A stretch of DNA of 64,000 nt from Patescibacteria group bacterium (GTDB lineage: Bacteria; Patescibacteriota; Microgenomatia; UBA1406; HO2-37-13b). Below, piece by piece: positions 1 to 64,000 of this stretch. The stretch is taken from the NCBI GenBank assembly GCA_035289305.1, contig DATDXN010000026.1, positions 8,731-72,730 of the forward strand. Direction: 5' to 3'. Numbering within the stretch: position 1 is the stretch's first letter; every line of letters begins with the position of its first letter. The position numbers and the translations under genes were made by a program. The notes beneath the pieces were generated by a model. It was not told the origin of the DNA and did no database searches. It saw nothing but the letters and a program-made list of their open reading frames with translations.

Positions 1-1
1 A

Positions 2-151
2 AAAGAAGGAGACATGTGGAAAGCAGACTATAATGAAGAGGAAATCAAAGATATTGCCGGCTTTTATACACCCGTTCCCGGAGGTGTAGGACCCCTTGAT
101 ATAGCCTATCTCATGTATAACTTATATGAGGCACAAAAAATGCAGTTTTAG
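2..151 (+). CDS. folD: 3' end of bifunctional methylenetetrahydrofolate dehydrogenase/cyclohydrolase (FolD); 5' part lies outside the window
   Basis: My own translation of frame 2 gives KEGDMWKADYNEEEIKDIAGFYTPVPGGVGPLDIAYLMYNLYEAQKMQF*. The TPVPGGVGP(M/L) block is the conserved FolD C-terminal motif. It is too short to appear in the ORF track. Confidence 0.7.
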   Translation, partial: KEGDMWKADYNEEEIKDIAGFYTPVPGGVGPLDIAYLMYNLYEAQKMQF

Positions 152-156
152 TTCTC

Positions 157-912
157 TCACTTTTTTTTCACAACAAGAAACAACGAAGTGCCAAAAGGAA
201 AATCAAGGTATCGAAAAAGTGCGTCTTCAAGACATTGCAGAAGGTACAAAAATCCATTAACCAAAACAGGAGGCAGTGTCAGATCACCTTTGGGCTTTTT
301 TTTAGCTCTTTCCGTCACTTTTCTCATCAGCTTGATGAAAACAACCGGCAGAAAAAGAAAGAAAATGCGATAGGATGATTTTATCTTGTGCCATTTGTTT
401 TTGGGAAAATATTCTTCAAGTTCGCGCCTGGTAAAACGCTTTACCCAACGACTTACTTCATCGTGAGAAGACCGTAAAAATTCAAATGCCGAGGCCTGAA
501 CAATCAGATATCCTCCCTTTTTCAAAACGCGATACGCCTCAAGAATTGTTTTTTCTCTATCGCGATGATGGAAAATGCCCAAAACATCACTCAAAAGAAC
601 AATATCAAATAATCCATCAGCAAAAGGAGTCGTACGCACATCATCAACCGTCACATCTGAAAGGCCGCGCTTTTTACAGAAGGAAACCGCCTCTGCCGAA
701 AGATCAAACCCAGAGACAGCATATCCCTTGCTTTTCAAAAATTCCATGGTTTTCCCCGTACCACAACCAACATCGAGAATTTTGGGAGGAGAAATAGGTA
801 GCCGTTTAATAGCAGAAAAAATAACGTTTCGCAGGCTCTTGTACCACCATAATATATCTTCAACCTCATACATTACTTTATACTGGTCTTTTTGCATGAG
901 CGTCTTTTTCAT
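157..912 (-). CDS. class I SAM-dependent methyltransferase
   Basis: 251-aa ORF with SAM-binding motif I ILDVGCGTGKTMEFL followed by the acidic loop FDLS. Substrate unknown. Confidence 0.8.
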   Translation of the reverse strand: MKKTLMQKDQYKVMYEVEDILWWYKSLRNVIFSAIKRLPISPPKILDVGCGTGKTMEFLKSKGYAVSGFDLSAEAVSFCKKRGLSDVTVDDVRTTPFADGLFDIVLLSDVLGIFHHRDREKTILEAYRVLKKGGYLIVQASAFEFLRSSHDEVSRWVKRFTRRELEEYFPKNKWHKIKSSYRIFFLFLPVVFIKLMRKVTERAKKKPKGDLTLPPVLVNGFLYLLQCLEDALFRYLDFPFGTSLFLVVKKK

Positions 913-921
913 ATCGAGGTA

Positions 922-2679
922 TCAAGGTTTAAATAACTTGAAAAAAACTTCCTTGGGAATTTCGACTCGGCCGATGTTTTTGAGCATTTTTTTACCTTTT
1001 TTTTGTTTTTCAAGCAACTTATCCTTACGTGTGCGATCACCGCCATATAGTTTACCCGTCACATCTTTGCGAAAAGGCGCAATGCGTTCGGAAGCGATAA
1101 TTTTCCCTTTATATTGAGCCTGAATCTTCACCTCATATTGCTGGCGAGGGATAAGATCACGAAGCTTTTGTGTGAACTCTCGTGCACGCTCGAAAGATCG
1201 CTCCGCCACCACAAATTCAGAAAATTCACTGACGGGATCACCATTGAGAAGAATAGTCAGAAGATCTGCATCAACCGGCCGATATTCTACAAATTTCCAA
1301 TCTATCGATGCATATCCTGATGTAATAGTTTTTAATCGGTCGTAAAAATAAGTAATAAGTTCAGCAAGAGGCATTTGGTAAACCAAATACGTATGTATTT
1401 TATTGTCCATCGTCAAAAAAACTCCTCGCGACTCCTCACAAAATCTCATGACACGGCCGGTAAATTCTTGTGGGGTAACGATGGTCACCTCAACAATCGG
1501 CTCTGCAAAGCTTTTGTGTTGACCTCTATTTGCGCCCTCTGTGTTTTCTTTATATTCAACTGATGGAGGAGTCAAGATAAGGCTCACGTGAAATTCACGC
1601 TCCAACCGTTCGCGCACCACATCAGCATGCAGCAATCCGAGAAAACCTGCACGCAAACCAGAACCCAAAGAAGCACTGTAAATAGGCTCAAAATCAACTG
1701 AAGCGTCACTCAAAACTAGTTTCTCCATTGATTCTTTTAATCGCACATATTCGTTTGGATCTGTGGGAAAAATTGAAGCGTACACCATTGGCTTCACTTT
1801 GCGATATCCAGAAAGAGGAGGGGAGGGATTTTTGTATTCCGTGATCGTGTCGCCAACTCGCACCAAATGAATATCTTTGAGATTGGTGACGATATATCCT
1901 ATCTCTCCCTGACCTAACTTTTCCCAGCGCGAAATGTCAGGTGTGAAAATACCCACCTCCTTTATCTCAAAATCCGTGTTTGTTGCGTATAATTTCACGC
2001 GTTTTCCCGGGGTTACTTCGCCGCCAAATATCCTGACAAAAGCAATAACCCCTTGATATGAATCAAAGTAAGAATCAAAAATCAACGCCTGTATTGACAA
2101 TCCTGGATCGGTTTTCTTTTGCTGATCTTGGATTTTCACCCCATGAGGAGCTGGTATTTTTTCAATTACAGCCTCGAGTAGTTTTTTTACTCCGTGACCC
2201 GTTTTTGCCGAGGTTTCAAAAATCGTTTCTGTCTCAACTTCCAAAAATTGCGCCAACTCTTTTTTTATCTCTTCAATATGCGCTCCCAGCACATCGATTT
2301 TGTTGATGACCGGAATGATCTTCAGATTTAGCTCAATAGCTTTGCGCGCATGCGCGATAGTCTGTGCCTGGATACCTTGAGTCACGTCAACGAGAAGTAT
2401 GACTCCTTCCACGCATGCAAGCGTGCGCTCCACTTCATAGGAAAAGTCAACATGTCCCGGCGTATCAATCAAATTGAGAACATATCCCTTATACTCCATT
2501 CTCACGGGAGCAAGTTTGATTGTGATACCGCGCTCCCGAGAAATTGGATTTCTGTCCAAATACTGCTCGTTATGTTTGCCCTGTATAACAACGCCGGTTA
2601 ACTCCAGAAACCTGTCAGCCAGCGTAGACTTCCCATGATCCACATGAGCAATGATGGCAAAATTGCGGATATTGCGCAT
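922..2679 (-). CDS. lepA: translation elongation factor 4 (LepA)
   Basis: 585 aa. The N-terminus MRNIRNFAIIAHVDHGKSTLADRFLE carries G1; DTPGHVDF (G3) and NKID (G4) are present, and the LepA-type C-terminal domain ends GKKMLKNIGRVEIPKEVF. Confidence 0.95.
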   Translation of the reverse strand: MRNIRNFAIIAHVDHGKSTLADRFLELTGVVIQGKHNEQYLDRNPISRERGITIKLAPVRMEYKGYVLNLIDTPGHVDFSYEVERTLACVEGVILLVDVTQGIQAQTIAHARKAIELNLKIIPVINKIDVLGAHIEEIKKELAQFLEVETETIFETSAKTGHGVKKLLEAVIEKIPAPHGVKIQDQQKKTDPGLSIQALIFDSYFDSYQGVIAFVRIFGGEVTPGKRVKLYATNTDFEIKEVGIFTPDISRWEKLGQGEIGYIVTNLKDIHLVRVGDTITEYKNPSPPLSGYRKVKPMVYASIFPTDPNEYVRLKESMEKLVLSDASVDFEPIYSASLGSGLRAGFLGLLHADVVRERLEREFHVSLILTPPSVEYKENTEGANRGQHKSFAEPIVEVTIVTPQEFTGRVMRFCEESRGVFLTMDNKIHTYLVYQMPLAELITYFYDRLKTITSGYASIDWKFVEYRPVDADLLTILLNGDPVSEFSEFVVAERSFERAREFTQKLRDLIPRQQYEVKIQAQYKGKIIASERIAPFRKDVTGKLYGGDRTRKDKLLEKQKKGKKMLKNIGRVEIPKEVFFKLFKP

Positions 2680-2693
2680 AAGATATTTTCAAT

Positions 2694-3557
2694 CTAACTA
2701 TCAGGATAATCTTTAAAATTAATCAGCTTGCTTTTGATAATTGCCGCAAAATTCTCTGTAAAATTTTGCACAACGTCAGTTGATTCTATAAACGGCAGGA
2801 GGTCCGTATAAACACTCTTTTTATCAAGCATTTCTGTTTTCTTTTTTACCGCCTGCACTACCTCGTTTTTGGTCTGCAGGTCAAGCATTTTAAATATGCG
2901 CTCCCAGTAAGGTTGAAGTGAAAAACTTTGTTTTGCTGACTGTTCGATAAACCAAACTAAATCAAACACATCCCGTCCCTTAAAAGGGATTGATTGCGCG
3001 CTTCCCTTGAAAAATTCGCGAGACAAAAAAGCGATGATTTTATTGGCAAAAAGCGTCGGCAGATTATATGAAAGAGCATAAAAAGTAAACTCACCGGTAG
3101 AAATAGAGTTTACCTCCGTCTTAAAAATACCCGTAGTCTCTTTTGAAAAATCGCATCGTACAAAAAGCATTGATGCGTCTGATGCATTTTTTACCAACCC
3201 TATTTTTTCAAGAATAGGGAATTTAAAAAAAATCGTATTGTTATTGCCACTGATTTTTACTTTAATATCCAAGTACTGTAATTTTTCAGCGAAATACGTC
3301 TTTGTCTTTTGAGCAAATAATTGGATATCCAATTCACCTAAAAAATCAAAATCTAAATCTTCGGAAAGACGCGGCAGTCCATATATCTTACGAAGGCAGG
3401 TACCTCCGGTAAAAAACAGTTTTTTGTAGATCTGATCGTTATACATAAAATTCAATATATAATTCTGAAGAGCTTCTTTAAGTAAAGTACGTATAAAGAA
3501 ACTATTGGTAGTGTTTTTATTTTTCTCAACAATACTGGTAAGCGCCTGTGTTATCAT
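2694..3557 (-). CDS. abiEii: nucleotidyltransferase toxin, AbiEii/AbiGii family (type IV TA toxin)
   Basis: 287 aa with the family-typical block FTGGTCLRKIYGLPRLSEDLDFDF. Its ATG overlaps the upstream gene's stop (ATGA at 3554-3557). Confidence 0.7.
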   Translation of the reverse strand: MITQALTSIVEKNKNTTNSFFIRTLLKEALQNYILNFMYNDQIYKKLFFTGGTCLRKIYGLPRLSEDLDFDFLGELDIQLFAQKTKTYFAEKLQYLDIKVKISGNNNTIFFKFPILEKIGLVKNASDASMLFVRCDFSKETTGIFKTEVNSISTGEFTFYALSYNLPTLFANKIIAFLSREFFKGSAQSIPFKGRDVFDLVWFIEQSAKQSFSLQPYWERIFKMLDLQTKNEVVQAVKKKTEMLDKKSVYTDLLPFIESTDVVQNFTENFAAIIKSKLINFKDYPDS

Positions 3558-4207
3558 AGAAGGTGTTCTTTTTTGAGCTGTTCGGTTATCAATTGCATTT
3601 TTTTTGATGATGCGCTAGCAACCGCCCGCATAAAATCAATTGTGTCTTTTTCTTCAAAAATATCCCAATTAATTCTTCCCTCTTCTAATAAATATCTTTT
3701 CATAATTCCCGTTGTCTTAAAGTTTTTAAGATACAAAAAATCAAAAAGCGCTTTGCCTTTTGAAGCAACTCTTATTGTTTTATCCTTAAACGACTGATTT
3801 TCGTATCCAAAAAAAAGTTCTTCTTTTATGCTACGGTAGATAAATGAGGAAAACGCTGAAGAAAATACGCGTGAAGATTTGGTGGTGATTGAGGTTACTG
3901 CAAAGGATGCTTCGGGAATAATATTGTATCGCGAGAGAATAAATTCGAGCGAAACATATGAGGGAGAACGCAAAACATTAGCCAAATACATAAGATAAAG
4001 TTCTTTATCGGAAGGATTTTGAGAAATCATATCTTGATAGTACGATGAGATATACATGCCCTTTTTAAGAGTTATGAGCATTTTTTGAGCGCGAAGTTTT
4101 TTGATCCAATAATTCAAGTCTTCGCCGTCTTTCTGCAAAGCCAGCCCGATGTTTTGCTTGGTAAAATAGGGCGCACCTTTAAGCACTTCAAGCACTCGTT
4201 TTTCCAT
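3554..4207 (-). CDS. abiEi: AbiEi-like antitoxin / transcriptional regulator (type IV TA antitoxin)
   Basis: Sits directly upstream of and translationally coupled to the AbiEii-like gene. The N-terminus MEKRVLEVLKGAPYFTKQNIGLAL...LITLKKGMY resembles the wHTH-type AbiEi N-domain. I prefer the ATG at 4207 over the TTG at 4240 because a promoter -10 box overlaps 4240. Confidence 0.6.
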   Translation of the reverse strand: MEKRVLEVLKGAPYFTKQNIGLALQKDGEDLNYWIKKLRAQKMLITLKKGMYISSYYQDMISQNPSDKELYLMYLANVLRSPSYVSLEFILSRYNIIPEASFAVTSITTKSSRVFSSAFSSFIYRSIKEELFFGYENQSFKDKTIRVASKGKALFDFLYLKNFKTTGIMKRYLLEEGRINWDIFEEKDTIDFMRAVASASSKKMQLITEQLKKEHLL

Positions 4208-4239
4208 ATTTATTCCAGAATTAGTAAAATTTACTACCA

Positions 4240-4268
4240 ATTGTAGAATAAAATATCACTTTTGTCAA
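4240..4268 (-). promoter_or_regulatory. sigma70-like promoter candidate for the abiEi-abiEii operon
   Basis: The minus strand reads TTGACA (4268-4263), a 17-nt spacer, then TACAAT (4245-4240), about 33 nt upstream of the ATG at 4207. AT-rich genomes produce such hexamers by chance, hence the moderate confidence. Confidence 0.4.
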
Positions 4269-4323
4269 CACCTTGTTACTCTGACCCACCTGCACTTGTT
4301 ACCGAAATCTTGAATTTTTTGTA

Positions 4324-6054
4324 TTAAATTCTCTGATAAATTCTAATTACCGGGTGGTCAAAGACTGTCCAGGTTTCCTCGGAACTTTCATCGGGAAATT
4401 CCAAAAGTGTTTTCCCAAAAAGCTCTATGCGAGGATGGGAAGTAAACTCTGCTACTTTTTGAAATCCAGAAACACCTGAAAAAAGGTTGTTATAATAGTT
4501 GGTAAGCAGAGGATATTTTTCCGCAGGGTGATTTTTGAAAATTCTTCTGGAGGGAATAAAAATATAATCTGCTCTCTTTATATGATTGTCTAATTGTCCT
4601 TGAAGAAGAGGATTTTCATCAAGATCATAGAAATTAAAACCGATCAATTGATAATTGTTTGTTGTTAATTGTTGGTTGCTTGTGGCGAAAGGAATGTCCA
4701 CGACGTTTGCGGTTTCAAAGAGAATATACGCATTTTCTGGAATATGCTGATATATCCACTTGGATGCAGTAAATCTGACATCAGGCGTGCGATAAATTGT
4801 AAGATACGCAATACCGGGGGCGATAAAGGCAAAAATCAAAACGCACAATGTAAAATTTAAAATTAAAAATTTTAAATTATTTAAAAATTTGTGCTTAAAA
4901 ATTGAAAATTGATACATATATGTATGTATCCGCAGTAAAAATAAAATTGAAAATACCGACATAATAGGAAATATTGGCGCCATAAATCGTGTCCATTTCG
5001 CGTAAAGAAGCGCTGAAGGAATAAAATATATAAGGAAAGCAAACCGAAGCAAATTGACTTCTTTTTTTCTCCATGGAAGCAGGAAAAATCCACATAGGGC
5101 CACTACATACTGCGGCCAACCCAATACATAGGGGAAAATTCGCGTTACCTGAAACCAGACTGGCATTATCCCTTCAAATTGCCGTGTATAGAAAACTTTG
5201 AGACTTCCTGTTGCTACCGAAGACTCATACTGCATACTGCCAACAAAATCCCTGAAAGAAATAAGATTGTGGGGAGAAAAAATAATTGAGAACAGAACCA
5301 TAAGAAGCAGAAAGAAAATCACCTGACGCGTCACATACAATACACCATGCAGGAAAGATGTGCTTTGACGAGCTTGAGTATAATGCACACCTATACTCAC
5401 CAACGGCGCAAAAACAAAAAGAAGTGAAGAAACTTTAGTCGCAACGACCAAACCGGAAAAAAGGGAGAGGAGAAAAACTGTTTTTGACTTTAATTGATCC
5501 CGATTGGATCGGGATTGATCAATTAATTGAAGCGATTGATAGATAATCAGTGAGTAAAAAAGCATGAGAAGCGATTCTGTCGTACCAAAGTGTGAAAACT
5601 GAATGAAATAGGGTTGAAAAATGAAAAATAAAAAAACAAGAATCGAAAATTTATTGGTTATTGATGATTGTTTATTGGTAACTGACTTTATTATGTGCAT
5701 GAGCACAAATACTGTGATTATTGAAGCTGCCGCAGAAATAATTCTCAAACTCATGATCGCCTCAAAAAAATTGATCGGAAATCCTGTTTTTCCCGCAATG
5801 AGATGATATAGTTGAATCAACCCATATCCCAGATACAACGGAAACTGTCCATAAGCAAAAAAATGAGGATTAAAGCAATCTTTAATTGATAGTTGATAAT
5901 TGGCAACTGACAAGTTCCTGCATGTTAATTGTTGAATTGCATTTGCCATATTGCGCTCATCAGGATGCATGGGGTAGGGGAGACCCCAATCTAGACCGAT
6001 GAAACGCGTATATACAAGAAGAAGTAAAAGTACAAAAACAATAGCTTTTTTCAT
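4324..6054 (-). CDS. GT-C fold polytopic membrane glycosyltransferase, GT39/ArnT/PMT_2-like
   Basis: 576 aa with many hydrophobic segments. The N-terminal TM helix is followed by the loop RFIGLDWGLPYPMHPDERNMANA (acidic DE in the first external loop), and a soluble C-terminal tail follows. Substrate unknown. Confidence 0.6.
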   Translation of the reverse strand: MKKAIVFVLLLLLVYTRFIGLDWGLPYPMHPDERNMANAIQQLTCRNLSVANYQLSIKDCFNPHFFAYGQFPLYLGYGLIQLYHLIAGKTGFPINFFEAIMSLRIISAAASIITVFVLMHIIKSVTNKQSSITNKFSILVFLFFIFQPYFIQFSHFGTTESLLMLFYSLIIYQSLQLIDQSRSNRDQLKSKTVFLLSLFSGLVVATKVSSLLFVFAPLVSIGVHYTQARQSTSFLHGVLYVTRQVIFFLLLMVLFSIIFSPHNLISFRDFVGSMQYESSVATGSLKVFYTRQFEGIMPVWFQVTRIFPYVLGWPQYVVALCGFFLLPWRKKEVNLLRFAFLIYFIPSALLYAKWTRFMAPIFPIMSVFSILFLLRIHTYMYQFSIFKHKFLNNLKFLILNFTLCVLIFAFIAPGIAYLTIYRTPDVRFTASKWIYQHIPENAYILFETANVVDIPFATSNQQLTTNNYQLIGFNFYDLDENPLLQGQLDNHIKRADYIFIPSRRIFKNHPAEKYPLLTNYYNNLFSGVSGFQKVAEFTSHPRIELFGKTLLEFPDESSEETWTVFDHPVIRIYQRI

Positions 6055-6096
6055 TCTTTACATTATACGGAACACTACAGTGAAATATTTATCTTG

Positions 6097-6125
6097 TTGA
6101 CTATAGGATTTAAATATGATATACT
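6097..6125 (+). promoter_or_regulatory. sigma70-like promoter candidate; would give a leaderless or near-leaderless mRNA for the 819-aa ORF
   Basis: TTGACT (6097-6102), 17 nt, TATACT (6120-6125). Only 6 nt separate the -10 box from the ATG at 6132. Confidence 0.3.
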
Positions 6126-6131
6126 TAATAT

Positions 6132-8591
6132 ATGTCAGAACGTTTAACCCACGGTCAAAACCATGAAGAACAAACTCACGTAGAACAACTCATGAGGGAA
6201 TTTGCTGAAACGCCACTTAAGTTAGAGGGCGTTTCGCCATGGAAACCGAAATGGCAGCAGTTGGTGAAAGCCCGACTTTTAGGACAACATCCTTCCAAAT
6301 ATTTACACGCATTGACAATTGCAGCGCACGGCCTCTCAAAACAAGAAAATCATAAACAGAGAATAGACCACGAAAAAGAAGTTTTCTTAAAGGTGCTTCT
6401 CTTGTATGAGTTTGAACACAGAGATGATATACCGGCAAAAGCAAAAAGCTACAACAAAACCGTTTTCACTCGTCTTTTGCTCACACATCAAACAGACGAT
6501 AACCAATTTGGAAAAACAGCGAAGCAATGCATTGATCAACTCTCGCTCAAAGAATTATCAGATCCGATGTTTCATCCTCCCAAAGGCATACCCTATACAA
6601 CAGAAGACCGAATTGCAGTGAGCGAAATTGCGATCACGCGCTTGAAAAAAGAACCGGAGGAGGCAATAGTTATTTTGCAAAAAATAACAGCGAGTTTTGT
6701 TCATAAGTTTAATAATAAGCTCGGTTTCAGTCCTCACCAAAATAGCGAACTTGAAAAATTAGGTTTTATACTTCTCTACCCGCCAGATTTGCAGCGCCAC
6801 ATCCTGCAACAACTTGCGGTGGAAAATCCTGATTTTCTCGGCTATTTCTTTAGTCTCTATGAGAAATATAGAAACAAAGACCCAAAAAGTGCGACAAATA
6901 TAGTAGAAAGACAAGCTTTAAACGGCATCAGCAAATCACCTATTTTGCAAGAAGCGTATCACACATATCAAGATGAATGTCAAAGACGAGAAATGGAAAA
7001 ACAGAAACAAGCAGAATTAGCGCAACAAGAAGAAGAGAAACAGAGAGAATTCACCAGACAATCCGAACGAGCACAAGTATATATTAAGATACTTCCCGGA
7101 ATAAAAGGCTATTCATTTCGCTTGCCGTTCGAAAGTCGTTTCCCAGAGTATTCTTTGGCTTTTTCTTCTATGACTTATTCCGATTCAGTGAAGAAACACG
7201 AAGACAGCGAGATGCTCTACGGACCAACTGACTCATTATGTTCTTTTGCTCAAGTTAATGAAGATATAACTTTGTTAGTTTCATCAGATAGCCTGATACC
7301 AGAAGAAATGAAACAAGAATTACAAACAATATTTGAAAAACATAGAGATAGACTTTTGCAAGAAAGTGAACAAGCATATCTTATAAACGCTCTTCCATTT
7401 GCTTGTGAAGCATTGAAGAGAGAAACAACCTATATTGAAAATAGCAGTTACGATGATATAAAATCTTTCAACACGCGATTTGAATCTCTCTATAGTACGA
7501 TCGGTCAACAGGTTCGATTACTTGACCAACAAAATACATCGTCACATGAACATGCAATACGAACAATTTTTCAGACACTTCAAGAAATCCAACCAATTAT
7601 CAATAACGCGTATCAAGCGGCACAACAAAGAGTTCTTAACGAGGTAGAAAAACAAAGAAAAACAGAAGAAGAGAAAAGAAAAAAAGAGTTACAAAGAGAG
7701 ATACGCAAAGAACAAAGACAAAAGAAAAAAGAAAGAGCAGAAAAAATAAAAACAACTAAAACAGAGTATCTTTTGGGAGAAATTGAGCATAAGATGGAGT
7801 ATCTCAAAAATTTATATGCGCTTCATACCGGCTTAAATCTCCACGATGTAGATGCGGAAGCGTTGGACGAGGATGGAACGACAATCGGGTCTGTATCGGT
7901 AACTGCGGGACGTGGTCAGGGTCTCAAACTCGGCCTCGAACAAAAACTGACCATACGGCAAAAACTTGAGTTTGCACATGATTATTTGCGACTTGAAATG
8001 GGAGAAGATATTGATGAAATTATGCGCAGATACGCAATGGTCGATTGGGTGACTTCCCATGAGGTTGCACATCTTGTTGACTGGGCATCTGATCATCCTA
8101 CTTCCGCATTATGGGAAGATACGCCTCTACAGAAATGCACGGATGAACTTGTTGCAACATTTGATCCTCGTATGCAATCTTTGGCAATGGAGATGATAAA
8201 ACTGTCTGCTCAAGAATCTTTCATTGACGGCATTGGATTTTACTGCGCCTCTACATACGGCACAAGTATTATCACGCATGATCACGACGAGCCTCAAAAG
8301 AAAGAAGACATTGTAACCGCGTTTGCAACGACTATGGAAATCGTGAGAGAGTTAGTAACCAAAGAGGCAAAAAATAAAGAAATAAAGTCACGATATCAAA
8401 TCATGCTTCTTCGATTTATTGCGGGAGCCTCTCGTATGGGTTCAGATACACAAACACGTGAATCGCTTGAAGCGCTTTTTATAAGATTAAATCAACAAAC
8501 TCTTCTTCTATCAGAAGATCAAAAACAATCTATCATCACCCTTTTTTCAGAGTCGTTTGAAAAGGGTCAACAATTTTTAGCTGCGCGTTAA
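6132..8591 (+). CDS. hypothetical 819-aa protein with K/E-rich coiled-coil segments and a single HExxH motif
   Basis: Long uninterrupted ORF with no signal peptide or TM segment seen. Charged heptad-like stretches occur at aa ~285-315 and ~503-545. HEVAH lies at aa 643-647 (nt 8058-8072). No family recognised. Confidence 0.6.
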   Translation: MSERLTHGQNHEEQTHVEQLMREFAETPLKLEGVSPWKPKWQQLVKARLLGQHPSKYLHALTIAAHGLSKQENHKQRIDHEKEVFLKVLLLYEFEHRDDIPAKAKSYNKTVFTRLLLTHQTDDNQFGKTAKQCIDQLSLKELSDPMFHPPKGIPYTTEDRIAVSEIAITRLKKEPEEAIVILQKITASFVHKFNNKLGFSPHQNSELEKLGFILLYPPDLQRHILQQLAVENPDFLGYFFSLYEKYRNKDPKSATNIVERQALNGISKSPILQEAYHTYQDECQRREMEKQKQAELAQQEEEKQREFTRQSERAQVYIKILPGIKGYSFRLPFESRFPEYSLAFSSMTYSDSVKKHEDSEMLYGPTDSLCSFAQVNEDITLLVSSDSLIPEEMKQELQTIFEKHRDRLLQESEQAYLINALPFACEALKRETTYIENSSYDDIKSFNTRFESLYSTIGQQVRLLDQQNTSSHEHAIRTIFQTLQEIQPIINNAYQAAQQRVLNEVEKQRKTEEEKRKKELQREIRKEQRQKKKERAEKIKTTKTEYLLGEIEHKMEYLKNLYALHTGLNLHDVDAEALDEDGTTIGSVSVTAGRGQGLKLGLEQKLTIRQKLEFAHDYLRLEMGEDIDEIMRRYAMVDWVTSHEVAHLVDWASDHPTSALWEDTPLQKCTDELVATFDPRMQSLAMEMIKLSAQESFIDGIGFYCASTYGTSIITHDHDEPQKKEDIVTAFATTMEIVRELVTKEAKNKEIKSRYQIMLLRFIAGASRMGSDTQTRESLEALFIRLNQQTLLLSEDQKQSIITLFSESFEKGQQFLAAR

Positions 8592-9022
8592 ACTTTGATC
8601 CTGAAGCGGCGGAGATATTTTTTACCCGACAGAAGTTCTATCGTTACCTCAAAACGCATATTGGTAATCCCCGTATGATATCGACAAACCCCTGCCGAAC
8701 ATGTACCAAAAAGGAGTTCCCGGGAAGTCGAGTTTGCAGCTGCAGGATCAACGCTGCCCATAGCTCCTTCATCTTTACCGTTGGTTTGGTAAATCAGCGC
8801 ATAGCTTACACTGCGCACCTTACCCAAATTTCTGAAATAGACCACCAAGGCTTTTCTATCCTTTCGAAGCCGAGGAGTAACGCCCACCAATGAAGAACCT
8901 GCTGATGTTTTTTTCGCCGACGCAGCGGCTTTTGCTTGAGGTAGTGTTTTTGCTACTACACCATACGGTAGAAGGAAAAAAATGGCTGCTAAAATAACAG
9001 TTGCAATGTATAGTTTCTTCAT
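8588..9022 (-). CDS. small exported protein (signal peptide), unknown function
   Basis: With the ATG at 9022 the N-terminus is MKKLYIATVILAAIFFLLPYGVVAKT, a classic signal peptide. The mature part contains GTCSAGVCRYH. The ORF-track start at 9085 is probably an upstream extension. Confidence 0.5.
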   Translation of the reverse strand: MKKLYIATVILAAIFFLLPYGVVAKTLPQAKAAASAKKTSAGSSLVGVTPRLRKDRKALVVYFRNLGKVRSVSYALIYQTNGKDEGAMGSVDPAAANSTSRELLFGTCSAGVCRYHTGITNMRFEVTIELLSGKKYLRRFRIKV

Positions 9023-9088
9023 GATAATGTATACATATAGAAATATCATAAAAAGTGAAAGAAAGCAAGTTCTTTTTGGAAGCATAGC

Positions 9089-9742
9089 ATGAGAAAAAAA
9101 ATTGTTATCATATTGATTATTGTAGCCTTCATCCTTGCCGGCATCTCTATATACTTTTTCGTATCTTCCTCAAACCCGCAAACAAAAGAAGAAACTGCCT
9201 CGCCGGTCGGCGAAAATGAGACTGCACAAGGGGAAGCGAAACAACCGCCTTCAACCGCGCTTAAAGAATATACGCATGAGGCGGGTTTTACCTTCAGTTA
9301 TCCAGAATCCTTGACCATACAAGAAAAGCAAATACGAGATGAAGCAACATATGCTGATATTACTGTCTCATCTGGCGAGTCTTCTGGAGAAATTACCATA
9401 AAGGCAGAGGATAGTAAACTCAAAACTGCGAAAGAGTGGATAACCGCAAAAAAGATTGCTCCCATGCCAGAAGCAATCGAAAAAGTAGAGGTCGCAGACT
9501 TGAACGGAGAACAGTTTACGACCGCCACTCAAACGATCACGCTCGTTTTTGACCAGGGCATTCTCTTTAGTTTCATTCTCACAAATCCAGACAACGATCA
9601 AACCCTAGGGGTGGGCTACAAAACCATTACAGAAACATTTGCTTTTGTCGAAAAGGAAACGACTGAACAAACTACTTCTCAATCCCCAACGAGTGAAGGA
9701 GAAGAAGATATTATATCCGAGGAAGAAGAAATCATCGAATGA
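9089..9742 (+). CDS. membrane-anchored extracytoplasmic protein with acidic C-terminal tail, unknown function
   Basis: 217 aa. N-terminal anchor MRKKIVIILIIVAFILAGISIYFFV, a low-complexity linker, a GFTFSYPESL beta-rich domain and an EGEEDIISEEEEIIE tail. Confidence 0.55.
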   Translation: MRKKIVIILIIVAFILAGISIYFFVSSSNPQTKEETASPVGENETAQGEAKQPPSTALKEYTHEAGFTFSYPESLTIQEKQIRDEATYADITVSSGESSGEITIKAEDSKLKTAKEWITAKKIAPMPEAIEKVEVADLNGEQFTTATQTITLVFDQGILFSFILTNPDNDQTLGVGYKTITETFAFVEKETTEQTTSQSPTSEGEEDIISEEEEIIE

Positions 9743-9758
9743 AAAACTTCCAGGCTCT

Positions 9759-11027
9759 ATGCGAGGAATTACAACATTTATTTCGGGTAACGAGTTTTTG
9801 AAGGGTAGTTTTATTTTGACGGTTTTTACTTTTTTGGGAGGGTTTCTTAATTACCTATTCAATATGATGGTCGCCCGCGCGCTTGGACCTGCGGGTTTTG
9901 GCGAGATAGCGGCACTTTTCTCTTATCTCACCATTTTCTCTGTACCATTTGTCGTCATTTCCAAACTCGTCATCCAAAAAATAAGCAGCGTTGAAGAAAA
10001 TCGTTATCATTTTGTTTTTTCTCTAGAAAAATTTTTTTGGGAAAAACTAAGACGTTGGTATTTTTTATGGATTTTTTTGCTGCCAATCATATTTTTCCTT
10101 CCGTCTCTTACTAATCTTTCATATATAACCGCGTATAGTCTGCCTTTTTTACTGATATTATCTTTTTTTTCCTCCTTTTTTGCTTCCTCACTACAGGGAC
10201 TTCGGCTCTTTTTGCTGTTCGCGACCATAGATATCGTCTCCCTTGTCATAAAGCTTTTCGGAGCTGTTTTGGTGATGGCAGGGATAGATAGTATTACAAC
10301 TGTTATGGTATTCCTCTTCATATCCATGATCACTGCATTGGCGCTCAACTACCAGGCAATTCAGACAAATTTCAAGAAAAGGATCTTACATGAAATAGCT
10401 CCCCTTGAAGCTCGCCTTATTCATCTGGTAAAAAATAAACAATTCATTTTTGCGGCAACTTCTATACTCGCTATAACTTTTTTAAATAATATTGATGTCG
10501 CATTTGCCAAAAAATTCTTTTCTCCCTATGAGGCAGGTATTTACAGTAGTTGGTCCCTTACTGCCAAAGTCATGTGGTATATTTGCACCCCGCTTATTTC
10601 TGTCAGCTTTATTTATTTTTCCGAACCAAAAAATAGCCCTTTTCAAAAAAATGTTGGCCTCATTTCCACGGTGATTTTGGCAGCGGTCGGAATAGTGAGC
10701 TTTCTGGGCTATCGATTATTTGATAAACAAATTGTTATGCTGCTTTTTGGAAGTCGATTTTTGGGTGTGGCGCCGTTTTTGGGATATGCGAGCATTTTTG
10801 GGTTCTTTTATACGTGCACGCACTTTATCAATAGTTACTTTATGGCAAAAAAGAGTGTGTTTTCGCTTGCTTTACCAATCAGCATTCTTTTTTATATCTT
10901 ATTTCTTTTTCTTTTTGCCCGCAGCCTCGTTTTTATCATGAAGTTAAACGTTTTTTTCACTGCTGCCTTATTTTTTCTCCACATTATTCTTCTTTTGCGA
11001 AACGCGAAGACTCATCTGCTACAATAG
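9759..11027 (+). CDS. polysaccharide/oligosaccharide flippase, MOP (Wzx-like) family
   Basis: About 12 hydrophobic segments. The N-terminus LKGSFILTVFTFLGGFLNYLFNMMVARALGPAGFGEIAA is typical of polysaccharide biosynthesis (Wzx/RfbX) proteins. The start is moved to the ATG at 9759 because the 9639 start overlaps the previous gene and encodes a basic non-membrane leader. Confidence 0.6.
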   Translation: MRGITTFISGNEFLKGSFILTVFTFLGGFLNYLFNMMVARALGPAGFGEIAALFSYLTIFSVPFVVISKLVIQKISSVEENRYHFVFSLEKFFWEKLRRWYFLWIFLLPIIFFLPSLTNLSYITAYSLPFLLILSFFSSFFASSLQGLRLFLLFATIDIVSLVIKLFGAVLVMAGIDSITTVMVFLFISMITALALNYQAIQTNFKKRILHEIAPLEARLIHLVKNKQFIFAATSILAITFLNNIDVAFAKKFFSPYEAGIYSSWSLTAKVMWYICTPLISVSFIYFSEPKNSPFQKNVGLISTVILAAVGIVSFLGYRLFDKQIVMLLFGSRFLGVAPFLGYASIFGFFYTCTHFINSYFMAKKSVFSLALPISILFYILFLFLFARSLVFIMKLNVFFTAALFFLHIILLLRNAKTHLLQ

Positions 11028-11036
11028 AAGCGATAT

Positions 11037-11834
11037 ATGATGATGAAAAAATCGAGAAACAATCTCTTTTTCTTCTTTAAATATCGCGAGTTGCTTTTTA
11101 ATCTCACCTATCGAGAGATAGCACAGCGATACAAACAGTCAGTCTTGGGATACGCATGGGTCATCATAAATCCACTCTCTCAACTTATTGTGCTTACTTT
11201 TGTATTTTCGACAGTTCTCAAAATTCCCTCCCTTGGCGTCCCTTTTATCATTTTTTTGGCGATAGGACTTCTGCCGTGGAATCTATTCACTCAAAGTCTT
11301 TCAACCTCCACTGGCGCCCTTATTTCACACAGTAACTTGATCACCAAAATTTATTTTCCCCGTGAAATACTTATATACTCTGCGATTCTCGCAAAAATTG
11401 TTGATTTTATTTTTGCCTGTCTGATCATTATTTTTTTTCTTTTTATATTCAAAGTAAAAGTTACCCTCATGTTTTTGTGGGTGCCGGCGATTTTTTTTGT
11501 TCAACTTCTTTTTATGACGGGATTATCTCTTATATCTGCTGCCTTTAATTTATTCTATCGCGATATACAATATCTGTTGCAGCTTATGTTACTGCTCTGG
11601 ATGTATGTGACTCCGATCATGTACCCTGTCGAACTTATCCCCGATAGATTTAGATTTGCACTCTCGCTCAATCCCATGTCAGTTATCGTGAATGCGTATC
11701 GCCAGGTTATCTTGGCGGGAAAACCACCCAATTTTCAAAGTCTTCTCATTGGACTCATCACGTCGCTTATTGTATTTTTGTTGGGCTTTGTAATTTTTAA
11801 AAAATTAGAGGGGCAATTTGCAGATTATGTCTAA
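11037..11834 (+). CDS. ABC-2 type polysaccharide/teichoic-acid exporter permease (Wzm/TagG-like)
   Basis: 265 aa with six hydrophobic segments. The N-terminal YRELLFNLTYREIAQRYKQSVLGYAWVIINPL block is typical of Wzm/KpsM/TagG. Three consecutive ATGs (11037-11045) make the exact start ambiguous. Confidence 0.85.
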   Translation: MMMKKSRNNLFFFFKYRELLFNLTYREIAQRYKQSVLGYAWVIINPLSQLIVLTFVFSTVLKIPSLGVPFIIFLAIGLLPWNLFTQSLSTSTGALISHSNLITKIYFPREILIYSAILAKIVDFIFACLIIIFFLFIFKVKVTLMFLWVPAIFFVQLLFMTGLSLISAAFNLFYRDIQYLLQLMLLLWMYVTPIMYPVELIPDRFRFALSLNPMSVIVNAYRQVILAGKPPNFQSLLIGLITSLIVFLLGFVIFKKLEGQFADYV

Positions 11835-12564
11835 TACAGCAAAAACCATTATTATCTGTCACAATGTGACAAAACAATATAACCTTAATAAGCAAAAGAC
11901 ATTTAAAGAGTTTCTTCCTGCTTTTTTCACGAGAAGAGCAACAAAAACCAAACTCAATGCGCTTAAAAGTATACATTTTAGTATCACGCGTGGGGAGTCT
12001 CTCGCAATTATTGGTAGAAATGGCTCGGGCAAATCAACACTGCTCAAGCTCATTGCCGGAGTAACACTACCAACCGCTGGAGAATTAATTGTTAATGGCA
12101 TAGTCGCTCCTCTGATAGAACTTGGAGCGGGATTTCATCCCGAGCTTACGGGCAAAGAAAATGTGTATTTAAACGGCGCCATCTTGGGAATTAAAAAGAA
12201 AGAAATGGATACTCTCTATAAAAAAATCGTTGAATTCTCTGCGCTGCATGATTTTATGGACCAACCTATCAAATTTTACTCCTCTGGAATGTATATGAGG
12301 CTCGCGTTTGCCGTGGCAGTTGCCAAAATACCCGACATTCTCCTTTTGGATGAAATTTTGGCGGTTGGCGATAGTGATTTTCAAAAAAAATGCTTCTCCA
12401 AAATACAAGAATTTCAGCAAAAGGGATCAACTATCATCTTGGTCACGCACAACATAGAACAAGCGAAACGACACTGCAGATTAGGACTAGTACTTCATCA
12501 AGGTGAACAACTATTTTTTGGGAGAGTTGAGCAAGCTATCGCACTATATGAAAAAGAAAAATAG
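11818..12564 (+). CDS. ABC exporter ATP-binding protein (Wzt/TagH-like, short form without C-terminal glycan-binding domain)
   Basis: Walker A GRNGSGKST, signature-like YSSGMYMRLAFA, Walker B ILLLDE. Overlaps the permease gene by 17 nt. Confidence 0.85.
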   Translation: MQIMSNTAKTIIICHNVTKQYNLNKQKTFKEFLPAFFTRRATKTKLNALKSIHFSITRGESLAIIGRNGSGKSTLLKLIAGVTLPTAGELIVNGIVAPLIELGAGFHPELTGKENVYLNGAILGIKKKEMDTLYKKIVEFSALHDFMDQPIKFYSSGMYMRLAFAVAVAKIPDILLLDEILAVGDSDFQKKCFSKIQEFQQKGSTIILVTHNIEQAKRHCRLGLVLHQGEQLFFGRVEQAIALYEKEK

Positions 12565-13393
12565 CGAGATAACTGCAGTCATACCAACCTATACGAATAT
12601 ATCTGGACTGCGAAAACTTATCCTCACCCTTTCATCAATGGGTATCCCGAGCATTATCGTTGACAATCAGCCAACACAAGAAAAAGAAGATATGGCGAAA
12701 AAATATTCTGCAATCTATCTACCACAACTTACCAATCGAGGCTTTGGTTTTGCCGTTAATAGGGGAGTGGAGCGAGTCAACAGCCAGTGGATTGTGATAC
12801 TCAACGACGATATAGAAATACAAGATAAAAGACTCTTTGAGAGGATGCTTGACTATGCAGAAAAAAACAATTTTATCGCGGTAAGCCCAGTTCTCAAAAA
12901 ACCAAACGGAAACGTAGAAAATCTGGGGTACAAAGTACTACCCTTTGGCAGAGTAGAACTGATCAAAGACGTTACCCAAAACGAGCTTGACGGCCTCACT
13001 GCTGCATGTTTACTGATAAAAAAAGCAGTATTTTCGTCAATTGGCGGATTTGACGAGCGATTTTTCGCTTATCTTGAAGATGTTGATCTTTTTCTGAAAC
13101 TCAAAAGAAGAGGAGAGAAATTTGGCATTTGTTTGGAGGAAGAAGCAATTCATAATCATATGACCACTTCATCAAGAATGGGAAATTTCAAAGAAATGCA
13201 GGATGTAAAAAACTGGTATTTGGTAATTTTCAATAACTGGAATGCAAAAACGATGATAAAACATTTTCCCTCTATACTTCTGGAGCGCATCCGCAATCTT
13301 TCAGGGCTTGTGAAGAAAACAGTGAAAGTGTATATGATACAATTTCATAAATTCCGGTTGAATCGGAATAAAAAATATGAACATCGCCTTTGA
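12548..13393 (+). CDS. glycosyltransferase family 2 (cytoplasmic, rhamnosyltransferase-like architecture)
   Basis: AVIPTYTN start of the GT-A fold, IVDNQPT, ILNDDIEI (DxD-type) and a later AYLEDVDL. The start at ATG 12548 is preferred over 12503. Confidence 0.8.
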   Translation: MKKKNSEITAVIPTYTNISGLRKLILTLSSMGIPSIIVDNQPTQEKEDMAKKYSAIYLPQLTNRGFGFAVNRGVERVNSQWIVILNDDIEIQDKRLFERMLDYAEKNNFIAVSPVLKKPNGNVENLGYKVLPFGRVELIKDVTQNELDGLTAACLLIKKAVFSSIGGFDERFFAYLEDVDLFLKLKRRGEKFGICLEEEAIHNHMTTSSRMGNFKEMQDVKNWYLVIFNNWNAKTMIKHFPSILLERIRNLSGLVKKTVKVYMIQFHKFRLNRNKKYEHRL

Positions 13394-14690
13394 AATAAGT
13401 CCGCTTATCACTGCCTCCGGAAGCTTTGGGGATAAATCAGGAGTGTATAGATATACCTACGGCCTCATCCGATCTCTGGTTAAGACCCTCAAAGAGGAAA
13501 ATAAAAAGACAAAAATCCTTCTTTTTACCTTCAATATGGATCTTTTGAAACAGCCGATCAATCCTGAAATTTTGGAGCTCCTTGACGGAGATCATATCAA
13601 ATTACTTGATCAGTATCCAAAAATCAATCCTATAACTCTTGAGGATCACGGGATTTTTGACAATGCGTTCCTCAAAATATGTGCAAAAGTAATAGATGCA
13701 ATGACCAATGCTAAAAAATTGTATATAGATTACGTCAATAGAAAACGCTTTCATATATATACTACATTTCTGACGAAAGAATTTAAAAAAAATAAAATAA
13801 ACATTATTTTTCACTCGCAAACTGGTTTTTTTCCCATGACAGGGTTTAAAAATTGTACAACGGTCTATGATTTAACTCCGATTTTCATGAGTGAATTTCA
13901 CCGAGAAGAAACAAATGATTTGCATAAAAGAAAACTCGTCTTTGCGCGTCGTTTTTGTGATGGGATTACCTGCATAAGCAACTCGACAAAAAAAGATCTC
14001 CTGCGTTACTCGCCCCATTTTAGAAATAAAAAAATAATCGTAGGATATCCGGGACTTGATCCGCATTTTGAGAACAATATCAATTCTATTAATGATCATA
14101 ATAAACGTTTTTTTCCTCTACTGAAGAATACGTACAAAAAATATTTGCTCTACTATGGCACTTTTGAACCAAGGAAAAATTTAGCATATCTCACCAAAGC
14201 CTTTGCTGATCTGAAAAAAAAAGGAGAGATTCCGCAAGATTTTGGACTAGTTTTGACAGGTGGCGATGGGTGGGGAGGAGTAAAAAATAGTATCGTCGCA
14301 TTTATCAAAGAAAATTTTATCACACATAGAAATAAATCGATTGTCGTACTTGATTATGTAAATGATACGCATCTTCTTCAACTCATAAAAAATGCGTACG
14401 CAGTTGTGTATCCAAGTCTCTACGAAGGGTTTGGACTACCTGTTTTGGAGAGTATGGCTGTGGGAACACCCGTGATATGTTCAAATAATTCTTCACTTCC
14501 CGAGGTTGGAGGGAAAGCGGCTTTGTATGTACAGGCGACTAATTTTTTTGATATTAAACATAAAATAAAGCATCTTGTCAGTCATCCACGTTTAGCACAA
14601 GAACTCTCGCAAAAAGGTATCATGCAAAGTAAAAAATTCACGTGGGAAAAAACCGCGCATAAAGCGTTACGCCTTTTGGACGGGCTTTAA
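13377..14690 (+). CDS. glycosyltransferase family 4 (GT-B, retaining type)
   Basis: C-terminal half has [35 protein letters not shown] (the E-x7-E motif). Confidence 0.85.
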
Positions 14691-14692
14691 CT

Positions 14693-15826
14693 ATGAAAAT
14701 CGGCGTTGATATCTCCATGCTTGTGTATCGGGGATCGGGGGTTGCAACATATAGCTATAACTTGGTGAAAAATCTCCTGATATATGAGAAAAATCATGAA
14801 TATCGTCTCTTTTATAGCTCGTTGCGCCGTCTCGAAAACTTTTCAGTCCTTGATGAGTTTCGAGAATTGGGGGGGAAAGTGTATGACTTCCGTTTTCCCC
14901 CAAGAGTAATCAAATACTTTTGGAATAGCCATCATATTTTTCCGGTTGAGTGGTTTATCGGAAAAGTGCATATATTCCATTCTTCTGATTTTTTGCGACC
15001 GCCACTTCTTGAAGGGACGAAAGGAATAACAACCATTCATGACCTGACATGGAAAATATACCCTCAATTTCATACAGAGGATATAATCGCGGCACATGAA
15101 AAGAAACTCGAAAAAACGATTGCTTCTCACGACACGATCATTGTTGACTCACGCAACACAAAAAAAGATTTGTTAAAGTATTACCCGACTATAGAAAAAT
15201 CAAATACAATATATGTTTTATATCCAGGCGTTGATGGACGTTTTAAGCCAATAGAAAATCAAAAAAAAATCAAAAAAGTCTTAGAGAGATATCATCTCCA
15301 ATACCCGCAAAAATATCTTCTCTATGTCGGAGCGATTGAACCCAGGAAAAATCTCCTCGGAGCAGTAAAGGTATATGAAGAATTGATACGAGATCAAAAT
15401 TATGCCGATTATGTGTTTTTAATCATCGGTAAAACCGGATGGAAAAATGAATCTTTTTTCAGATATGTAGAAAAAAGAAGACTCCACCAAAAAGTCATTT
15501 TTGTTGGATATGTTGAGGATGATGATCTTCCCTATTTTTACAGTGGTGCATCTGTTCTTGTATATTTGAGTTTGTACGAAGGTTTTGGATTACCACCGCT
15601 TGAGGCAGCCCGTTGTGGAACTCTCTCCTTACTATACAAAAACTCTTCCTTGCTGGAAATATTTCCTTCTTCTTATCAGTTTGCTGTACTCGGGAACGAA
15701 ATATCTACCTTGAAACAGATTTTGAAAAACCCCAAAAAAATCAGTAAACAGTGGTTTGATCAGTTTAGCTGGAAATTGTATGCACGACAGTTCATTCAAT
15801 TATGTCACAATGAGTTGGAATCTTGA
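14693..15826 (+). CDS. glycosyltransferase family 4 (GT-B)
   Basis: [21 protein letters not shown]-x7-E motif. Paralogous in layout to the preceding gene. Confidence 0.85.
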   Translation: MKIGVDISMLVYRGSGVATYSYNLVKNLLIYEKNHEYRLFYSSLRRLENFSVLDEFRELGGKVYDFRFPPRVIKYFWNSHHIFPVEWFIGKVHIFHSSDFLRPPLLEGTKGITTIHDLTWKIYPQFHTEDIIAAHEKKLEKTIASHDTIIVDSRNTKKDLLKYYPTIEKSNTIYVLYPGVDGRFKPIENQKKIKKVLERYHLQYPQKYLLYVGAIEPRKNLLGAVKVYEELIRDQNYADYVFLIIGKTGWKNESFFRYVEKRRLHQKVIFVGYVEDDDLPYFYSGASVLVYLSLYEGFGLPPLEAARCGTLSLLYKNSSLLEIFPSSYQFAVLGNEISTLKQILKNPKKISKQWFDQFSWKLYARQFIQLCHNELES

Positions 15827-18033
15827 AAAGATACCGTATAGAGAAATGCCGAAAGATCTCGCTTATCCAAGTTTTTGGGAAAAACATCAGCTGGTTTTAT
15901 CGTGTCTGAAAATTTAAAAACGAGCCGATTGATGCCTTTTACCATGTGTGTATTGATAACAAATGAGTAGGTTTTTGGGTCTTTCTGCAAAAGAATTTCC
16001 GTGGTTTTACTTTTGTTGATGTATATCTCCATTTTCTGATTTTCAACGAGCGTATATGCCCGAAATTGCACGTTAATAGAGCTCGTATTATTAGTTTTAA
16101 ACAACATACGCGCTCTTTTACCCACCACCCACCTCCCTGTAGGTTCCGCAGCAGTCCATCCTTCTGTCAGGTATAAATCACTGTGCTTACTTTCCAAGTC
16201 TATTTTTGATGGTGAGAGAGAATATTCTTCATTTTTTTTGTACAACAATAGATATCCATGATCTTCCATAACTTTCTGAAATCCTATATGAGAAAAGAGA
16301 GCATACGCTGTTTTTGAGTAAACTTCATCTGTCTTAAGCAGAATATAGTGAATATCAAAAAATTCAATTGACCGAGTTATCTCTTTTTGTGCCTTTTCTG
16401 TTATTGTTTTCTCTTGCATGTTTGGTTTATTGATAAGCCGATCTATAGATCCAAAAAGAGGATCATTTTTGTAATAATCAAAAATATCATCTCTGATACG
16501 GCCGCCATAGAGGCTGAAGATTTTTTGACCGTGCTTGAGTTGTGCCGTAGGCAACCATATCGAATTATAATCTCCCTGAAATCTCAATCCGTCTCGAACA
16601 GAAAAAGGAACCTCAAGGAGTGGTCCTTTTCCATGAGACTGTATATATGTATATATCTTTGGGGGTATAACTCTAAAATTTGGCATTGGTAAAACAGCCG
16701 TATACGATTGATCAAGAAAAAAAATGAGGATCAGGTTCAAAAAAAATAAATTCCTGCTTATTTTTACTTTGAGTTTATTTTTTGCAACATCATCAATGAC
16801 GAAAGCGGCGATAATTGTTGCAAGAAATATAAACGGAACGATAAATCTGCCCGGCGAACGGGCCATATTGAAATAAGGCGTGATATGGAGAACCAGATAG
16901 GGTAAAGGAATAGGAAATTTTCTACCCAAAATGTGTAGGAAAGGGCCTAAGGCGAGAATCCAAAAAAAAATACTTATGACAAAAAAAGGCCACATTTTTT
17001 TTATCACTGATTGAGTAATTTGTTTTTTATAAAAAATAAAATAAAAATATGTTCCTAAAATCAAAAAACCCGGATAAATAAAGTTTTCAAAACTTGGCTT
17101 CATAAAAGACATATAATGTAAAGTTATAAATTGGAAAAACTCACCATATATAGGATTTGCACTTCCTGGCATAAAAATACTTATCAAATCAGCAGAATAC
17201 GTTATACTATCAATGAAACTCACCGCATATACACGGTAGCCAAATAAAAAACTTTCATGCACCTTCATAAACCATGGGAATAAAAGAAATCCTATTGTTC
17301 CAAGTGAGATAAAGACCCACGGAAACAGTTGACGTAACCCGCGTAAAAGTTTCACTCTATCAAAAATAAGGAGAAAGATGGAGAAAGAAAAGCACAAAAA
17401 GGCTATCATGAGAGTATAATAAAGATTGGTAAGCACCGATACACAACAGATTATTCCAAGCAAAAATGCCCAAAATACCTTATTTTTTTTATTTTTGGTC
17501 TCCTTCATACAAAGGGCAAATAGGAAAAAAAGCGAGAATAGATAGAGAGCAAGATACGTGGGATGACCAAAACGGATAACCATAAATGGTGCATAACCAA
17601 AAACCAGACTCATTATGAAGGAGGTTCGCTTACTGACAGTAAGACGCCTCAATAACATATACATACTGATATTTGAAACAAAGATGCTGAAAAGCACAAT
17701 GAATGCAAAAGACTGATGTACGGTAAAAAAAGGTCTGGTAAAGAGAAAATAAAAACCGTTGATTGGTGCCATATCCTCGAGGGCAAAATTCCACCCAAAA
17801 GGATACAGAACCTGCGTGATATCGCTGAAAGGATTTTTTCCTGAAAGAATATTTTTCCTTATTGTCTCCGCTACGTATTCGTAAATCGGCCACTCACCAA
17901 AAATCCCAATTCGATCTGGTAACTCTTTCAATATCAACTGTTGCCAAACGTAAAAATTGAATAAAAAATTTGTCCCCACATAAAAAAAGATTATTATCAA
18001 AAGATAAAATTTTGACTTGAAAAAATTAGACAT
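15805..18033 (-). CDS. family A giant polytopic membrane protein (A1); putative GT-C-like extracytoplasmic glycosyltransferase with C-terminal beta-rich module
   Basis: 742 aa. Shares the blocks ILSGKNPF, YPFGW, FENFIYPG, LGPFLH, ARSPGRFIVPF and EVPFSVRDGL with ORFs at 23440, 27510 and 39251. C-terminal GWTAAEPTGRW module. The function is inferred, not recognised. Confidence 0.6.
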   Translation of the reverse strand: MSNFFKSKFYLLIIIFFYVGTNFLFNFYVWQQLILKELPDRIGIFGEWPIYEYVAETIRKNILSGKNPFSDITQVLYPFGWNFALEDMAPINGFYFLFTRPFFTVHQSFAFIVLFSIFVSNISMYMLLRRLTVSKRTSFIMSLVFGYAPFMVIRFGHPTYLALYLFSLFFLFALCMKETKNKKNKVFWAFLLGIICCVSVLTNLYYTLMIAFLCFSFSIFLLIFDRVKLLRGLRQLFPWVFISLGTIGFLLFPWFMKVHESFLFGYRVYAVSFIDSITYSADLISIFMPGSANPIYGEFFQFITLHYMSFMKPSFENFIYPGFLILGTYFYFIFYKKQITQSVIKKMWPFFVISIFFWILALGPFLHILGRKFPIPLPYLVLHITPYFNMARSPGRFIVPFIFLATIIAAFVIDDVAKNKLKVKISRNLFFLNLILIFFLDQSYTAVLPMPNFRVIPPKIYTYIQSHGKGPLLEVPFSVRDGLRFQGDYNSIWLPTAQLKHGQKIFSLYGGRIRDDIFDYYKNDPLFGSIDRLINKPNMQEKTITEKAQKEITRSIEFFDIHYILLKTDEVYSKTAYALFSHIGFQKVMEDHGYLLLYKKNEEYSLSPSKIDLESKHSDLYLTEGWTAAEPTGRWVVGKRARMLFKTNNTSSINVQFRAYTLVENQKMEIYINKSKTTEILLQKDPKTYSFVINTHMVKGINRLVFKFSDTIKPADVFPKNLDKRDLSAFLYTVSFQDSNSL

Positions 18034-18044
18034 AGCAGCTTATT

Positions 18045-20270
18045 TTACTCAATTCTAATAGATTTAAAATCTGCTGATAAAGTACGGTCATCTTGACTTA
18101 TGCCTAATTTAGAGGGTTGATACAGATGAGAAAACGTCAATGTTACCCTATAGACGCCAGATTGTGGTTTTCTTAAGTCAAAGGAATAATCCTGCCAAAC
18201 AGTGGATATATTTTCTTTTCCCACAAATTGGTCATTGAGGTAGACTGACATTTCTTGGGGTTGTTTTAAGGTTAAAACCTCCAGTTTCAGACGTGCAGCC
18301 TGACTGTTTTTGATTACTAAACGCAAAACCGCCTCTTTGGCGTTTGACCATCTCGAAAATGCTTCATTTACACTCCATCCGGAAACTAACAGACTGTCTT
18401 CATAGTTACTTTGACCAAAATAGATCGCCGACAGATCTTCTAAACGCTGTAATAAACAACGATCACTCATACAAAGTCTGCCTAAGATATAGTAGTTATT
18501 TTGCCATACAATGTCTTTAAAAAGTACACGAGGGGGTATATAATACCTTGGGGATTTTGAAAGTAAAAACAGACCATTTTCCAATGCAGTTTGTTTAGGC
18601 CGTGACTTGTCATCAAAAGTCGTTCTTATGTCTTTTTGAGGGGATAAAAAATATTCTGCCCACAGCTCTCTCCACCATGGCAGTGATGTATTGAGCAACC
18701 TTTCTGTGTAGATTGGTTCATGTATTTCTTGATTTTTCAGGCTCTGGAGAGAAATTAAACCTTTGTCAACGGCTAAATGATCTTTGATGAAACGAGCGTT
18801 TAATTTTGAGGAGGAAAATAACCCGAGAATGACTACCATGTCTATAAAGAGAATAAGCGACAGATTGATTTTCGGATTATTTTTGGTAAAAAAACCCGCC
18901 ACTCCCACAGCAAATAAAAATGAAAACAATGGAATACTGTAAGTAACAATTCTATTAAAAAGCCAAAATTGCGGGCGAATCAAGACAGAAACAAACAACA
19001 CGATATATACTGATACAAAACCTGCGATAAAAAGTTTGTTTTTTGACCTGAAAAATCCAATTATGATAATTAAAATTGTGGTCAAACTTAAAATCCAAGC
19101 GGCTACCGGCGGCAGGGGAGGGAACGAGTGAATGCTGTAAAATCCCATCATTTCAAAAGGGTTAGCATAGGGTAGACGGGGACGGAAAGGCTGCCAACCG
19201 ATGGGTTCTGTAAATTCATTCACCCGGTAAAAAAGCATGAAATTAGCCGCATGAATAACTAAATAAGAAGCGGAAATAAAAACCAATGCTGAAATTTTCG
19301 CAATAGCCCACCAATAGGCACGAGCATAGTTTTTGACCAAAATGGAACGAAGTAGACAATACACACCAATAGGCAATAAAATTAAAATAACACCTTCATG
19401 ATAAGAGAAATATAAAACAACAGCCGCTAACCCTATACTATAATCATATCTGTTAAACCTTTTGTCAAAAACAGCTTCCGAATGAAAATAAGAAGCAAAA
19501 AGAATGATGAGTACTATAGCAAAAGCAGTAAAAATAATCTGACCTAAAAAATTATGATACAACATATAGAGCAAATTGGCATTGAATCCCAGCAAGAACA
19601 CGCTCAAAAAAGCAGCAGAAAAACCATTGACATCATTTTTATACAACGTCTTTGTCAAAAGATACACAAGCGGTAAAGTCAGGCTAAACAACACTACTTG
19701 AAAGATATAGAGGTATTGAAATCCTGCCAATTGGAAGAGATTTAAAAAGAATGAAGTTATGATCGATCCTCCCCATCGATATCCAAATTGAAGCAAAGTA
19801 CCGACGGAAACGTCAACTTTACCATGAAGACTTTCTGCGATTGAGTGGTTAATCAAATAATCTGCTGATTGCGCATAAGCATGAATATCATTATTACCCA
19901 TGGAAATAGTTGTGGCAAAACCTTGTGTTTTTATCAAAGGATAGAGATTAAAAACAATGTTAATTGTTATTATTACTATGAGAAACAGATCATTTTTTGA
20001 AATAGAAACGATTTTTCTTCTTTTTTTTAAAAAAACAAAACAGTCCAGTAAAACCAGGAATATAATAACGAATGGAGAAATACGTTTAACAGCAAGACCA
20101 GAGAGTCCTGCGAGGGTCAATGAAAAAATGATAAAAACTATCGCAAACCACGGAGACAACCAAAAAACATATGGTTTGAGCTTGTTGGGAATTAAGATCC
20201 ACGTTAAACCATATCCCAAGAAAAAGAGAAGAAAAATAGTAGCAGTTGTATAAAAAAAAATTTCTATCAT
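18045..20270 (-). CDS. family B giant polytopic membrane protein (B1) with C-terminal beta-rich module
   Basis: 741 aa. Shares the blocks WLSPWF, GNNDIHAY, RWGGS, YFSYHEG, PYANPFEMMGFYSIHSF, EPIYTE and IVWQNNYYILGRLC with ORFs at 20281 and 25693. C-terminal GWSVNEAFSRW module. Confidence 0.6.
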   Translation of the reverse strand: MIEIFFYTTATIFLLFFLGYGLTWILIPNKLKPYVFWLSPWFAIVFIIFSLTLAGLSGLAVKRISPFVIIFLVLLDCFVFLKKRRKIVSISKNDLFLIVIITINIVFNLYPLIKTQGFATTISMGNNDIHAYAQSADYLINHSIAESLHGKVDVSVGTLLQFGYRWGGSIITSFFLNLFQLAGFQYLYIFQVVLFSLTLPLVYLLTKTLYKNDVNGFSAAFLSVFLLGFNANLLYMLYHNFLGQIIFTAFAIVLIILFASYFHSEAVFDKRFNRYDYSIGLAAVVLYFSYHEGVILILLPIGVYCLLRSILVKNYARAYWWAIAKISALVFISASYLVIHAANFMLFYRVNEFTEPIGWQPFRPRLPYANPFEMMGFYSIHSFPPLPPVAAWILSLTTILIIIIGFFRSKNKLFIAGFVSVYIVLFVSVLIRPQFWLFNRIVTYSIPLFSFLFAVGVAGFFTKNNPKINLSLILFIDMVVILGLFSSSKLNARFIKDHLAVDKGLISLQSLKNQEIHEPIYTERLLNTSLPWWRELWAEYFLSPQKDIRTTFDDKSRPKQTALENGLFLLSKSPRYYIPPRVLFKDIVWQNNYYILGRLCMSDRCLLQRLEDLSAIYFGQSNYEDSLLVSGWSVNEAFSRWSNAKEAVLRLVIKNSQAARLKLEVLTLKQPQEMSVYLNDQFVGKENISTVWQDYSFDLRKPQSGVYRVTLTFSHLYQPSKLGISQDDRTLSADFKSIRIE

Positions 20271-20280
20271 ACATCCTTAC

Positions 20281-22497
20281 TTAATCAAATTTAATTTCTC
20301 TAAAATCAGCCGACATTTCTCTTACATCTTCATGTATGCCTATATCAGATGGTTTATATATGTGAGAAAATTTAAGATCAATTATATGTATGCCATCGCT
20401 CATTTTTTTTAAGTTAAATCGATACTTCTGCCAGTTTGTGGTTATTTCCTTGCTACCTAAAAATTCTCCATCTAAAAAAACAGAGATCGTTTGTGGTGCT
20501 TTAAGCGAATGGGTATCTATAAGTAAACTTGTGTATTTTTTACGAGATACCAATCGTACTTGAGCGGTCAAACCACGTGCCCATCGATGATCTCCTTCGC
20601 TTGCGTGCCATCCGTCAGTGACTAAAGTATCTTCATAGTCATTTTTTCCCATGATGATTCCTGCTAGTTCATCCTTGAAGGCAGTCAAACAACGATCGCT
20701 TTGACAAAGACGACCCAATGCATAGTATTCATTTTCCCAGACTATACTGTTTATAAGCATTTTGGGAGGCTGATAAAAACGAGCTGTCTTGGAAAGTAAA
20801 ACTAGACTACTGTCTTTTATTTTGTTTGTTTTTCCGTCAAAATTGAAGGGAGAGTAAATACTCTTATTGGGATATAGAAAATAATCTGTCCACATCTGCG
20901 GCCAAAGACTGATGAGTCCGGTGAATGCTTGTTCTGTGTAGATTGGTTCACGAATTTTTTTATTATCATTTAACTCACGCAGTGAAATGAGAGATTGATC
21001 AATGGCGATATGTTCTCTGATGAAGCGCTTGTTTAATTTGATTCCCGAATATAGTTCCAACCCCACTAAAATTATGAGCATTATCACGCGCAATAACTTA
21101 TGTTTTCGCAAAAGATGAACAAAACCGATGGTGAAAAAAATGAGAAACAAAGGTAGGGTGTAGGTTACGACACGATTATAGGTGAAGAAATTCTTATCGA
21201 GAGGTCCTGTCCAGATAAAAAACGCCAAGAAAAGGATAAGATAACTTGCGCCGATAAGTCTCTTTTTTGACTTCCAAAATCCCACACCGACGATAGAAAC
21301 AACTACCATGCTCAAAATGAGCGCAAGCGCAAAAGGCAGGGGAGAGAATGAGTGAATGCTGTAAAATCCCATCATTTCAAAAGGATTTGCATAAGGAATA
21401 AGGGGACGGAAAAGTTGCCAACCGATGACGCCGCCAGTATTGCCCGCTTGAAGAAAACTAAGTACAACCCCGTTAACAATAGTAAAAGAAACAGTTAAAG
21501 AAACAATTAAAGCGATTTTCATCAATAATGACCAATAAGCTTTGCTATTTTTACGTCCAAGGATTCTGAAAAAAAGCAGAATTAAAAGAGGTCCGATCAC
21601 AAAAATTGCGCCTTCATGATAGGAAAAATAAAGCACGGAAATCATAATAGCGATTACATAATGATCTTTCGTGAGTTTGCGAGTGTTTTCTTCAGAAGAA
21701 AAAAAGTGGGTATAAAACAAAATAAATAAGAACAACGCCAAAGCCCAAAAAAAGACTTGGCCAAAAAAATCATGATAGATGATATAGAGAAGGTTGGCAT
21801 TAAAACCCATCATGACTAACAGTAAAATTAATCCGAGTATCGTTTCTTTATAAAGCAGTTTCAACAGAATATAAGCTAAGGGTAATGTTAGGGAAAAAAC
21901 AATCGTTTGAAAAAGATAAAAATATTGATAACCCTTCAACTGAAAAATATTCATGAAAAAGGCAGTTACCATCGGCGGCCCCCAACGATAGGAGGATTGA
22001 TTAAGACCATATACCGCCTCAAGACCTGGCTTTAAGGAATCTTTTCTTTCAATAAAATTACTTACAATATCATGATCGAGAAAATAATCAGGAGAAACCA
22101 CGTAGACGATCGCGTCATTGTTGCCAAGTGAAACTGTTGTCAAGATTTTTTCCCGTCTGATCAGCGGACTTATGTTAAAAATAACGCTTAAGACAACAAC
22201 AAGAAAAATGATAACATCTTCTTTTACGTGGAAACGGAAGCGCTCTTTGGTTTTCCAAACTATCCATATATTAAAACCAATCATGACAACGATCGCCACA
22301 GGAGACGATTGTTTGACAGAAAAACCCAAAAGATTGCTTAAGACTAAAAAAAAGACTAAAAAAAAGATACTAAACCATGGTGTGAGCCAAAAAGCATAGG
22401 CTTTTAGTTTTGCGGGGATAAAAAACAAAGTCAACCCAAAACCAAAAAAAAAGACAGTCAGCAAAGTCAAAATCGTAAATAAAAATATACCGATCAT
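20281..22497 (-). CDS. family B giant polytopic membrane protein (B2) with C-terminal beta-rich module
   Basis: Closest paralog of B1, with the same blocks and an identical PYANPFEMMGFYSIHSF. The start is moved to ATG 22497 (MIGIFLFTILTLL...), which aligns with the B1 and B3 N-termini and forms an ATGA overlap with the upstream gene's stop. Confidence 0.6.
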   Translation of the reverse strand: MIGIFLFTILTLLTVFFFGFGLTLFFIPAKLKAYAFWLTPWFSIFFLVFFLVLSNLLGFSVKQSSPVAIVVMIGFNIWIVWKTKERFRFHVKEDVIIFLVVVLSVIFNISPLIRREKILTTVSLGNNDAIVYVVSPDYFLDHDIVSNFIERKDSLKPGLEAVYGLNQSSYRWGPPMVTAFFMNIFQLKGYQYFYLFQTIVFSLTLPLAYILLKLLYKETILGLILLLVMMGFNANLLYIIYHDFFGQVFFWALALFLFILFYTHFFSSEENTRKLTKDHYVIAIMISVLYFSYHEGAIFVIGPLLILLFFRILGRKNSKAYWSLLMKIALIVSLTVSFTIVNGVVLSFLQAGNTGGVIGWQLFRPLIPYANPFEMMGFYSIHSFSPLPFALALILSMVVVSIVGVGFWKSKKRLIGASYLILFLAFFIWTGPLDKNFFTYNRVVTYTLPLFLIFFTIGFVHLLRKHKLLRVIMLIILVGLELYSGIKLNKRFIREHIAIDQSLISLRELNDNKKIREPIYTEQAFTGLISLWPQMWTDYFLYPNKSIYSPFNFDGKTNKIKDSSLVLLSKTARFYQPPKMLINSIVWENEYYALGRLCQSDRCLTAFKDELAGIIMGKNDYEDTLVTDGWHASEGDHRWARGLTAQVRLVSRKKYTSLLIDTHSLKAPQTISVFLDGEFLGSKEITTNWQKYRFNLKKMSDGIHIIDLKFSHIYKPSDIGIHEDVREMSADFREIKFD

Positions 22498-23435
22498 ATA
22501 AATACTAATCCGACCGCGACAGGATTGATAAGGACAGCTAAAATAATAATTTTGATGATTGAAAGAATCATAAACCAACGATCTTTTTTCAAAAACAAGC
22601 TGACTATTGTTAAAAAAAGAAATGCTGCTGCCGCTAATTTAAAACCCGGAGGATAAATCACCGCCAAAGAAGATAGAGTTAAAGCAGTCAATAAGTCAAA
22701 CGTATTAAAATGCACAGCAATTTTGCCCGAACGAACGCCTAAAAAATACTCACGAACTAAAATAATCATTGATAAAAAGATTAACACGCAGAGAAAGAAT
22801 GGAAACGTCGGTGGAAAAAACTTTAATAGTAAATAAAATAATCCTAGTAAAATTAATCTTATCGTTATAGTGAGATGCTTGATTAAAATAAAAGCCAAAG
22901 GAAAAAAAACAGTAAGATAAACATTTGGTAAAATTTGAACGATAATGCTCACATCTTGTTTCAAAAGTACCGCAAAATAGGCAATCATTGACGAAATCCC
23001 CACCAGATAATTATTATCAGCAAAGGTATGGTTGAATGGATACGTATCTAAAACGATATGTTTTATGAGAAAATCGCTATTCGTCAATAGGTCAGCATTA
23101 TCCCAAGAAAGGGAGAAAAAGGGGGAAAGAAAAAACAAGAAAAGCCAAATCAGTAGGGTGTTTTTTGAGAAAATAAACGCGAATTTTCTCGTGAACAGCG
23201 CGTATAAAAAAAGAAATAATACTATAAAATTGATAAGATAAATTCCTTGATTCATTGAAAGTCTTCCAAAACTCGAAGCGGTTCCTAAAAGCGCGATGAG
23301 TATCGTACCATAGAGTGGCGCAAACCATAAAGTAATTTTCTTCAGATTTTTGGGAACAAAAATTGATATAAAAGCAAAACCAGTCAGATATAAAATAATC
23401 AGTATCTCAAAATGAAGTAAAGGGAAATTTTTCAT
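22494..23435 (-). CDS. short family B protein (N-terminal ~310-aa membrane half only)
   Basis: 313 aa. Aligns by eye to the first ~330 aa of B3; for example LTALTLSSLAVIYPPG...ILAVLINPVAVG matches LIALCLSSLTTIYPEG...ILVFLINPLSFG. It ends where the full-length paralogs continue. Confidence 0.5.
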   Translation of the reverse strand: MKNFPLLHFEILIILYLTGFAFISIFVPKNLKKITLWFAPLYGTILIALLGTASSFGRLSMNQGIYLINFIVLFLFLYALFTRKFAFIFSKNTLLIWLFLFFLSPFFSLSWDNADLLTNSDFLIKHIVLDTYPFNHTFADNNYLVGISSMIAYFAVLLKQDVSIIVQILPNVYLTVFFPLAFILIKHLTITIRLILLGLFYLLLKFFPPTFPFFLCVLIFLSMIILVREYFLGVRSGKIAVHFNTFDLLTALTLSSLAVIYPPGFKLAAAAFLFLTIVSLFLKKDRWFMILSIIKIIILAVLINPVAVGLVFI

Positions 23436-23439
23436 ACTT

Positions 23440-25692
23440 CTATTTGATTTCTGTTAAATAAATTTTCCTGAATTGAGCCGCTATACTCCTTTCATCGGAA
23501 TTTCCAGCTATAATATTTTTGGGTTGATAAGATTTTTTGAAAATAAAATGAACAGTATTGATGTTTTTTGACCACTCTGTATCAACTGGCACTGTATACT
23601 CTTTCATATGTTTTCCCATAGTGAAGCTGGCAACTTTTTTATTATTGACAAAAATTGCTACTGGCTGTTTTTGATAAAAAGCACTAGCCTCAAAATGCAA
23701 ATTAAATTTTCTTTCTTTATTGATTTTAAACATCACAAAGCTTTTTTTATCTGCCCAGCGAGAATTATTTTCTACCCCATGCCAACCGGCACCTAAAAAC
23801 GTAACGTCGTTTTTACCGTCCATTAGAATCGTGAGAAATTCTTTTTTGGGCAGACTTTTCTGCCATAAACTAAAGGTTTGTTCCTTTGACTTCTTTTGAA
23901 AACCCAAATCAGATAAAATTGCTGACATGGTTGATACGTATAGTTTCTTTTCATCTAAAATGATGTATTTTATATCTAAAAAATCAATAACCTTTTGACT
24001 CTCAACAATGTTAATATTCTGCCAATTTACCAAATCGTTCTTATCAATAATTGGATTGATCTCTATTGTTTGATCAATGAACCTACCCAAGAAACCAAAC
24101 AATGGATTGATACGATAATAGGTTTTTTTATAATCAGCAATTCGTCCGGTATATCCTCCAAGCACATTTTTTCGGTGAATAGCCTCGCCGATGATCATTG
24201 CCGTCGCATCACCATCACCAAAATAGGTGAAACCGTCACGAACGACAAACGGTATTTCCAAAACTGAAATTCTCTCCGGATCATTTTTAATCTCTTGGAA
24301 AAGTCGCCTGGGGTAGAATTTAGGCGGCGGAAATATATGATTGATATAACGATGATCTATAAAAAATAATATGAGTAATAAGACAAAACAAATCCTCCTT
24401 AATCTTTGTGATTTATTCTTTAAGAAATAATCAATCACATAAGCCACAACAATATATGCAAAGAAAATAAAACCTATAATTAATCTTCCCGGCGCTCTAA
24501 TATTTTGCAAGAAGGGTACGTAATGAAAAACTATATAGGGGAGAGGCAGGACAATTCTAATTCCTTCCTCAACCGTAATCCCCCAATGACCAAAAACATG
24601 CAAAAACGGTCCCAGTGTCAACACTAAAAAAAAGAGACTCGTGAATAAGTAGGGTTTTACTTTTTGATGGACTGCCTGAAACGATTTTTTTTTGGATATA
24701 AACAAATAACTAAAGTAGCTTATGATGATAATCAAACCCGGGTAGGTAAAATTTTCAAATATACCTCGGGCGAACTTTAAATAGTGACTAATCACATAAT
24801 CTAACTCTGGAATAAAATACTTGTATATCACATAGTTATATATGCTCGGGATAAAAAAACCAAAAAGATCTGACGAAAATTCAATAGCGCCGCCCCAGCC
24901 TTCAGTTTTAGGAATTTGATCAAAAAAAGTTACCTCATACAAAGCTTTAAACCAGGGGATAAGAAACAATGTAATGAACAAAAAGATTAAAAAAATGTAT
25001 GGCCAACATCTCACCCACATTCTATGGATAATTTTTCGCTTAAAAACAAGAAAATAAACGACAAAGCTTGCTATAGAAGTCGATAAAATAACAAAGTAAT
25101 AAAAATTAAGCCACAGAGTCAAAACAAAAAAGAAAGCCACGCCTAATGTGGCAATTATTTTACTCCTTTTTGTTTTCGCTTGAAAAAGAACGATCGCACA
25201 ATAATAAAACCAGGCAAAAACAAAATAACACCAGTAGTTCAAATGACCGCCTCGGGGCATAATAAAGGTCGTATAACCAAAAGCTAAACCAATGACAAAA
25301 GAAATCAACCGCTCAATTTTCAATCTTCTCAATAGCATATACATGCCTAGACTGGCAGCCAGTTGCGATAACGTAATCACCACAGCCATAGATTGATGAG
25401 TAGATAAAAACGGTCGAAGTATGAGAAAAAAAATGCCGTTGCCGGAGTCGGTCAAACCAAGGTGAAGTTTGAAAGGATAAAGCATGCCATATACTAACCC
25501 AAAAGGATTTCCTCCCGCGATAATTGTCTGGTAAAATTTTTCCGTCGTCCATTCAACTACTTCAACTTCCCCCCAGACTGCCCCGATTGAAGAACGATCA
25601 AAGACAAGTTCATGCCAAAAAATATTGTAGTTGAAAATAACATTAACAAGAATAAAACCGAATAATACCAAAATCTTATTTTTCATATTCAA
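23440..25692 (-). CDS. family A giant polytopic membrane protein (A2)
   Basis: 750 aa with IIAGGNPFG, YPFKL, FENFTYPG, LGPFLHVFG, IRAPGRLIIGF, EIPFVVRDGF and the C-terminal GWHGVENNSRW module. Confidence 0.6.
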   Translation of the reverse strand: MNMKNKILVLFGFILVNVIFNYNIFWHELVFDRSSIGAVWGEVEVVEWTTEKFYQTIIAGGNPFGLVYGMLYPFKLHLGLTDSGNGIFFLILRPFLSTHQSMAVVITLSQLAASLGMYMLLRRLKIERLISFVIGLAFGYTTFIMPRGGHLNYWCYFVFAWFYYCAIVLFQAKTKRSKIIATLGVAFFFVLTLWLNFYYFVILSTSIASFVVYFLVFKRKIIHRMWVRCWPYIFLIFLFITLFLIPWFKALYEVTFFDQIPKTEGWGGAIEFSSDLFGFFIPSIYNYVIYKYFIPELDYVISHYLKFARGIFENFTYPGLIIIISYFSYLFISKKKSFQAVHQKVKPYLFTSLFFLVLTLGPFLHVFGHWGITVEEGIRIVLPLPYIVFHYVPFLQNIRAPGRLIIGFIFFAYIVVAYVIDYFLKNKSQRLRRICFVLLLILFFIDHRYINHIFPPPKFYPRRLFQEIKNDPERISVLEIPFVVRDGFTYFGDGDATAMIIGEAIHRKNVLGGYTGRIADYKKTYYRINPLFGFLGRFIDQTIEINPIIDKNDLVNWQNINIVESQKVIDFLDIKYIILDEKKLYVSTMSAILSDLGFQKKSKEQTFSLWQKSLPKKEFLTILMDGKNDVTFLGAGWHGVENNSRWADKKSFVMFKINKERKFNLHFEASAFYQKQPVAIFVNNKKVASFTMGKHMKEYTVPVDTEWSKNINTVHFIFKKSYQPKNIIAGNSDERSIAAQFRKIYLTEIK

Positions 25693-27507
25693 TCAATACT
25701 TTAAGAGATCAGATGCAATACTCACCGGTTCAATTTCACCTAATTGGTAATAGTTATTTTCCCACACGATATGTTTATACACTAATTTTTTTCCCTCTCT
25801 CTCTAAATACTCTTTTTCCGCCAGTACCAGACGCACGTCTTGGAGATTCTTTTTTTCGTGCTGATAATTTTGTCTCGTTACAATGGACTTATCCATTAAC
25901 AGATATTCACGCCATATCCTTTTCCAAAGGTCATATTCGCCCAAATATACATCAGCCGTAAAAAACGGTTTATTCATTTGTTTGTCTTTGCTCAAAGAAC
26001 GCAAAGATACCAAAGAAGCATCAACAATATACGGATGCCAGTAGAGCTGATAAATAGTTCTGTATGCCGATCGGGCCGAAAAGATTAAAAATACTATTAC
26101 AATGATAGTTTTTGTCAACTTACTTTTAAGAAAACCGAAAAGAAAATTCACTCCTAAACCAAAAAAAACCATGTAAAGAAATACAGTGTACGTGATTGCT
26201 TTATGATAAGTATAATAATTGGGAAAAACCAATCTATATATGAAATATATTAAGACAAAAAAAACAATATTCATGACTAGGAAAAGTTTGGCCTTGCTCC
26301 GGCTGATCCCTAAAATAATTACGATCACAACTGGCAAACCTAAAATGATATCAAATATCACGGATAAATCTCTTGAATAATAGAGATTATAAAAACCAAG
26401 AATCTCCAAAGGCGCCGCATAGGGGATCTTTTCCCAACCAATAAAAACTGCTTTACTTGTAGCTGCTCCCACCGCGCGTATTTGTCTCGTTGCTGTTCCA
26501 AAACTCAAGGGATTAATAAGAAAAACAAGTATACCAATCTTTGCTACCACAATAAGAAAAAAGAGTCTTTTTCGGAAAATAGAATCCAAAACGGCAAAAA
26601 TCAAGAAGGGTACGGAAACAAAAATAAGTCCTTCTGGGTAAATAGTGGTAAGCGATGATAAACAAAGAGCAATCAAAAAATCCCATCGATTATATGATGT
26701 TTTCTTTTTCTTCTCATCAATATAGTCACAAAAAAGAATAGCCATAACCACAAAAATTCCCATAAAAATAAATTGAGCAAAAAACGCATTATAAAGCATA
26801 TAAAGAAGTGTTGAATTGAAGGAGAAAATAATCGTCAAAAATAATGCGCTCCCCATTTTCAGCGCAGGCATCAAAACCTTCGCCAAAACATAAACCAAAG
26901 GTATTGATAAAACGAAATAAACAGTAATGATGATCGAAAAAATCTCGTACGATTTAAGAGCAAGCAGTTGGGCGAAAAAACTAAGTATGAGCGGACTACC
27001 CCAGCGAAAACTGGAATGTAATAGATCTCCCACCGCCCACAAATATGGTTTGTAATGCTCAAAGTCTTGTCCATCAAAGATCGTATGATCAACTAAAAAA
27101 TCACCAACCATACTGTAAGTGATAGGGTCTAAATTACTTTTGGAGATAGTTGTGGGAAAACCGGCTTTTTTCATCAAAGGATAGAGGTTAAAAATCATTG
27201 AAGCAATGATTAAAACAGAGAGTAAAATGTCAACTCGGCTAAAATGCACGTTCAATTTCTTTCTCCACATAGCGGTCAAAAGAAAAACAAAAGCCATAAA
27301 AACAACAAAATATATGCTTTTATTCACGGGTATTTTTGCCAAATTAAACATGACTACAAAAACTGTCATAAGCACTGTTCCAATCCACGGAGTCAACCAG
27401 AAAGCATATCGTTGAAGTCTTCTGGGAATAAAAATATAGGTAAAGCCTATTCCGAGGAAAAACAGAACAGCAATAATCCTTAAAGCTAAAAGCATAATAA
27501 TTATCAT
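25693..27507 (-). CDS. family B polytopic membrane protein (B3), lacks the C-terminal beta-rich module
   Basis: 604 aa with WLTPWI, RWGSP, TTIYPEG, PYAAPLEILGFYNLYYS and IVWENNYYQLGEIE. It terminates about 15 aa after the IVWxNxYYxLG block. Confidence 0.6.
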   Translation of the reverse strand: MIIIMLLALRIIAVLFFLGIGFTYIFIPRRLQRYAFWLTPWIGTVLMTVFVVMFNLAKIPVNKSIYFVVFMAFVFLLTAMWRKKLNVHFSRVDILLSVLIIASMIFNLYPLMKKAGFPTTISKSNLDPITYSMVGDFLVDHTIFDGQDFEHYKPYLWAVGDLLHSSFRWGSPLILSFFAQLLALKSYEIFSIIITVYFVLSIPLVYVLAKVLMPALKMGSALFLTIIFSFNSTLLYMLYNAFFAQFIFMGIFVVMAILFCDYIDEKKKKTSYNRWDFLIALCLSSLTTIYPEGLIFVSVPFLIFAVLDSIFRKRLFFLIVVAKIGILVFLINPLSFGTATRQIRAVGAATSKAVFIGWEKIPYAAPLEILGFYNLYYSRDLSVIFDIILGLPVVIVIILGISRSKAKLFLVMNIVFFVLIYFIYRLVFPNYYTYHKAITYTVFLYMVFFGLGVNFLFGFLKSKLTKTIIVIVFLIFSARSAYRTIYQLYWHPYIVDASLVSLRSLSKDKQMNKPFFTADVYLGEYDLWKRIWREYLLMDKSIVTRQNYQHEKKNLQDVRLVLAEKEYLEREGKKLVYKHIVWENNYYQLGEIEPVSIASDLLKY

Positions 27508-27509
27508 AT

Positions 27510-29759
27510 TTAGTTAATACTTAGGGAAAAGAATTGCACCGCAAGATTTCTGTGATCTGTATTGAGAGATGATACCATAAAAGGTCTAAAGCTTTTGCTG
27601 AACTCAAAAAAAACTTCATTTACTCCTTTTTTGACTTTGCCAGAAATGTCAACCGTAAAGCTTTCTTTTTTAGTTGAGATCTCTTGTGATGCCACATATT
27701 TCCGATTAATATATATTTTCACCTGTTGTCGCTCGTGGAAAGAAGCTGCATCAAGGTGCAGTGTATTTTTTTTCTCATTGTTTGTACTGAAAAAAACTTG
27801 AGCGGATCTACTCTCTGCCCAACGAAATCCTTTTTCCTGCGGTCCTATATTTTCGCCAATATATAGAAAATCCTCTGGAGAGCCGAATGTAACTGAATCA
27901 AAATTGTAAAATGGTAAGGTTCTTTCAAATAAAATATATCCTGCGTCTTGCATTTTTGATGAGAAATCGAGACGTTTTAAGAGTTCTGCGACAATAGGTG
28001 TATATTTCTCATCTTCCTTTAAAAGGATGTATTTAATACGCAAGAAATTAATTTCCTTTTCTACCAATTTGATCGACCTGGTAAATGGTCTCACTTTCGG
28101 CTCCCGGGGTTGTTGTTTATAGAGCACAAAATTACCCTTATCAATAATATCCGCTACATAACTGATAAACGGTAGATTATCGTAGTAATTGAAAATTGAG
28201 GACGGAACCCTCGACACATATCCACCGATAATCGGTTTACCATGAAATAATACTCCTATCATCGGAGAGATTGCGTGAACATATCCTCGATATTGGAGTC
28301 CATCACGAATTGCAAATGGTATCTCCAAAACGGTAGAGTCACTTTTGTCATTTTTTATGTACCGATACAGCTTCAATGGCAACGTATGAGATGGATGATT
28401 GGGGATTATATAAAATTGATCAATAAAAAAAACAGCAAAAACAATGAAAAAAAACATCCTTTTTGAAAGGAAATTTTTTTGAAGCACGTAGTCAAGAAAT
28501 GGGGCAACAACGAGAGAAGCAAAAAAAACAAACGGAGTGATGAATCGAGCGGGAACACTCACTACTTTTAAAAGCGGTATAAACTGGACAAGCAAAAAAG
28601 GAAGAGGAAAATAAACCTTAATTCCTTCATCGAGCATGATGAACCACCTATTAAAAATTTTCAAAAAAGGACCCAATGTCAAAACGAGAAAAAAGATGCT
28701 CATGAAAAAAGGCGCTTCCATCATAATCTTCGTTTTTTTTGGAAGTCTTTTCCGGAAAATAAGAATTAAAATATAACATACCACTATAATAATTCCCGGA
28801 TATGCAAAACGCTCCCAGTTATAGAAAAAAAAATGTGAAAGTTTGAGAAATGGGTTTGCTGCTCCACTCAATTTTTTAAAAAATGCGCCGTAGAGAGAAT
28901 TATATTCGCTCGGAATAATAAAGCTTAAAACATCAGCAGATAAAATAATTGATCTATATATACTTGTATCAGTAATAAAATTGCTATATTTTGCTGCTTT
29001 TTTTACTACAACAATCCATGGGAGTAAAGTAGTAATTGACCCTAAAGAAACAAGAAAAATAAAAAGAATAATTCTGCGCAGAGATTTTGTATGAAAACAC
29101 CTGAAGTACAAACAATAAAGTATATACACAAAAATACTCAACATAAAAAAAATAAAGTAATAGGGATTGGCAAAAAATAAAAGGGCGATGAAAACGCCAC
29201 TTGCGATCGAATAAATAATTTGCTTGGATATTTTTCCTTCACGTAAAGCCGTATGAAAAATTAAAAGCATGAGAGGAAAAAAATAGTGAGTTGTATAGGT
29301 ATAATGCCCCTGAATGCGATATGATACAAAAGGACTAAAGGCGAAAATCACCGCGACCAAACTGCTTACCAATTGACTTATATGAAACCTGCGGAGTAAC
29401 AGAAACATGAAAATACAAGCTAAAAATATATTTACGAATACAATAAGCACCGTTGCTTGATGAATGGAGAGAAAAGGACGGAAAAAAATTAAAAAAACAA
29501 GGTTGACTGCAGACGTATCGTTAAAAACACTATCTGTACTAAAAGGAAAAAAAAGTTTATCTGTTGACTCAAAAGGATTTTTGAGTTTGATCATCTTCTG
29601 ATAAGCGGTCTCTGTAAGAAACTCTGTTACTATGCCATCATTGATAGGTATCATTGATGAATCAGCTTTTACCACTTCTTTGAGAAGGTGAAAATTCAAG
29701 ATAACATTCAGTGTAAGAAAAAATGCAATAACAGCTAACAAGCGATATTTTTTTATCAT
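27510..29759 (-). CDS. family A giant polytopic membrane protein (A3)
   Basis: 749 aa with KLKNPFES, WERFAYPG, LGPFLKIF, VSVPARFITPF, EIPFAIRDGL and a C-terminal GPQEKGFRW module. First gene of the seven-gene minus-strand array. Confidence 0.6.
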   Translation of the reverse strand: MIKKYRLLAVIAFFLTLNVILNFHLLKEVVKADSSMIPINDGIVTEFLTETAYQKMIKLKNPFESTDKLFFPFSTDSVFNDTSAVNLVFLIFFRPFLSIHQATVLIVFVNIFLACIFMFLLLRRFHISQLVSSLVAVIFAFSPFVSYRIQGHYTYTTHYFFPLMLLIFHTALREGKISKQIIYSIASGVFIALLFFANPYYFIFFMLSIFVYILYCLYFRCFHTKSLRRIILFIFLVSLGSITTLLPWIVVVKKAAKYSNFITDTSIYRSIILSADVLSFIIPSEYNSLYGAFFKKLSGAANPFLKLSHFFFYNWERFAYPGIIIVVCYILILIFRKRLPKKTKIMMEAPFFMSIFFLVLTLGPFLKIFNRWFIMLDEGIKVYFPLPFLLVQFIPLLKVVSVPARFITPFVFFASLVVAPFLDYVLQKNFLSKRMFFFIVFAVFFIDQFYIIPNHPSHTLPLKLYRYIKNDKSDSTVLEIPFAIRDGLQYRGYVHAISPMIGVLFHGKPIIGGYVSRVPSSIFNYYDNLPFISYVADIIDKGNFVLYKQQPREPKVRPFTRSIKLVEKEINFLRIKYILLKEDEKYTPIVAELLKRLDFSSKMQDAGYILFERTLPFYNFDSVTFGSPEDFLYIGENIGPQEKGFRWAESRSAQVFFSTNNEKKNTLHLDAASFHERQQVKIYINRKYVASQEISTKKESFTVDISGKVKKGVNEVFFEFSKSFRPFMVSSLNTDHRNLAVQFFSLSIN

Positions 29760-29811
29760 ACGTACGGTATAATACTTATATAATTAACACTCATTATTAT
29801 AAACCACGAGC

Positions 29812-30798
29812 ATGAAAGAACCATCTTTTTTCAAGAAAATCATAAAAAAATATATACGACCGCTGTATCGACGCATTATCAACCGTCTGCTTAATGATCT
29901 CCATATCAATGAACATCAGCGACTTTTGCATCATATCGTCAACCAAGGGGATAAACTTAGCGAAAATCAACGCACTCTCAAAGAAAAAGTCAGCGTATTG
30001 AGCCTGCTTTTATCAGGCGTTTATGAATGGACATCTGATAACCATTTACTAAATGAGCAAACAACCGAAGTTTTATATGACATATTCTCCATACTTCATG
30101 CGCCGCCAAAATCTCCTATTGTTATTGCTCGTTTTTTACCTGCGCTTGAGGCAGTTTCATTTCAGAACAAAAGCGTCTGCTTAATCGGCAGAAACCAAAA
30201 CCTCTATTCAAAATACGTCAAAGATCGAGGAATACAATCGTTGCTTCGCATTGAAATGACTCCTTTTCTTTCTTCAAAAGAAACCCATCAAGAATGGCTT
30301 GGTGAAAAAACACACTATATATATCCAACACATATTGCTTCTTTTTCTTTTCCTCGTGTAGATTTTTTATTTATTCTTGATGAACATACAGCCTCGTTTC
30401 TCATCAAATATCACCTATTTCACTTGGGAGCAATGGTCAAGGAAGCAATCATCGTGATGCTTCCCGTGAAAATAAGTACTATTTTTTCTGATTGTAAAGA
30501 CCCGGCGTTTTTTTTAGATTCAAATCAGAGAATAAACTCGTTCAATGATAATTATATCCGCAGCCAACTCCATCTGGCGGGTTTTTTTCACGTTGAATGC
30601 ATCTATAGTGAAGGAAAAAATATCGCCGACAATTACTTTGACAAAAAAATTACTCATGTAAGCTATAAAAATGGATTCAGTGTCGTCAAAAAAAATCAGC
30701 AACCGAGAAAAAAAAACATACCCGATGATCGTATTTCTACAAAAATCTATGTAGCAAATAAACTACCGAGTTCACAAGTCATCAATCCTCATTCATGA
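29812..30798 (+). CDS. hypothetical protein (328 aa), no family recognised
   Basis: Uninterrupted ORF, first gene of a tightly packed plus-strand cassette. Its stop overlaps the next start by 4 nt. Confidence 0.45.
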   Translation: MKEPSFFKKIIKKYIRPLYRRIINRLLNDLHINEHQRLLHHIVNQGDKLSENQRTLKEKVSVLSLLLSGVYEWTSDNHLLNEQTTEVLYDIFSILHAPPKSPIVIARFLPALEAVSFQNKSVCLIGRNQNLYSKYVKDRGIQSLLRIEMTPFLSSKETHQEWLGEKTHYIYPTHIASFSFPRVDFLFILDEHTASFLIKYHLFHLGAMVKEAIIVMLPVKISTIFSDCKDPAFFLDSNQRINSFNDNYIRSQLHLAGFFHVECIYSEGKNIADNYFDKKITHVSYKNGFSVVKKNQQPRKKNIPDDRISTKIYVANKLPSSQVINPHS

Positions 30799-31730
30799 AA
30801 CAGACGATATTCTTGTTTTACGGATTCGGTTCGGAGTATGTGCTTCATGGTCTATATAAGGAAATGAAGAAACGAAAATACATATGTCTTGAAATAGATG
30901 TTCTTGCTGTCAAAGATTCCACCAAAATGATTCAAAATTTAAGAGGAAAGCAAGTTGTGTTTGTAACATCTGCACATTTTTTGTTGAATAAAAAAAACTT
31001 TACTGAATTTTATCCAAATAACAACATTTTTTACGGGGTGTTGGAAATCATACAACTCATAAAACCGATAAAATCTGTATATATACCTCATGATTTAACG
31101 CAACCGGTGATTGATAAAGAAATCGAATATCTCAATCAGTTCGACTTATTTCTGACGCCAACTGAATCGTTTAATTCAGTTTTTGCTGAATACTGCCGAA
31201 CTGAAGAAGTGGGCTGGATTAAACTTTCAGAACATATGAGGAAAATCCAATTCAATAACTCAAAGACCGCTATTTGGCTGTTATCAGATTACGTACTTTA
31301 CCTTAAAATGGGAAAAGAAGCCTCATTCAAAAAACTGCAACCTGTTTTGGATCAAGGGGTTTCGATTAAGTTCCCGTTTTGGATGGAGAGCGAATCATTT
31401 ACCCAGTATTTCAAAAACAAAGGGGTTGTGGTATATTCACCGCAGGCAAACTCGATTGAACTTATCATGAAACACCAGATCATCATCACCAACGGTCTCT
31501 CTTCTATCAATGCCGAAAGTTATCTTATGGGAAAAACTACGATCAACATCGAGGAAGGATCCCATTACGGAGATAGCAAAACATATCTTACAGAACTTTT
31601 GCCAGATATTATGTTCTATGAAAAAATCTCCGATTTTAAATTGGCAGATATACCAATTTTGAAAAAATCATGTATGCTAAAGCCGTTTAACATGAAAAAA
31701 ACAATCGAATTAATAATGCACACTTTATAA
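30795..31730 (+). CDS. hypothetical protein (311 aa); possibly a Rossmann-like transferase
   Basis: Alternating beta/alpha-looking N-terminus (TIFLFYGFGSEYVLHGL). The C-terminal IIITNGLSSINAESYLMGKTTI loosely resembles a GT-B donor-binding segment. This is a weak assignment. Confidence 0.4.
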   Translation: MKQTIFLFYGFGSEYVLHGLYKEMKKRKYICLEIDVLAVKDSTKMIQNLRGKQVVFVTSAHFLLNKKNFTEFYPNNNIFYGVLEIIQLIKPIKSVYIPHDLTQPVIDKEIEYLNQFDLFLTPTESFNSVFAEYCRTEEVGWIKLSEHMRKIQFNNSKTAIWLLSDYVLYLKMGKEASFKKLQPVLDQGVSIKFPFWMESESFTQYFKNKGVVVYSPQANSIELIMKHQIIITNGLSSINAESYLMGKTTINIEEGSHYGDSKTYLTELLPDIMFYEKISDFKLADIPILKKSCMLKPFNMKKTIELIMHTL

Positions 31731-31738
31731 TATATGAT

Positions 31739-32332
31739 ATGAACTATCATTTTGCTTTTGATCTTGATGGCACAATCACCAAAACTGAAATCTTGCCGGT
31801 GATCGCCAAAGATTTAGGGATAGGAAGGAAAATGGCTATTCTCACCAGAAAAACGATGAATGGAGAAATTCCTTTTGATGAGAGTTTTACTCGGCGCGTG
31901 GATATGTTGAAAAAAATACCAATTTCTCGAGTACAACAAATAATATCCACCATACCACTCAATCTCAAACTCGTCACTTTTCTGCGCAGCTATAAAAATA
32001 GATCTTATATTGTCACTCAAAATCTTGATGTCTGGATCAAGCCGCTTGTTGAGAGAATCGGCATCCCATATATATGTTCACATGCAAATTATGAGGGGGA
32101 CAAACTCAAGGGAATTCGTACAATTTTAAGAAAAAAAGAAATCCATGGTAAAATCAAGCACCCTGTCGTTGCCATAGGGGAGGGATATAATGATTTTGAG
32201 ATGATGCAAGATGCTGCTATCAGTATCGCTTACGGCGGCGTCCACAAACCAGCGCCATCTCTTTTGGAAATGGTTGATTACGCTATTTATGATGAAAAAA
32301 CCTTATGTCAATTTCTAAAACAATTGTTATAA
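31739..32332 (+). CDS. HAD-IB family phosphatase (phosphoserine-phosphatase-like)
   Basis: Motif I FAFDLDGTITKTE, a cap region, and motif IV GEGYNDFEMM. Confidence 0.75.
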   Translation: MNYHFAFDLDGTITKTEILPVIAKDLGIGRKMAILTRKTMNGEIPFDESFTRRVDMLKKIPISRVQQIISTIPLNLKLVTFLRSYKNRSYIVTQNLDVWIKPLVERIGIPYICSHANYEGDKLKGIRTILRKKEIHGKIKHPVVAIGEGYNDFEMMQDAAISIAYGGVHKPAPSLLEMVDYAIYDEKTLCQFLKQLL

Positions 32333-32952
32333 GCTGCGCGGGAGTAGGCTCAAGACTTGGTTTTGGGCATACAAAAGCTTTGCTCAAAATTGCGGGCAAA
32401 CCGCTTATCATTCACCATCTGGAAAGATTGCGCCAGTTTGACGACGTGCGTATCGTTGTCGGTTTTAATGCCAAAGATCTCATGGATGTAGTTCTTTCTT
32501 ATAGAAAAGATGTTATATTTGTTTTCAACCATAATTATTTGACCACCAGCACTTTACAGAGCCTGAATTCTGGCGTTGCGTTTGCGCAAGAATTTATTGT
32601 GTCATTGGATGGCGATCTTTTGGTTGCTCCCGATGACCTTGATGTGTTTCTTGAGGAAAAAAAGGAAGTGATGGGATATATCAAAGCTTACTCTGATGAA
32701 CCAGTCTATACTACGATAGAAAAACAGGGAGGAAAAAATTATGTCACCGGTTTTAACAGAAAAAGTGGTAACTATGAATGGACGGGGCTCATTCAAATAA
32801 AGAAAAATAAGATCACTAATCAAGGAAAATATGTATATAATGCGATCAAGAATCATTTGCCTTTTCGGGCAAAATACATCAATTGCCGAGAAATCGATAC
32901 TCCTGATGACTATAAAAAGGCATTAGCGTGGGCTAAAAATATCTTTAAATAA
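32305..32952 (+). CDS. nucleotidyltransferase (NTP_transferase fold; LicC/IspD/MobA-like)
   Basis: N-terminal glycine-rich loop IVISCAGVGSRLGFGHTKALL, and SLDGDLL as the metal/substrate acidic motif. 215 aa. Confidence 0.7.
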   Translation: MSISKTIVISCAGVGSRLGFGHTKALLKIAGKPLIIHHLERLRQFDDVRIVVGFNAKDLMDVVLSYRKDVIFVFNHNYLTTSTLQSLNSGVAFAQEFIVSLDGDLLVAPDDLDVFLEEKKEVMGYIKAYSDEPVYTTIEKQGGKNYVTGFNRKSGNYEWTGLIQIKKNKITNQGKYVYNAIKNHLPFRAKYINCREIDTPDDYKKALAWAKNIFK

Positions 32953-32958
32953 TAAACT

Positions 32959-33591
32959 ATGAATAGAAAAAAAATAGATCGTTTTTGGAAAGAAAGGACA
33001 AAAATCAAAGATCCCCGAGTAGCAACCCATTTCAAACATGACGATACTCATGTGTATGATCTTCGTTTAATCAAAAAATTAATAAAACCCGATACAGAGG
33101 TCTTAGATCTTGCCTGCGGCACCTGCTACATTTCTAATCAATTTGTAGATCAAGTCAGATATATAAAAGCCGTTGATAAATTTCCACAATTCCTGAAACG
33201 CTGTAAAAAAACTCCAAAAATGGAAACTGTAACCTGCGACATTCTTACTTTCACGGATCGTAAAAAGTACGACCTCATCTTGTTAATTGGTATTATGCTT
33301 TTTTTCGATTATCAGGATTCGGAAATTATTTATAGAAAATGCCATGCGCTTTTGAATAAGGGTGGAATTATGCTTGCGCGACATCAATGCGGAGTAAAAA
33401 AAGACGTCGTGGTGGATAAATATTCTCAAACTGTTGGTGGTAATTATTACGCTCAATACAAACACTTTGATAAAGAGCTTCAGATGCTTGAAAAAATCTT
33501 TAAGAAAGTCACTGTAGTAGATGTCTTACCCAAACACCTCAATCCGTGGCCAGATACCCATCATTATGCCTTTATCTGCAAAAAAACCTAA
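32959..33591 (+). CDS. class I SAM-dependent methyltransferase
   Basis: Motif I VLDLACGTCYIS and the post-I acidic AVDK. 210 aa. Confidence 0.75.
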   Translation: MNRKKIDRFWKERTKIKDPRVATHFKHDDTHVYDLRLIKKLIKPDTEVLDLACGTCYISNQFVDQVRYIKAVDKFPQFLKRCKKTPKMETVTCDILTFTDRKKYDLILLIGIMLFFDYQDSEIIYRKCHALLNKGGIMLARHQCGVKKDVVVDKYSQTVGGNYYAQYKHFDKELQMLEKIFKKVTVVDVLPKHLNPWPDTHHYAFICKKT

Positions 33592-34270
33592 AGCTGAAAA
33601 AGTTGTCGGAATTCTGGGTGGTATGGGACCTTTCGCCACAGCTGATTTTTTCAAGCAAGTCCTTACACTCACACCGGCTAAAAAAGATTGGGAACACCTG
33701 CACATTTTAATTGATAATAATGTCAAAATACCTAGTCGAACAAGGGCGGTTTTATATCATGAAAAAAGTCCGGTCCCCGCAATGATTAAAAGTATTAATA
33801 GACTTGCTCAAATTGGCGCAGATTTCGTCGTCGTTCCCTGCAATTCCGCTCACTATTTCTATGAAGAAGTTATTCCTTTCATAAAAATACCCTGGCTTAA
33901 TATGCTGAAAATCGCTTCAGAAACAATCTCTGTCAAAAAATTCAAAAAGCCTCTTGTTTTAGGTGGCTATATTACTACTAAAAATAGATTATACAGTCAA
34001 TACTTTCCAAAGGCTGTCTATTTATCTGATCTGGAAAATCAAATCATTACCGCATTTATTGAAGAAATTAAACTAACCTCAAACTTATCGCAGAAAGCGA
34101 AAAAAGAACTGGAAAAAATCATTCATCAAAAGCGAAGTTTTGTCGATTGTATACTTCTCGCCTGCAGTGAACTTTCAATTGCGTACAAAGAGGGACATAT
34201 CAACAAAATATCAACCGTAGATGTTGCTCTTGAATATGCTAGAGCAACAGTTAAGTTCGCTTTTCACTAA
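33566..34270 (+). CDS. aspartate/glutamate racemase family protein
   Basis: VVGILGGMGPFATADFF N-terminal motif and two catalytic-Cys contexts, VVPCNSAHYF and ILLACSELS. The start at ATG 33566 is preferred over 33521. Confidence 0.8.
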   Translation: MPLSAKKPKAEKVVGILGGMGPFATADFFKQVLTLTPAKKDWEHLHILIDNNVKIPSRTRAVLYHEKSPVPAMIKSINRLAQIGADFVVVPCNSAHYFYEEVIPFIKIPWLNMLKIASETISVKKFKKPLVLGGYITTKNRLYSQYFPKAVYLSDLENQIITAFIEEIKLTSNLSQKAKKELEKIIHQKRSFVDCILLACSELSIAYKEGHINKISTVDVALEYARATVKFAFH

Positions 34271-34275
34271 TCCTT

Positions 34276-35823
34276 ATGGTTAAAAGTATTAAAGAAAACT
34301 TTGCTTTAGTGGTGCTTCTATCGTGGGGGTTATTGGTGTTTATTTACTCATATTCTACGAATATCTATCGGCCTGGCGCTGAATCAAATCTTGGTTGGTA
34401 TCAAACGTGGGCTGATCAAAAGAGATATTATACGCAAACCCAAGCTTTTGCCAGTTTCAAAATTAATTCCGACACCTTTCAGTTTCCAATTTTATATCCT
34501 TTGTTGGGTGCGTTATTATTGCCAATCTTGCCTCAAGATCCATTTCTTGTCGTAAACGTCATCCTTTTTCTCGGAACATTGTCTTTAACTTATTTTGTGA
34601 TAAGCAAATCCTTTAGTAAAGAAAAAGGATTATACGGCATTATCGTATTGATTTCCATCAACCGCTTCGTTTACGACTTTGTAACTCCTTGGACAACTTC
34701 TTTGACCACGCCTTTATTTTTAGGATTATTTTCCATAACTCAATTTTACCGTTATACGTTAAAGAAATTGATCATTGCTACAGCATTAATCGGATTGGTC
34801 GGCTTGACCAGACCTCTCGACGTTTTATTTTGCTTACCTCTCCTTATTAGTTTTATCTTTAAGGGTCGACATAAAACCGTCAAAAATATCCTCACTGATT
34901 TCAGCCTGATCGCTTGTATTCTTCTCGGTTTTATTGCGATTTTTACCTTATTTAATCTTCTGGTCGCTGGCAATGTCCAAGGCCCTTATATAGAACGCAT
35001 CACAACCCGATTTAAACCCGATATTGCGCCTTTAGTTTTAATAGAAAAAACCTTCGGTTATTTTTTAAACCCATACATTTTTCACCGGCAAATTGAATAT
35101 TTTAGTACTCCTGTGGTCGTTGCCATTCCTATAGCTCTATTACTACTACTCAATGTGACTCGTGTATCGACTGGCACAATCATGATTAGCTTCCTTATCT
35201 GGTATCTTGTTTATATTCCCTATGATGTTCTATCTGCTTATACTTTAAAAAATCTCTCACTGCACTATCTGAAGCCTTGGTATCCGATCGGCGTTCTTTA
35301 TGTCTTTGCCGTCTTGAACAAAAGCCAAACTCCGCGTTTGATCAAACGTAAAACTTTACCGTGGTATGTAGCAAGCTTCATTTTTCTTATCATACTGCCT
35401 TTTGCCGCTCAAAAACTTGAACCTCGTCAATTAACAAAAACTGATTGGATGGTTAAAACTTCAACCAACGACCAATCCGCCAATAAAATAATTGATAATA
35501 ACAGCAATACGTTTTGGACCTCAAAAAGACCACGTAAGAGAGGAGATGTGATTGAGATTGATATGAAAAAAATTTTTATGGTCAGTCGGTTAAAACTTAT
35601 TGACGAAATACCCGATGCGGCAACCGATTTTGATACTTTGCTTTCTCCCGACAGGAAAGCATGGCATAAATTAGCTCGTAATTATAGCTATAACGTTCGT
35701 TTTGAAAATGGTTGGTACATCGTTGGTTATATGAAAAAAGCTCGCTATATTAAATTAATGCTTAATGAAGAATCACCAACTGACGCCTGGCGTATCAAGG
35801 AGATTGACGTCTTCGGTTATTAG
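34276..35823 (+). CDS. polytopic membrane protein (GT-C-like) fused to a C-terminal F5/8 type C (discoidin) carbohydrate-binding domain
   Basis: About 390 aa of TM segments are followed by DNNSNTFWTSKRPRKRGDVIEIDM...ARYIKLMLNEESPTDAWRIKEIDVFGY, the discoidin pattern (T.W.S...I.IDL...ARY..L...W.I.E..V.G). Confidence 0.6.
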   Translation: MVKSIKENFALVVLLSWGLLVFIYSYSTNIYRPGAESNLGWYQTWADQKRYYTQTQAFASFKINSDTFQFPILYPLLGALLLPILPQDPFLVVNVILFLGTLSLTYFVISKSFSKEKGLYGIIVLISINRFVYDFVTPWTTSLTTPLFLGLFSITQFYRYTLKKLIIATALIGLVGLTRPLDVLFCLPLLISFIFKGRHKTVKNILTDFSLIACILLGFIAIFTLFNLLVAGNVQGPYIERITTRFKPDIAPLVLIEKTFGYFLNPYIFHRQIEYFSTPVVVAIPIALLLLLNVTRVSTGTIMISFLIWYLVYIPYDVLSAYTLKNLSLHYLKPWYPIGVLYVFAVLNKSQTPRLIKRKTLPWYVASFIFLIILPFAAQKLEPRQLTKTDWMVKTSTNDQSANKIIDNNSNTFWTSKRPRKRGDVIEIDMKKIFMVSRLKLIDEIPDAATDFDTLLSPDRKAWHKLARNYSYNVRFENGWYIVGYMKKARYIKLMLNEESPTDAWRIKEIDVFGY

Positions 35824-37256
35824 AATTTATCTTCTTCAAGATATTCAGCATCTTCGTTGATATTCCAAACAAGATATTTTCTATAGCCTACTAGATAATT
35901 ACGCGCCGCTAGCAAACCGCTGTAGATAGCATGATCCATATTGTTGTATCTATACATGCCACCTCTACCTATAAGTTGAAGGTTGGTAAATTGTTCGGCG
36001 TAATTCTTGAGGATATCAAAATACGGTTTATGACCCAAATAGTAAGTCGGGTAAGCTTCAGTCTCACGAATTACAAATCCATCAAGCAGATCTTCTGGTT
36101 CCGTAAGCTTAAGATGGAACATTTCGCCCGTAGCAAAGCTTATGAGATCCTGATCATTCATTCGCCAAATATCATCCTCTTGAAAAGCAAAATATTCAAC
36201 CGAAATCGCTGAATATCGGGGATTTTTTACCATCTCCTTGGAAAAATTATTATAATTGGTGATTCTGGCCATTTTAACTTCAGGAGAATGAACATATATC
36301 CAATGATCGGGAAAGAGAGGCGCCCTTTTGATAATGAGATTAACAGTGATATGATCTCTATAGCTTAACTTCTTGGCCGCTTCAATCACGATTTTGTCAG
36401 GAGCCGGATCAAGAGACAAAATAAATTGCGTAAGAGGCATGCTGGAAAATAAATAATCTACCGGCAAATCAAGTCTTTGTCCTTTTTGATTATACTCAAC
36501 AGAGGTAATTTGAGAACGGGTATGAGTAATTTTTGTTACTTGACTTTGCAGGTTTATTCTCACATTGTGTTTATTAACATAATCAGCCATTTTCTTATAA
36601 CAATACCCCGCACCCTTTTTAGGGTAGTAGAATTTATTAATCAGGCTTTTGGACTTCCTTGTTCTTTCACCAAAAATAGCTGTCTTTATCACCTCAATGA
36701 AATTTAAATTTTTAATCCGCTGGGCGGCCCACTCTGATCCAATTTTACTGCAGGGAATTCCCCAGACTTTTTCTGTGTATGTTTTGAAAAAATGCTGATA
36801 TAATTTTTGACCAAAATGTTTTCTAATCCAATCCTCAAATGTTTTTGGTCGCAAACTGCGCAAAAATAATTTTGCTTTGATAAAACTCACTGCTGTTAAA
36901 AAACTCTCAAATATGCCCAGCTTGAGCACGACATCTTTCAACTGTACGGGATAATAGAAAAGTTTACCCTTGTAAAACATTCTTGTCAGCCGCGTTACTT
37001 CAATTAAATCGCGTTTTAAAAACTTACGCCATATATGCAACACTTCCTGGTTTTTAGTGTAAAAACGATGAGGCCCAACATCAAAACGATAACCTTTATA
37101 TTCATACGTGCGAGCTAATCCGCCCACCACTTTATTTTTATCAAGGATCACAACGGCGTTTGGACTATTTATCTTCTTATGACAGGTTAACTCAAAAGCG
37201 CAGCTTAATCCCGCAGGTCCTGCGCCTATAATAACAATGGCTTCTTTGACTTTCAC
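35820..37256 (-). CDS. FAD-dependent oxidoreductase, UDP-galactopyranose mutase-like
   Basis: N-terminal dinucleotide fold VIIGAGPAGLSCAFEL. FKTYTEKVWG matches the Glf YTEKQWG block, and C-terminal GRGGMYRYNNMDHAIYSGLLAARN parallels Glf GGRLAEYKYYDMHQVISSAL. At 478 aa it is longer than E. coli Glf. Confidence 0.55.
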   Translation of the reverse strand: MKVKEAIVIIGAGPAGLSCAFELTCHKKINSPNAVVILDKNKVVGGLARTYEYKGYRFDVGPHRFYTKNQEVLHIWRKFLKRDLIEVTRLTRMFYKGKLFYYPVQLKDVVLKLGIFESFLTAVSFIKAKLFLRSLRPKTFEDWIRKHFGQKLYQHFFKTYTEKVWGIPCSKIGSEWAAQRIKNLNFIEVIKTAIFGERTRKSKSLINKFYYPKKGAGYCYKKMADYVNKHNVRINLQSQVTKITHTRSQITSVEYNQKGQRLDLPVDYLFSSMPLTQFILSLDPAPDKIVIEAAKKLSYRDHITVNLIIKRAPLFPDHWIYVHSPEVKMARITNYNNFSKEMVKNPRYSAISVEYFAFQEDDIWRMNDQDLISFATGEMFHLKLTEPEDLLDGFVIRETEAYPTYYLGHKPYFDILKNYAEQFTNLQLIGRGGMYRYNNMDHAIYSGLLAARNYLVGYRKYLVWNINEDAEYLEEDKF

Positions 37257-37260
37257 AGAT

Positions 37261-39252
37261 TTATATCTCTTTCAACTTATAAATATCTAAAACTCCTACT
37301 GTTTCAACAAATTTATAGTAGGGAGAAACAGTTTCGAAAATCGCAAGAGAAGTACTGAAAGGAGTAAAACGTATTTTATCGTCGTTTTTATAGGAATCTT
37401 TTCCATCTATAAAAAGATATTGAGGTTTTTCTTTCATTGTGACTAAGTTATTTTTTACTAGTGTCAATTGATTCTTATAGATGATTTGTTCAAGCATTGG
37501 ATAGGGAATAAAGTGAGTTTTCTCAGCCATGATCAATAACACCACGTCGTATCTTGATAGTAAAAATATTTTATTTGTGTTATTGGTCAATTCTTTAATC
37601 TTAGCAATTGAAACAAGGAGTTCCCTCGCCGTATAGCCTTCAGTTTCACTCCAACTCACCATTATAAAACCACGATTTCCAGAGTATTTTTTTGCCCTGA
37701 TAACCTCCTTGAGCGCGTACAAACGATACTGAAAGCGCTTATATAAATAGAAAGTACTGATAACAACAAGTACAACAATCGATAATATACCAACAAATCG
37801 AAATATTTTCATCCCTATCCATTGGTTTTTTTTCGATACAGCAAGAAGAAAGATAACAAGTACTAATGCAGGAATGCTAACTACGGTCAAATTTGAATTA
37901 TAACTTCGACTCATATAATAGTTCAGCAACAACAATCCATATAAAGAATACCCGACAGTGACATACCATATCCAATCGATTTTCTTGCGAGAATGGAAAA
38001 CTGCATGCAGAATAATAATTAAGGCGATAAAGTAAATTATAATATGTAACCAATACCACCCAATAAAAGGAGTAGGCGCATTGTTGAGACCAGCTTGAGC
38101 AAGACGTACGAAATCAAGAAATAAGCTTAGTCTCGGCCAACTGCCGCTTGCCATTCTTGTATATAATGAAAAAAAAAGACCGATGGCTATAAAAACAATT
38201 AAAAACTGCAGCAAGTTTTGTGCAAAAATTACTCCTCTCTTTATCCAAGAAATTCCTTTAAGAGAAATGCTATAGATAAACAGAAGGAAAACAAAGGAAA
38301 CGACCAAAGACAATCCTGTTTCGATATTATAGAAAAAAGCAATAGAAAGAATGAAAAAAATAAAAATATTTCTTTTTTTCGAGGTTAAAAATTTATTTCT
38401 CAAAATAAGAAGAAAAACTAATCCATCAAAAAAAAACCTCAAGGGGATTCCTCCGGGCCATACATAGTTTTCAGAGTATGGATAGACCGAGTAGTTAAAT
38501 AACATATTAACACCCATGATAATGTACAAACCGATCAAACTGTATATGGTGTTTTTTGTTAATTCTTTCAAGAAAAAAAATAGGATGAAAAAATATATCC
38601 ATGTACCAATCATGAGTAACAAGTAAAAATTCATATATGAGAAAGGGATTCCTACTTTGAATATAAGATACAAAAAAAGTGGGTAAAACAAACCATATTG
38701 ATTGAAAGTATCAACTAAAAGGTGTTTACCGTGGAAAAGATCGTTGATCGTTGCGATTATGAAATTGTGGTGGTAATAATTCACCCAAATACCTGTTTCG
38801 ATAAGATAACCGAAATTAATAAGCACAATCGAGAGCATAGCAACTAATATAAGCAAATAGTATTTTTTAAGAAAAGAGGCTTCTTTTTGTTCGGTCTGAA
38901 GCTGCAATGTGGGTATTCCTTTAGTTTGTGATTTTTTAGATTTTTTACCTATTTTTTCAATTAAAAAAGCAAAAAACAAAGTCGTTGATGGAATAAAAAT
39001 GATAGATAAATTATAAAAAAGTTTAAAGTATTGTTTGGGGTAAAATCCCTGTCGCCGCCATGATACAAATATTGTTTTATCAATGCTATTCATGCTCTTT
39101 TCCAGACCCATTAACTTCAAAACAAAATAAACGCCCAAAAAAATGAAAAGAGCAATTAACGCACCAAAAAATAAAGACGCATAATACATCCGTCCATTTT
39201 GATTACTAAAGCGACGTGCCATAAATACCGTATTATATAATAAAATCCACAT
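37261..39252 (-). CDS. large polytopic membrane protein (family C), unknown function
   Basis: 663 aa, many hydrophobic segments and a soluble ~140-aa C-terminal region. The true start may be internal (ATG 39222 or 39189), since 39252 overlaps the divergent gene's start. Confidence 0.5.
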   Translation of the reverse strand: MWILLYNTVFMARRFSNQNGRMYYASLFFGALIALFIFLGVYFVLKLMGLEKSMNSIDKTIFVSWRRQGFYPKQYFKLFYNLSIIFIPSTTLFFAFLIEKIGKKSKKSQTKGIPTLQLQTEQKEASFLKKYYLLILVAMLSIVLINFGYLIETGIWVNYYHHNFIIATINDLFHGKHLLVDTFNQYGLFYPLFLYLIFKVGIPFSYMNFYLLLMIGTWIYFFILFFFLKELTKNTIYSLIGLYIIMGVNMLFNYSVYPYSENYVWPGGIPLRFFFDGLVFLLILRNKFLTSKKRNIFIFFILSIAFFYNIETGLSLVVSFVFLLFIYSISLKGISWIKRGVIFAQNLLQFLIVFIAIGLFFSLYTRMASGSWPRLSLFLDFVRLAQAGLNNAPTPFIGWYWLHIIIYFIALIIILHAVFHSRKKIDWIWYVTVGYSLYGLLLLNYYMSRSYNSNLTVVSIPALVLVIFLLAVSKKNQWIGMKIFRFVGILSIVVLVVISTFYLYKRFQYRLYALKEVIRAKKYSGNRGFIMVSWSETEGYTARELLVSIAKIKELTNNTNKIFLLSRYDVVLLIMAEKTHFIPYPMLEQIIYKNQLTLVKNNLVTMKEKPQYLFIDGKDSYKNDDKIRFTPFSTSLAIFETVSPYYKFVETVGVLDIYKLKEI

Positions 39253-41506
39253 GCAGAAAAGAATACTCGTTCAGCCAAATCAAGCACTTAACATTAGTTT
39301 CATCTGTCTTATTTACCTGATGGTAAATATTGTTTTCAATCAGGTTTTATGGGAGCAGATTTTTACACAAGAAAACAGTCAAACATTGACAATTCAAGGT
39401 GAATCTTTCATCTATGAATATTTTGCTGAAACAGTACGACAAAATATTTTGTCTGGGAAAAACCCCTTCACTCCAACCACAAACATCTTATATCCATTTG
39501 GCTGGAGTATTACTTTCGATGACGTTGCACCTATTAACGGTATTTTTTTCCTGATGCTTCGACCATTTTTTTCCCTTCATCAATCACTTACGATTATTGT
39601 CGTCGTAAGCGTTTTCCTATCCAATATCAGTATGTATTGGTTATCGAAGATAATGGGAATTCGTACGAGAACGGCCTTTTTGAGCGGATTGATATTCGGT
39701 TTTACACCCTTTATGGGAGTTCGAATCGGCGCCCACCAAACCTATACTGCTTTATATCTTTTTCCCATGACTTTAATCCCCTTCATTTTGATGATAAAAA
39801 ATAACAACCATATCATGAAAATGATACATGCGATTTTTTTGGGAGCGATGCTTGCTCTTTGTTTTTTTACTAATTTATATTATACAGTGATGCTTGCGGT
39901 AATGATCTTTTTGATGACCAGTTATTTCCTGTTTTTTAGACTACCTGCGTTATGGAGGCTTCTATGTAAGAATTTTAAATATTTGTCAATAACAGGAATA
40001 ATCTTTTTTGTGCTAACAATTCCATGGATCCTTAAGGCCTATGAATATTGGCAGTTAACTGAATACACCAAACCAATTAGTCAATACGATGTTATTTTTC
40101 ATTCAGCCGACCTTACGAGTATCTTTGTTCCAAGCCGTCTTAACCCGCTATATAAGCCAATTCTTACTCTGGTGGCAGAAAGTTTTCCAAAATTAGTCAA
40201 CTTGTTTGAAAATTTTATTTACCCCGGGATAATCATTTTGATGTTTTATAGTATTTTCTGTATTTTTTTCAAAAAAATTCCCCGTTTTGTGAGAAAAAAA
40301 GTGTTTCCTTTTTTTACCGTAAGCATAGCTTTTTTACTTTTTACACTGGGGCCGCAACTCCATATCTTTGGTAAAAATGTGGACATTCCGCTTCCTTATA
40401 GCTTTATTACCAAACTGCCCATATTCCAAATGGCACGTGCGCCCGGAAGATTCATCGTACCGTTTGTCTTTCTTGCAACGATCGTGACCGGATATCTTAT
40501 TGATTATGCAATCGAAAAAAAATATAAAAGTAAAAGAACCATATTATTTGCTCTACTGATTGCTGTTTTTTTTCTTGACCAATTCTATACAATCAGCTTA
40601 CCCCCAACTATTCATATTCCACTCCCCACCAAGATCTACCAGTACTTAAAAACAAAAAATCACAAAACACCGATCCTTGAAATTCCTTTTAATATTCGAG
40701 ATGGGCTGAAAAATCTCGGCAGCTTCTACTCACCATGGCTTACCTGGGCGCAGTTACTTCACCAACAACCAACGTTCAGTGTATATGGAGGAAGAATCGA
40801 TAATCAGATTTTTGCTTATTACAAAACAAGCCCACTCTTTGGGCCAATCGGACAACTTATTGACCGTGATGTCAAAAATCTTGATGCAATTGCCTCTCAA
40901 TTTGATATTGCAAAAATGAAAACAGCAATTGATTTTTTGGGCATTGAATATATAATCATCAAAGAAGATGAAAAATATTCTTATATCAGTCTATCATTGG
41001 TCGAAAAACTCGGCTTTGAAAAAATAAAAACCGACCGCATGTATAGTCTGTGGTATCAAAATACTCGCAAAAACATCGGCCCTCAATTTGATTTTGGATC
41101 AGACACTGATGATCTTTTTCTTGCCACCGGATGGGGTCCAAAAGAAGCTCGCGGACGTTGGATAGTAGGGAAAACCGCCACCGTGCTTTTGCATAAAAGA
41201 AATTTGGCAAAATCCCAGTCCATTAGAAAATTAAGCTTTGTCGTACAATCCTATCCTCAAAAACAAAGTTTAAGCCTCTTTATCAATAATAATAAAGTAA
41301 AGAAAATTAATCTTGACAAAAAGCCTCAAACACACACCATTGATATTAGTAAATATTTGTATGATGGATTTAATATCATCATTTTCAAATTTGCAAAAAC
41401 AAAACAACCAACATATTTTAATCCTCGAAGTGCCGACACTCGTGAATTGGCTGCGTTTTTTTCAGATATAACAATAACACCCTTACTTTCTTCCAAACAG
41501 AACTAG
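39251..41506 (+). CDS. family A giant polytopic membrane protein (A4)
   Basis: 751 aa and the closest paralog of A1: ILSGKNPF, YPFGWS, FENFIYPG, LGPQLHIFG, ARAPGRFIVPF, EIPFNIRDGL and the C-terminal GWGPKEARGRW module. Confidence 0.6.
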   Translation: MQKRILVQPNQALNISFICLIYLMVNIVFNQVLWEQIFTQENSQTLTIQGESFIYEYFAETVRQNILSGKNPFTPTTNILYPFGWSITFDDVAPINGIFFLMLRPFFSLHQSLTIIVVVSVFLSNISMYWLSKIMGIRTRTAFLSGLIFGFTPFMGVRIGAHQTYTALYLFPMTLIPFILMIKNNNHIMKMIHAIFLGAMLALCFFTNLYYTVMLAVMIFLMTSYFLFFRLPALWRLLCKNFKYLSITGIIFFVLTIPWILKAYEYWQLTEYTKPISQYDVIFHSADLTSIFVPSRLNPLYKPILTLVAESFPKLVNLFENFIYPGIIILMFYSIFCIFFKKIPRFVRKKVFPFFTVSIAFLLFTLGPQLHIFGKNVDIPLPYSFITKLPIFQMARAPGRFIVPFVFLATIVTGYLIDYAIEKKYKSKRTILFALLIAVFFLDQFYTISLPPTIHIPLPTKIYQYLKTKNHKTPILEIPFNIRDGLKNLGSFYSPWLTWAQLLHQQPTFSVYGGRIDNQIFAYYKTSPLFGPIGQLIDRDVKNLDAIASQFDIAKMKTAIDFLGIEYIIIKEDEKYSYISLSLVEKLGFEKIKTDRMYSLWYQNTRKNIGPQFDFGSDTDDLFLATGWGPKEARGRWIVGKTATVLLHKRNLAKSQSIRKLSFVVQSYPQKQSLSLFINNNKVKKINLDKKPQTHTIDISKYLYDGFNIIIFKFAKTKQPTYFNPRSADTRELAAFFSDITITPLLSSKQN

Positions 41507-42373
41507 ATTACCGGGGTACAATTTGAGTGGAAAGGCATCAAGTTTTAACATTTTGATCATATCAATCAACCGTAGTTTCAACCAGTTTGGAAAAGGAAAA
41601 AGCCTCACCCAATAGCTTATATTGTGAAAATTAAAAGAATTTTCAACGGCAAGGACTTGAAAACCATGTTTTTCAAATAGCTGTCTCATAGTTTTTTTGC
41701 TAAATAAATACGTATGCTCTATATCGATGATTGGGCTTCTATTTTTCAGCAATCGGGCGCTCAATGACTCAACATCGTGATTTAGAAAAAGAACAAGACC
41801 TCCCTTTTTTAATACAAAAAAACACTCTCGAAGAACAGCATTTGGATCAGGCAAATGGTCAAGTGTTTGAAAACAACAAATGACATCAAAGAATTGTCGC
41901 GCGTACAATCCATGACGGAAAATATCAATTTTAATGCGCTTTTTAAGATATGAAGACGCTTTGGAAACTGCCTGCATGCTTGGTTCAACGCCATATACTT
42001 CCTTATATCCTTGGGCGCGGGCTTCTTCAAGAAAAAATCCGTTTCCACAACCAATTTCTAGGATTCTGCTTTTTCTGACGGCAAATTTTTCCAATTTCCG
42101 CAAATAAAAACCATATGTTTTTTGTAAATTGGCTATATGCTCGTCATAATCAAGCACGCTCTTTTTATACAATTTTTCTAGTATAGTATGATCTAAAATT
42201 GGATTTGAGTAAACGACACGACATTTTCGGCATTGCACAATACGGTAATGGAGTCGGTCGGGTAAACGGCGAGCAGAAAAGATCTTTTCATCTATCTGTT
42301 TTATATCAAAATTTGCTTTATATAGAATGCGAAAGTCATCTTTCTGGCAAAGTGCGCATTTTTGTCTAATCAT
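41483..42373 (-). CDS. class I SAM-dependent methyltransferase with N-terminal zinc-ribbon
   Basis: CALCQ...x...CRKC four-Cys ribbon, then motif I ILEIGCGNGFFL. 296 aa. Confidence 0.75.
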   Translation of the reverse strand: MIRQKCALCQKDDFRILYKANFDIKQIDEKIFSARRLPDRLHYRIVQCRKCRVVYSNPILDHTILEKLYKKSVLDYDEHIANLQKTYGFYLRKLEKFAVRKSRILEIGCGNGFFLEEARAQGYKEVYGVEPSMQAVSKASSYLKKRIKIDIFRHGLYARQFFDVICCFQTLDHLPDPNAVLRECFFVLKKGGLVLFLNHDVESLSARLLKNRSPIIDIEHTYLFSKKTMRQLFEKHGFQVLAVENSFNFHNISYWVRLFPFPNWLKLRLIDMIKMLKLDAFPLKLYPGNLVLFGRK

Positions 42374-42409
42374 ATAAGTCTTTTTAGTATAATATAGTCA
42401 CTTTTCTGT

Positions 42410-43198
42410 ATGTATCAAATAGATTTTCGAAAAAAGATTTTACGCATAGCAAAAAGGGCGAACTCAAGGCACTGTCATATCGGTTCATGTCTTTCTTGCA
42501 TTGATATACTTATCCAAACATTTTTGCATGAAATGCGTCAAAACGATAAGTTCATTCTCTCAAAAGGACATGCGTCTCTTGCATTATTTGTTATTCTACA
42601 ACATTTGAAAAAAATCTCGGATAAAGATCTTGAAACATATTTGCAGAATGGCACCTATTTTGGTATCCATACGCCATCTTCTTTCCCAGAGACCATCCCA
42701 CTTCCCACCGGAAGTTTAGGACACGGCTTGTCTTTTGCAGCGGGACTCGCATATGGATATAGATTGAAGAAAAATACTCCAACACAAAACGTATATTGTC
42801 TTTTGTCAGATGGCGAATGCAATGAAGGTGCCGTCTGGGAAGCTTCTCTTTTTGCCAGTAGATATAAATTAGATAATCTGATCGTACTTATTGATAAAAA
42901 TAATATTCAAGCATTTGGAAAAACTGAAGAAGTGCTTGGCGATGCCGCCTCAAAAGAAAAGTGGCGCGCTTTTGGTTTTTCCGTTTTTGAATGTAACGGA
43001 CATAGTCTGAAAGATTTGAAGCAAACATTCAAAAAAATCAAGAGGCTGAAAAAACAGCAGCCTCGCGTTATCATATGCAAAACAAAAAGGGCAAAAGGAA
43101 TTTTGTCAATTGAGGACAAAGTCAAATCTAACTATGTCGCAGTCGACGACAAATTGTTTCATGAGTTAAACGTAGAAAAAGAAACATATGAGAAGTAA
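42410..43198 (+). CDS. transketolase, N-terminal (ThDP pyrophosphate-binding) subunit, copy 1
   Basis: HIGSCLSCIDIL, SKGHASLALF, TGSLGHGLSFAAG, and LSDGECNEGAVWEA (the ThDP GDG-type motif). 262 aa, split-type. Confidence 0.85.
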   Translation: MYQIDFRKKILRIAKRANSRHCHIGSCLSCIDILIQTFLHEMRQNDKFILSKGHASLALFVILQHLKKISDKDLETYLQNGTYFGIHTPSSFPETIPLPTGSLGHGLSFAAGLAYGYRLKKNTPTQNVYCLLSDGECNEGAVWEASLFASRYKLDNLIVLIDKNNIQAFGKTEEVLGDAASKEKWRAFGFSVFECNGHSLKDLKQTFKKIKRLKKQQPRVIICKTKRAKGILSIEDKVKSNYVAVDDKLFHELNVEKETYEK

Positions 43199-44105
43199 AT
43201 ACGCTCACGTTATCGGCAAAATTGCTCAAAAGGATAGACGCGTGGTCTTTTTGACCGGAGATTTAGGGTTCAATGCGTTTGAGCAGCTACGCAACAACCT
43301 TAAAGAAAGATTTATCAATGCCGGGGTTGCAGAACACAATATGATCACTGCTGCTTCAGGATTGGCATATAGTGGGTTTAAACCATGGATATACAGCATT
43401 GCGCCATTTGTCACTATTAAAGTATTGGAAGAAATCCGCAATGATGTCTGCGAAGTTTTATCAAATGTAAAAATCGTGGGTCTGGGGGGAGGATATGACT
43501 ACGGCATTGCAGGACCGACCCATCATGCGCTTGAAGATATCGGCGTCTTACTGACTATTCCCCATATGAGAGTTTATGCTCCTGCCTTCTCTGACGACGT
43601 AGAAACAGTAGTTAAAAAAATGCATCGGATCAATTCTCCCGCTTATCTAAGACTCACTAAAGCTGAAAATCATAATTATTCTATACCTCCTTATGCAGCG
43701 TGCAGACACATGGCCAGCGGAAACAAGATAACAATGGTAGTATTGGGATCAATTGCCCATAAAGTCATGTGTGCATACAATGCACTAAGGAAAAACTATC
43801 AACAGGCAATTGATCTATGGATCATATCAGAATTGCCGCTTTCACTTTCTAAAAAGTTAACTACATCATTGCGTAAAACAAGAAAAATTTGCGTAGTTGA
43901 AGAACATGTTAAAAATGGGGGATTGGGTCAACAGTTAAGTCTATTACTCGTCGAGAATAATATCCCCGTTGATCATTTTGTTCATCTGTACGCACGCGGC
44001 CATCTGTCAAAAAAATACGGTGACCGTAATTTTTATCTGAAGGAAACTGGTCTTGATGAAGAAAACATCAGCAAAACAATAAAAAAACTCTATGGACAGT
44101 CGTGA
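43188..44105 (+). CDS. transketolase, C-terminal (pyrimidine-binding) subunit, copy 1
   Basis: FLTGDLGF, FINAGVAEHNMITAASGLA and GPTHHALEDIGVL. Overlaps the N-subunit gene by 11 nt. Confidence 0.85.
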   Translation: MRSKYAHVIGKIAQKDRRVVFLTGDLGFNAFEQLRNNLKERFINAGVAEHNMITAASGLAYSGFKPWIYSIAPFVTIKVLEEIRNDVCEVLSNVKIVGLGGGYDYGIAGPTHHALEDIGVLLTIPHMRVYAPAFSDDVETVVKKMHRINSPAYLRLTKAENHNYSIPPYAACRHMASGNKITMVVLGSIAHKVMCAYNALRKNYQQAIDLWIISELPLSLSKKLTTSLRKTRKICVVEEHVKNGGLGQQLSLLLVENNIPVDHFVHLYARGHLSKKYGDRNFYLKETGLDEENISKTIKKLYGQS

Positions 44106-45045
44106 TAGTATCAAACGACTAAAAGGACCAATTGGCATTTTTGGAGCAGGTGGATTTATCGGAATTAATCTCCTGCAGGCAATTTTCACGGTAAGATCAG
44201 ATGTTATCGGCTTCTCTCGAAATCCAAAACAATCTTGGCGCATCAATTCATGCAAAATACCTCGATCACATTTTGTGATATGTAATCTGCTGGATAATAA
44301 ATCTATTCAATCTGTTATTAAAAAACATAAACCGCAGACCATTTTCAATCTTGGTGCATACGGCGCTTATCCGAAACAGAAAGATATTGAAAAGATATAC
44401 CAGACAAATTTTCTTTCAACTGTTTATCTCATTGAGGTATTGAAAAATCATGGTTTTTCTGTATATATCCATGCCGGATCTCAATCCGAGTACGGACTCA
44501 ATGCTACAGCTCCACATGAGAGAGATGAACTCATTCCAAACAGCCATTACGCTATATCTAAAACAGCAACCCATTACCTTCTCAAGTATTACGGCAGGGT
44601 TGAAAAACTTCCAGTCGCACATCTGCGCTTGTATTCTGTATATGGTCCGTGGGAAGAACCTGACAGACTCATTCCCGTACTTTTGCAAAAGGCAAAAGAA
44701 AAAAAGCTTCCGCATTTTGTGGATGCAGAAATATCGCGCGATTTCATTTTCGTCGAGGACGTGTTGGAAGCAATGATCGTAGTCGCACGACGACTGAAAC
44801 CATCGTATTTCGGTGATACCTTTAATATCGCATCAGGAAAAAAGACCACTATGAAAGAACTTGCTACACTTTCAAAAAAAATATTTGATATTGATCAAAA
44901 TCCAATTTTCGACACTATGAAACAAAGGAACTGGGATGTAAAAAATTGGTACGGTAGTGCTGCAAAAATGGAGAAAGTCTTCAGTTGGAAGGCAAAAACC
45001 AAATTGAAGGACGGACTTCTCAAAACATATGAAAAAATCAGTTGA
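44092..45045 (+). CDS. NAD(P)-dependent epimerase/dehydratase/reductase (extended SDR)
   Basis: IFGAGGFIGINL (GxxGxxG) and YAISKTATHY (YxxxK). Confidence 0.8.
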   Translation: MDSRDSIKRLKGPIGIFGAGGFIGINLLQAIFTVRSDVIGFSRNPKQSWRINSCKIPRSHFVICNLLDNKSIQSVIKKHKPQTIFNLGAYGAYPKQKDIEKIYQTNFLSTVYLIEVLKNHGFSVYIHAGSQSEYGLNATAPHERDELIPNSHYAISKTATHYLLKYYGRVEKLPVAHLRLYSVYGPWEEPDRLIPVLLQKAKEKKLPHFVDAEISRDFIFVEDVLEAMIVVARRLKPSYFGDTFNIASGKKTTMKELATLSKKIFDIDQNPIFDTMKQRNWDVKNWYGSAAKMEKVFSWKAKTKLKDGLLKTYEKIS

Positions 45046-45727
45046 CTTCTCTATAGTCTTCCCTGTCATGAATCAAGCTGATCATATTGAACGGGTTATT
45101 CGTGCACATCATGGTATTCTCACAAGACACAAGATTTCATTTGAACTCATCGCTATGGTAAACGGATCACGCGACACAAGCTATCAAGTTTGCAAAAAGA
45201 TTGCCAAAAAACTCGCTTCAGTATCGACATATGAATTAAAGGAGTCCGGTTATGGACTCGGGGTACTCCATGGTCTGAAACAGACAACAGGAAAGTATCT
45301 ATGCTATGCAAATTCAGCTCGTGTGCACAGCGATGAATTGCTCCGCTGCATAAAATTCTTTTTGAAAGATCCAAACACTGTTTTATATGCTGCGCGAAAA
45401 AAAAGAGATGTATGGTATCGAAGATTCAGCTCTCTTATTTATAACGGATTTTGTACATTGTTTATGGGTATTTCTTCATCTGATATTAATGGAACTCCAA
45501 AAATATTCAAAAGAAGCATATATAAAAAACTTAATCTTCAATTCACCAATAGTATGATCGATGTTGAATTTTTTGATAAAATAAAACGTTTCGCTATTCC
45601 CGTCAAGGAATTTCCTATTTATAGGAATACTCGCCATGGGGGAGTATCCACATCAAGATTTTCCACTATATTCAGACTAATAAAAGAAGTAATCCACTAT
45701 TGGTATATGACAAGAATACGGCATTAA
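45029..45727 (+). CDS. glycosyltransferase family 2, short soluble form
   Basis: FSIVFPVMNQADHIERV GT-A start. 232 aa with no C-terminal TM helices. Confidence 0.7.
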   Translation: MKKSVDFSIVFPVMNQADHIERVIRAHHGILTRHKISFELIAMVNGSRDTSYQVCKKIAKKLASVSTYELKESGYGLGVLHGLKQTTGKYLCYANSARVHSDELLRCIKFFLKDPNTVLYAARKKRDVWYRRFSSLIYNGFCTLFMGISSSDINGTPKIFKRSIYKKLNLQFTNSMIDVEFFDKIKRFAIPVKEFPIYRNTRHGGVSTSRFSTIFRLIKEVIHYWYMTRIRH

Positions 45728-46968
45728 GCTTTTTTCAAAAACTTTTCGAGAATCTTCTGCATGTATTTTATCATTTGATCCGTAATACCAGGAAATACAC
45801 CAAGCCAAAATGCGTTATTCATTACAATGTCAGCATTTTTTATTTTGTCCGCAGTTTTGTACGTAATATCTTGATATGCAGGGTGTTTAAGGAGGTTGCC
45901 AGAGAAAATATTACGCGTCCCAATTTTGTTTTTTTCCAAATACTCTGTTAATTCATTGCGGCTAAATGGAGCATCTTGACGGACAATTACTGGAAACCCA
46001 AACCAACATGGATCTTCTTTTGGGAATGTCTTCATGAGTATGAAAAATTTTTCGTATTTTTTGAAAAAAACATACAGTTTTTTGTAATTTTCTTTTCTTT
46101 TTTGGATGAAGATGGGAAGTTTCTTAAGTTGCGCCAGTCCAATTGCTGCTTGAAAATCAGTAAGTTTGAGGTTGTAGCCAATTTGTGAATAGGTATATTT
46201 ATGGTCATACCCATGGGGCAGATCTCCCAGCTTCCAACCAAATCGTTTTCCACAGGTGTTATCTCGACCAGTGTCACACCAGCAATCGCGACCCCAGTCG
46301 CGAAACTGACGAATAGAGCGATGGATAAGGGAATTATTGGTAATAACAGCACCTCCCTCTCCCATGGTGATCTGATGGGCCGGGTAAAAACTAAAAGTCG
46401 CAATATGTCCAAATGTACCAACTAATTTTCCATCATATCGAGATCCCAGTGCGTCACAGCAGTCCTCAATAACCCACAAGTTATATTTTTTTGCGATTTG
46501 TATAATTTTGTCCAAATTGTACGGATTGCCAAGCGTATGGGCAACCATGATGAGTTTTGTTTTTTTGGTGATTGCCGCCTCTATTTTGGAAACATCTATA
46601 TTGAGTGTCTCAAGCTCTGCATCAACAAACACAGGAGTCAACCCATATAAGATACCGGGATTGACGGTCGTGGGAAAAGCAACCGCTGTAGTAATATACT
46701 CATCACCCCTCCTTAGTCTTTTTTCTCCAAAAACCCGGGAGGTGAGGCTGGCAAACGCCACAAGGTTTGCCGATGAACCGGAGTTCACCAACGATATATA
46801 CTTTACTCCCAGAAACTTTTTGAAATCGCTTTCAAATTGTTTGCCAAACTCACCCTCTGTCCACCAACCATCACGTGCAACTTTTATGGCGTTATCAATT
46901 TCCTCTTGATCAAATACTTTACCTGATACGGGAATGTAGGTTGTACCTGGGATAAAATCTTTTTTCAT
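45724..46968 (-). CDS. rfbH: PMP-dependent NDP-4-keto-6-deoxyhexose 3-dehydrase, E1 type (RfbH/DdhC/AscC-like)
   Basis: DegT/DnrJ/EryC1 fold. The position of the PLP-lysine is occupied by His (SFYPAHQITMGEGG, H198). Cys171-x57-Cys229-x1-Cys231-x7-Cys239, counted by hand, equals the E1 [2Fe-2S] motif C-X57-C-X1-C-X7-C. Confidence 0.8.
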   Translation of the reverse strand: MKKDFIPGTTYIPVSGKVFDQEEIDNAIKVARDGWWTEGEFGKQFESDFKKFLGVKYISLVNSGSSANLVAFASLTSRVFGEKRLRRGDEYITTAVAFPTTVNPGILYGLTPVFVDAELETLNIDVSKIEAAITKKTKLIMVAHTLGNPYNLDKIIQIAKKYNLWVIEDCCDALGSRYDGKLVGTFGHIATFSFYPAHQITMGEGGAVITNNSLIHRSIRQFRDWGRDCWCDTGRDNTCGKRFGWKLGDLPHGYDHKYTYSQIGYNLKLTDFQAAIGLAQLKKLPIFIQKRKENYKKLYVFFKKYEKFFILMKTFPKEDPCWFGFPVIVRQDAPFSRNELTEYLEKNKIGTRNIFSGNLLKHPAYQDITYKTADKIKNADIVMNNAFWLGVFPGITDQMIKYMQKILEKFLKKA

Positions 46969-47897
46969 TTATTGAGAATTTTCTCTATTATATATTTTGG
47001 TCGTTGCTTGATCTCTTCAAAAATAATTTTTAAATATTGGGCGATAATAGTAAAACAAATGAGTTGAACTGCACCGAGGAAAAAACTTGTGAGTAGCAAT
47101 GTCTGAAAACCTTTGGGAACATGGGGATTTAAAAAGTATGAAATTGTATAACCAACAATGGCGATAATGGTTACCGTAATAGTCAAAATAGCAAGTAAAG
47201 AAATTAACTCCAGCGGCATGTACGAAAAAGAGAAAACAGCGAATATTGCCCATTTTACATTGTCAAGAAAAGAATTTGTTGAAAAACCTCTATATCTCTC
47301 TTTCCGTTCATAGGGCACACCTATACTGCGAAAACCTACCCATGCTCGCAGTCCACGTATATATCTATTTCTTTCCTGTAGTTGCTGAAAAACTGCAACT
47401 ACTTTTTTATCAAGAAGCGAAAAATCCCCGGCATCAAGCGGGATATTCACGTAAGATAGTTTTTTAAATAACCTATAAAAGAGTTTGTAAGATATTCTTC
47501 TTACCAAACTTTCGTTTCTTTTCACACGTACGCCGTAGACGATATCATATCCTTTTTCCCATTGTTTGATGAGGTCGGGGATTTTTTCTGGCGGGTCCTG
47601 CAAATCTCCATCGATGAGAACAGTCGCATGACCTGAAGCTAAATCAATCCCGGCAGTATACGCTCCTTGGGATTTATAAAAATTTCTTGAGAGAAATATG
47701 ACTTTTACTCTTATATCTTTTTTTGCAAGGTTTTCAAAAATACTATCAGACCGATCAGTACTACCGTTGTTGACGAAAATTATCTCATACTCATAGGATG
47801 ATTTGCGAAAAACAGCAATAAGCCTTTTGTACATTGGCATGATGTTGTTTTCCTCATTGTAAGAAGGTATGATAACAGATATCTTTTTTTTATCCAT
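46965..47897 (-). CDS. polyprenyl-phosphate glycosyltransferase, GT2 (GtrB/ArnC/DPM1-like), copy 1
   Basis: SVIIPSYNEENNI, VLIDGDLQDPPEKI, and two C-terminal TM helices followed by FEEIKQRPKYII. Confidence 0.8.
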   Translation of the reverse strand: MDKKKISVIIPSYNEENNIMPMYKRLIAVFRKSSYEYEIIFVNNGSTDRSDSIFENLAKKDIRVKVIFLSRNFYKSQGAYTAGIDLASGHATVLIDGDLQDPPEKIPDLIKQWEKGYDIVYGVRVKRNESLVRRISYKLFYRLFKKLSYVNIPLDAGDFSLLDKKVVAVFQQLQERNRYIRGLRAWVGFRSIGVPYERKERYRGFSTNSFLDNVKWAIFAVFSFSYMPLELISLLAILTITVTIIAIVGYTISYFLNPHVPKGFQTLLLTSFFLGAVQLICFTIIAQYLKIIFEEIKQRPKYIIEKILNK

Positions 47898-48825
47898 GAG
47901 GTTGTTTTTTTACAGCGGATACGATTCTATCAACAATAGCGTCAACTGACAATCCTAATTTCCCTCTCAAATAGTCTTGCGAACCAATATGCGTAATAAA
48001 TTCATCGTTGGTACCGAGCGAGAGAACTTTTTCGCAAAAGCCACCTGCTCGCGACAATGTTTCACACACAGCTCCTCCAAGACCTCCTATTATACTATGC
48101 TCCTCAACAGTTACCACTGCTTTTTTTCCTTGACTTACAGTGCGTACCAATTCTTCATCAAGTGGTTTGAGCGTATGCATATTGACCACTGTTGAGGAAA
48201 CGCCCAAACGCCGCAATTTTTCCTCAACAGCCAAAACAACATGCAATATCGGTCCTGATGAGAAAATCACTACATCATGCCCTTTGCGCAAGATTATTCC
48301 TTTGCCGATATGAAGAGGGAAGGGGGTCTTAAATATCTGTTTTTCATCTTTTTTGCCAATGCGCATATATACTGGCCCGCGACGGGCCAAAACTTCCTTA
48401 ACCATCAAAGAACCCTCAAGAGGATCGGCAGGGGCGACAATCGCCATGCGCGGGAGAAGACGCATAATACCCACATCCTCGAGTGCAAAATGAGTGCTGC
48501 CGAGAAGCCCGTACGATAAACCGCTTCCAACTCCCAAAATTTTAACATTGAGATTGTGATAACAGATGTCATCTCGTATTTGCTCAAAACAACGCATCGT
48601 GACAAAAGGAATAATGGAGTAGACAAACACCTTTTTCCCTGTCATAGCAAGCCCTGCAGCAATTCCCATCATGTTTTGTTCGGCCACACCGACATTAATA
48701 AACCTCCGTGGAAAATCTTTTTCTATCCCCTCGAGCACAGAATATCCTAAATCCCCCGTCAAAAAATATATCTTATCATTAGTTTTCATTAACTCGTGTA
48801 TTTTTCCAATTATTGCACCTCTCAT
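47890..48825 (-). CDS. transketolase, C-terminal subunit, copy 2
   Basis: FLTGDLGYS, FINVGVAEQNMMGIAAGLA and GSTHFALEDVGIM. Confidence 0.85.
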   Translation of the reverse strand: MRGAIIGKIHELMKTNDKIYFLTGDLGYSVLEGIEKDFPRRFINVGVAEQNMMGIAAGLAMTGKKVFVYSIIPFVTMRCFEQIRDDICYHNLNVKILGVGSGLSYGLLGSTHFALEDVGIMRLLPRMAIVAPADPLEGSLMVKEVLARRGPVYMRIGKKDEKQIFKTPFPLHIGKGIILRKGHDVVIFSSGPILHVVLAVEEKLRRLGVSSTVVNMHTLKPLDEELVRTVSQGKKAVVTVEEHSIIGGLGGAVCETLSRAGGFCEKVLSLGTNDEFITHIGSQDYLRGKLGLSVDAIVDRIVSAVKKQPHG

Positions 48826-48839
48826 ATCGCTTCTTTTTA

Positions 48840-49676
48840 CTACAACGTACGCAAAATTTCTTTTTGGACTGACGCATCAATTGACTTATAATGAGACTCA
48901 AATTTTCCTTCAAAAAAAGGTATTCCTTTGCCCTTTATTGTATGCGCGAGTATAAAGTGAGGCTTTTGCACAGGATTTTTTTTTACCTTTTCAAATACAG
49001 CAATAAGTTCCCCGTGATTATGACCATCTACTTCATAGGTATTCCAGCCAAAAGATGCGAGTTTTTTTGTTACGGGCTCAAGATCAATCACCTCTTTTAC
49101 TTCGCCATACCCCTGCATTTTGTTGGAGTCAACAATCACCACGAGATTTGACAAGAAGTGATGTGCTGCAAACATAAAAGCTTCCCAGTTTGAACCTTCG
49201 TTCAAATCGCCGTCTGATATAAGTACATATATGATACGGTCTATGCCATCATTGCGTGCGGCTATCGCATGTCCTACGCCAACTGGCAAACCATGGCCCA
49301 GAGACCCCGTCGATAGCTCAACACCCGGAACAACCGTAGTCACATGCTCTGAAAGCATCCCGCCGTTTCGATCATATGATTGCAAGATTTTCTTATCAAA
49401 AAAGCCCCTTTCAGCTAATGTCGCATAAAGGGCTGCACCGGCATGTCCTTTTGAAAGAATAAAAATGTCTCGCTTCCTGTCATCGGCATGATGAGAATCA
49501 ATAGCCAGAATGTCAAAATACAAAACTACCAAAATATCAACGATAGAAAGCGAACAACCTATGTGATGAGACTCGTGGGGAACAAGCATTTCGATGATGT
49601 TTCTCCTCACTGTGAGCGCGTTTTTTTTCAAAGCCTCGATTTTTGAAGAGTCTGTTGAAATAAAATGTTTCCTCAT
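48840..49676 (-). CDS. transketolase, N-terminal subunit, copy 2
   Basis: HIGCSLSIVDIL, SKGHAGAALY, TGSLGHGLPVGVG and ISDGDLNEGSNWEA. The start at ATG 49676 (MRKHFIS...) is preferred over 49709. Confidence 0.85.
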   Translation of the reverse strand: MRKHFISTDSSKIEALKKNALTVRRNIIEMLVPHESHHIGCSLSIVDILVVLYFDILAIDSHHADDRKRDIFILSKGHAGAALYATLAERGFFDKKILQSYDRNGGMLSEHVTTVVPGVELSTGSLGHGLPVGVGHAIAARNDGIDRIIYVLISDGDLNEGSNWEAFMFAAHHFLSNLVVIVDSNKMQGYGEVKEVIDLEPVTKKLASFGWNTYEVDGHNHGELIAVFEKVKKNPVQKPHFILAHTIKGKGIPFFEGKFESHYKSIDASVQKEILRTL

Positions 49677-49726
49677 AGTAAAAAACAAGTAATAGTGTAC
49701 AATATACATAATCTAAAGTCCACTTT

Positions 49727-50671
49727 ATGCATAATCCCGGTAAAAAAATCTCAATCGTCATTCCCATTTATAATGAGGAAAAAGTCATTCCCGAACTCAT
49801 AAAAGAACTGGCGCGGTTTGCGGCCAAACTCCCTCTGTATCAATGTGAATTTATTCTCGTTGAAAATGGATCGCACGATCTTTCGCTGCAATTGCTAGAC
49901 AAATACGCACGCCGCGACACTCGTCTCAAGATCGTTCAGCTGTCGAGAAATTTCGGCTGCGATGGCGGCATTGTTGCCGGCATGAGTTACGCGACAGGCG
50001 ATGCATGCGTGATCATGATGGCAGATCTTCAGGAACCAATATCGTTGATTAAAGAATTTATTGCCACATGGGAAAAAGGATATGATATCGTCTACGGCAT
50101 TGTCCAAAAACGACAAGGAAAATTCCTGCGCAATGTAGCATCGAAATTTTTTTACAAACTGATCAACCTTCTTGCTCCCACGAAATTTCCCGAAAACGCG
50201 AGTGATTTTCGACTCATTGATAAAAAAGTCTATCAGACTATCAATCATATGCCCGAGCAAAATAAATATTTACGAGGACTTATCATGTGGACCGGATTTC
50301 GTCACATCGGGATCCCATTTGACCGAAAAAAGCGCTTTGCAGGCGAATCAAAAGCCGATCTGAAGACGGTCATATATGTAGCCTTGAACGGTATTTTCTC
50401 ATTCTCTTATCTTCCTTTGCGGTTAGTCTCGTATCTTGGTCTTGTTTTGACTATTGTCTCTTTTGCGTTGGGTCTTTTTTATTTGTTGCTTTTCTTTATC
50501 CATGGACGAGTGGCGCCGGGAGTTGTTACTATTATTTTAATTACGTTGTTTTTATTCGGGGTTCTTTTTTTCATTCTCGGTATCATAAGCGAATATATCG
50601 CGCGCATTTATGAAGAGGTGAAACAAAGACCAAACTTTATCGTCAAAAAAACCGTGAATATAAATCCTTAA
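49727..50671 (+). CDS. polyprenyl-phosphate glycosyltransferase, GT2 (GtrB/ArnC-like), copy 2
   Basis: SIVIPIYNEEKVI, IMMADLQEPISLI, and two C-terminal TM helices followed by YEEVKQRPNFIV. Confidence 0.8.
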   Translation: MHNPGKKISIVIPIYNEEKVIPELIKELARFAAKLPLYQCEFILVENGSHDLSLQLLDKYARRDTRLKIVQLSRNFGCDGGIVAGMSYATGDACVIMMADLQEPISLIKEFIATWEKGYDIVYGIVQKRQGKFLRNVASKFFYKLINLLAPTKFPENASDFRLIDKKVYQTINHMPEQNKYLRGLIMWTGFRHIGIPFDRKKRFAGESKADLKTVIYVALNGIFSFSYLPLRLVSYLGLVLTIVSFALGLFYLLLFFIHGRVAPGVVTIILITLFLFGVLFFILGIISEYIARIYEEVKQRPNFIVKKTVNINP

Positions 50672-50689
50672 AAATCAATTCATCCTTTT

Positions 50690-53176
50690 TTATTTTCCTG
50701 ACTTCCACATTTTCAACATGAGAACCAAATCGCCAACATCAACTTCGCCATTGTTATTAACATCTGCAGCTTTTAACATAAGGACCGAGTCGCCAATATC
50801 AATTTTGCCATTATTATTCATATCTACAGTCAGGTTTTCTACATTTTTCCCTACTAGCACTTGAGACACATAGGTAATATCCGAGAAATCCACTTCACCG
50901 TCATTATTTACATCCCCTTCTAGTAAAGATTTTACATTTTTTATATACAACTTCCGGCTATCTGACCAAAGTATTTGATGAGTATCTATGTCTTCGATAC
51001 GAGCTGTGATAGTATATATCCCATCAGGAACCATTGGAGGAATAAGCGAGTAGGATGAAGTGTAAAACGTATCACCACCTGCAACGACAGCCTCCCATTT
51101 CTGATCTTCAACGTCTTTTTTCCATGGATCATCTATCATGACTCGAATATGTCTAACAGGACAAGCATAAGGATTATTATTTTTTATGAATAGAGGAAAT
51201 GTAAGCTCTAAATTATTTGTTCTGTGCGTTCTTTTTAAAATACATAAATCATTATCACAACTTATATCTTCATATAGTCCGTAAAAGCCAGGCACATAGG
51301 CGTATATATAAGCGCCCTTCTCAACAACAAAATTATCATCTACACATATGGGCTCTTTAAACTCAACATCAATTGTCCTATCATCAATATTAGTAATTGT
51401 CAAACTTGCTTTTTCATCTTGGAAACTTTGTCCCCGTCTAAGTGGTTCTGGTACTCCTCCTTTTGCATCTATCGGAACAAGAGTTAAGAGTCGCGTTGTA
51501 AGAGCTTGATTTACCCAATTAATGTGTATCCCATTACTAATTGACGCTCTTGTCTCTAAGTAATAAGTCGGGAAATTGGAGATTCCCGGACGATATATTT
51601 TTGCAACAACAGCATCTGAACTTTCAAGAGGTTGAAGAGTATATCTTCCTGATGAAGAAATGTTAATTATCGACTTGTTGAGCCATTGGAAAACTTCCTT
51701 AAAATAAGCATTAAAGTGACGTAAGGCAAACGATGCGCCCATAACATCAAATGTATTACCGTATTCATTATGTATGCAATTACCGTGCAACCCTCCTTGA
51801 TCACACTCCCAGGAGTTTGCGTGATAGACACCCAGATTATGCCCTAATTCATGGGCAAAAACAAAACTCATATTTGATCCTATTCCAAAAACGCCGAGAG
51901 ATATAAGAATATCACCATCAGAGGTAGAATAGGTGAATTTTCCCACAGTATCTGCCCAACCTCCAGAAGTATTATTATCTACTGCTCCTCCCACCATCAC
52001 TCTATCAAATTGGGAAAAATCAATGTCAGAATCAGCGAGTTTGATAAATTCTGTACTAGAGGTATTAGAAACATCGTCCCATGGATCAACATTCAAATTC
52101 TCCAGCTCATACCATCCATACACCTTACTCTTTTCTTCATCAAGCCACATTTTGCCATACGAGGTTTCTTTAAAGAAGTTTAACACGTCTCCTCGGAAAA
52201 TAATGTCTTCAATCTGTTCTTTGGAGTAATAGGGGATAAACGTACTGCCTTTGCTCCTCACAAGGATGACGGCAACGCGTTGAGGACCTGTTGCGTCGGG
52301 ACTTGCCTCTTTGAGAATTTCTATACTGGTTTGCTCTGCATTCTCCTGCGCATATGTTTGCGGTACCAGATCGAACTTAAAAAAGCCCTGCTGACGGGGA
52401 GTAACACTTGCTGAAGGGACTCTAACTGGAGCCCCACCAGATTTGCGTGGCGGAATTTGAGCGCTGATAGCGTTTCCCATTTTATACCCTCTTATTTTGA
52501 GGATGCTTCCTGAAATAAGATTGGGGAAATCTCCTACAGGATAAAAACCATAGCGCAGGGAAAGATCAGTCTTTGTTTGAATATAATAGTCAAATCGCGA
52601 TTGAGCAGGATTTTCAAAATTATCTATATGCATTACCTGTAGCTCTCCTTGTTCAATACTGATAGGAGACTCAAAATAGGAGGAAAATTCCTCACCAAAG
52701 CGAGCAATTGTGTTGAGAGATAAAACGTTTTCTAGAAAAACAAGAGGGTAAGATTTTATTGCCTCTTCCATAAGGTTTTTTCTATTAGTTACGAGTGTTT
52801 TGCGCTCGTCGATAAGGATATTTTTTATTTCAGTTTCGTTCTGTAACGTTTCATATGCATCTTGCAACTCTAGCAACTGTTGGGTAATACATTTGATTTT
52901 ACGATATAACTCGAGCGCATTTTTATCTCTAAGGATATCGCTGTTTTGAGGAAAATAAGAGAGCTTTGAATCACAACCTTTTGATGTTTTATCCTGTTCT
53001 ATTTCTTTCGCTTTTGAAAGGAGGCTTTTTTGTTGTTGATTGGAGATAATAACAATAGGAAGAAGAATAAGCAAGAAGAGAAGAAACAATAATAAAAGCC
53101 ATCCAGTACGAGATAGACGATTCATAAAAGATAATATAAAAACCAGATTATCAGGTATTAGGAAAGATTTCAACAA
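50690..53176 (-). CDS. membrane-anchored/secreted metzincin-type zinc metalloprotease with three C-terminal dockerin-like repeats
   Basis: N-terminal hydrophobic anchor (GWLLLLFLLFLLILLPIVII). HELGHNLGVYH = HExxHxxGxxH at aa 442-452 (nt 51821-51853). The C-terminus has DVNNDGEVDFSDI, DMNNNGKIDIGDS and DVNNNGEVDVGDL, which are EF-hand-like dockerin segments. The start may be ATG 53125. Confidence 0.7.
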   Translation of the reverse strand: MLKSFLIPDNLVFILSFMNRLSRTGWLLLLFLLFLLILLPIVIISNQQQKSLLSKAKEIEQDKTSKGCDSKLSYFPQNSDILRDKNALELYRKIKCITQQLLELQDAYETLQNETEIKNILIDERKTLVTNRKNLMEEAIKSYPLVFLENVLSLNTIARFGEEFSSYFESPISIEQGELQVMHIDNFENPAQSRFDYYIQTKTDLSLRYGFYPVGDFPNLISGSILKIRGYKMGNAISAQIPPRKSGGAPVRVPSASVTPRQQGFFKFDLVPQTYAQENAEQTSIEILKEASPDATGPQRVAVILVRSKGSTFIPYYSKEQIEDIIFRGDVLNFFKETSYGKMWLDEEKSKVYGWYELENLNVDPWDDVSNTSSTEFIKLADSDIDFSQFDRVMVGGAVDNNTSGGWADTVGKFTYSTSDGDILISLGVFGIGSNMSFVFAHELGHNLGVYHANSWECDQGGLHGNCIHNEYGNTFDVMGASFALRHFNAYFKEVFQWLNKSIINISSSGRYTLQPLESSDAVVAKIYRPGISNFPTYYLETRASISNGIHINWVNQALTTRLLTLVPIDAKGGVPEPLRRGQSFQDEKASLTITNIDDRTIDVEFKEPICVDDNFVVEKGAYIYAYVPGFYGLYEDISCDNDLCILKRTHRTNNLELTFPLFIKNNNPYACPVRHIRVMIDDPWKKDVEDQKWEAVVAGGDTFYTSSYSLIPPMVPDGIYTITARIEDIDTHQILWSDSRKLYIKNVKSLLEGDVNNDGEVDFSDITYVSQVLVGKNVENLTVDMNNNGKIDIGDSVLMLKAADVNNNGEVDVGDLVLMLKMWKSGK
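50711..50914 (-). repeat. in-frame tandem coding repeats (dockerin-like Ca-binding segments)
   Basis: The nucleotide units at ~50717-50770 and ~50776-50830 are visibly similar (catgagaaccaaatcgccaacatcaacttcgccattgttattaacatc vs cataaggaccgagtcgccaatatcaattttgccattattattcatatc). A third, more diverged unit lies upstream. Confidence 0.7.
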
Positions 53177-53189
53177 GTAACTTTGATTT

Positions 53190-54980
53190 TCATATTGAAG
53201 CTTCTTTTTTAGTTTTGATCGGAGGAATAATCATATTTCTGCGAAATTCATCGCGGGGTAAAAGTGGGAAAAGATCTTCAATGGGACTGCCAAATGAAAG
53301 TTTGGGAATGATTTTTTGGTCATCATTAAGGTATACATCACAAAGCACCGGTCCTCTGTGCGAAAGAACTTCTTTTATTTTTTTTGACAAATGAGTATGT
53401 GAACGAATAGAAACAGATTTTATTCCATATGCTTGAGCAATCTTTATAAAATCAGGACAAGAGTAACCCTTTCCCGTCGCCTCAAATCTTGAATCTAAAT
53501 ACATTTCCTGGAACTGTTTAATAATGCCATATCCATGATTATTAAGGATAAAAATTTTTACCGGGAGTTTATGGTAAACCAATGTTTGAAGCTCTTGGAT
53601 GTTTATTTGAAAACCCCCATCTCCATTTATACAAATTATTTCCTTTTTCCCTCGAGCAAAAGATGCACCAATTGCTGCTGGAAAGGAATATCCCATTGGA
53701 GAATTACCAAAGGCAGAAAAAAGCCTTTGTCCCTGTTTTAATTCAAACCCCTGCATAATCCATGTTAGAGTTGCGCCAGTATCGGGAATAACGATTGCAT
53801 CATTCTTTAATTCTTTCGATAAAACTTGAGCAAATACATAAGGATTTACATATTTTTTTTCTTCATAATATTGGAGAAGAACCGTTGGATATTTTTCTCT
53901 CCACGTTGCACAGTGTTTAATCCATTCAACAGTACGTGATTTATTTATCGCAGGAAATTCTTTAATGAATGCTCGTAGGAATTCTTTTGCATCCGCTTGT
54001 ATTGATACTGCAGGAGTTAAACCTCTGCGTTTATCAAGCTCGGTCTGGTCGATATCAATCATAACTATTTTAGCGGCCCGCGCGTACGTCTCTGGTTTCC
54101 CCCCTGTTTGACGTGTATCAAGTCGTGATCCGATACTAATCAGAAGATCACAATTCTGCACCGCAAAATTCGCTCCTCTTTCCCCATACACACCATGTGT
54201 ACCAATAAACAAAGAATGATTGTGAGCAAAAAGATCATAACCACTCCATGAATTGACCACCGGAATGCCTGTCAGCTTCACCATCTGATGAATTTCGTTA
54301 ACCGCACCAGCCAGTCTGATTCCACCACCGGCTAAGATAAGGGGACGTTTTGATTGTGCAATAAGCGTTAGTACCTTTTCTATTTTTGTTTTAAGTATTA
54401 ATCCAGTATCTTTATATTGTTTTTCTTTTGGGGGGATAAATTTTTTAAGTGTTGAACTTTTTATTTCTGTTTTTTGAAGATCCAAGGGGATATCAATGAG
54501 AACCGGTCCGGGGCGTCCAGTTTTTGCAATATAAACAGCCTTTTCTAGTAGAAAACGAGTATCTTCTGCACGGTCAATCTTAACAGCAAATTTCGTAATT
54601 GGGCGAACTATATCAACAATTTCTGTTTCCTGAAAACCAACTTGCCGAACCTTTGAGATACTTTTTTGTTCGTATGTATTGACCTGTCCGGTAATGAAAA
54701 GCGTTGGAATTGAATCAAACCACGCACAACAGATGCCGGTAATTAAATTTGTTGCACCGGGACCAGATGTTGTCATTGCCACTCCAAGTCCTGGACCAAC
54801 ACGAGCATAGCTTTCTGCCATCATTGCTCCTGCCTGTTCGTGAGCAACACAGATATATTCAATATCATGTCTTTTTGAAAATGCATCCACTGCAAATGCA
54901 ATAGCACCTCCGACCATTAAGAAAACATGCTTTACTTTTTGCAAAACAAGATAATCAAGAATATAATCTGCTACTTTCAT
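53190..54980 (-). CDS. ThDP-dependent enzyme, acetolactate synthase large-subunit-like (copy 1)
   Basis: 596 aa with TTSGPGATNL, a central domain, and the ThDP motif GDGGFQINIQEL...ILNNHGYG. The C-terminal tail is PIEDLFPLLPRDEFRRNMIIPP. No small regulatory subunit or other ilv genes are nearby. Confidence 0.8.
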   Translation of the reverse strand: MKVADYILDYLVLQKVKHVFLMVGGAIAFAVDAFSKRHDIEYICVAHEQAGAMMAESYARVGPGLGVAMTTSGPGATNLITGICCAWFDSIPTLFITGQVNTYEQKSISKVRQVGFQETEIVDIVRPITKFAVKIDRAEDTRFLLEKAVYIAKTGRPGPVLIDIPLDLQKTEIKSSTLKKFIPPKEKQYKDTGLILKTKIEKVLTLIAQSKRPLILAGGGIRLAGAVNEIHQMVKLTGIPVVNSWSGYDLFAHNHSLFIGTHGVYGERGANFAVQNCDLLISIGSRLDTRQTGGKPETYARAAKIVMIDIDQTELDKRRGLTPAVSIQADAKEFLRAFIKEFPAINKSRTVEWIKHCATWREKYPTVLLQYYEEKKYVNPYVFAQVLSKELKNDAIVIPDTGATLTWIMQGFELKQGQRLFSAFGNSPMGYSFPAAIGASFARGKKEIICINGDGGFQINIQELQTLVYHKLPVKIFILNNHGYGIIKQFQEMYLDSRFEATGKGYSCPDFIKIAQAYGIKSVSIRSHTHLSKKIKEVLSHRGPVLCDVYLNDDQKIIPKLSFGSPIEDLFPLLPRDEFRRNMIIPPIKTKKEASI

Positions 54981-55038
54981 ACAAGGTAATAAATACTATA
55001 CCATATTACAAAAAAGTGCGTAGCACATTATTTCATTG

Positions 55039-55986
55039 CTACTTTTTACTCTTTCCGATAATTTCATCGACAATATACACAGGTCGGGATTTCGTCTCCT
55101 CAACAATGACCTGAATATATTTACCTATGACACTAATAGCCAGAAGCTGAATCCCGCCAAAAAAAACAATAGCCAACATTAGGGGAATTGACGCATTTAT
55201 TGGATTTCCTATCACTAAAACGGTGAAAAGATACATAAGAAAGAAAGCAAAAGAAAGAAAAACGAGGATAAATCCTCCATAAATCATGGTATCCAAAACT
55301 AGATATGAAAATCCAAAAAGTCCACGCTCGGCATGTTTAATGTAATCAATAAAACTATAAGAACTTTCTCCTTTGACTCTCTCTCGTCTCTCGTAAACAA
55401 TATAATCTGTTTTAAAACCAATCCATGCCCTCAATCCCCTAAAAAAACGATATTTCTCAGGCAATGCTTTAAGCGCATTTAAAGACTTTCTATCTAATAG
55501 ACATAGTCCAGAAGCGTTAGTCGGGATATTGATATTGGAAATTTTTTTAAAAACGACATAAAATAATTTTCTCATCACGAACATCAAAAGATTATCTTGG
55601 ATCTTTGGGTGAAGACCAACTACTATATTGTTCCCTTTTTCCCACTTTTCAATAAATTGGGAAATGAGTTCCGGGGGTTCTTGAAAATCAGCAGCTATCC
55701 CTATTACCGCCTCACCAGTTGAATAATCTAAACCGGCCTGAAGAGATGCTTCTGGCCCAAAATTTCTCGAAAGAAATACGCCTGCCACTCGTTTATCTCT
55801 ATGAATAATCTTTTTTATTACATCTTTTGTTCTATCACTGCTTCCGTTATCAGCAAAAACAAACTCGAAGTTATAGTGTTTATTACTGTCGGCAATGATT
55901 TTTAGAGCAAGATACATAGGTTCAACATTTTCTTCTTCATTAAAGCACGGCACCGTGATAGATAGTAATTTTTTAGTGGTGGACAT
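55039..55986 (-). CDS. polyprenyl-phosphate glycosyltransferase, GT2 (GtrB/ArnC-like), copy 3
   Basis: SITVPCFNEEENV, GIAADFQEPPELI, and two C-terminal TM helices followed by VEETKSRPVYIV. Confidence 0.8.
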   Translation of the reverse strand: MSTTKKLLSITVPCFNEEENVEPMYLALKIIADSNKHYNFEFVFADNGSSDRTKDVIKKIIHRDKRVAGVFLSRNFGPEASLQAGLDYSTGEAVIGIAADFQEPPELISQFIEKWEKGNNIVVGLHPKIQDNLLMFVMRKLFYVVFKKISNINIPTNASGLCLLDRKSLNALKALPEKYRFFRGLRAWIGFKTDYIVYERRERVKGESSYSFIDYIKHAERGLFGFSYLVLDTMIYGGFILVFLSFAFFLMYLFTVLVIGNPINASIPLMLAIVFFGGIQLLAISVIGKYIQVIVEETKSRPVYIVDEIIGKSKK

Positions 55987-57124
55987 CTTTTTTTAAAGAT
56001 ATAAACGCATAACAAACTGTATCATATATAAATTGTCCATAATGACGAAGATAAAAAGAATAGTTTGGACCATATTTCTTAATAAGAAGTGGGATTCTCC
56101 AAAGATCTGTTGATTTATGGTAAATGCAGATAGCTAATGTGGGGAGATGTGCCGTGATAGTTTTTTTTGCTCCCCGTAAAACATCTTCTTCTGCTCCCTC
56201 AATATCCAACTTAATGAGAGTTGTCCTCTTTTTGCGGAAGAATTTATCCAAAGATATCGCTTTGATTGTTGAAACTGACTCTGTTGTAATTCGAGATCCC
56301 AAAGTAGCATCGTTTGTAAACGCAAGGTATGTTTCTTTTTTCGCCAGCGCATAAGGATAAATCTTAATTCTTTTATCTTTCCATTTCTTTATATTTCGTT
56401 TTAATTTTTTAAATTGATATCGATCTGGTTCAAAAGCATAAATCGCAACGTAATTATCGCTTGTTACTTTCTTAAATTTTTTAACGGTATCACCGTCATA
56501 CGCGCCACCATCAATAAGAATTTCTGTTTGATTTAAATTGATCAACTTCTTATCAAAATATTCCTTTTCTTGCGGTTGTTTTATTTTTTTTATACATTTT
56601 CTATCTAAAAATAATCTATATTTGATCAATTCCAAAAAAGTCTTTCTTGACATTTTATCTTTAAACAAGTCGAAACAGGCTAAAATTTTATCTTTATCCC
56701 GGAATATATCATCGAGTGAGTTTTGCCAATAGGGATTAGTGAATTTTCTCGGATACAGAGTGCAAAAAAACGAATGTGGCCATATTCGTGCAAATCCGAT
56801 TTTTCTTAATTGATTTAATATTTCCTCATCATAAATTGAGGTTATAATAATCTGTATATCTTTGGGAAAACGCATTAACTCTGAAATGGAAATAATATCT
56901 TTGCCATCTAATTTTTTACCACTTTTTGCTTGATTGTTATCAACAAAAGCCAAAACGTTTATTTTATTTTTTTTGCATAAATGAAGATAAATCTTGCCCA
57001 TCTGCGCGGCTCCGAATAAAATCACTGGTTTTTTAAAGTGAAAAAAACCAAAATTACTTTGCAAAAGATCAGCATAATAATTCCTTGGTTTATGAAGTAA
57101 TATTTCTAGATTGTTTTTTTCCAC
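55973..57124 (-). CDS. FkbM family methyltransferase with N-terminal Rossmann-like domain
   Basis: LIDGGAYDGDT and LIKLDIEGAEEDVL are FkbM-family blocks. The N-terminus has ILFGAAQMGKIYLHL...AFVDNN. Confidence 0.75.
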   Translation of the reverse strand: MEKNNLEILLHKPRNYYADLLQSNFGFFHFKKPVILFGAAQMGKIYLHLCKKNKINVLAFVDNNQAKSGKKLDGKDIISISELMRFPKDIQIIITSIYDEEILNQLRKIGFARIWPHSFFCTLYPRKFTNPYWQNSLDDIFRDKDKILACFDLFKDKMSRKTFLELIKYRLFLDRKCIKKIKQPQEKEYFDKKLINLNQTEILIDGGAYDGDTVKKFKKVTSDNYVAIYAFEPDRYQFKKLKRNIKKWKDKRIKIYPYALAKKETYLAFTNDATLGSRITTESVSTIKAISLDKFFRKKRTTLIKLDIEGAEEDVLRGAKKTITAHLPTLAICIYHKSTDLWRIPLLIKKYGPNYSFYLRHYGQFIYDTVCYAFISLKKDVHH

Positions 57125-57126
57125 GA

Positions 57127-58176
57127 CTAAAAAGTAATAATTTTATTTTTTAATTTTTTTGATTTTATTTCATTGATAATCTCATCTTTAAATTTGAATG
57201 AGGATATAAGTATGGGTTGGGGATAAGAAACTAATTCGTTTGGAGATATAACCTTAATATTTTCAAAATTTTTCTCTATTATTTTGGCATTTCTGTCAAC
57301 AAGTATAAAGATTTTTTTTCGAAGACTTGATGTATACAAAAGTCGTTTCGTCAATGCTCCCGCACCCCAAACGATAGTTTTCTTCGGTAGTTTATCAACT
57401 TTTTTCTGAATTTTATTAAGCTTTTGATTTGATAATTTTATGTATTTTCTGACAGAATTTTTCAAGCTGCCCGTTTTTTTCCAGACAGAGTAGATAACTA
57501 TATGATTAGCCTCAAGATAAATGCAGGTAAAGTCTACGAGAAGTATCTCTAAAAATCGAGGAGAAAAAAAATTTATATGTTCGGGAGAAAATTCATAAAA
57601 CGGCTCTTCAACTTCCTCATAAAATCTGCTTGCGTTTGGGACGCTTATAAAGAATTTTCCTTCTCTAGCAAGTAAAGTAGTTATTTTTTCTATAGATCTT
57701 TTCAACTCTGATAGATGTTCAAGTACTGTGGCTAGAATAATAAAATCAAACTTTTCTCTAGATTTAAACGAGTCAATCGTCTCTGTTTTAACGATAACAT
57801 TATATTGTTTCCTAGCAACTATTCTACACTCTGGCGCCGGATCAACTCCCATAAGATTTTTGTAACCTTTCTTTTTCAAGAGATATAAAAGATGACCTGT
57901 AGAACAACCCACGTCAAGAATCTTATCTGTATAGCGTACATGTTTGGCAATTATTTCAACAGATGTATCGTGAAATTTTTGATCTCTGGTGTATTCATAT
58001 TTGGATAAGTCTTTGTAGTATTGATTGTAATAAGACTGGGGGTTTGCGTTTCTTACAAAAACAAAGCCACAGTTATCACAAGAAACAATTTTGTTACGTA
58101 GAATTTTGGAATATGATTGAACAAATAAAGTCTCGCTGGAGCTACTTGTACAAATTGGGCATTTGTTTGTATTCAT
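57127..58176 (-). CDS. SAM-dependent methyltransferase with the sugar C-methyltransferase (TylC3/NovU-like) three-part architecture
   Basis: N-terminal Zn ribbon CPIC...CDNC, motif I ILDVGCSTGHLL, and a C-terminal Rossmann-like segment IVWGAGALTKRLLY...VDRNAKIIEKNFENIKVISPNEL that resembles the C-methyltransferase C-terminal domain. Confidence 0.55.
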   Translation of the reverse strand: MNTNKCPICTSSSSETLFVQSYSKILRNKIVSCDNCGFVFVRNANPQSYYNQYYKDLSKYEYTRDQKFHDTSVEIIAKHVRYTDKILDVGCSTGHLLYLLKKKGYKNLMGVDPAPECRIVARKQYNVIVKTETIDSFKSREKFDFIILATVLEHLSELKRSIEKITTLLAREGKFFISVPNASRFYEEVEEPFYEFSPEHINFFSPRFLEILLVDFTCIYLEANHIVIYSVWKKTGSLKNSVRKYIKLSNQKLNKIQKKVDKLPKKTIVWGAGALTKRLLYTSSLRKKIFILVDRNAKIIEKNFENIKVISPNELVSYPQPILISSFKFKDEIINEIKSKKLKNKIITF

Positions 58177-59045
58177 TTTGTTAATTTGATGGCAGAAATA
58201 TTCCGTCTATACCAATTATAAAGTGAGCGAAGCGATACGTCAAAAGGCGTGAATCTGAAATGTCCTAACTCTTTCATAAGCTGAATATTGTTACAGGTGT
58301 ATTCATTATTTAACCCAGAGTTTTTGACGATAATTTGACTTTTATGCGTAGCAATATCATTTATTTTTTTAGCGATAGACAAAAGGTTTATTTTTCTGCC
58401 TGTTCCTATGTTATAAAATTTATGTTTTATGGCACGATGTATAAAATGTTCAATAATTTTTATAAAATCATTGATATATACATAATCAAAGTAAACGTTT
58501 TGATTGATCTTTATTGGCTGTCCAAGTAAATTCAAACAGATCGCATTTGATATAAACCGATAATGGTAATCCTCGTATTTACCAAACATTCCAAATATCC
58601 GCAAAGAAACAATATTATCCATATTTTCTATATATTTTGAACACAAATATTTAAAAAAACCGTAGTCGTCTTGAGGGACTCTTTTATCGAAGTCTTTTTC
58701 TTTAACTTTTTTGATCGGCTTCGTTTTATCATATTCGGCTCCTGAACCAAAATAGATTATTTTTTTAACGTGTTTCCTGTTTTTGATAATGTTAAAAAAA
58801 ATTCTTAAGTTATTTTTTAAAGAATCTTTTTCATATTCTTCAGTTCTACTTCCTCCAACTACTGCTGCATGTATGACAAGATCGATTGTGTTGTGGAATT
58901 TAAAATATGATAGAGTAGCAACGTCATCAGCTAAATCAAGTTCAGCATGTTTCGGTGCAAGAATATGGTATTTGTTCCCAAGTTGTTCGATGATGTTTTT
59001 TCCAATAAATCCACTTCCACCTGTCAGCAAAATCTTTTTTTTCAT
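58173..59045 (-). CDS. NAD(P)-dependent epimerase/reductase (extended SDR)
   Basis: ILLTGGSGFIGKNI and YLCSK (YxxxK). Overlaps both neighbours by 4 nt. Confidence 0.8.
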   Translation of the reverse strand: MKKKILLTGGSGFIGKNIIEQLGNKYHILAPKHAELDLADDVATLSYFKFHNTIDLVIHAAVVGGSRTEEYEKDSLKNNLRIFFNIIKNRKHVKKIIYFGSGAEYDKTKPIKKVKEKDFDKRVPQDDYGFFKYLCSKYIENMDNIVSLRIFGMFGKYEDYHYRFISNAICLNLLGQPIKINQNVYFDYVYINDFIKIIEHFIHRAIKHKFYNIGTGRKINLLSIAKKINDIATHKSQIIVKNSGLNNEYTCNNIQLMKELGHFRFTPFDVSLRSLYNWYRRNISAIKLTK

Positions 59046-60865
59046 ACACCATCTGATAAAGGAATAATCATATTCTCCTCTAATTCTTTTCGACTCAAAA
59101 ATGGAGCCATATCTTCAAGCGGTCGGGAAACAAACGATCCGTCTGGTAATTTCATAGATGCAGCCTTGGGCCAAAAGCCCTGATCTGGCGAAACCATAAT
59201 TTCACATAAAATTAGACCTCTACGTGAGAGAACCTTTTTTATTTTTCGTTCCATCTCTGAATGATTGCTAATTCTTTCAGTTGCAATACCATAAGCTTTC
59301 GCAATCTTTATTATATTGGGCCAAGAAACACCACTATCAGTACTTGTCGCAACGAACCTTCCTTCGAATAAACCCTTTTGAGTTAGGCGAATTGATACAT
59401 ACCCGGCATTATTATAAATAAATAATTTTATTGGAAGTTTATTATGGACAACTGTCTGTAGTTCTTGTAGGTTAAGTTGAATACTCCCATCACCTTCCAA
59501 ACAAATAGTTTTCTTTTTACCACGAGCAAAACACATCCCTATTGCCGCAGGCAATCCATATCCCATCGGCGCCGAACCAGAACTCGTCAGAATCCTTGTT
59601 CCTTGCGGAAAATCTAATGCCTGGTACGTACATATTGAAGCGGTAGCATTGGCGAGAGCTAAACAATCTGTCGGTTTTATGTATCTTGACAATACTTCGA
59701 TAAAACAGTATGGGTTGACATATTTTTTTTCCTCCCAGTATTCCGGTAAAACAACTGGATATTTCTTTTTCCATTCCTGAACTCGTTTCAACCAACCATC
59801 AATTTGAAAATTCGTGGATTTTCTCTTTATCTGATTAATCGTTTCAATGATAAAATCTTTAGCGTCATAATTGATCTTCTGGTCTATTTTGAGAGTGTTT
59901 TTATTCATCTCCTCTTTATCAATATCAACCATGATTTTATAGGCAGCTCTCGCAAAAGAAGAAAAATTGAAACCTATCATTCTGATATTTAATCTCGAGC
60001 CTATGATGAGTAATAAGTCTGAATTTTGGAGGGTAAAATTAGCCGCTCGCTGCCCTATGGTCCCTGGTTTTCCAGCTGAATAATGATTTTTCGGCGAGAC
60101 AATATCCATACCGGCAAAACCGGTGAGAACGGGAATCTTTAAGATTTTAATCAATGTAAGAAACTCATTTACTACTCCAGCGTATCTGACCCCATTTCCA
60201 ACAAAAACCACCGGTCGTTTAGCTGATTTCAGCTTATCAATGACATGGGAGACAAGTTGTTTTAATTTTCCTTTGTCTGTTTCATACGGTGGTTTTATTT
60301 CGGAAGGATCAAATTTCCTCAATTTTTTTTCATCAATGTATGAACCTTGTATGTCAAGCGGGATGTCAATCCAAACTGGACTTTGTCTACCGGTAGTTGC
60401 CAAGTAAACTGCTTTTTCCAAGTGGTAGCGTATATCGTATGGATCCATCACCATTACTGCATATTTAGTGATGGGTTTTATAATATCAATGATATTTATT
60501 TCTTGATCTCCCATCTGACGAAGTTTTTTTCCGGCCCCTATGGTCTCTCTTCTGATTTGTCCTGAAATAATTAACATCGGTACGGAGTCTAGCCAAGCAC
60601 CCATAACTCCGGTCACGGCGTTTGTGCCGCCCGGCCCTGTCGTGACAATACAGGCTCCGATTTTGCCAGAGGTCCTTGCATAACCTTCCGCAGCTATCGC
60701 ACAGGCTTGTTCATGATGATTACAGACAAATTGCAGTCTCTTAGCTTTTCCTATAGAATCAATCAAGTGTATACATCCCCCCCCAGATATGAGAAAAACA
60801 TCCGTCACGCCAAGTCTTTCAATAAATTCAATAACGTAATCGGAAACTTTAATTTTATTCTTCAT
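59042..60865 (-). CDS. ThDP-dependent enzyme, acetolactate synthase large-subunit-like (copy 2)
   Basis: TTGPGGTNAV, GDGSIQLNLQEL...IYNNAGYV, and the tail PLEDMAPFLSRKELEENMIIPL shared with copy 1. The start at ATG 60865 (MKNKIKVSDYV...) is preferred over 60919. Confidence 0.8.
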   Translation of the reverse strand: MKNKIKVSDYVIEFIERLGVTDVFLISGGGCIHLIDSIGKAKRLQFVCNHHEQACAIAAEGYARTSGKIGACIVTTGPGGTNAVTGVMGAWLDSVPMLIISGQIRRETIGAGKKLRQMGDQEINIIDIIKPITKYAVMVMDPYDIRYHLEKAVYLATTGRQSPVWIDIPLDIQGSYIDEKKLRKFDPSEIKPPYETDKGKLKQLVSHVIDKLKSAKRPVVFVGNGVRYAGVVNEFLTLIKILKIPVLTGFAGMDIVSPKNHYSAGKPGTIGQRAANFTLQNSDLLLIIGSRLNIRMIGFNFSSFARAAYKIMVDIDKEEMNKNTLKIDQKINYDAKDFIIETINQIKRKSTNFQIDGWLKRVQEWKKKYPVVLPEYWEEKKYVNPYCFIEVLSRYIKPTDCLALANATASICTYQALDFPQGTRILTSSGSAPMGYGLPAAIGMCFARGKKKTICLEGDGSIQLNLQELQTVVHNKLPIKLFIYNNAGYVSIRLTQKGLFEGRFVATSTDSGVSWPNIIKIAKAYGIATERISNHSEMERKIKKVLSRRGLILCEIMVSPDQGFWPKAASMKLPDGSFVSRPLEDMAPFLSRKELEENMIIPLSDGV

Positions 60866-60920
60866 AATATGATTGAGGAAAATAATGCAAATACTATAAT
60901 ATAAAAGTAGAAAAATCAAT

Positions 60921-61859
60921 ATGAACCGTAAAGAAAAGCTTACTCAACAAAAACTTGAGGAGATAAAATTGAAATTAATGCTCATTGCCACGGATTATGA
61001 TGAAACGTTGAGAAGTAGAGTTTACACGGATTTTAATGACGACCGAGCCATCGATTTAATTAAAAAAATTCTCACTCATCATGCTCTCCTCATAATCACA
61101 GCCAGAGGAGCTACCATTATCAAAATTCTATTACCTCATTTTGGCCGAAATGCTAAACAGGTACCGCGACACAGATTTTTTTTGGGTACAGGCAATGGAA
61201 GAATACTCTATGAAGTAATAAACAAACATCTCAAAGAAATCTATAATCACGGTCTTACCGCCTTAGATGTAAAATCGATATTGGAAGTTTATGAAGAAGT
61301 ATTTGATGGATTGAAAATTAAAAAAAAAGAGCTTCTTCCAAAGGGACTAAAAACATACCAATCAATCATCTTGCAATTGAGGAATGATCGTATACCCCGT
61401 CAAATTTTCAAGCAGTGTTTTAAATACAATGGTGGAGTTTTTACTGAAGAAGCTAAGGTTGGACTCGTTCAAATCAAAGATCAAACGAGAAATAATAAGC
61501 TCATTTCTCATCTATCCCATTCTCTAGACAAAAAGCATCCAAATAAGTTTCAGGTGATCAGGGGAGATATTGATATTCATATCGTCAAACAATTGCCCGA
61601 AGATGGGAAAGTAACTGCGACAAAAAAAGTCATAGATTTGCTTGCTGTTAAATTAGGTCAAGTTGCTGTTTTTGGAGATTTGCCCAATGGAAATGACAAA
61701 GAAATTCTGACGAGTTTCCCCTTTAGTTTTACCAACGCTATAGATTTCTATAGAGAAAAAACAGAACCTACATCTTCTCCTTTTCTTTTACCAGGAGCAT
61801 TAGAATCTCCTATAGGCAGTGTACACAAAGCGATCCATTTCTTACTAAATGATACATAG
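60921..61859 (+). CDS. HAD superfamily phosphatase, type IIB-like
   Basis: Motif I LIATDYDETL (DxDxT) and motif IV VFGDLPNGNDKEIL, with a large cap insertion. 312 aa. Confidence 0.65.
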   Translation: MNRKEKLTQQKLEEIKLKLMLIATDYDETLRSRVYTDFNDDRAIDLIKKILTHHALLIITARGATIIKILLPHFGRNAKQVPRHRFFLGTGNGRILYEVINKHLKEIYNHGLTALDVKSILEVYEEVFDGLKIKKKELLPKGLKTYQSIILQLRNDRIPRQIFKQCFKYNGGVFTEEAKVGLVQIKDQTRNNKLISHLSHSLDKKHPNKFQVIRGDIDIHIVKQLPEDGKVTATKKVIDLLAVKLGQVAVFGDLPNGNDKEILTSFPFSFTNAIDFYREKTEPTSSPFLLPGALESPIGSVHKAIHFLLNDT

Positions 61860-61893
61860 ATATTTATACTTGATTTTTTTAGCAAGATTTACT

Positions 61894-63096
61894 ATGATTC
61901 TTCCTACCATCTCCATGAATCAAAACACAATTTTTGAAGACTTGTTTGTTCTTGAGTTGGCCAACAATCATTGGGGGAGTCTGAAACGGGGACTCAAGAT
62001 TATTAATGATTTTGCCAAGATTGTCCGCTTCAACAATGTCCGCGCTGCAATAAAACTTCAGTTTCGAGACGTAGATAATTTCATTCATAAACACTATCGC
62101 AATCGTAGTGATGTCCGCTACATCAAAAAAACAATCGCAACAAAAATGTCTGATGAAGATTTTGCCATTTTGGTCAGAGCCATAAAAAAAAGCGGCTGTA
62201 TACCGATGGCGACTCCTTTTGACGAACGGTCAGTAGAATTATGTGTCAATCTCGGTCTTGATATGATCAAAATTGCAAGCTCTGATATTAACGACTGGGT
62301 ACTGATTGAAAAAATCGCGACTACTAAAAGACCAGTCATCGTCTCAACTGGAGGATCATCTCTCAAAGATATGGATGATCTGGTAAAATTTTTTGACAAT
62401 AGAAATATTCCCCTTGCCATCAATCATTGTGTTGCTCTCTATCCTTCGGAAGACAGTGAACTGGAGCTTAACCAAATAGATTTTCTCAAAAACCGGTATC
62501 CTCACCATGCCGTCGGCTTTTCCTCTCATGAGTATCACGATTGGAATCGATCAATGCTTATCTCTTATGCAAAAGGCGCACGGACATGGGAGCGACACAT
62601 CGATATTGAGATGGACGGCGTACCTGTCTCGCCGTATTGTTCACTTCCTCATCAGATAGATACGTGGTTTAAGGCGTATCACAAAGCACGAGCAATGTGC
62701 GGAGGAGCTGCCATCAATAAACGTGTTCCTCCTCCACATGAGATCAAGTATTTAGACGAATTAATACGAGGCGTGTATGCAAAAAAAAACATGCCAGAGG
62801 GACACGTATTGTCAGAAAAAGACGTATATTTAGCCATACCGCTTCTTAAGGGACAAATTTCCTGCCGGGAGCTCATGGATGGAGAAGTTTTAATTAAACC
62901 ATGCAAAAAAGATGAACCGATTTTCATCGATATGATTGACAGTCCTTATGCATATAATAAACAACTCAAAAACTTTATTTATGAACGGGGTATAAACGTA
63001 AGCCAACCTGAAGAAACTATAGAAAAAATTTCGCCCTCTGTCAAAAAAAACGGTGAGAGGAAAAGACGCTATAAAACACTTAAATCACACCTTTGA
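61894..63096 (+). CDS. NeuB-family (sialic/ulosonic acid synthase-like) PEP-condensing enzyme with SAF domain
   Basis: FVLELANNHWGSLKRGLKII, AIKLQF, MIKIASSDINDW, PVIVSTGGSSLKDM and a C-terminal SAF-like RGVYAKKNMPEGHVLSEKDV. The start is uncertain: 61849, 61894 or 61915. Confidence 0.75.
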   Translation: MILPTISMNQNTIFEDLFVLELANNHWGSLKRGLKIINDFAKIVRFNNVRAAIKLQFRDVDNFIHKHYRNRSDVRYIKKTIATKMSDEDFAILVRAIKKSGCIPMATPFDERSVELCVNLGLDMIKIASSDINDWVLIEKIATTKRPVIVSTGGSSLKDMDDLVKFFDNRNIPLAINHCVALYPSEDSELELNQIDFLKNRYPHHAVGFSSHEYHDWNRSMLISYAKGARTWERHIDIEMDGVPVSPYCSLPHQIDTWFKAYHKARAMCGGAAINKRVPPPHEIKYLDELIRGVYAKKNMPEGHVLSEKDVYLAIPLLKGQISCRELMDGEVLIKPCKKDEPIFIDMIDSPYAYNKQLKNFIYERGINVSQPEETIEKISPSVKKNGERKRRYKTLKSHL

Positions 63097-63098
63097 TA

Positions 63099-64000
63099 TC
63101 ACCCACGTATAGATTTTAAGTACCACACATATATTTTATTTATCATATCAAAAAAATCGTGACGAGGTTTCCATCCGACCATTTTTTTTATCTTTGACCA
63201 ATCAAGCGATTGATAGGGAATTTCGTTTTTTGCCGTGTTCAAAATACGATATTTCAGCTTTTTCTTTACTATTTTCTCTATCAATTTCATAAGTTCCAAG
63301 ACTGATAACGTTTCGCGTGAACCAAAATTAAAGGCTTCTCCTTTAACCTTTTCAATATTTTCTGCAAGCGCTATATATCCGGCAACAACGTCTTTGACAT
63401 AGAGATAATCGCGTATGTATTTCCCATTACTGCGTATTTCCAACGTCTCCTGACGTATCAGCGCTTTCATAATGCCGGGAATAATGCGTGAAAAATTCAA
63501 ATCTCCTTCTCCATAAATATTGCCAAAACGCGTGGTAACGGCAGGAACGCCATAGGTTTTGAAGTAAGAGTAGACGATCAAGTCAGCCGCGGACTTTGAT
63601 ACTTCATACGGATGGTCTCCTTTGAGCGCGTCTTGCTCCGTATACTTTTTCTTTCCATGCTTCCCATATGCTTTATCAGAGGAGGCGACAATAACTGCCT
63701 TCACGCACGGGAAGAGCCGAGCACTCTCCAGTACGTTAATGGTCCCGAGAATATTGGAGTACAGTGTTCGTTTGGGATTATGGTAGGCGACGTCAACCAA
63801 TGGTTGAGCGGCCAAATGAAAAATATACTCGATATCAAACTTTGTGACAATGTCAAATACTTTTTCAAAATTGCACACATCAACATCAACCATGGTAACT
63901 TTTTCTTCAAGCTTTTGAGTAAAAAAATAGGAAAGGGGACTTTGCGTTTGAAACGTTGTCACAACATGAACATTTTGCTTCACGAGCGCCTCAACAAGGT
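63099..64000 (-). CDS. extended-SDR NDP-hexose 4,6-dehydratase-like enzyme (CDP-glucose 4,6-dehydratase-like); 5' end outside the window
   Basis: The frame stays open to the window edge (reads ..LVEALVKQNVHVV..). FHLAAQPLV, SSDKAYG, YEVSKSAAD (YxxxK) and GDLNFSRIIPG are present. The AAQPLV and RIIP blocks resemble RfbG-type enzymes. Confidence 0.6.
   Translation of the reverse strand, partial: LVEALVKQNVHVVTTFQTQSPLSYFFTQKLEEKVTMVDVDVCNFEKVFDIVTKFDIEYIFHLAAQPLVDVAYHNPKRTLYSNILGTINVLESARLFPCVKAVIVASSDKAYGKHGKKKYTEQDALKGDHPYEVSKSAADLIVYSYFKTYGVPAVTTRFGNIYGEGDLNFSRIIPGIMKALIRQETLEIRSNGKYIRDYLYVKDVVAGYIALAENIEKVKGEAFNFGSRETLSVLELMKLIEKIVKKKLKYRILNTAKNEIPYQSLDWSKIKKMVGWKPRHDFFDMINKIYVWYLKSIRG

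Follow-up and report, generated by a model that had tools for sequence, protein, structure and literature searches.

An rfbH/E1-type sugar 3-dehydrase gene without a neighbouring E3 reductase in a patescibacterial locus with YerE-like and split-transketolase genes

A 64,000-nucleotide stretch of DNA from a Patescibacteria group bacterium (contig DATDXN010000026.1; hereafter the window) was predicted to encode an E1-type 3-dehydrase, and no gene for an E3-type reductase, from which E1 draws its electrons, was seen in it. How would such an enzyme be reduced, on which sugar would it act, and what would its product be used for? The explanation that we consider quite probable as a whole is that of an E1-type 3-dehydrase on a CDP-sugar route, working without an E3 encoded in cis and delivering its product to the carboligases of the cluster. 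The features on which we draw are collected in Table 1.

Table 1. Features at and around the rfbH gene (positions are those of the window; the last row lies beyond its right edge).
Positions	Strand	Feature	Support
32305-32952		MobA/IspD-like nucleotidyltransferase ORF	
42410..44105	+	second split transketolase pair: N subunit 42410-43198, C subunit 43188-44105	
44092..45045	+	extended SDR (NDP-sugar epimerase/dehydratase/reductase family)	Pfam Epimerase, GDP_Man_Dehyd
45029..45727	+	short GT2 glycosyltransferase	Pfam Glycos_transf_2
45724..46968	-	rfbH, E1-type PMP- and [2Fe-2S]-dependent NDP-4-keto-6-deoxyhexose 3-dehydrase (putative), 414 aa	NCBIfam NF011936, Pfam DegT_DnrJ_EryC1
46252..46458	-	C-X57-C-X1-C-X7-C cluster-binding motif, Cys171 codon to Cys239 codon	alignment to E1
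46375..46377	-	His198 codon, where DegT aminotransferases have their Schiff-base Lys	alignment to E1 H220
46965..47897	-	GtrB/PgfS/ArnC-like GT2 (polyprenyl-phosphate glycosyltransferase type), C-terminal predicted TM segments	Pfam Glycos_transf_2
47890..48825	-	split transketolase, C-terminal (pyrimidine-binding + C) subunit	Pfam Transket_pyr, Transketolase_C
48840..49709	-	split transketolase, N-terminal (ThDP-binding) subunit	Pfam Transketolase_N
49727..50671	+	second GtrB/PgfS-like GT2	
53190..54980	-	YerE-like ThDP carboligase (ALS-like)	PDB matches
55039..55986	-	third GtrB/PgfS-like GT2	
55973..58176	-	FkbM-family methyltransferase (55973-57124) and class I SAM-dependent methyltransferase (57127-58176)	
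58173..59045	-	SDR directly downstream of the YerE-like gene 59042-60919, overlapping its 3' end	family matches
59042..60919	-	YerE-like ThDP carboligase (ALS-like)	PDB matches
60921..63096	+	weak HAD-like phosphatase (60921-61859) and divergent NeuB-like PEP-dependent synthase (61849-63096)	
63099..64000	-	CDP-glucose 4,6-dehydratase-like (RfbG-like) SDR, full gene 317 aa, cut by the window edge	TIGR02622
~64049-64828		RfbF-like glucose-1-phosphate cytidylyltransferase, 259 aa, outside the window, upstream of the dehydratase-like gene	TIGR02623

Judged from its sequence, the rfbH product clearly belongs to the RfbH/E1 family, a known group of iron-sulfur sugar 3-deoxygenases. The ORF scored 646.3 bits against NF011936, the RfbH equivalog of NCBIfam (cutoff 423), and the match was full-length, ORF residues 2-413 covering positions 27-438 of the 440-position profile. 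Its fold family, Pfam PF01041, is common to DegT aminotransferases. In a phmmer search of the PDB, the match to E1 of Yersinia pseudotuberculosis (3bcx_A) scored 490 bits; its 408 aligned residues are 51% identical and contain no gap. Residues 3-410 pair with E1 residues 25-432 (an offset of +22), and 22 N-terminal residues of E1 are missing from the rfbH product. Because of this gap-free identity to a solved structure, we regard the fold and the motif described below as settled. Identity was 51% to Salmonella RfbH and 48% to actinomycete genes annotated rfbH (on Streptomyces plasmids), and with similarities so nearly equal the rfbH sequence itself does not fix the substrate. The name RfbH would be expected from any standard annotation pipeline, and the gene alone therefore adds little.

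The four-Cys [2Fe-2S] motif of E1-type dehydrases has been described (PMC8987622). Translation of the ORF placed cysteines at 170, 171, 229, 231, 239 and 321 and His198 within YPAHQ, with the codons of Cys171 and Cys239 at 46456-46458 and 46252-46254, and the predicted spacing of the motif and its nucleotide positions proved exact. We take the cluster ligands of E1 to be numbered C193, C251, C253 and C261. In the gap-free phmmer alignment, Cys171, Cys229, Cys231 and Cys239 coincided with these four residues, and His198 fell on E1 H220, a column that reads K in the H220K mutant entry 3bb8. The replacement of the Schiff-base lysine by histidine was thereby borne out as well.

To place these residues in the family, we used MAFFT to align the rfbH product and E1 with 90 sequences of the DegT family taken from related loci (92 sequences in all). 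All four cysteines and the histidine, within an identical 69-residue span, were present in 84 of the 90 related-locus sequences, and the five residues were invariant among the His-bearers (84/84). Column 198 held H in 86 of the 92 aligned sequences and K in only six; each of these six is a second copy in a locus with a His-bearing one and is devoid of the motif cysteines. Cys170 was variable (C in 43/92) and is for this reason placed outside the motif. According to a back-of-envelope estimate, four cysteines at fixed spacing would arise from composition alone (1.4% Cys) with a chance of ~1e-5 per protein. By this alignment the Cys motif and His198 are a matter of homology, not of chance. Two other identities were considered and rejected: a DegT/DnrJ/EryC1 sugar aminotransferase requires Lys after a FYPxK-type segment, where the rfbH product has His, and for a ColD-type enzyme the Cys motif is out of place, and no Gmd equivalog was found among the scanned window ORFs.

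The mechanism and cofactors of E1 and of SpnQ have been reviewed (PMC8987622). By analogy, the rfbH product would bind PMP, not PLP, and His198 would serve as acid/base instead of a Schiff-base lysine. Dehydration of the PMP-ketimine of an NDP-4-keto-6-deoxyhexose would give a 3,4-glucoseen intermediate, which would then receive two single electrons from a [2Fe-2S] cluster on Cys171, Cys229, Cys231 and Cys239, with release of the NDP-4-keto-3,6-dideoxyhexose.

We searched for the reductase that would supply these electrons. Pfam and NCBIfam profile scans covered 51 of the 52 window ORFs of at least 150 aa; the one left out, 575-1117 (+), overlaps scanned opposite-strand genes and gave no match in the E3 searches. 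No protein with Fer2, FAD_binding_6 or NAD_binding_1 was found among the 51 window ORFs or in the flanks. Using Salmonella RfbI (L086:5055-6029) as E3 query in tblastn and phmmer --max, we found no match in the window, in the sequences L001-L005 or in the loci of 80 relatives (best local E-value 1.4). A regular expression for E3 (CX4CX2C...C + GGxGxxP + RxYS) gave zero matches among the ORFs of all loci. Every search thus bore out the observation that the window lacks an E3-type gene. Beyond the window, ~9 kb on each side were blank too, and none of the 80 closest related loci has an E3 gene within 10 kb of rfbH. An absent cis E3 is the usual situation among rfbH relatives, not an anomaly.

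Other redox partners were looked for in the same loci. ORF clustering of the related loci revealed no family of ferredoxins, flavodoxins or flavin reductases that recurs near rfbH, and no FNR-like gamma subunit accompanies the NiFe hydrogenase genes to the right of the window. The FAD-dependent oxidoreductase at 35820-37256 (PRK07208-type) was rejected as an E3 substitute: it has no Fe-S domain and is found in only three related loci.

A precedent for a dehydrase of this type without a dedicated E3 is SpnQ, which is served by general ferredoxin/ferredoxin reductase or flavodoxin/flavodoxin reductase (PMC8987622). By analogy with SpnQ, a general system, ferredoxin- or flavodoxin-based, would be the most likely electron source for the rfbH product, and an E3 encoded elsewhere in the genome a less likely one. 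The latter arrangement, in which a dedicated RfbI/AscD ortholog and the dehydrase form a classical E1/E3 pair working in trans, deserves consideration, as the contiguous sequence examined around rfbH amounts to only ~83 kb (window, L001 and L002) and E3-like FNR-type genes are widespread: with the same RfbI query, a separate tblastn run on a plasmid collection detected E3-like genes at 34-40% identity, and 236 plasmid records carry genes of this type. We nevertheless think it rather unlikely. The 80 loci without E3 within 10 kb span many phyla, whereas E3 adjoins rfbH in Salmonella and on a Sphingomonas plasmid; moreover, the nearest relatives are Patescibacteria MAGs with small genomes, and general reductases suffice for SpnQ (PMC8987622).

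The second question concerns the substrate. As had been predicted, a 4,6-dehydratase-like SDR lies at the right edge of the window, and TIGR02622 is its best family match. This match stayed below the equivalog cutoff (202 bits versus 278), the protein is 31% identical to Salmonella RfbG, and on the model for dTDP-glucose dehydratase it scores 173 bits, almost as many as its 202 on the CDP model. A cytidylyltransferase of RfbF pattern is indeed missing inside the window, but this turned out to be an edge effect, since an RfbF-like gene follows directly past base 64000. It matched TIGR02623 over its full length with 264 bits (cutoff 300; next family 78) and is 39% identical to Salmonella RfbF. 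This gene and the whole RfbG-like gene were read on contig L001, whose 12,152-nt overlap with the window shows 100% identity. Both lie ~16 kb from rfbH in a separate transcription unit, and homologs of RfbF and RfbG occur in 61 and 66 fetched loci, respectively. With the scores of both proteins below the cutoffs and 173 bits on the dTDP model, CDP stays presumptive as the nucleotide carrier. From the gene families and their membership in the locus, the substrate is most likely CDP-4-keto-6-deoxy-D-glucose, made by the RfbF-like enzyme and the 4,6-dehydratase-like SDR.

Alternatively, the rfbH product could be a dTDP-sugar 3-dehydratase of the SpnQ/UrdQ type, converting a dTDP-4-keto-2,6-dideoxyhexose towards a 2,3,6-trideoxy sugar without any CDP-sugar. 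SpnQ of Saccharopolyspora spinosa likewise uses PMP and a [2Fe-2S] cluster, shares the four-Cys motif and the catalytic His with the rfbH product and lacks a dedicated E3 (PMC8987622), and both the 48% identity to the Streptomyces plasmid genes, close to that with Salmonella RfbH, and the dTDP-model score of the edge SDR would fit. The substrate of SpnQ is dTDP-4-keto-2,6-dideoxy-D-glucose in a polyketide glycoside pathway, whereas the context here is RfbF-like, and none of the scanned window ORFs matched an RmlA-type thymidylyltransferase or a Nudix-type 2,3-dehydratase. The RfbF-like protein is the only hexose-1-phosphate nucleotidylyltransferase found in the locus, the other nucleotidyltransferase ORF being MobA/IspD-like. 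Together with the RfbF homologs at the 61 loci and the CDP-sugar documented for YerE-like enzymes (PMC9306805), this makes the dTDP alternative very improbable.

Even less weight goes to the idea that, without a reductase, the protein is mainly a C-4 aminotransferase or a ColD-like hydrolytic dehydrase regenerating PMP from glutamate: SpnQ does transaminate when given PLP and glutamate but no reductase, and ColD, which shares the DegT fold and the His in place of the Schiff-base Lys, carries out redox-independent 3-deoxygenation (PMC8987622). Under comparable conditions, however, E1 and ColD gave no such transferase reaction (PMC8987622), and several loci have true DegT paralogs with the Lys alongside rfbH. 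The strict retention of the cluster cysteines, both in the rfbH product and in each of the 84 His-bearing family members, speaks for selection on electron transfer. ColD (GDP-4-keto-6-deoxy-D-mannose 3-dehydratase, PDB 2gms), which regenerates PMP with glutamate and needs neither Fe-S cluster nor reductase, matched the rfbH product with only 205 bits, was gapped across the motif segment and has no Cys motif.

We return to the E1-type dehydrase on the CDP route and to the genes around it. Those actually adjacent to rfbH, two split transketolase pairs and GtrB-like transferases, had gone without mention in the original prediction. On the minus strand, a run of genes begins with the N-terminal transketolase subunit and continues with the C-terminal subunit, the GtrB-like GT2 and rfbH. 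The stop codon of the GT2 gene overlaps the rfbH start (ATGA), which couples the two, and the order GtrB-like then RfbH recurs in the loci of the closest relatives (L006-L008). This GT2 reached 223 bits on NF047588, below the cutoff of 500. For the transketolase subunits, the best PDB match of the N-terminal one was 6yak (196 bits), the N-terminal component of a split-chain transketolase, and the C-terminal one stayed below cutoff on all NCBIfam transketolase and DXS models. On the other side, the short GT2 gene is convergent with rfbH, their 3' ends overlapping by 4 nt, and the extended SDR next to it reached no NCBIfam equivalog. There are no tRNA genes in the window. A consensus scan for promoters and terminators was uninformative: terminator-like sites were about as frequent as in shuffled sequence, and promoter-like ones exceeded that level only modestly.

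Compared with E1/AscC/DdhC/RfbH systems, the gap-free similarity, the Cys motif, the His for Lys and the RfbF/RfbG-like genes of the locus are shared. The locus differs in its probably Patescibacteria-like host, in the absence of a cis RfbI/AscD, in the distance of the rfbF/rfbG-like genes and in the company of rfbH, which is a co-oriented split transketolase pair and an overlapping GtrB-like GT2, not a paratose/abequose synthase.

The suggestion that two ALS-like genes nearby fit YerE was upheld. For both products the best PDB match is 8rph, which is JanthE (PMC12188165), and both remain below the AHAS equivalog cutoff. The protein at 53190..54980 scored 406 bits on 8rph, followed by 5ahk with 373 and plant AHAS with ~285; that at 59042..60919 scored 448 bits, with 5ahk next at 251. 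The acceptor of YerE-like enzymes is CDP-4-keto-3,6-dideoxy-D-glucose, the product of E1 (PMC9306805, PMC12247030). The SDR overlapping the second gene may, by its position only, be a YerF-like side-chain reductase (cf. PMC9306805). The reading of an E1/RfbH-type 3-dehydrase with a link to YerE-like enzymes is thus supported.

This link recurs in related loci. In 43 of the 77 loci holding the rfbH family, it is accompanied by a YerE-like gene or a split transketolase pair; rfbH is linked to YerE-like enzymes in 35 loci and to split transketolases here and in nine others. The NeuB-like protein matches Pfam NeuB and scored 114 bits on the NCBIfam NeuB model (cutoff 400); its gene is found in 11 loci, in 10 of them alongside a YerE-like gene. 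ORF clustering returned as recurrent families SDRs, RfbF, YerE-like, GT2/GtrB-like, methyltransferases, GT4 and NeuB-like, further transketolase subunits, aldolase and aldehyde dehydrogenase, as well as GtrA-like and RmlC-like proteins, which were read by eye.

The locus resembles yersiniose- and erwiniose-type clusters (YerE/YerF, ErwE/ErwF/ErwI/ErwJ, JanthE) in its two YerE-like genes, one of them followed by an SDR, together with rfbF/G/H-like genes. The erwiniose cassette of a YerE-like enzyme, 4-hydroxy-2-oxovalerate aldolase and acetylating acetaldehyde dehydrogenase (PMC9306805) is present in the closest relatives L006-L008, whereas the window has neither aldolase nor aldehyde dehydrogenase and instead holds the divergent NeuB-like synthase and two split transketolase pairs. 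In a further difference from those clusters, the sugar genes of the window are paired with GtrB-like GT2s.

For the steps downstream of the rfbH product, we infer the following from gene families and synteny. The product probably feeds ThDP carboligases of the cluster: the pair of YerE-like enzymes and, possibly, both split transketolases. The carboligases would yield 4-C-branched 3,6-dideoxyhexoses, which would then be reduced or methylated. GtrB-like GT2s would load the branched sugars on polyprenyl phosphate, and their transfer would fall to polytopic membrane proteins, of which the locus has many (~10, GT-C-like). We know of no characterised role of transketolases on CDP-sugars. As a whole, rfbH lies in a large cell-surface sugar cluster and probably feeds the synthesis of branched 3,6-dideoxyhexoses in it. 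Each of the four carboligases is apparently paired with a polyprenyl-phosphate GT2. A bolder proposal, which we put forward tentatively and regard as somewhat doubtful, is that all four share CDP-4-keto-3,6-dideoxyglucose in a modular factory of new surface C-branched 3,6-dideoxy sugars, with the dehydrase reduced by a donor other than E3.

The 80 closest environmental loci come from many bacterial phyla and some archaea, and none of them has an E3 beside rfbH; the E1/E3 pair may therefore be a proteobacterial special case. The SpnQ-like use of general reductases may be the common mode of rfbH-type dehydrases and, if the donor is indeed not E3, perhaps the prevalent though unstudied one outside Proteobacteria. 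In addition, the links of rfbH to split transketolases and YerE-like enzymes point to C-branched deoxysugars as a large group still to be characterised, also in small-genome Patescibacteria, which give ~55 kb to this glycan machinery.

The 414-aa rfbH product matched the NCBIfam family NF011936 ("lipopolysaccharide biosynthesis protein RfbH") with 646 bits (equivalog cutoff 423); the runner-up NCBIfam family was PseC (215 bits) and the Pfam fold family is DegT/DnrJ/EryC1. Translation places Cys at positions 170, 171, 229, 231, 239 and 321, and His198 inside YPAHQ. The original prediction had read Cys171, Cys229, Cys231 and Cys239 (C-X57-C-X1-C-X7-C) as the cluster motif of E1 (CDP-6-deoxy-L-threo-D-glycero-4-hexulose 3-dehydrase), with His198 replacing the Schiff-base Lys. 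The translated codons fit its coordinates exactly, and both assignments held upon alignment. The top matches among PDB sequences were the Yersinia pseudotuberculosis E1 entries 3bcx (490 bits) and 3bb8 (486 bits), and residues 3-410 align on E1 25-432 without a gap (208 of 408 identical, 51%). An offset of +22 puts the four Cys on E1 C193/C251/C253/C261, which we take to be the cluster ligands as numbered by Agnihotri et al. 2004, and His198 on H220; an H220K mutant entry carries K in this column. ColD (2gms) reached only 205 bits, with gaps across the segment and no Cys at the four motif columns. The target, E1 and 90 DegT-family sequences of related loci were aligned with MAFFT; all four Cys and the His, in the same 69-residue span, are present in 84 sequences. 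Cys170 is variable and thus outside the motif. Six sequences, second copies at the same loci, have Lys at column 198 and Ala at 171 and miss the other Cys. The family membership of rfbH and its catalytic and cluster residues are established by these comparisons; judged by sequence, rfbH is an intact RfbH/E1 homolog of an already known kind.

Positions of features in and next to the window (window coordinates unless a record is named)
Feature	Position	Strand	Remark
rfbH	45724-46968	-	414 aa
Cys171 codon	46456-46458	-	
His198 codon	46375-46377	-	
Cys239 codon	46252-46254	-	
Split transketolase, N subunit	48840-49709	-	
Split transketolase, C subunit	47890-48825	-	
GtrB/PgfS/ArnC-like GT2	46965-47897	-	C-terminal TM segments
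Second split transketolase pair, extended SDR, short GT2	42410-45727	+	convergent with rfbH
Second split transketolase pair alone	42410-44105	+	
RfbF-like, glucose-1-phosphate cytidylyltransferase-like	~64049-64828 equivalent, just outside window (L001:12201-12980)	-	259 aa, TIGR02623
Polytopic membrane ORFs (about a dozen)	15805-29759 (-), 39251-41506 (+), 37261-39252 (-), 34276-35823 (+), 4324-6054 (-), 9639-11027 (+)		
NeuB-like synthase with weak HAD-like neighbour	60921-63096	+	
Metalloprotease with dockerin	50690-53176	-	828 aa
AbiEii-family toxin and 228-aa ORF	2694-4240	-	
Module with two unmatched soluble ORFs	29812-34270	+	
NiFe(Se) hydrogenase genes	L001:17254-18886	-	
Salmonella rfbI	L086:5055-6029	+	plasmid NZ_CP022016.1

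As predicted, we found no gene for E3, the flavin/[2Fe-2S] reductase partner, in the window, and this holds for ~83 kb when the flanks are included. ORFs of at least 150 aa cover the window nearly end to end, with little intergenic space. We scanned 51 of these 52 with NCBIfam and/or Pfam, leaving out 575-1117 (+), where scanned genes overlap on the other strand, and detected no Fer2, FAD_binding_6 or NAD_binding_1 domain among them. The E3 query was the BenC/Fre-like Salmonella RfbI, taken from a stretch left unannotated within an rfb cluster on a plasmid; in a sister record the gene is named CDP-6-deoxy-delta-3,4-glucoseen reductase. This rfbI is intact in the DNA between rfbC and rfbF and missing from the PLSDB gene table, so gaps in that table are no evidence of gene absence. 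In tblastn over the window and every locus fetched, RfbI matched only itself, and with phmmer --max the best E was 1.4 across all stop-to-stop ORFs (50 aa or longer) of the window and flanking contigs. The same tblastn query detected E3-like genes at 34-40% identity in a plasmid collection, among them one on a Sphingomonas plasmid 2 kb from rfbH.

Among the 80 closest loci (RfbH identity 52-76%), obtained by scanning one genome per GTDB species, none had an RfbI homolog within 10 kb. When all ORFs of the related loci were clustered, none of the recurring families was a ferredoxin, flavodoxin or flavin reductase that could serve as an alternative cis partner. In E1 and SpnQ alike, four Cys form a [2Fe-2S] motif about the PMP cofactor and His stands in for the catalytic Lys, and SpnQ works without E3, on ferredoxin/ferredoxin reductase or flavodoxin/flavodoxin reductase pairs (PMC8987622). 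The target resembles SpnQ in the four-Cys/His motif and, within the ~83 kb, in having no E3 gene. Among the relatives, rfbH normally has no neighbouring E3, and SpnQ provides a biochemical precedent; the case is not a strong anomaly.

The flanks were read from metagenome contigs with the same genes as the window. The right-flank contig (L001) is identical to the window across a 12,152-nt overlap; the left-flank contig agrees at the level of protein and gene order, with an identical LepA and matching gene order. The left flank (~9.6 kb) is housekeeping (FolD, GyrA, GyrB, pyrophosphatase, L31, RF-1), and the right flank (~9.1 kb) encodes the RfbF-like protein, EamA transporters, NiFe hydrogenase subunits and others. 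About 6 kb past the glycan locus are the hydrogenase genes, which encode a large subunit and a small-subunit fragment (Oxidored_q6), and no FNR-like gamma subunit was detected near them.

The original prediction had recognised no RfbF. There is indeed none inside the window, but an RfbF-like gene sits immediately beyond base 64000, as the upstream neighbour of the 4,6-dehydratase-like gene cut by the edge; its absence was therefore a window-edge effect. The match of the RfbF-like protein to TIGR02623 spans the whole protein, with 264 bits (cutoff 300; next family 78). The SDR at the edge, 317 aa when complete, was rightly described as 4,6-dehydratase-like: its best family is CDP-glucose 4,6-dehydratase (202 bits, cutoff 278), ahead of the dTDP-glucose dehydratase model (173). 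The RfbF-like and RfbG-like proteins are 39% and 31% identical to Salmonella RfbF and RfbG, homologs of which match 61 and 66 fetched loci, respectively. With both proteins under their equivalog cutoffs, CDP is only the likely nucleotide carrier.

On the minus strand, rfbH is the last gene of a run of TK-N, TK-C (the split transketolase subunits) and a GT2, whose stop overlaps the rfbH start (ATGA). Split transketolase pairs thus flank rfbH on both sides (42410-44105, + and 47890-49709, -). Among 77 loci holding the rfbH family, such a pair occurs in 9 (L012, L015, L020, L024, L065, L070, L074, L075 and L076), a YerE-like gene in 35 and either in 43. In other phyla the pair immediately follows rfbF, SDR and rfbH, in some cases with a DegT paralog before it, the order in several phyla being RfbF, SDR, RfbH, optional Lys-type DegT, TK-N, TK-C. 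We found no characterised role of a transketolase on CDP-deoxysugars; all that PMC12247030 names is a hydroxyacetyl transfer proposed for miharamycin and amipurimycin.

To the right of rfbH follow two further GtrB-like GT2s, two ALS-like ThDP enzymes, an SDR and two methyltransferases, then a divergent NeuB-like synthase, beside it a weakly matching HAD-like ORF, and at the end the genes of the RfbG-like and RfbF-like proteins. Both ALS-like proteins score under the AHAS equivalog cutoff, and among solved structures the two match best to 8rph (448 and 406 bits), identified as JanthE, a YerE-like enzyme (PMC12188165). YerE-like enzymes put acyl branches on CDP-4-keto-3,6-dideoxy-D-glucose, the E1 product (PMC9306805, PMC12247030), which supports the proposed YerE link of the two genes. 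In the closest relatives (L006-L008), a GtrB-like gene likewise precedes rfbH, and YerE-like genes stand beside those for 4-hydroxy-2-oxovalerate aldolase and acetylating acetaldehyde dehydrogenase. This cassette, adjacent to the GtrB-like and rfbH genes, has the ErwE/ErwI/ErwJ gene pattern of the erwiniose cluster (PMC9306805), here in Patescibacteria-like MAGs. Of the 11 loci with a NeuB-like gene, 10 also have a YerE-like gene; in the window, the NeuB-like PEP-dependent synthase reaches 114 bits (cutoff 400). Speculatively, it could supply 3-deoxy-2-keto acid donors to the ThDP enzymes and so stand in for the aldolase and dehydrogenase pair of L006-L008.

By established E1 chemistry, a PMP-ketimine would form, His would mediate 3-OH elimination and the [2Fe-2S] cluster would deliver two one-electron reductions. 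The RfbF-like and RfbG-like genes suggest a CDP substrate, and the electron donor would be a ferredoxin or flavodoxin system of general use, an E3 encoded elsewhere being less likely. The product would be consumed by the YerE-like enzymes, perhaps also by the transketolases, followed by reduction, methylation, loading onto polyprenyl phosphate by the GtrB-like GT2s and final delivery by the polytopic membrane proteins.

Seven of these polytopic ORFs are consecutive (742, 741, 765, 313, 750, 604 and 749 aa). A crude Kyte-Doolittle count gives each of them ~7-13 hydrophobic segments, and their C-terminal parts are soluble. Nearly all polytopic ORFs are without a Pfam match, the exceptions being a weak DUF7657 and, in a 515-aa ORF, weak PMT_2 with F5/8 type C. 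They look like an expanded GT-C-like transferase family, which would use GtrB-made polyprenyl-phosphate sugars. Among the fetched loci, homologs were found only in the Patescibacteria-like L006 and L007 (29-50% identity). The closest RfbH sequences (67-76% identity) come from Patescibacteria MAGs (Roizmanbacteria, Shapirobacteria) and low-GC MAGs labelled "uncultured Gammaproteobacteria", and the same MAGs hold the only homologs of the ~750-aa membrane paralogs. The GC content of the window is 36.5%. Going by these nearest homologs, the window probably stems from a Patescibacteria-like organism.

Other genes were observed in the locus. Within the glycan cluster, flanked by a GtrB-like GT2 gene and a YerE-like gene, one ORF carries signatures of an M6/reprolysin-like metalloprotease and, at its C-terminus, a dockerin type I domain. 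At the left border of the glycan locus, adjoining lepA, an AbiEii-family nucleotidyltransferase toxin (287 aa) overlaps an upstream ORF of 228 aa, which is probably the AbiEi-type partner; L010 has homologs of both. Elsewhere, two soluble ORFs (328 and 311 aa) without a match in any library precede genes for a HAD-IB phosphatase, a MobA/IspD-like nucleotidyltransferase, a methyltransferase and a protein resembling Asp/cysteate racemase. Homologs of four members (31739-34270) are found together in L008, and the whole may form a module of its own for decoration with an activated alcohol or amino acid.

The chief interest of rfbH lies in its context, a single E1 gene surrounded by split transketolases and multiple YerE-like enzymes, in a glycan locus of ~55 kb in a probable small-genome bacterium.

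What the first reader, a model, noticed from the sequence alone, without database searches (positions are those of the whole stretch)
53190..60865. Two ALS-like ThDP enzymes bracketing SDR, C-methyltransferase-like, FkbM and GtrB genes: a yersiniose-like branching route?
The minus-strand order is ALS-like (59042-60865), SDR (58173-59045), Zn-ribbon methyltransferase with C-methyltransferase-like C-domain (57127-58176), FkbM methyltransferase (55973-57124), GtrB-like GT2 (55039-55986), then a second ALS-like enzyme (53190-54980). The first five overlap or abut, with 4-nt overlaps at 59042-59045 and 58173-58176. The two ALS-like proteins share a distinctive tail, P(I/L)ED(L/M)xPxLxRxE(F/L)xxNMIIP, that I do not associate with IlvB. 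In the known yersiniose A pathway an ALS-like ThDP enzyme (YerE) adds a two-carbon branch to a 3,6-dideoxy-4-ketohexose and a reductase (YerF) follows. ALS-like followed by SDR here mirrors that logic, with extra C- and O-methylation capacity.
Basis: inference. Interest (0 to 1): 0.6.

Follow-up and report, generated by a model that had tools for sequence, protein, structure and literature searches.

The report
Branched-sugar gene cassette in an ultrasmall bacterium
The two "acetolactate-synthase-like" genes are most likely not amino-acid enzymes but relatives of known YerE-type enzymes that add a carbon side chain to a nucleotide-linked deoxy-sugar, in a gene cassette shared by many Patescibacteria (the window's own group) and some other bacteria; the enzyme class is known, and this version has some new features.

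Summary
All six genes, the overlaps and the shared tail are as described.

Both ThDP proteins fall below every NCBIfam acetolactate-synthase cutoff. Their best solved relatives are the two structurally characterised YerE-like carboligases, JanthE (8RPH) and PpYerE (5AHK). In a rough tree they group with these, not with IlvB, IlvI or plant AHAS. The tail is a signature of the JanthE-like clade.

The organism is a Patescibacteria MAG. The substrate genes fit the yersiniose logic:
- a CDP-glucose 4,6-dehydratase-like gene at the window end;
- a glucose-1-P cytidylyltransferase-like gene just beyond it;
- a genuine E1/RfbH 3-dehydrase at 45724-46968, with His220 and four Fe-S cysteines kept.

These genes, the SDR and a GtrB-like GT2 accompany the ThDP gene in most related loci from several phyla. 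The Zn-ribbon methyltransferase has the fold and catalytic residues of NDP-sugar C-methyltransferases.

New points:
- a distinct NeuB-like synthase, here with a HAD phosphatase, is almost always linked to ThDP-A-type genes, so the donor may be a longer keto acid than pyruvate;
- the product probably leaves on polyprenyl phosphate.

No E3 reductase was found, the role of ThDP-B is unresolved, and there is no biochemistry. Verdict: interpretation supported; a new variant of a known kind.

The parts
59042..60865 (-). ThDP-A: JanthE/YerE-like ThDP-dependent carboligase (607 aa). Catalytic Glu and GDG...NN motif are intact. Carries the tail PLEDMAPFLSRKELEENMIIP.
   Evidence: Three TPP domains. Below all ALS cutoffs. 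Best PDB match 8RPH JanthE, E 5e-133. Falls in the clade with JanthE. Active-site columns.
58173..59045 (-). Extended SDR (290 aa). Proposed YerF-like reductase of the newly added acyl keto group.
   Evidence: Pfam Epimerase and RmlD_sub_bind. 4-nt overlap with ThDP-A. A homologue accompanies the ThDP gene in 12 of 21 independent related loci, usually adjacent. The function is inferred.
57127..58176 (-). Three-domain methyltransferase: Zn ribbon, class I SAM domain and a C-terminal Rossmann-like domain. NDP-sugar C-methyltransferase-like.
   Evidence: AF2 model with pLDDT 92. The top 18 PDB fold matches are KijD1, MtmC and TcaB9. Profile match to MtmC, E 2e-15. TcaB9 Y76, H181, E224 and H225 are conserved as Y54, H154, E199 and H200.
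55973..57124 (-). FkbM-family methyltransferase. Its N-terminal Rossmann-like domain is homologous to the C-terminal domain of the preceding methyltransferase.
   Evidence: Pfam Methyltransf_21 and TIGR01444. Domain homology E 3e-6. O-methylation is inferred from the family only.
55039..55986 (-). GtrB/PgfS/ArnC-like GT2 with C-terminal TM segments. Proposed polyprenyl-phosphate sugar synthase.
   Evidence: Pfam Glycos_transf_2. NCBIfam PgfS 220 bits and ArnC 110 bits, both below cutoff. TM-like segments at residues 226-290. Homologues in 16 of 21 related loci.
53190..54980 (-). ThDP-B: second YerE-like carboligase (596 aa). It belongs to a separate clade, so far seen only in Patescibacteria and unassigned metagenome contigs. 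Motifs are intact and it carries the same tail.
   Evidence: JanthE E 2e-120; PpYerE E 2e-110. Tree. Orthologues in L007, L008 and L009 sit with their own keto-acid supply genes.
60921..61859 (+). HAD-IIB-like hydrolase, divergent from ThDP-A and overlapping the NeuB-like gene. Proposed phosphatase in donor supply.
   Evidence: Weak Pfam and NCBIfam HAD-IIB matches. Homologues at 27-59% lie next to NeuB-like genes in other loci.
61849..63096 (+). NeuB-family synthase of a distinct clade (415 aa). Proposed maker of a 3-deoxy-2-keto acid that serves as the ThDP-A donor.
   Evidence: Pfam NeuB; far below the NeuB and PseI cutoffs. Best PDB match 3G8R at E 2e-60, against 4e-21 or weaker for the named sialic- and pseudaminic-acid synthases. 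Linked to ThDP-A-type genes in 14 of 16 metagenome loci longer than 4 kb.
63099..64000 (-). CDP-glucose 4,6-dehydratase-like gene, cut by the window end. The cytidylyltransferase-like gene lies just beyond.
   Evidence: TIGR02622 is the best hit. The reading frame is open to base 64000. The full 317-aa gene and a 259-aa gene best matching glucose-1-P cytidylyltransferase are on the extended contig L010.
45724..46968 (-). E1/RfbH: CDP-6-deoxy-L-threo-D-glycero-4-hexulose 3-dehydrase. Supplies the 3,6-dideoxy-4-keto acceptor.
   Evidence: NF011936 RfbH 646 bits against a cutoff of 423. PDB 3BCX E 7e-146. His220 and Cys193, 251, 253 and 261 are conserved.

Best explanation
The region is a cassette for making a C-branched (4-C-acyl, then 4-C-hydroxyalkyl) 3,6-dideoxyhexose, in a Patescibacteria genome.

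Proposed route:
1. A cytidylyltransferase and a 4,6-dehydratase (window end and just beyond), with the E1/RfbH dehydrase at 45724-46968, make CDP-4-keto-3,6-dideoxyhexose.
2. ThDP-A, a JanthE/YerE-like carboligase, decarboxylates an alpha-keto acid and adds the resulting acyl unit to the C-4 ketone.
3. The translationally coupled SDR reduces the new side-chain ketone, as YerF does.
4. The TcaB9-like C-methyltransferase and the FkbM methyltransferase decorate the nucleotide sugar.
5. The GtrB-like GT2 moves the finished sugar onto polyprenyl phosphate, for use outside the membrane by the many GT-C-like proteins in the island.

The donor for ThDP-A is probably not pyruvate. It is more likely a 3-deoxy-2-keto acid made by the divergently transcribed NeuB-like synthase and HAD phosphatase.

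ThDP-B is a second carboligase of the same kind. It probably draws on the same keto-sugar pool with another donor.

What is shown: family placement, motif integrity, gene order, co-occurrence, and the fold of the methyltransferase. What is inferred: every substrate and every reaction step.
For: **Family placement**
- Both ThDP proteins fall below all ALS cutoffs.
- Their best solved relatives are JanthE and PpYerE.
- JanthE, ErwE and YpYerE catalyse aldehyde-ketone cross-coupling in vitro, and YerE uses CDP-3,6-dideoxy-4-keto-glucose (PMC9306805, PMC12247030, PMC12188165).
- The tree separates them from AHAS.
- The catalytic Glu and GDG motif are intact. AHAS Trp574 is replaced. A Lys or Arg specific to YerE-like enzymes (JanthE K567) is present.

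**Acceptor genes**
- RfbH passes its equivalog cutoff and keeps the E1 His and Fe-S cysteines.
- The best hits for the neighbouring genes are glucose-1-P cytidylyltransferase and CDP-glucose dehydratase.

**Co-occurrence**
- Among 21 independent related loci (Patescibacteria, Acidobacteriota, Clostridia, Gammaproteobacteria, Bacteriovoracia), 17 have an RfbH-like gene (16 at 46% identity or more), 14 an RfbF-like gene, 16 the GtrB-like GT2 and 12 the SDR.

**Donor supply**
- Neighbours vary but are always keto-acid makers: NeuB-like with HAD; canonical NeuB with a KdsC-like phosphatase; HpcH/HpaI aldolase; PanB; or Asp kinase, ASADH, homoserine DH and an aminotransferase. This matches the published 'unifying scheme' of aldolase, ThDP enzyme and reductase.
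- The NeuB-like clade is linked to a ThDP gene in 14 of 16 loci longer than 4 kb.
- No CMP-sugar synthetase accompanies it.

**Methyltransferase**
- It has the C-methyltransferase fold and catalytic residues.
Against: - There is no biochemical or glycan-structure evidence for any Patescibacteria.
- No E3 reductase, the usual partner of E1, is found in the window or in the flanks of related loci.
- The RfbF-like and RfbG-like genes score below their NCBIfam cutoffs (264 against 300; 202 against 278), so the nucleotide could differ.
- The E1 gene is 6 kb away, in an operon with a split transketolase. It may serve that module instead, or as well.
- Identity to JanthE is only 36-38%.
- Some predicted YerE-like enzymes (MygE, RhopE, SpirE) have not accepted ketones in vitro (PMC12247030).
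- I know of no GtrB-type enzyme shown to use a CDP-sugar.
- ThDP-B has no reductase or donor gene of its own here.
- The NJ tree has no bootstrap, and it used reference sequences rebuilt from printed alignments.
Confidence: 0.6

Rival explanations
1. Literal yersiniose A route. Both ThDP enzymes use pyruvate and install a two-carbon acetyl branch, which the SDR reduces to 1-hydroxyethyl. The NeuB-like and HAD genes then belong to another sugar.
For: YerE, the founding member, uses pyruvate (PMC9306805). JanthE accepts pyruvate (PMC12188165). ThDP-B has no donor-supply gene next to it in this window and resembles PpYerE at active-site columns.
Against: ThDP-A-type genes are almost always next to a keto-acid-forming enzyme. 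ErwE rejects pyruvate (PMC9306805). The A clade has Asp where AHAS and PpYerE have Phe. The NeuB-like gene has no CMP-activating partner.
Confidence: 0.2
2. The ThDP enzymes do not act on the nucleotide sugar. They process a free keto acid, for example by decarboxylating the NeuB-like product to a deoxy-aldose or by making an acyloin. That product is then reduced, methylated and attached as a non-sugar substituent. The CDP-dideoxyhexose is a separate building block of the same glycan.
For: The ThDP superfamily is catalytically versatile. Several predicted YerE-like enzymes showed no ketone acceptance in vitro (PMC12247030). The E1 gene is in another operon. No E3 was found.
Against: Co-occurrence of ThDP with RfbF, RfbG and RfbH across phyla is strong. 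The methyltransferase has the architecture of enzymes that act on NDP-4-keto-sugars. Both methyltransferases carry the same Rossmann-like domain, which in TcaB9-type enzymes is the nucleotide-holding domain by my recollection. The nearest characterised relatives do accept ketones.
Confidence: 0.15
3. They are genuine acetolactate/acetohydroxyacid synthases for branched-chain amino acid synthesis or acetoin formation.
For: The highest-scoring NCBIfam models are ALS large subunits. Some public records call homologues 'acetolactate synthase'.
Against: Scores are below every ALS cutoff. There is no ilvN, ilvC or ilvD among the ORFs of 150 aa or more that were scanned. They lie in a separate clade from IlvB, IlvI and AtAHAS. 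The Trp574 equivalent is lost. They are embedded in, and translationally coupled to, glycan genes.
Confidence: 0.03

Closest known systems
JanthE (Janthinobacterium sp. HH01; PDB 8RPH, 8RPI, 8RPJ), a YerE-like ThDP carboligase
   Same: Best solved relative of both proteins (E 5e-133 and 2e-120, aligned end to end). Shares the C-terminal tail PLEDLSPLIPRDVLEQAMI. Shares Thr at the AHAS Trp574 position with ThDP-A, and Lys567 with both.
   Different: Only 36-38% identical. JanthE has a CDG ThDP motif, whereas the window proteins have the canonical GDG. JanthE V121 is Asp in ThDP-A and Phe in ThDP-B. Its P293 is Arg in both. No physiological substrate for JanthE was found in the papers read.
YerE/YerF of Yersinia pseudotuberculosis (yersiniose A) and PpYerE (PDB 5AHK)
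   Same: The same logic: CDP-4-keto-3,6-dideoxyhexose genes, a ThDP carboligase and a reductase. PpYerE is the second-best solved relative, and ThDP-B is 38% identical to it.
   Different: PpYerE lacks the tail. ThDP-A is only 29% identical to PpYerE. Pyruvate as donor is not indicated for ThDP-A. The product here appears to go to polyprenyl phosphate through a GtrB-like GT2. The YpYerE sequence itself was not compared.
'Unifying scheme' clusters for longer acyl-branched sugars: ErwE/ErwF/ErwI (erwiniose), MMAR_2331-2333 (caryophyllose), MyGE/MygI/MygF (PMC9306805)
   Same: A keto-acid-forming enzyme, a YerE-like enzyme, an NAD(P)H reductase (and sometimes a SAM methyltransferase), with the deoxy-keto-sugar genes. 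Some related loci (L003, L020) carry the same aldolase family, HpcH/HpaI.
   Different: In the window the keto-acid maker would be a NeuB-family, PEP-dependent synthase with a HAD phosphatase, not a pyruvate aldolase. The host is a Patescibacteria cell rather than a Gram-negative bacterium or mycobacterium making LPS or LOS.
TcaB9, KijD1 and MtmC: NDP-sugar C-3 methyltransferases
   Same: The 349-aa methyltransferase shares their three-domain fold and the Tyr, His and Glu-His catalytic residues.
   Different: 13-16% identity. It is about 60 residues shorter. TcaB9 Tyr222 is Ser. The carbon that is methylated is unknown.

Membership tests
Biosynthetic acetolactate synthase large subunit (IlvB/IlvI/IlvG; TIGR00118) | Score at or above the curated equivalog cutoff of 538 bits | tested here: not met
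   474 bits (ThDP-B) and 387 bits (ThDP-A). All other ALS models are also far below cutoff.
Biosynthetic acetolactate synthase large subunit | Groups with IlvB, IlvI and plant AHAS in a tree, and keeps the acceptor-specificity Trp (AtAHAS W574) | tested here: not met
   The NJ tree puts both with JanthE and PpYerE. The W574 column is Thr in A and Phe in B.
Biosynthetic acetolactate synthase large subunit | Genomic partners ilvN/ilvH, ilvC and ilvD | tested here: not met
   None is found among the window ORFs of 150 aa or more that were scanned.
ThDP-dependent decarboxylase superfamily (POX/AHAS-like, three domains) | N, M and C TPP domains, catalytic Glu, GDG-X(n)-NN motif | tested here: met
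   Pfam PF02776, PF00205 and PF02775 in both. Glu and GDG columns are conserved.
YerE-like ketone-accepting carboligases | Closer in sequence to characterised YerE-like enzymes than to any other characterised ThDP family | tested here: met
   The top two PDB sequence matches for both are JanthE and PpYerE. The next best are AHAS. Tree. YpYerE, ErwE, MMAR_2332 and MyGE were not available.
YerE-like ketone-accepting carboligases | Gene cluster with NDP-4-keto-deoxyhexose genes and an NAD(P)H reductase | tested here: met
   RfbF-like, RfbG-like, RfbH and SDR genes are present in the island and in most related loci. No E3 was found.
YerE-like ketone-accepting carboligases | Catalyses addition of a keto-acid-derived acyl anion to a ketone (a keto-sugar) | not testable with these tools
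   Needs an enzyme assay.
YerE-like ketone-accepting carboligases | FAD bound in the middle domain (seen in the JanthE structure) | tested here: inconclusive
   The middle domain is intact. JanthE's FAD-stabilising Y268 is kept in B and is Ile in A. P293 is Arg in both, as in PpYerE and AHAS.
E1 / RfbH CDP-6-deoxy-L-threo-D-glycero-4-hexulose 3-dehydrase | Equivalog score, His in place of the PLP Lys (His220), and four Cys ligands of the 2Fe-2S cluster | tested here: met
   646 bits against a cutoff of 423. His220 and Cys193, 251, 253 and 261 align identically to 3BCX. The residue roles are from my own knowledge of E1.
E1 / RfbH system | Partner reductase E3 (RfbI/AscD) encoded nearby | tested here: not met
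   No ORF with Fer2, FAD_binding_6 or NAD_binding_1 domains is found in the window or in related loci.
NDP-sugar C-methyltransferases (TcaB9/KijD1/MtmC type) | Three-domain fold with a Zn-binding N-domain, and the catalytic residues Tyr76, His181, Glu224 and His225 | tested here: met
   The top 18 Foldseek hits are of this type. The profile alignment to MtmC and TcaB9 conserves Y54, H154, E199 and H200. TcaB9 Y222 is Ser. Pfam Methyltransf_13 and Methyltransf_14 are not significant on the window protein itself.
N-acetylneuraminate / pseudaminate synthase (NeuB, PseI) | Equivalog score | tested here: not met
   114 bits against 400, and 102 bits against 340. Same superfamily, but a distinct clade near PDB 3G8R.
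GtrB/ArnC/PgfS polyprenyl-phosphate glycosyltransferases | GT2 domain followed by C-terminal TM helices; family score | tested here: inconclusive
   The architecture fits. The best models are PgfS and ArnC, but scores of 220 and 110 bits are below the cutoffs of 500 and 529.

The most novel reading that the evidence does not exclude
Patescibacteria, and some Acidobacteriota, feed a NeuB-made ulosonic-type keto acid directly into a YerE-like carboligase without CMP activation. This would hang a long polyhydroxyalkyl chain on a 3,6-dideoxyhexose. One CDP-keto-sugar pool is diversified in this island by four ThDP systems (two YerE-like enzymes and two split transketolases). Each product is exported as a polyprenyl-phosphate sugar and placed on the cell surface by a large family of GT-C-like enzymes. 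That would be a combinatorial surface-sugar system in ultrasmall episymbionts.
Probability: 0.3. Interest if true: 0.65.

Novelty: new variant of a known kind. Interest (0 to 1): 0.45.

Why it matters
Patescibacteria have very small genomes and are thought to live attached to other cells, so what they put on their surface matters. Yet almost nothing is known about their glycans.

This island devotes tens of kilobases to rare-sugar chemistry. The cassette recurs in many Patescibacteria, which suggests that C-branched dideoxy sugars are a common surface feature of the group.

For enzymology, the A and B clades add many natural YerE-like carboligases with varied active sites and apparently varied donors: NeuB products, ketopantoate, and homoserine-derived 4-hydroxy-2-oxobutanoate. 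Such enzymes are sought as catalysts for chiral tertiary alcohols.

It would also give a function to a widespread NeuB-like clade that is known only from a structural-genomics entry.

Tried and rejected
- **Genuine ALS.** Rejected on cutoffs, tree, active-site columns and context.
- **N-terminally truncated 4,6-dehydratase (pseudogene).** Rejected. The frame is open to the last base of the window, and the full gene is on the extended contig.
- **DegT-family gene as an aminotransferase.** Rejected. It passes the RfbH cutoff and has His, not Lys, at the catalytic position.
- **Promoter and terminator scan of 50-64 kb.** No signal above shuffles (52 against 49 expected), so operon boundaries rest on gene spacing only.
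- **Literature searches.** Looked for Patescibacteria together with branched or dideoxy sugars, and for 'aurantose'. Nothing relevant turned up.
[quoted passage not shown] I cannot say whether NeuB-linked or Patescibacteria clusters were already listed there.
- **Split transketolases.** No further loci were found among those fetched.
- **Direct comparison with YpYerE, YerF, ErwE and ErwF.** Not possible, because the sequences were not obtainable with the tools.

Full report
**1. Observation**

| Gene | Coordinates |
|---|---|
| ThDP-A | 59042-60865 |
| SDR | 58173-59045 |
| Zn-ribbon methyltransferase | 57127-58176 |
| FkbM methyltransferase | 55973-57124 |
| GT2 | 55039-55986 |
| ThDP-B | 53190-54980 |

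- The ThDP-A ORF is open to a TTG at 60919. The ATG at 60865 gives a 607-aa protein identical to a public model.
- The 4-nt overlaps at 59042-59045 and 58173-58176 are real.
- The methyltransferase and FkbM genes are 2 nt apart. FkbM and GT2 overlap by 14 nt. A 58-nt gap precedes ThDP-B.
- Pfam and NCBIfam confirm all domain calls.
- The two ThDP proteins are 43% identical and share the stated tail.

**2. What the ThDP proteins are**

- Both have the three TPP domains, but both score below every NCBIfam acetolactate-synthase cutoff (474 and 387 bits against 538 for TIGR00118).
- Against all PDB sequences, the best match for both is 8RPH (E 5e-133 for A, 2e-120 for B). The second is 5AHK. AHAS entries follow.
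- 8RPH is JanthE, a YerE-like enzyme from Janthinobacterium that couples keto-acid-derived acyl units to ketones (PMC12188165). 5AHK is, from my own recollection, PpYerE. The review PMC12247030 confirms that PpYerE and JanthE are the two YerE-like enzymes with structures.

I built a MAFFT alignment and NJ tree from the two window proteins, 18 homologues from related loci, JanthE, PpYerE and Arabidopsis AHAS (all three rebuilt from the printed alignments), and E. coli IlvB, IlvI and Gcl.
- The AHAS sequences fall in one group.
- PpYerE, the ThDP-B clade, JanthE and the ThDP-A clade fall in the sister group.
- The tail is present across nearly all of the JanthE/A/B clade members and absent from PpYerE, AHAS and Gcl.
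- The tree has no bootstrap support and should be read as rough.

Column checks:

| Column | ThDP-A clade | ThDP-B clade | References |
|---|---|---|---|
| Catalytic Glu and GDG | intact | intact | JanthE has CDG; Gcl lacks the Glu |
| AHAS Trp574 | Thr | Phe | Thr in JanthE, Phe in PpYerE |
| AHAS Met at JanthE K567 | Lys or Arg | Lys | Lys in JanthE, Arg in PpYerE |
| AHAS Phe206 (JanthE hotspot V121) | Asp in most members | Phe | Phe in PpYerE |

FAD binding cannot be judged from sequence.

**3. Organism and context**

The closest homologues are annotated Patescibacteria, Roizmanbacteria, Falkowbacteria and Shapirobacteria.

The window is one large glycan island. It contains:
- three full-length GtrB-like GT2 genes and a shorter one;
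- GT4 and other GT2 genes;
- an ABC-2 exporter;
- at least ten polytopic membrane proteins with a GT-C-like layout.

Three results bear directly on the yersiniose idea.
- **Dehydratase.** The gene at 63099-64000 is best matched by CDP-glucose 4,6-dehydratase. It is simply cut by the window end.
- **Cytidylyltransferase.** On the same contig, extended as L010, the dehydratase is complete. It is preceded by a 259-aa gene whose only strong match is glucose-1-phosphate cytidylyltransferase, full length at 264 bits against a cutoff of 300.
- **E1/RfbH.** The DegT-family gene at 45724-46968 scores 646 bits against a cutoff of 423 for RfbH. It matches the E1 crystal structure 3BCX at E 7e-146. It keeps His220 in place of the aminotransferase Lys, and all four cysteines that I recall as the Fe-S ligands.

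The genes for CDP-4-keto-3,6-dideoxyhexose, the YerE acceptor, are therefore present. The exception is the E3 reductase, which I did not find in the window or in related loci.

**4. Conservation**

I read the gene neighbourhoods of ThDP-A and ThDP-B homologues. I also ran a scan of species-representative genomes and a tblastn census with the window proteins.

Counts for 21 independent loci:

| Accompanying gene | Loci with it |
|---|---|
| RfbH-like | 17 (16 at 46% identity or more) |
| RfbF-like | 14 |
| GtrB-like GT2 | 16 |
| SDR | 12 |

- The loci come from Patescibacteria, Acidobacteriota, Lachnospiraceae and other Eubacteriales, a gammaproteobacterium and a Bacteriovoracia MAG.
- The order ThDP, SDR, methyltransferase and FkbM (either order), GT2 is kept in several Patescibacteria lineages (L001, L005, L013, L033, L034).

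**5. Donor supply**

The published 'unifying scheme' for acyl-branched sugars pairs a YerE-like enzyme with a reductase and with an aldolase that makes a longer keto acid. ErwE even rejects pyruvate (PMC9306805).

The loci here follow that logic, but with varied suppliers:

| Locus or loci | Supplier next to the ThDP gene |
|---|---|
| L003, L020 | HpcH/HpaI aldolase |
| L018 | canonical NeuB with a KdsC/KDN-9-P-phosphatase-like HAD, directly upstream |
| L009 | genuine PanB (354 bits against a cutoff of 272) |
| L007, L008 | aspartate kinase, ASADH, homoserine dehydrogenase and a class I aminotransferase |
| window, L001, L005, L013, L014, L028 | a distinct NeuB-like protein |

- The L007/L008 set would give 4-hydroxy-2-oxobutanoate, which is a known ErwE and MyGE donor.
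- The distinct NeuB-like protein has 3G8R as its best PDB match, at E 2e-60. The named sialic- and pseudaminic-acid synthases match at 4e-21 or weaker.

I then seeded a metagenome scan with that NeuB-like protein.
- It found 27 loci at 59-78% identity.
- Of the 16 longer than 4 kb, 12 carry a ThDP-A-type gene at 45-66% identity and 2 carry a more distant one.
- The 2 exceptions are cut at the contig end where the gene would be expected.
- No CMP-sugar synthetase accompanies the NeuB-like gene in these cassettes.

I therefore think its keto-acid product is consumed directly by ThDP-A. This is inference from linkage.

**6. Tailoring and export**

- An AlphaFold model of the 349-aa methyltransferase (33-sequence alignment, pLDDT 92) has the NDP-sugar C-3 methyltransferases KijD1, MtmC and TcaB9 as its 18 best PDB fold matches, over about 400 columns.
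- Generic class I methyltransferases match only the core.
- A profile of the family hits MtmC at E 2e-15. It aligns invariant Y54, H154, E199 and H200 with TcaB9 Y76, H181, E224 and H225.
- Its C-terminal domain is homologous to the N-terminal domain of the FkbM protein. As I recall, that domain holds the nucleotide in TcaB9-type enzymes, so both methyltransferases probably work on the nucleotide sugar.
- The best NCBIfam matches of the GT2 are PgfS and ArnC, though below their cutoffs, and it has C-terminal TM segments. This points to transfer onto polyprenyl phosphate.

**7. ThDP-B**

Its orthologues elsewhere have their own SDR, donor genes and GT2. In this genome it has none of these and sits between the GT2 and an 828-aa secreted protein. 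A second, more distant ThDP paralogue also flanks the cassette in L032 and L033. Its role here is unresolved. The simplest reading is a parallel branching reaction on the same keto-sugar with a common keto acid.

**8. Comparison and novelty**

[quoted passage not shown] The survey itself and the JanthE paper were not available to me.

Features I did not find in the accessible literature:
- the Patescibacteria host;
- the NeuB-type supplier;
- the consistent GtrB-like exit;
- the co-location with two split transketolase modules, one of them co-operonic with E1.

I rate it a new variant of a known kind, with moderate interest. All substrate assignments remain to be tested.

Noticed in passing
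window 42410-45727 (+) and 45724-49709 (-): There are two split-transketolase pairs. The first (42410-43198 and 43188-44105) is followed by an SDR and a short GT2. The second (48840-49709 and 47890-48825) is followed by a GtrB-like GT2 and the E1/RfbH gene, all overlapping. The review PMC12247030 says the 13 predicted ketone-accepting split transketolases are all from Streptomyces and are uncharacterised. A Patescibacteria split transketolase co-operonic with E1 may be a further branching system on the same keto-sugar.
   Followed up: partly
window 15805-29759, 34276-35823, 37261-41506, 4324-6054: At least ten polytopic membrane proteins, each with 7-13 TM-like segments and most with a soluble C-terminal part of about 250 aa. 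They fall into two paralogue families (30-41% identity within each) and have almost no Pfam hits. The layout is GT-C-like, so they are candidate users of the polyprenyl-phosphate sugars.
   Followed up: partly
L007 2312-7445, L008 2670-7753, L009 11764-12603: ThDP-B-type genes in other Patescibacteria sit beside one of two gene sets. One is aspartate kinase, ASADH, homoserine dehydrogenase and a class I aminotransferase. The other is a genuine PanB. Amino-acid and pantothenate enzymes seem to have been recruited as keto-acid suppliers in organisms that usually lack such pathways.
   Followed up: partly
window 61849-63096 and loci L014, L028, L032-L056: The NeuB-like protein is 59-78% identical across Patescibacteria and Acidobacteriota. 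The adjacent ThDP enzyme is only about 41-47% identical between these groups. This suggests strong constraint or recent transfer of the NeuB-like gene.
   Followed up: no
window 50690-53176 (-): An 828-aa protein with an N-terminal hydrophobic segment, an HELGH metalloprotease-like motif (weak M6/reprolysin hits) and dockerin-type repeats. It starts 13 nt downstream of ThDP-B. It was found only in this genome's own contigs.
   Followed up: no
window and 10-kb flanks of L001-L012: No E3 (RfbI/AscD-type) reductase gene is present, although the E1 homologue keeps its Fe-S cysteines. The electron donor for 3-deoxygenation is unknown.
   Followed up: partly
window 2694-4240; 11037-12564; 31739-32952; 35820-37256: Other genes in the window: an AbiEii-type toxin gene with an upstream partner ORF; an ABC-2 exporter pair; a HAD next to a cytidylyltransferase-like gene; and a flavin amine-oxidase-like gene.
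   Followed up: no
window 56001-58000: G+C drops to 0.31 over the two methyltransferase genes, against 0.36-0.37 in neighbouring windows.
   Followed up: no
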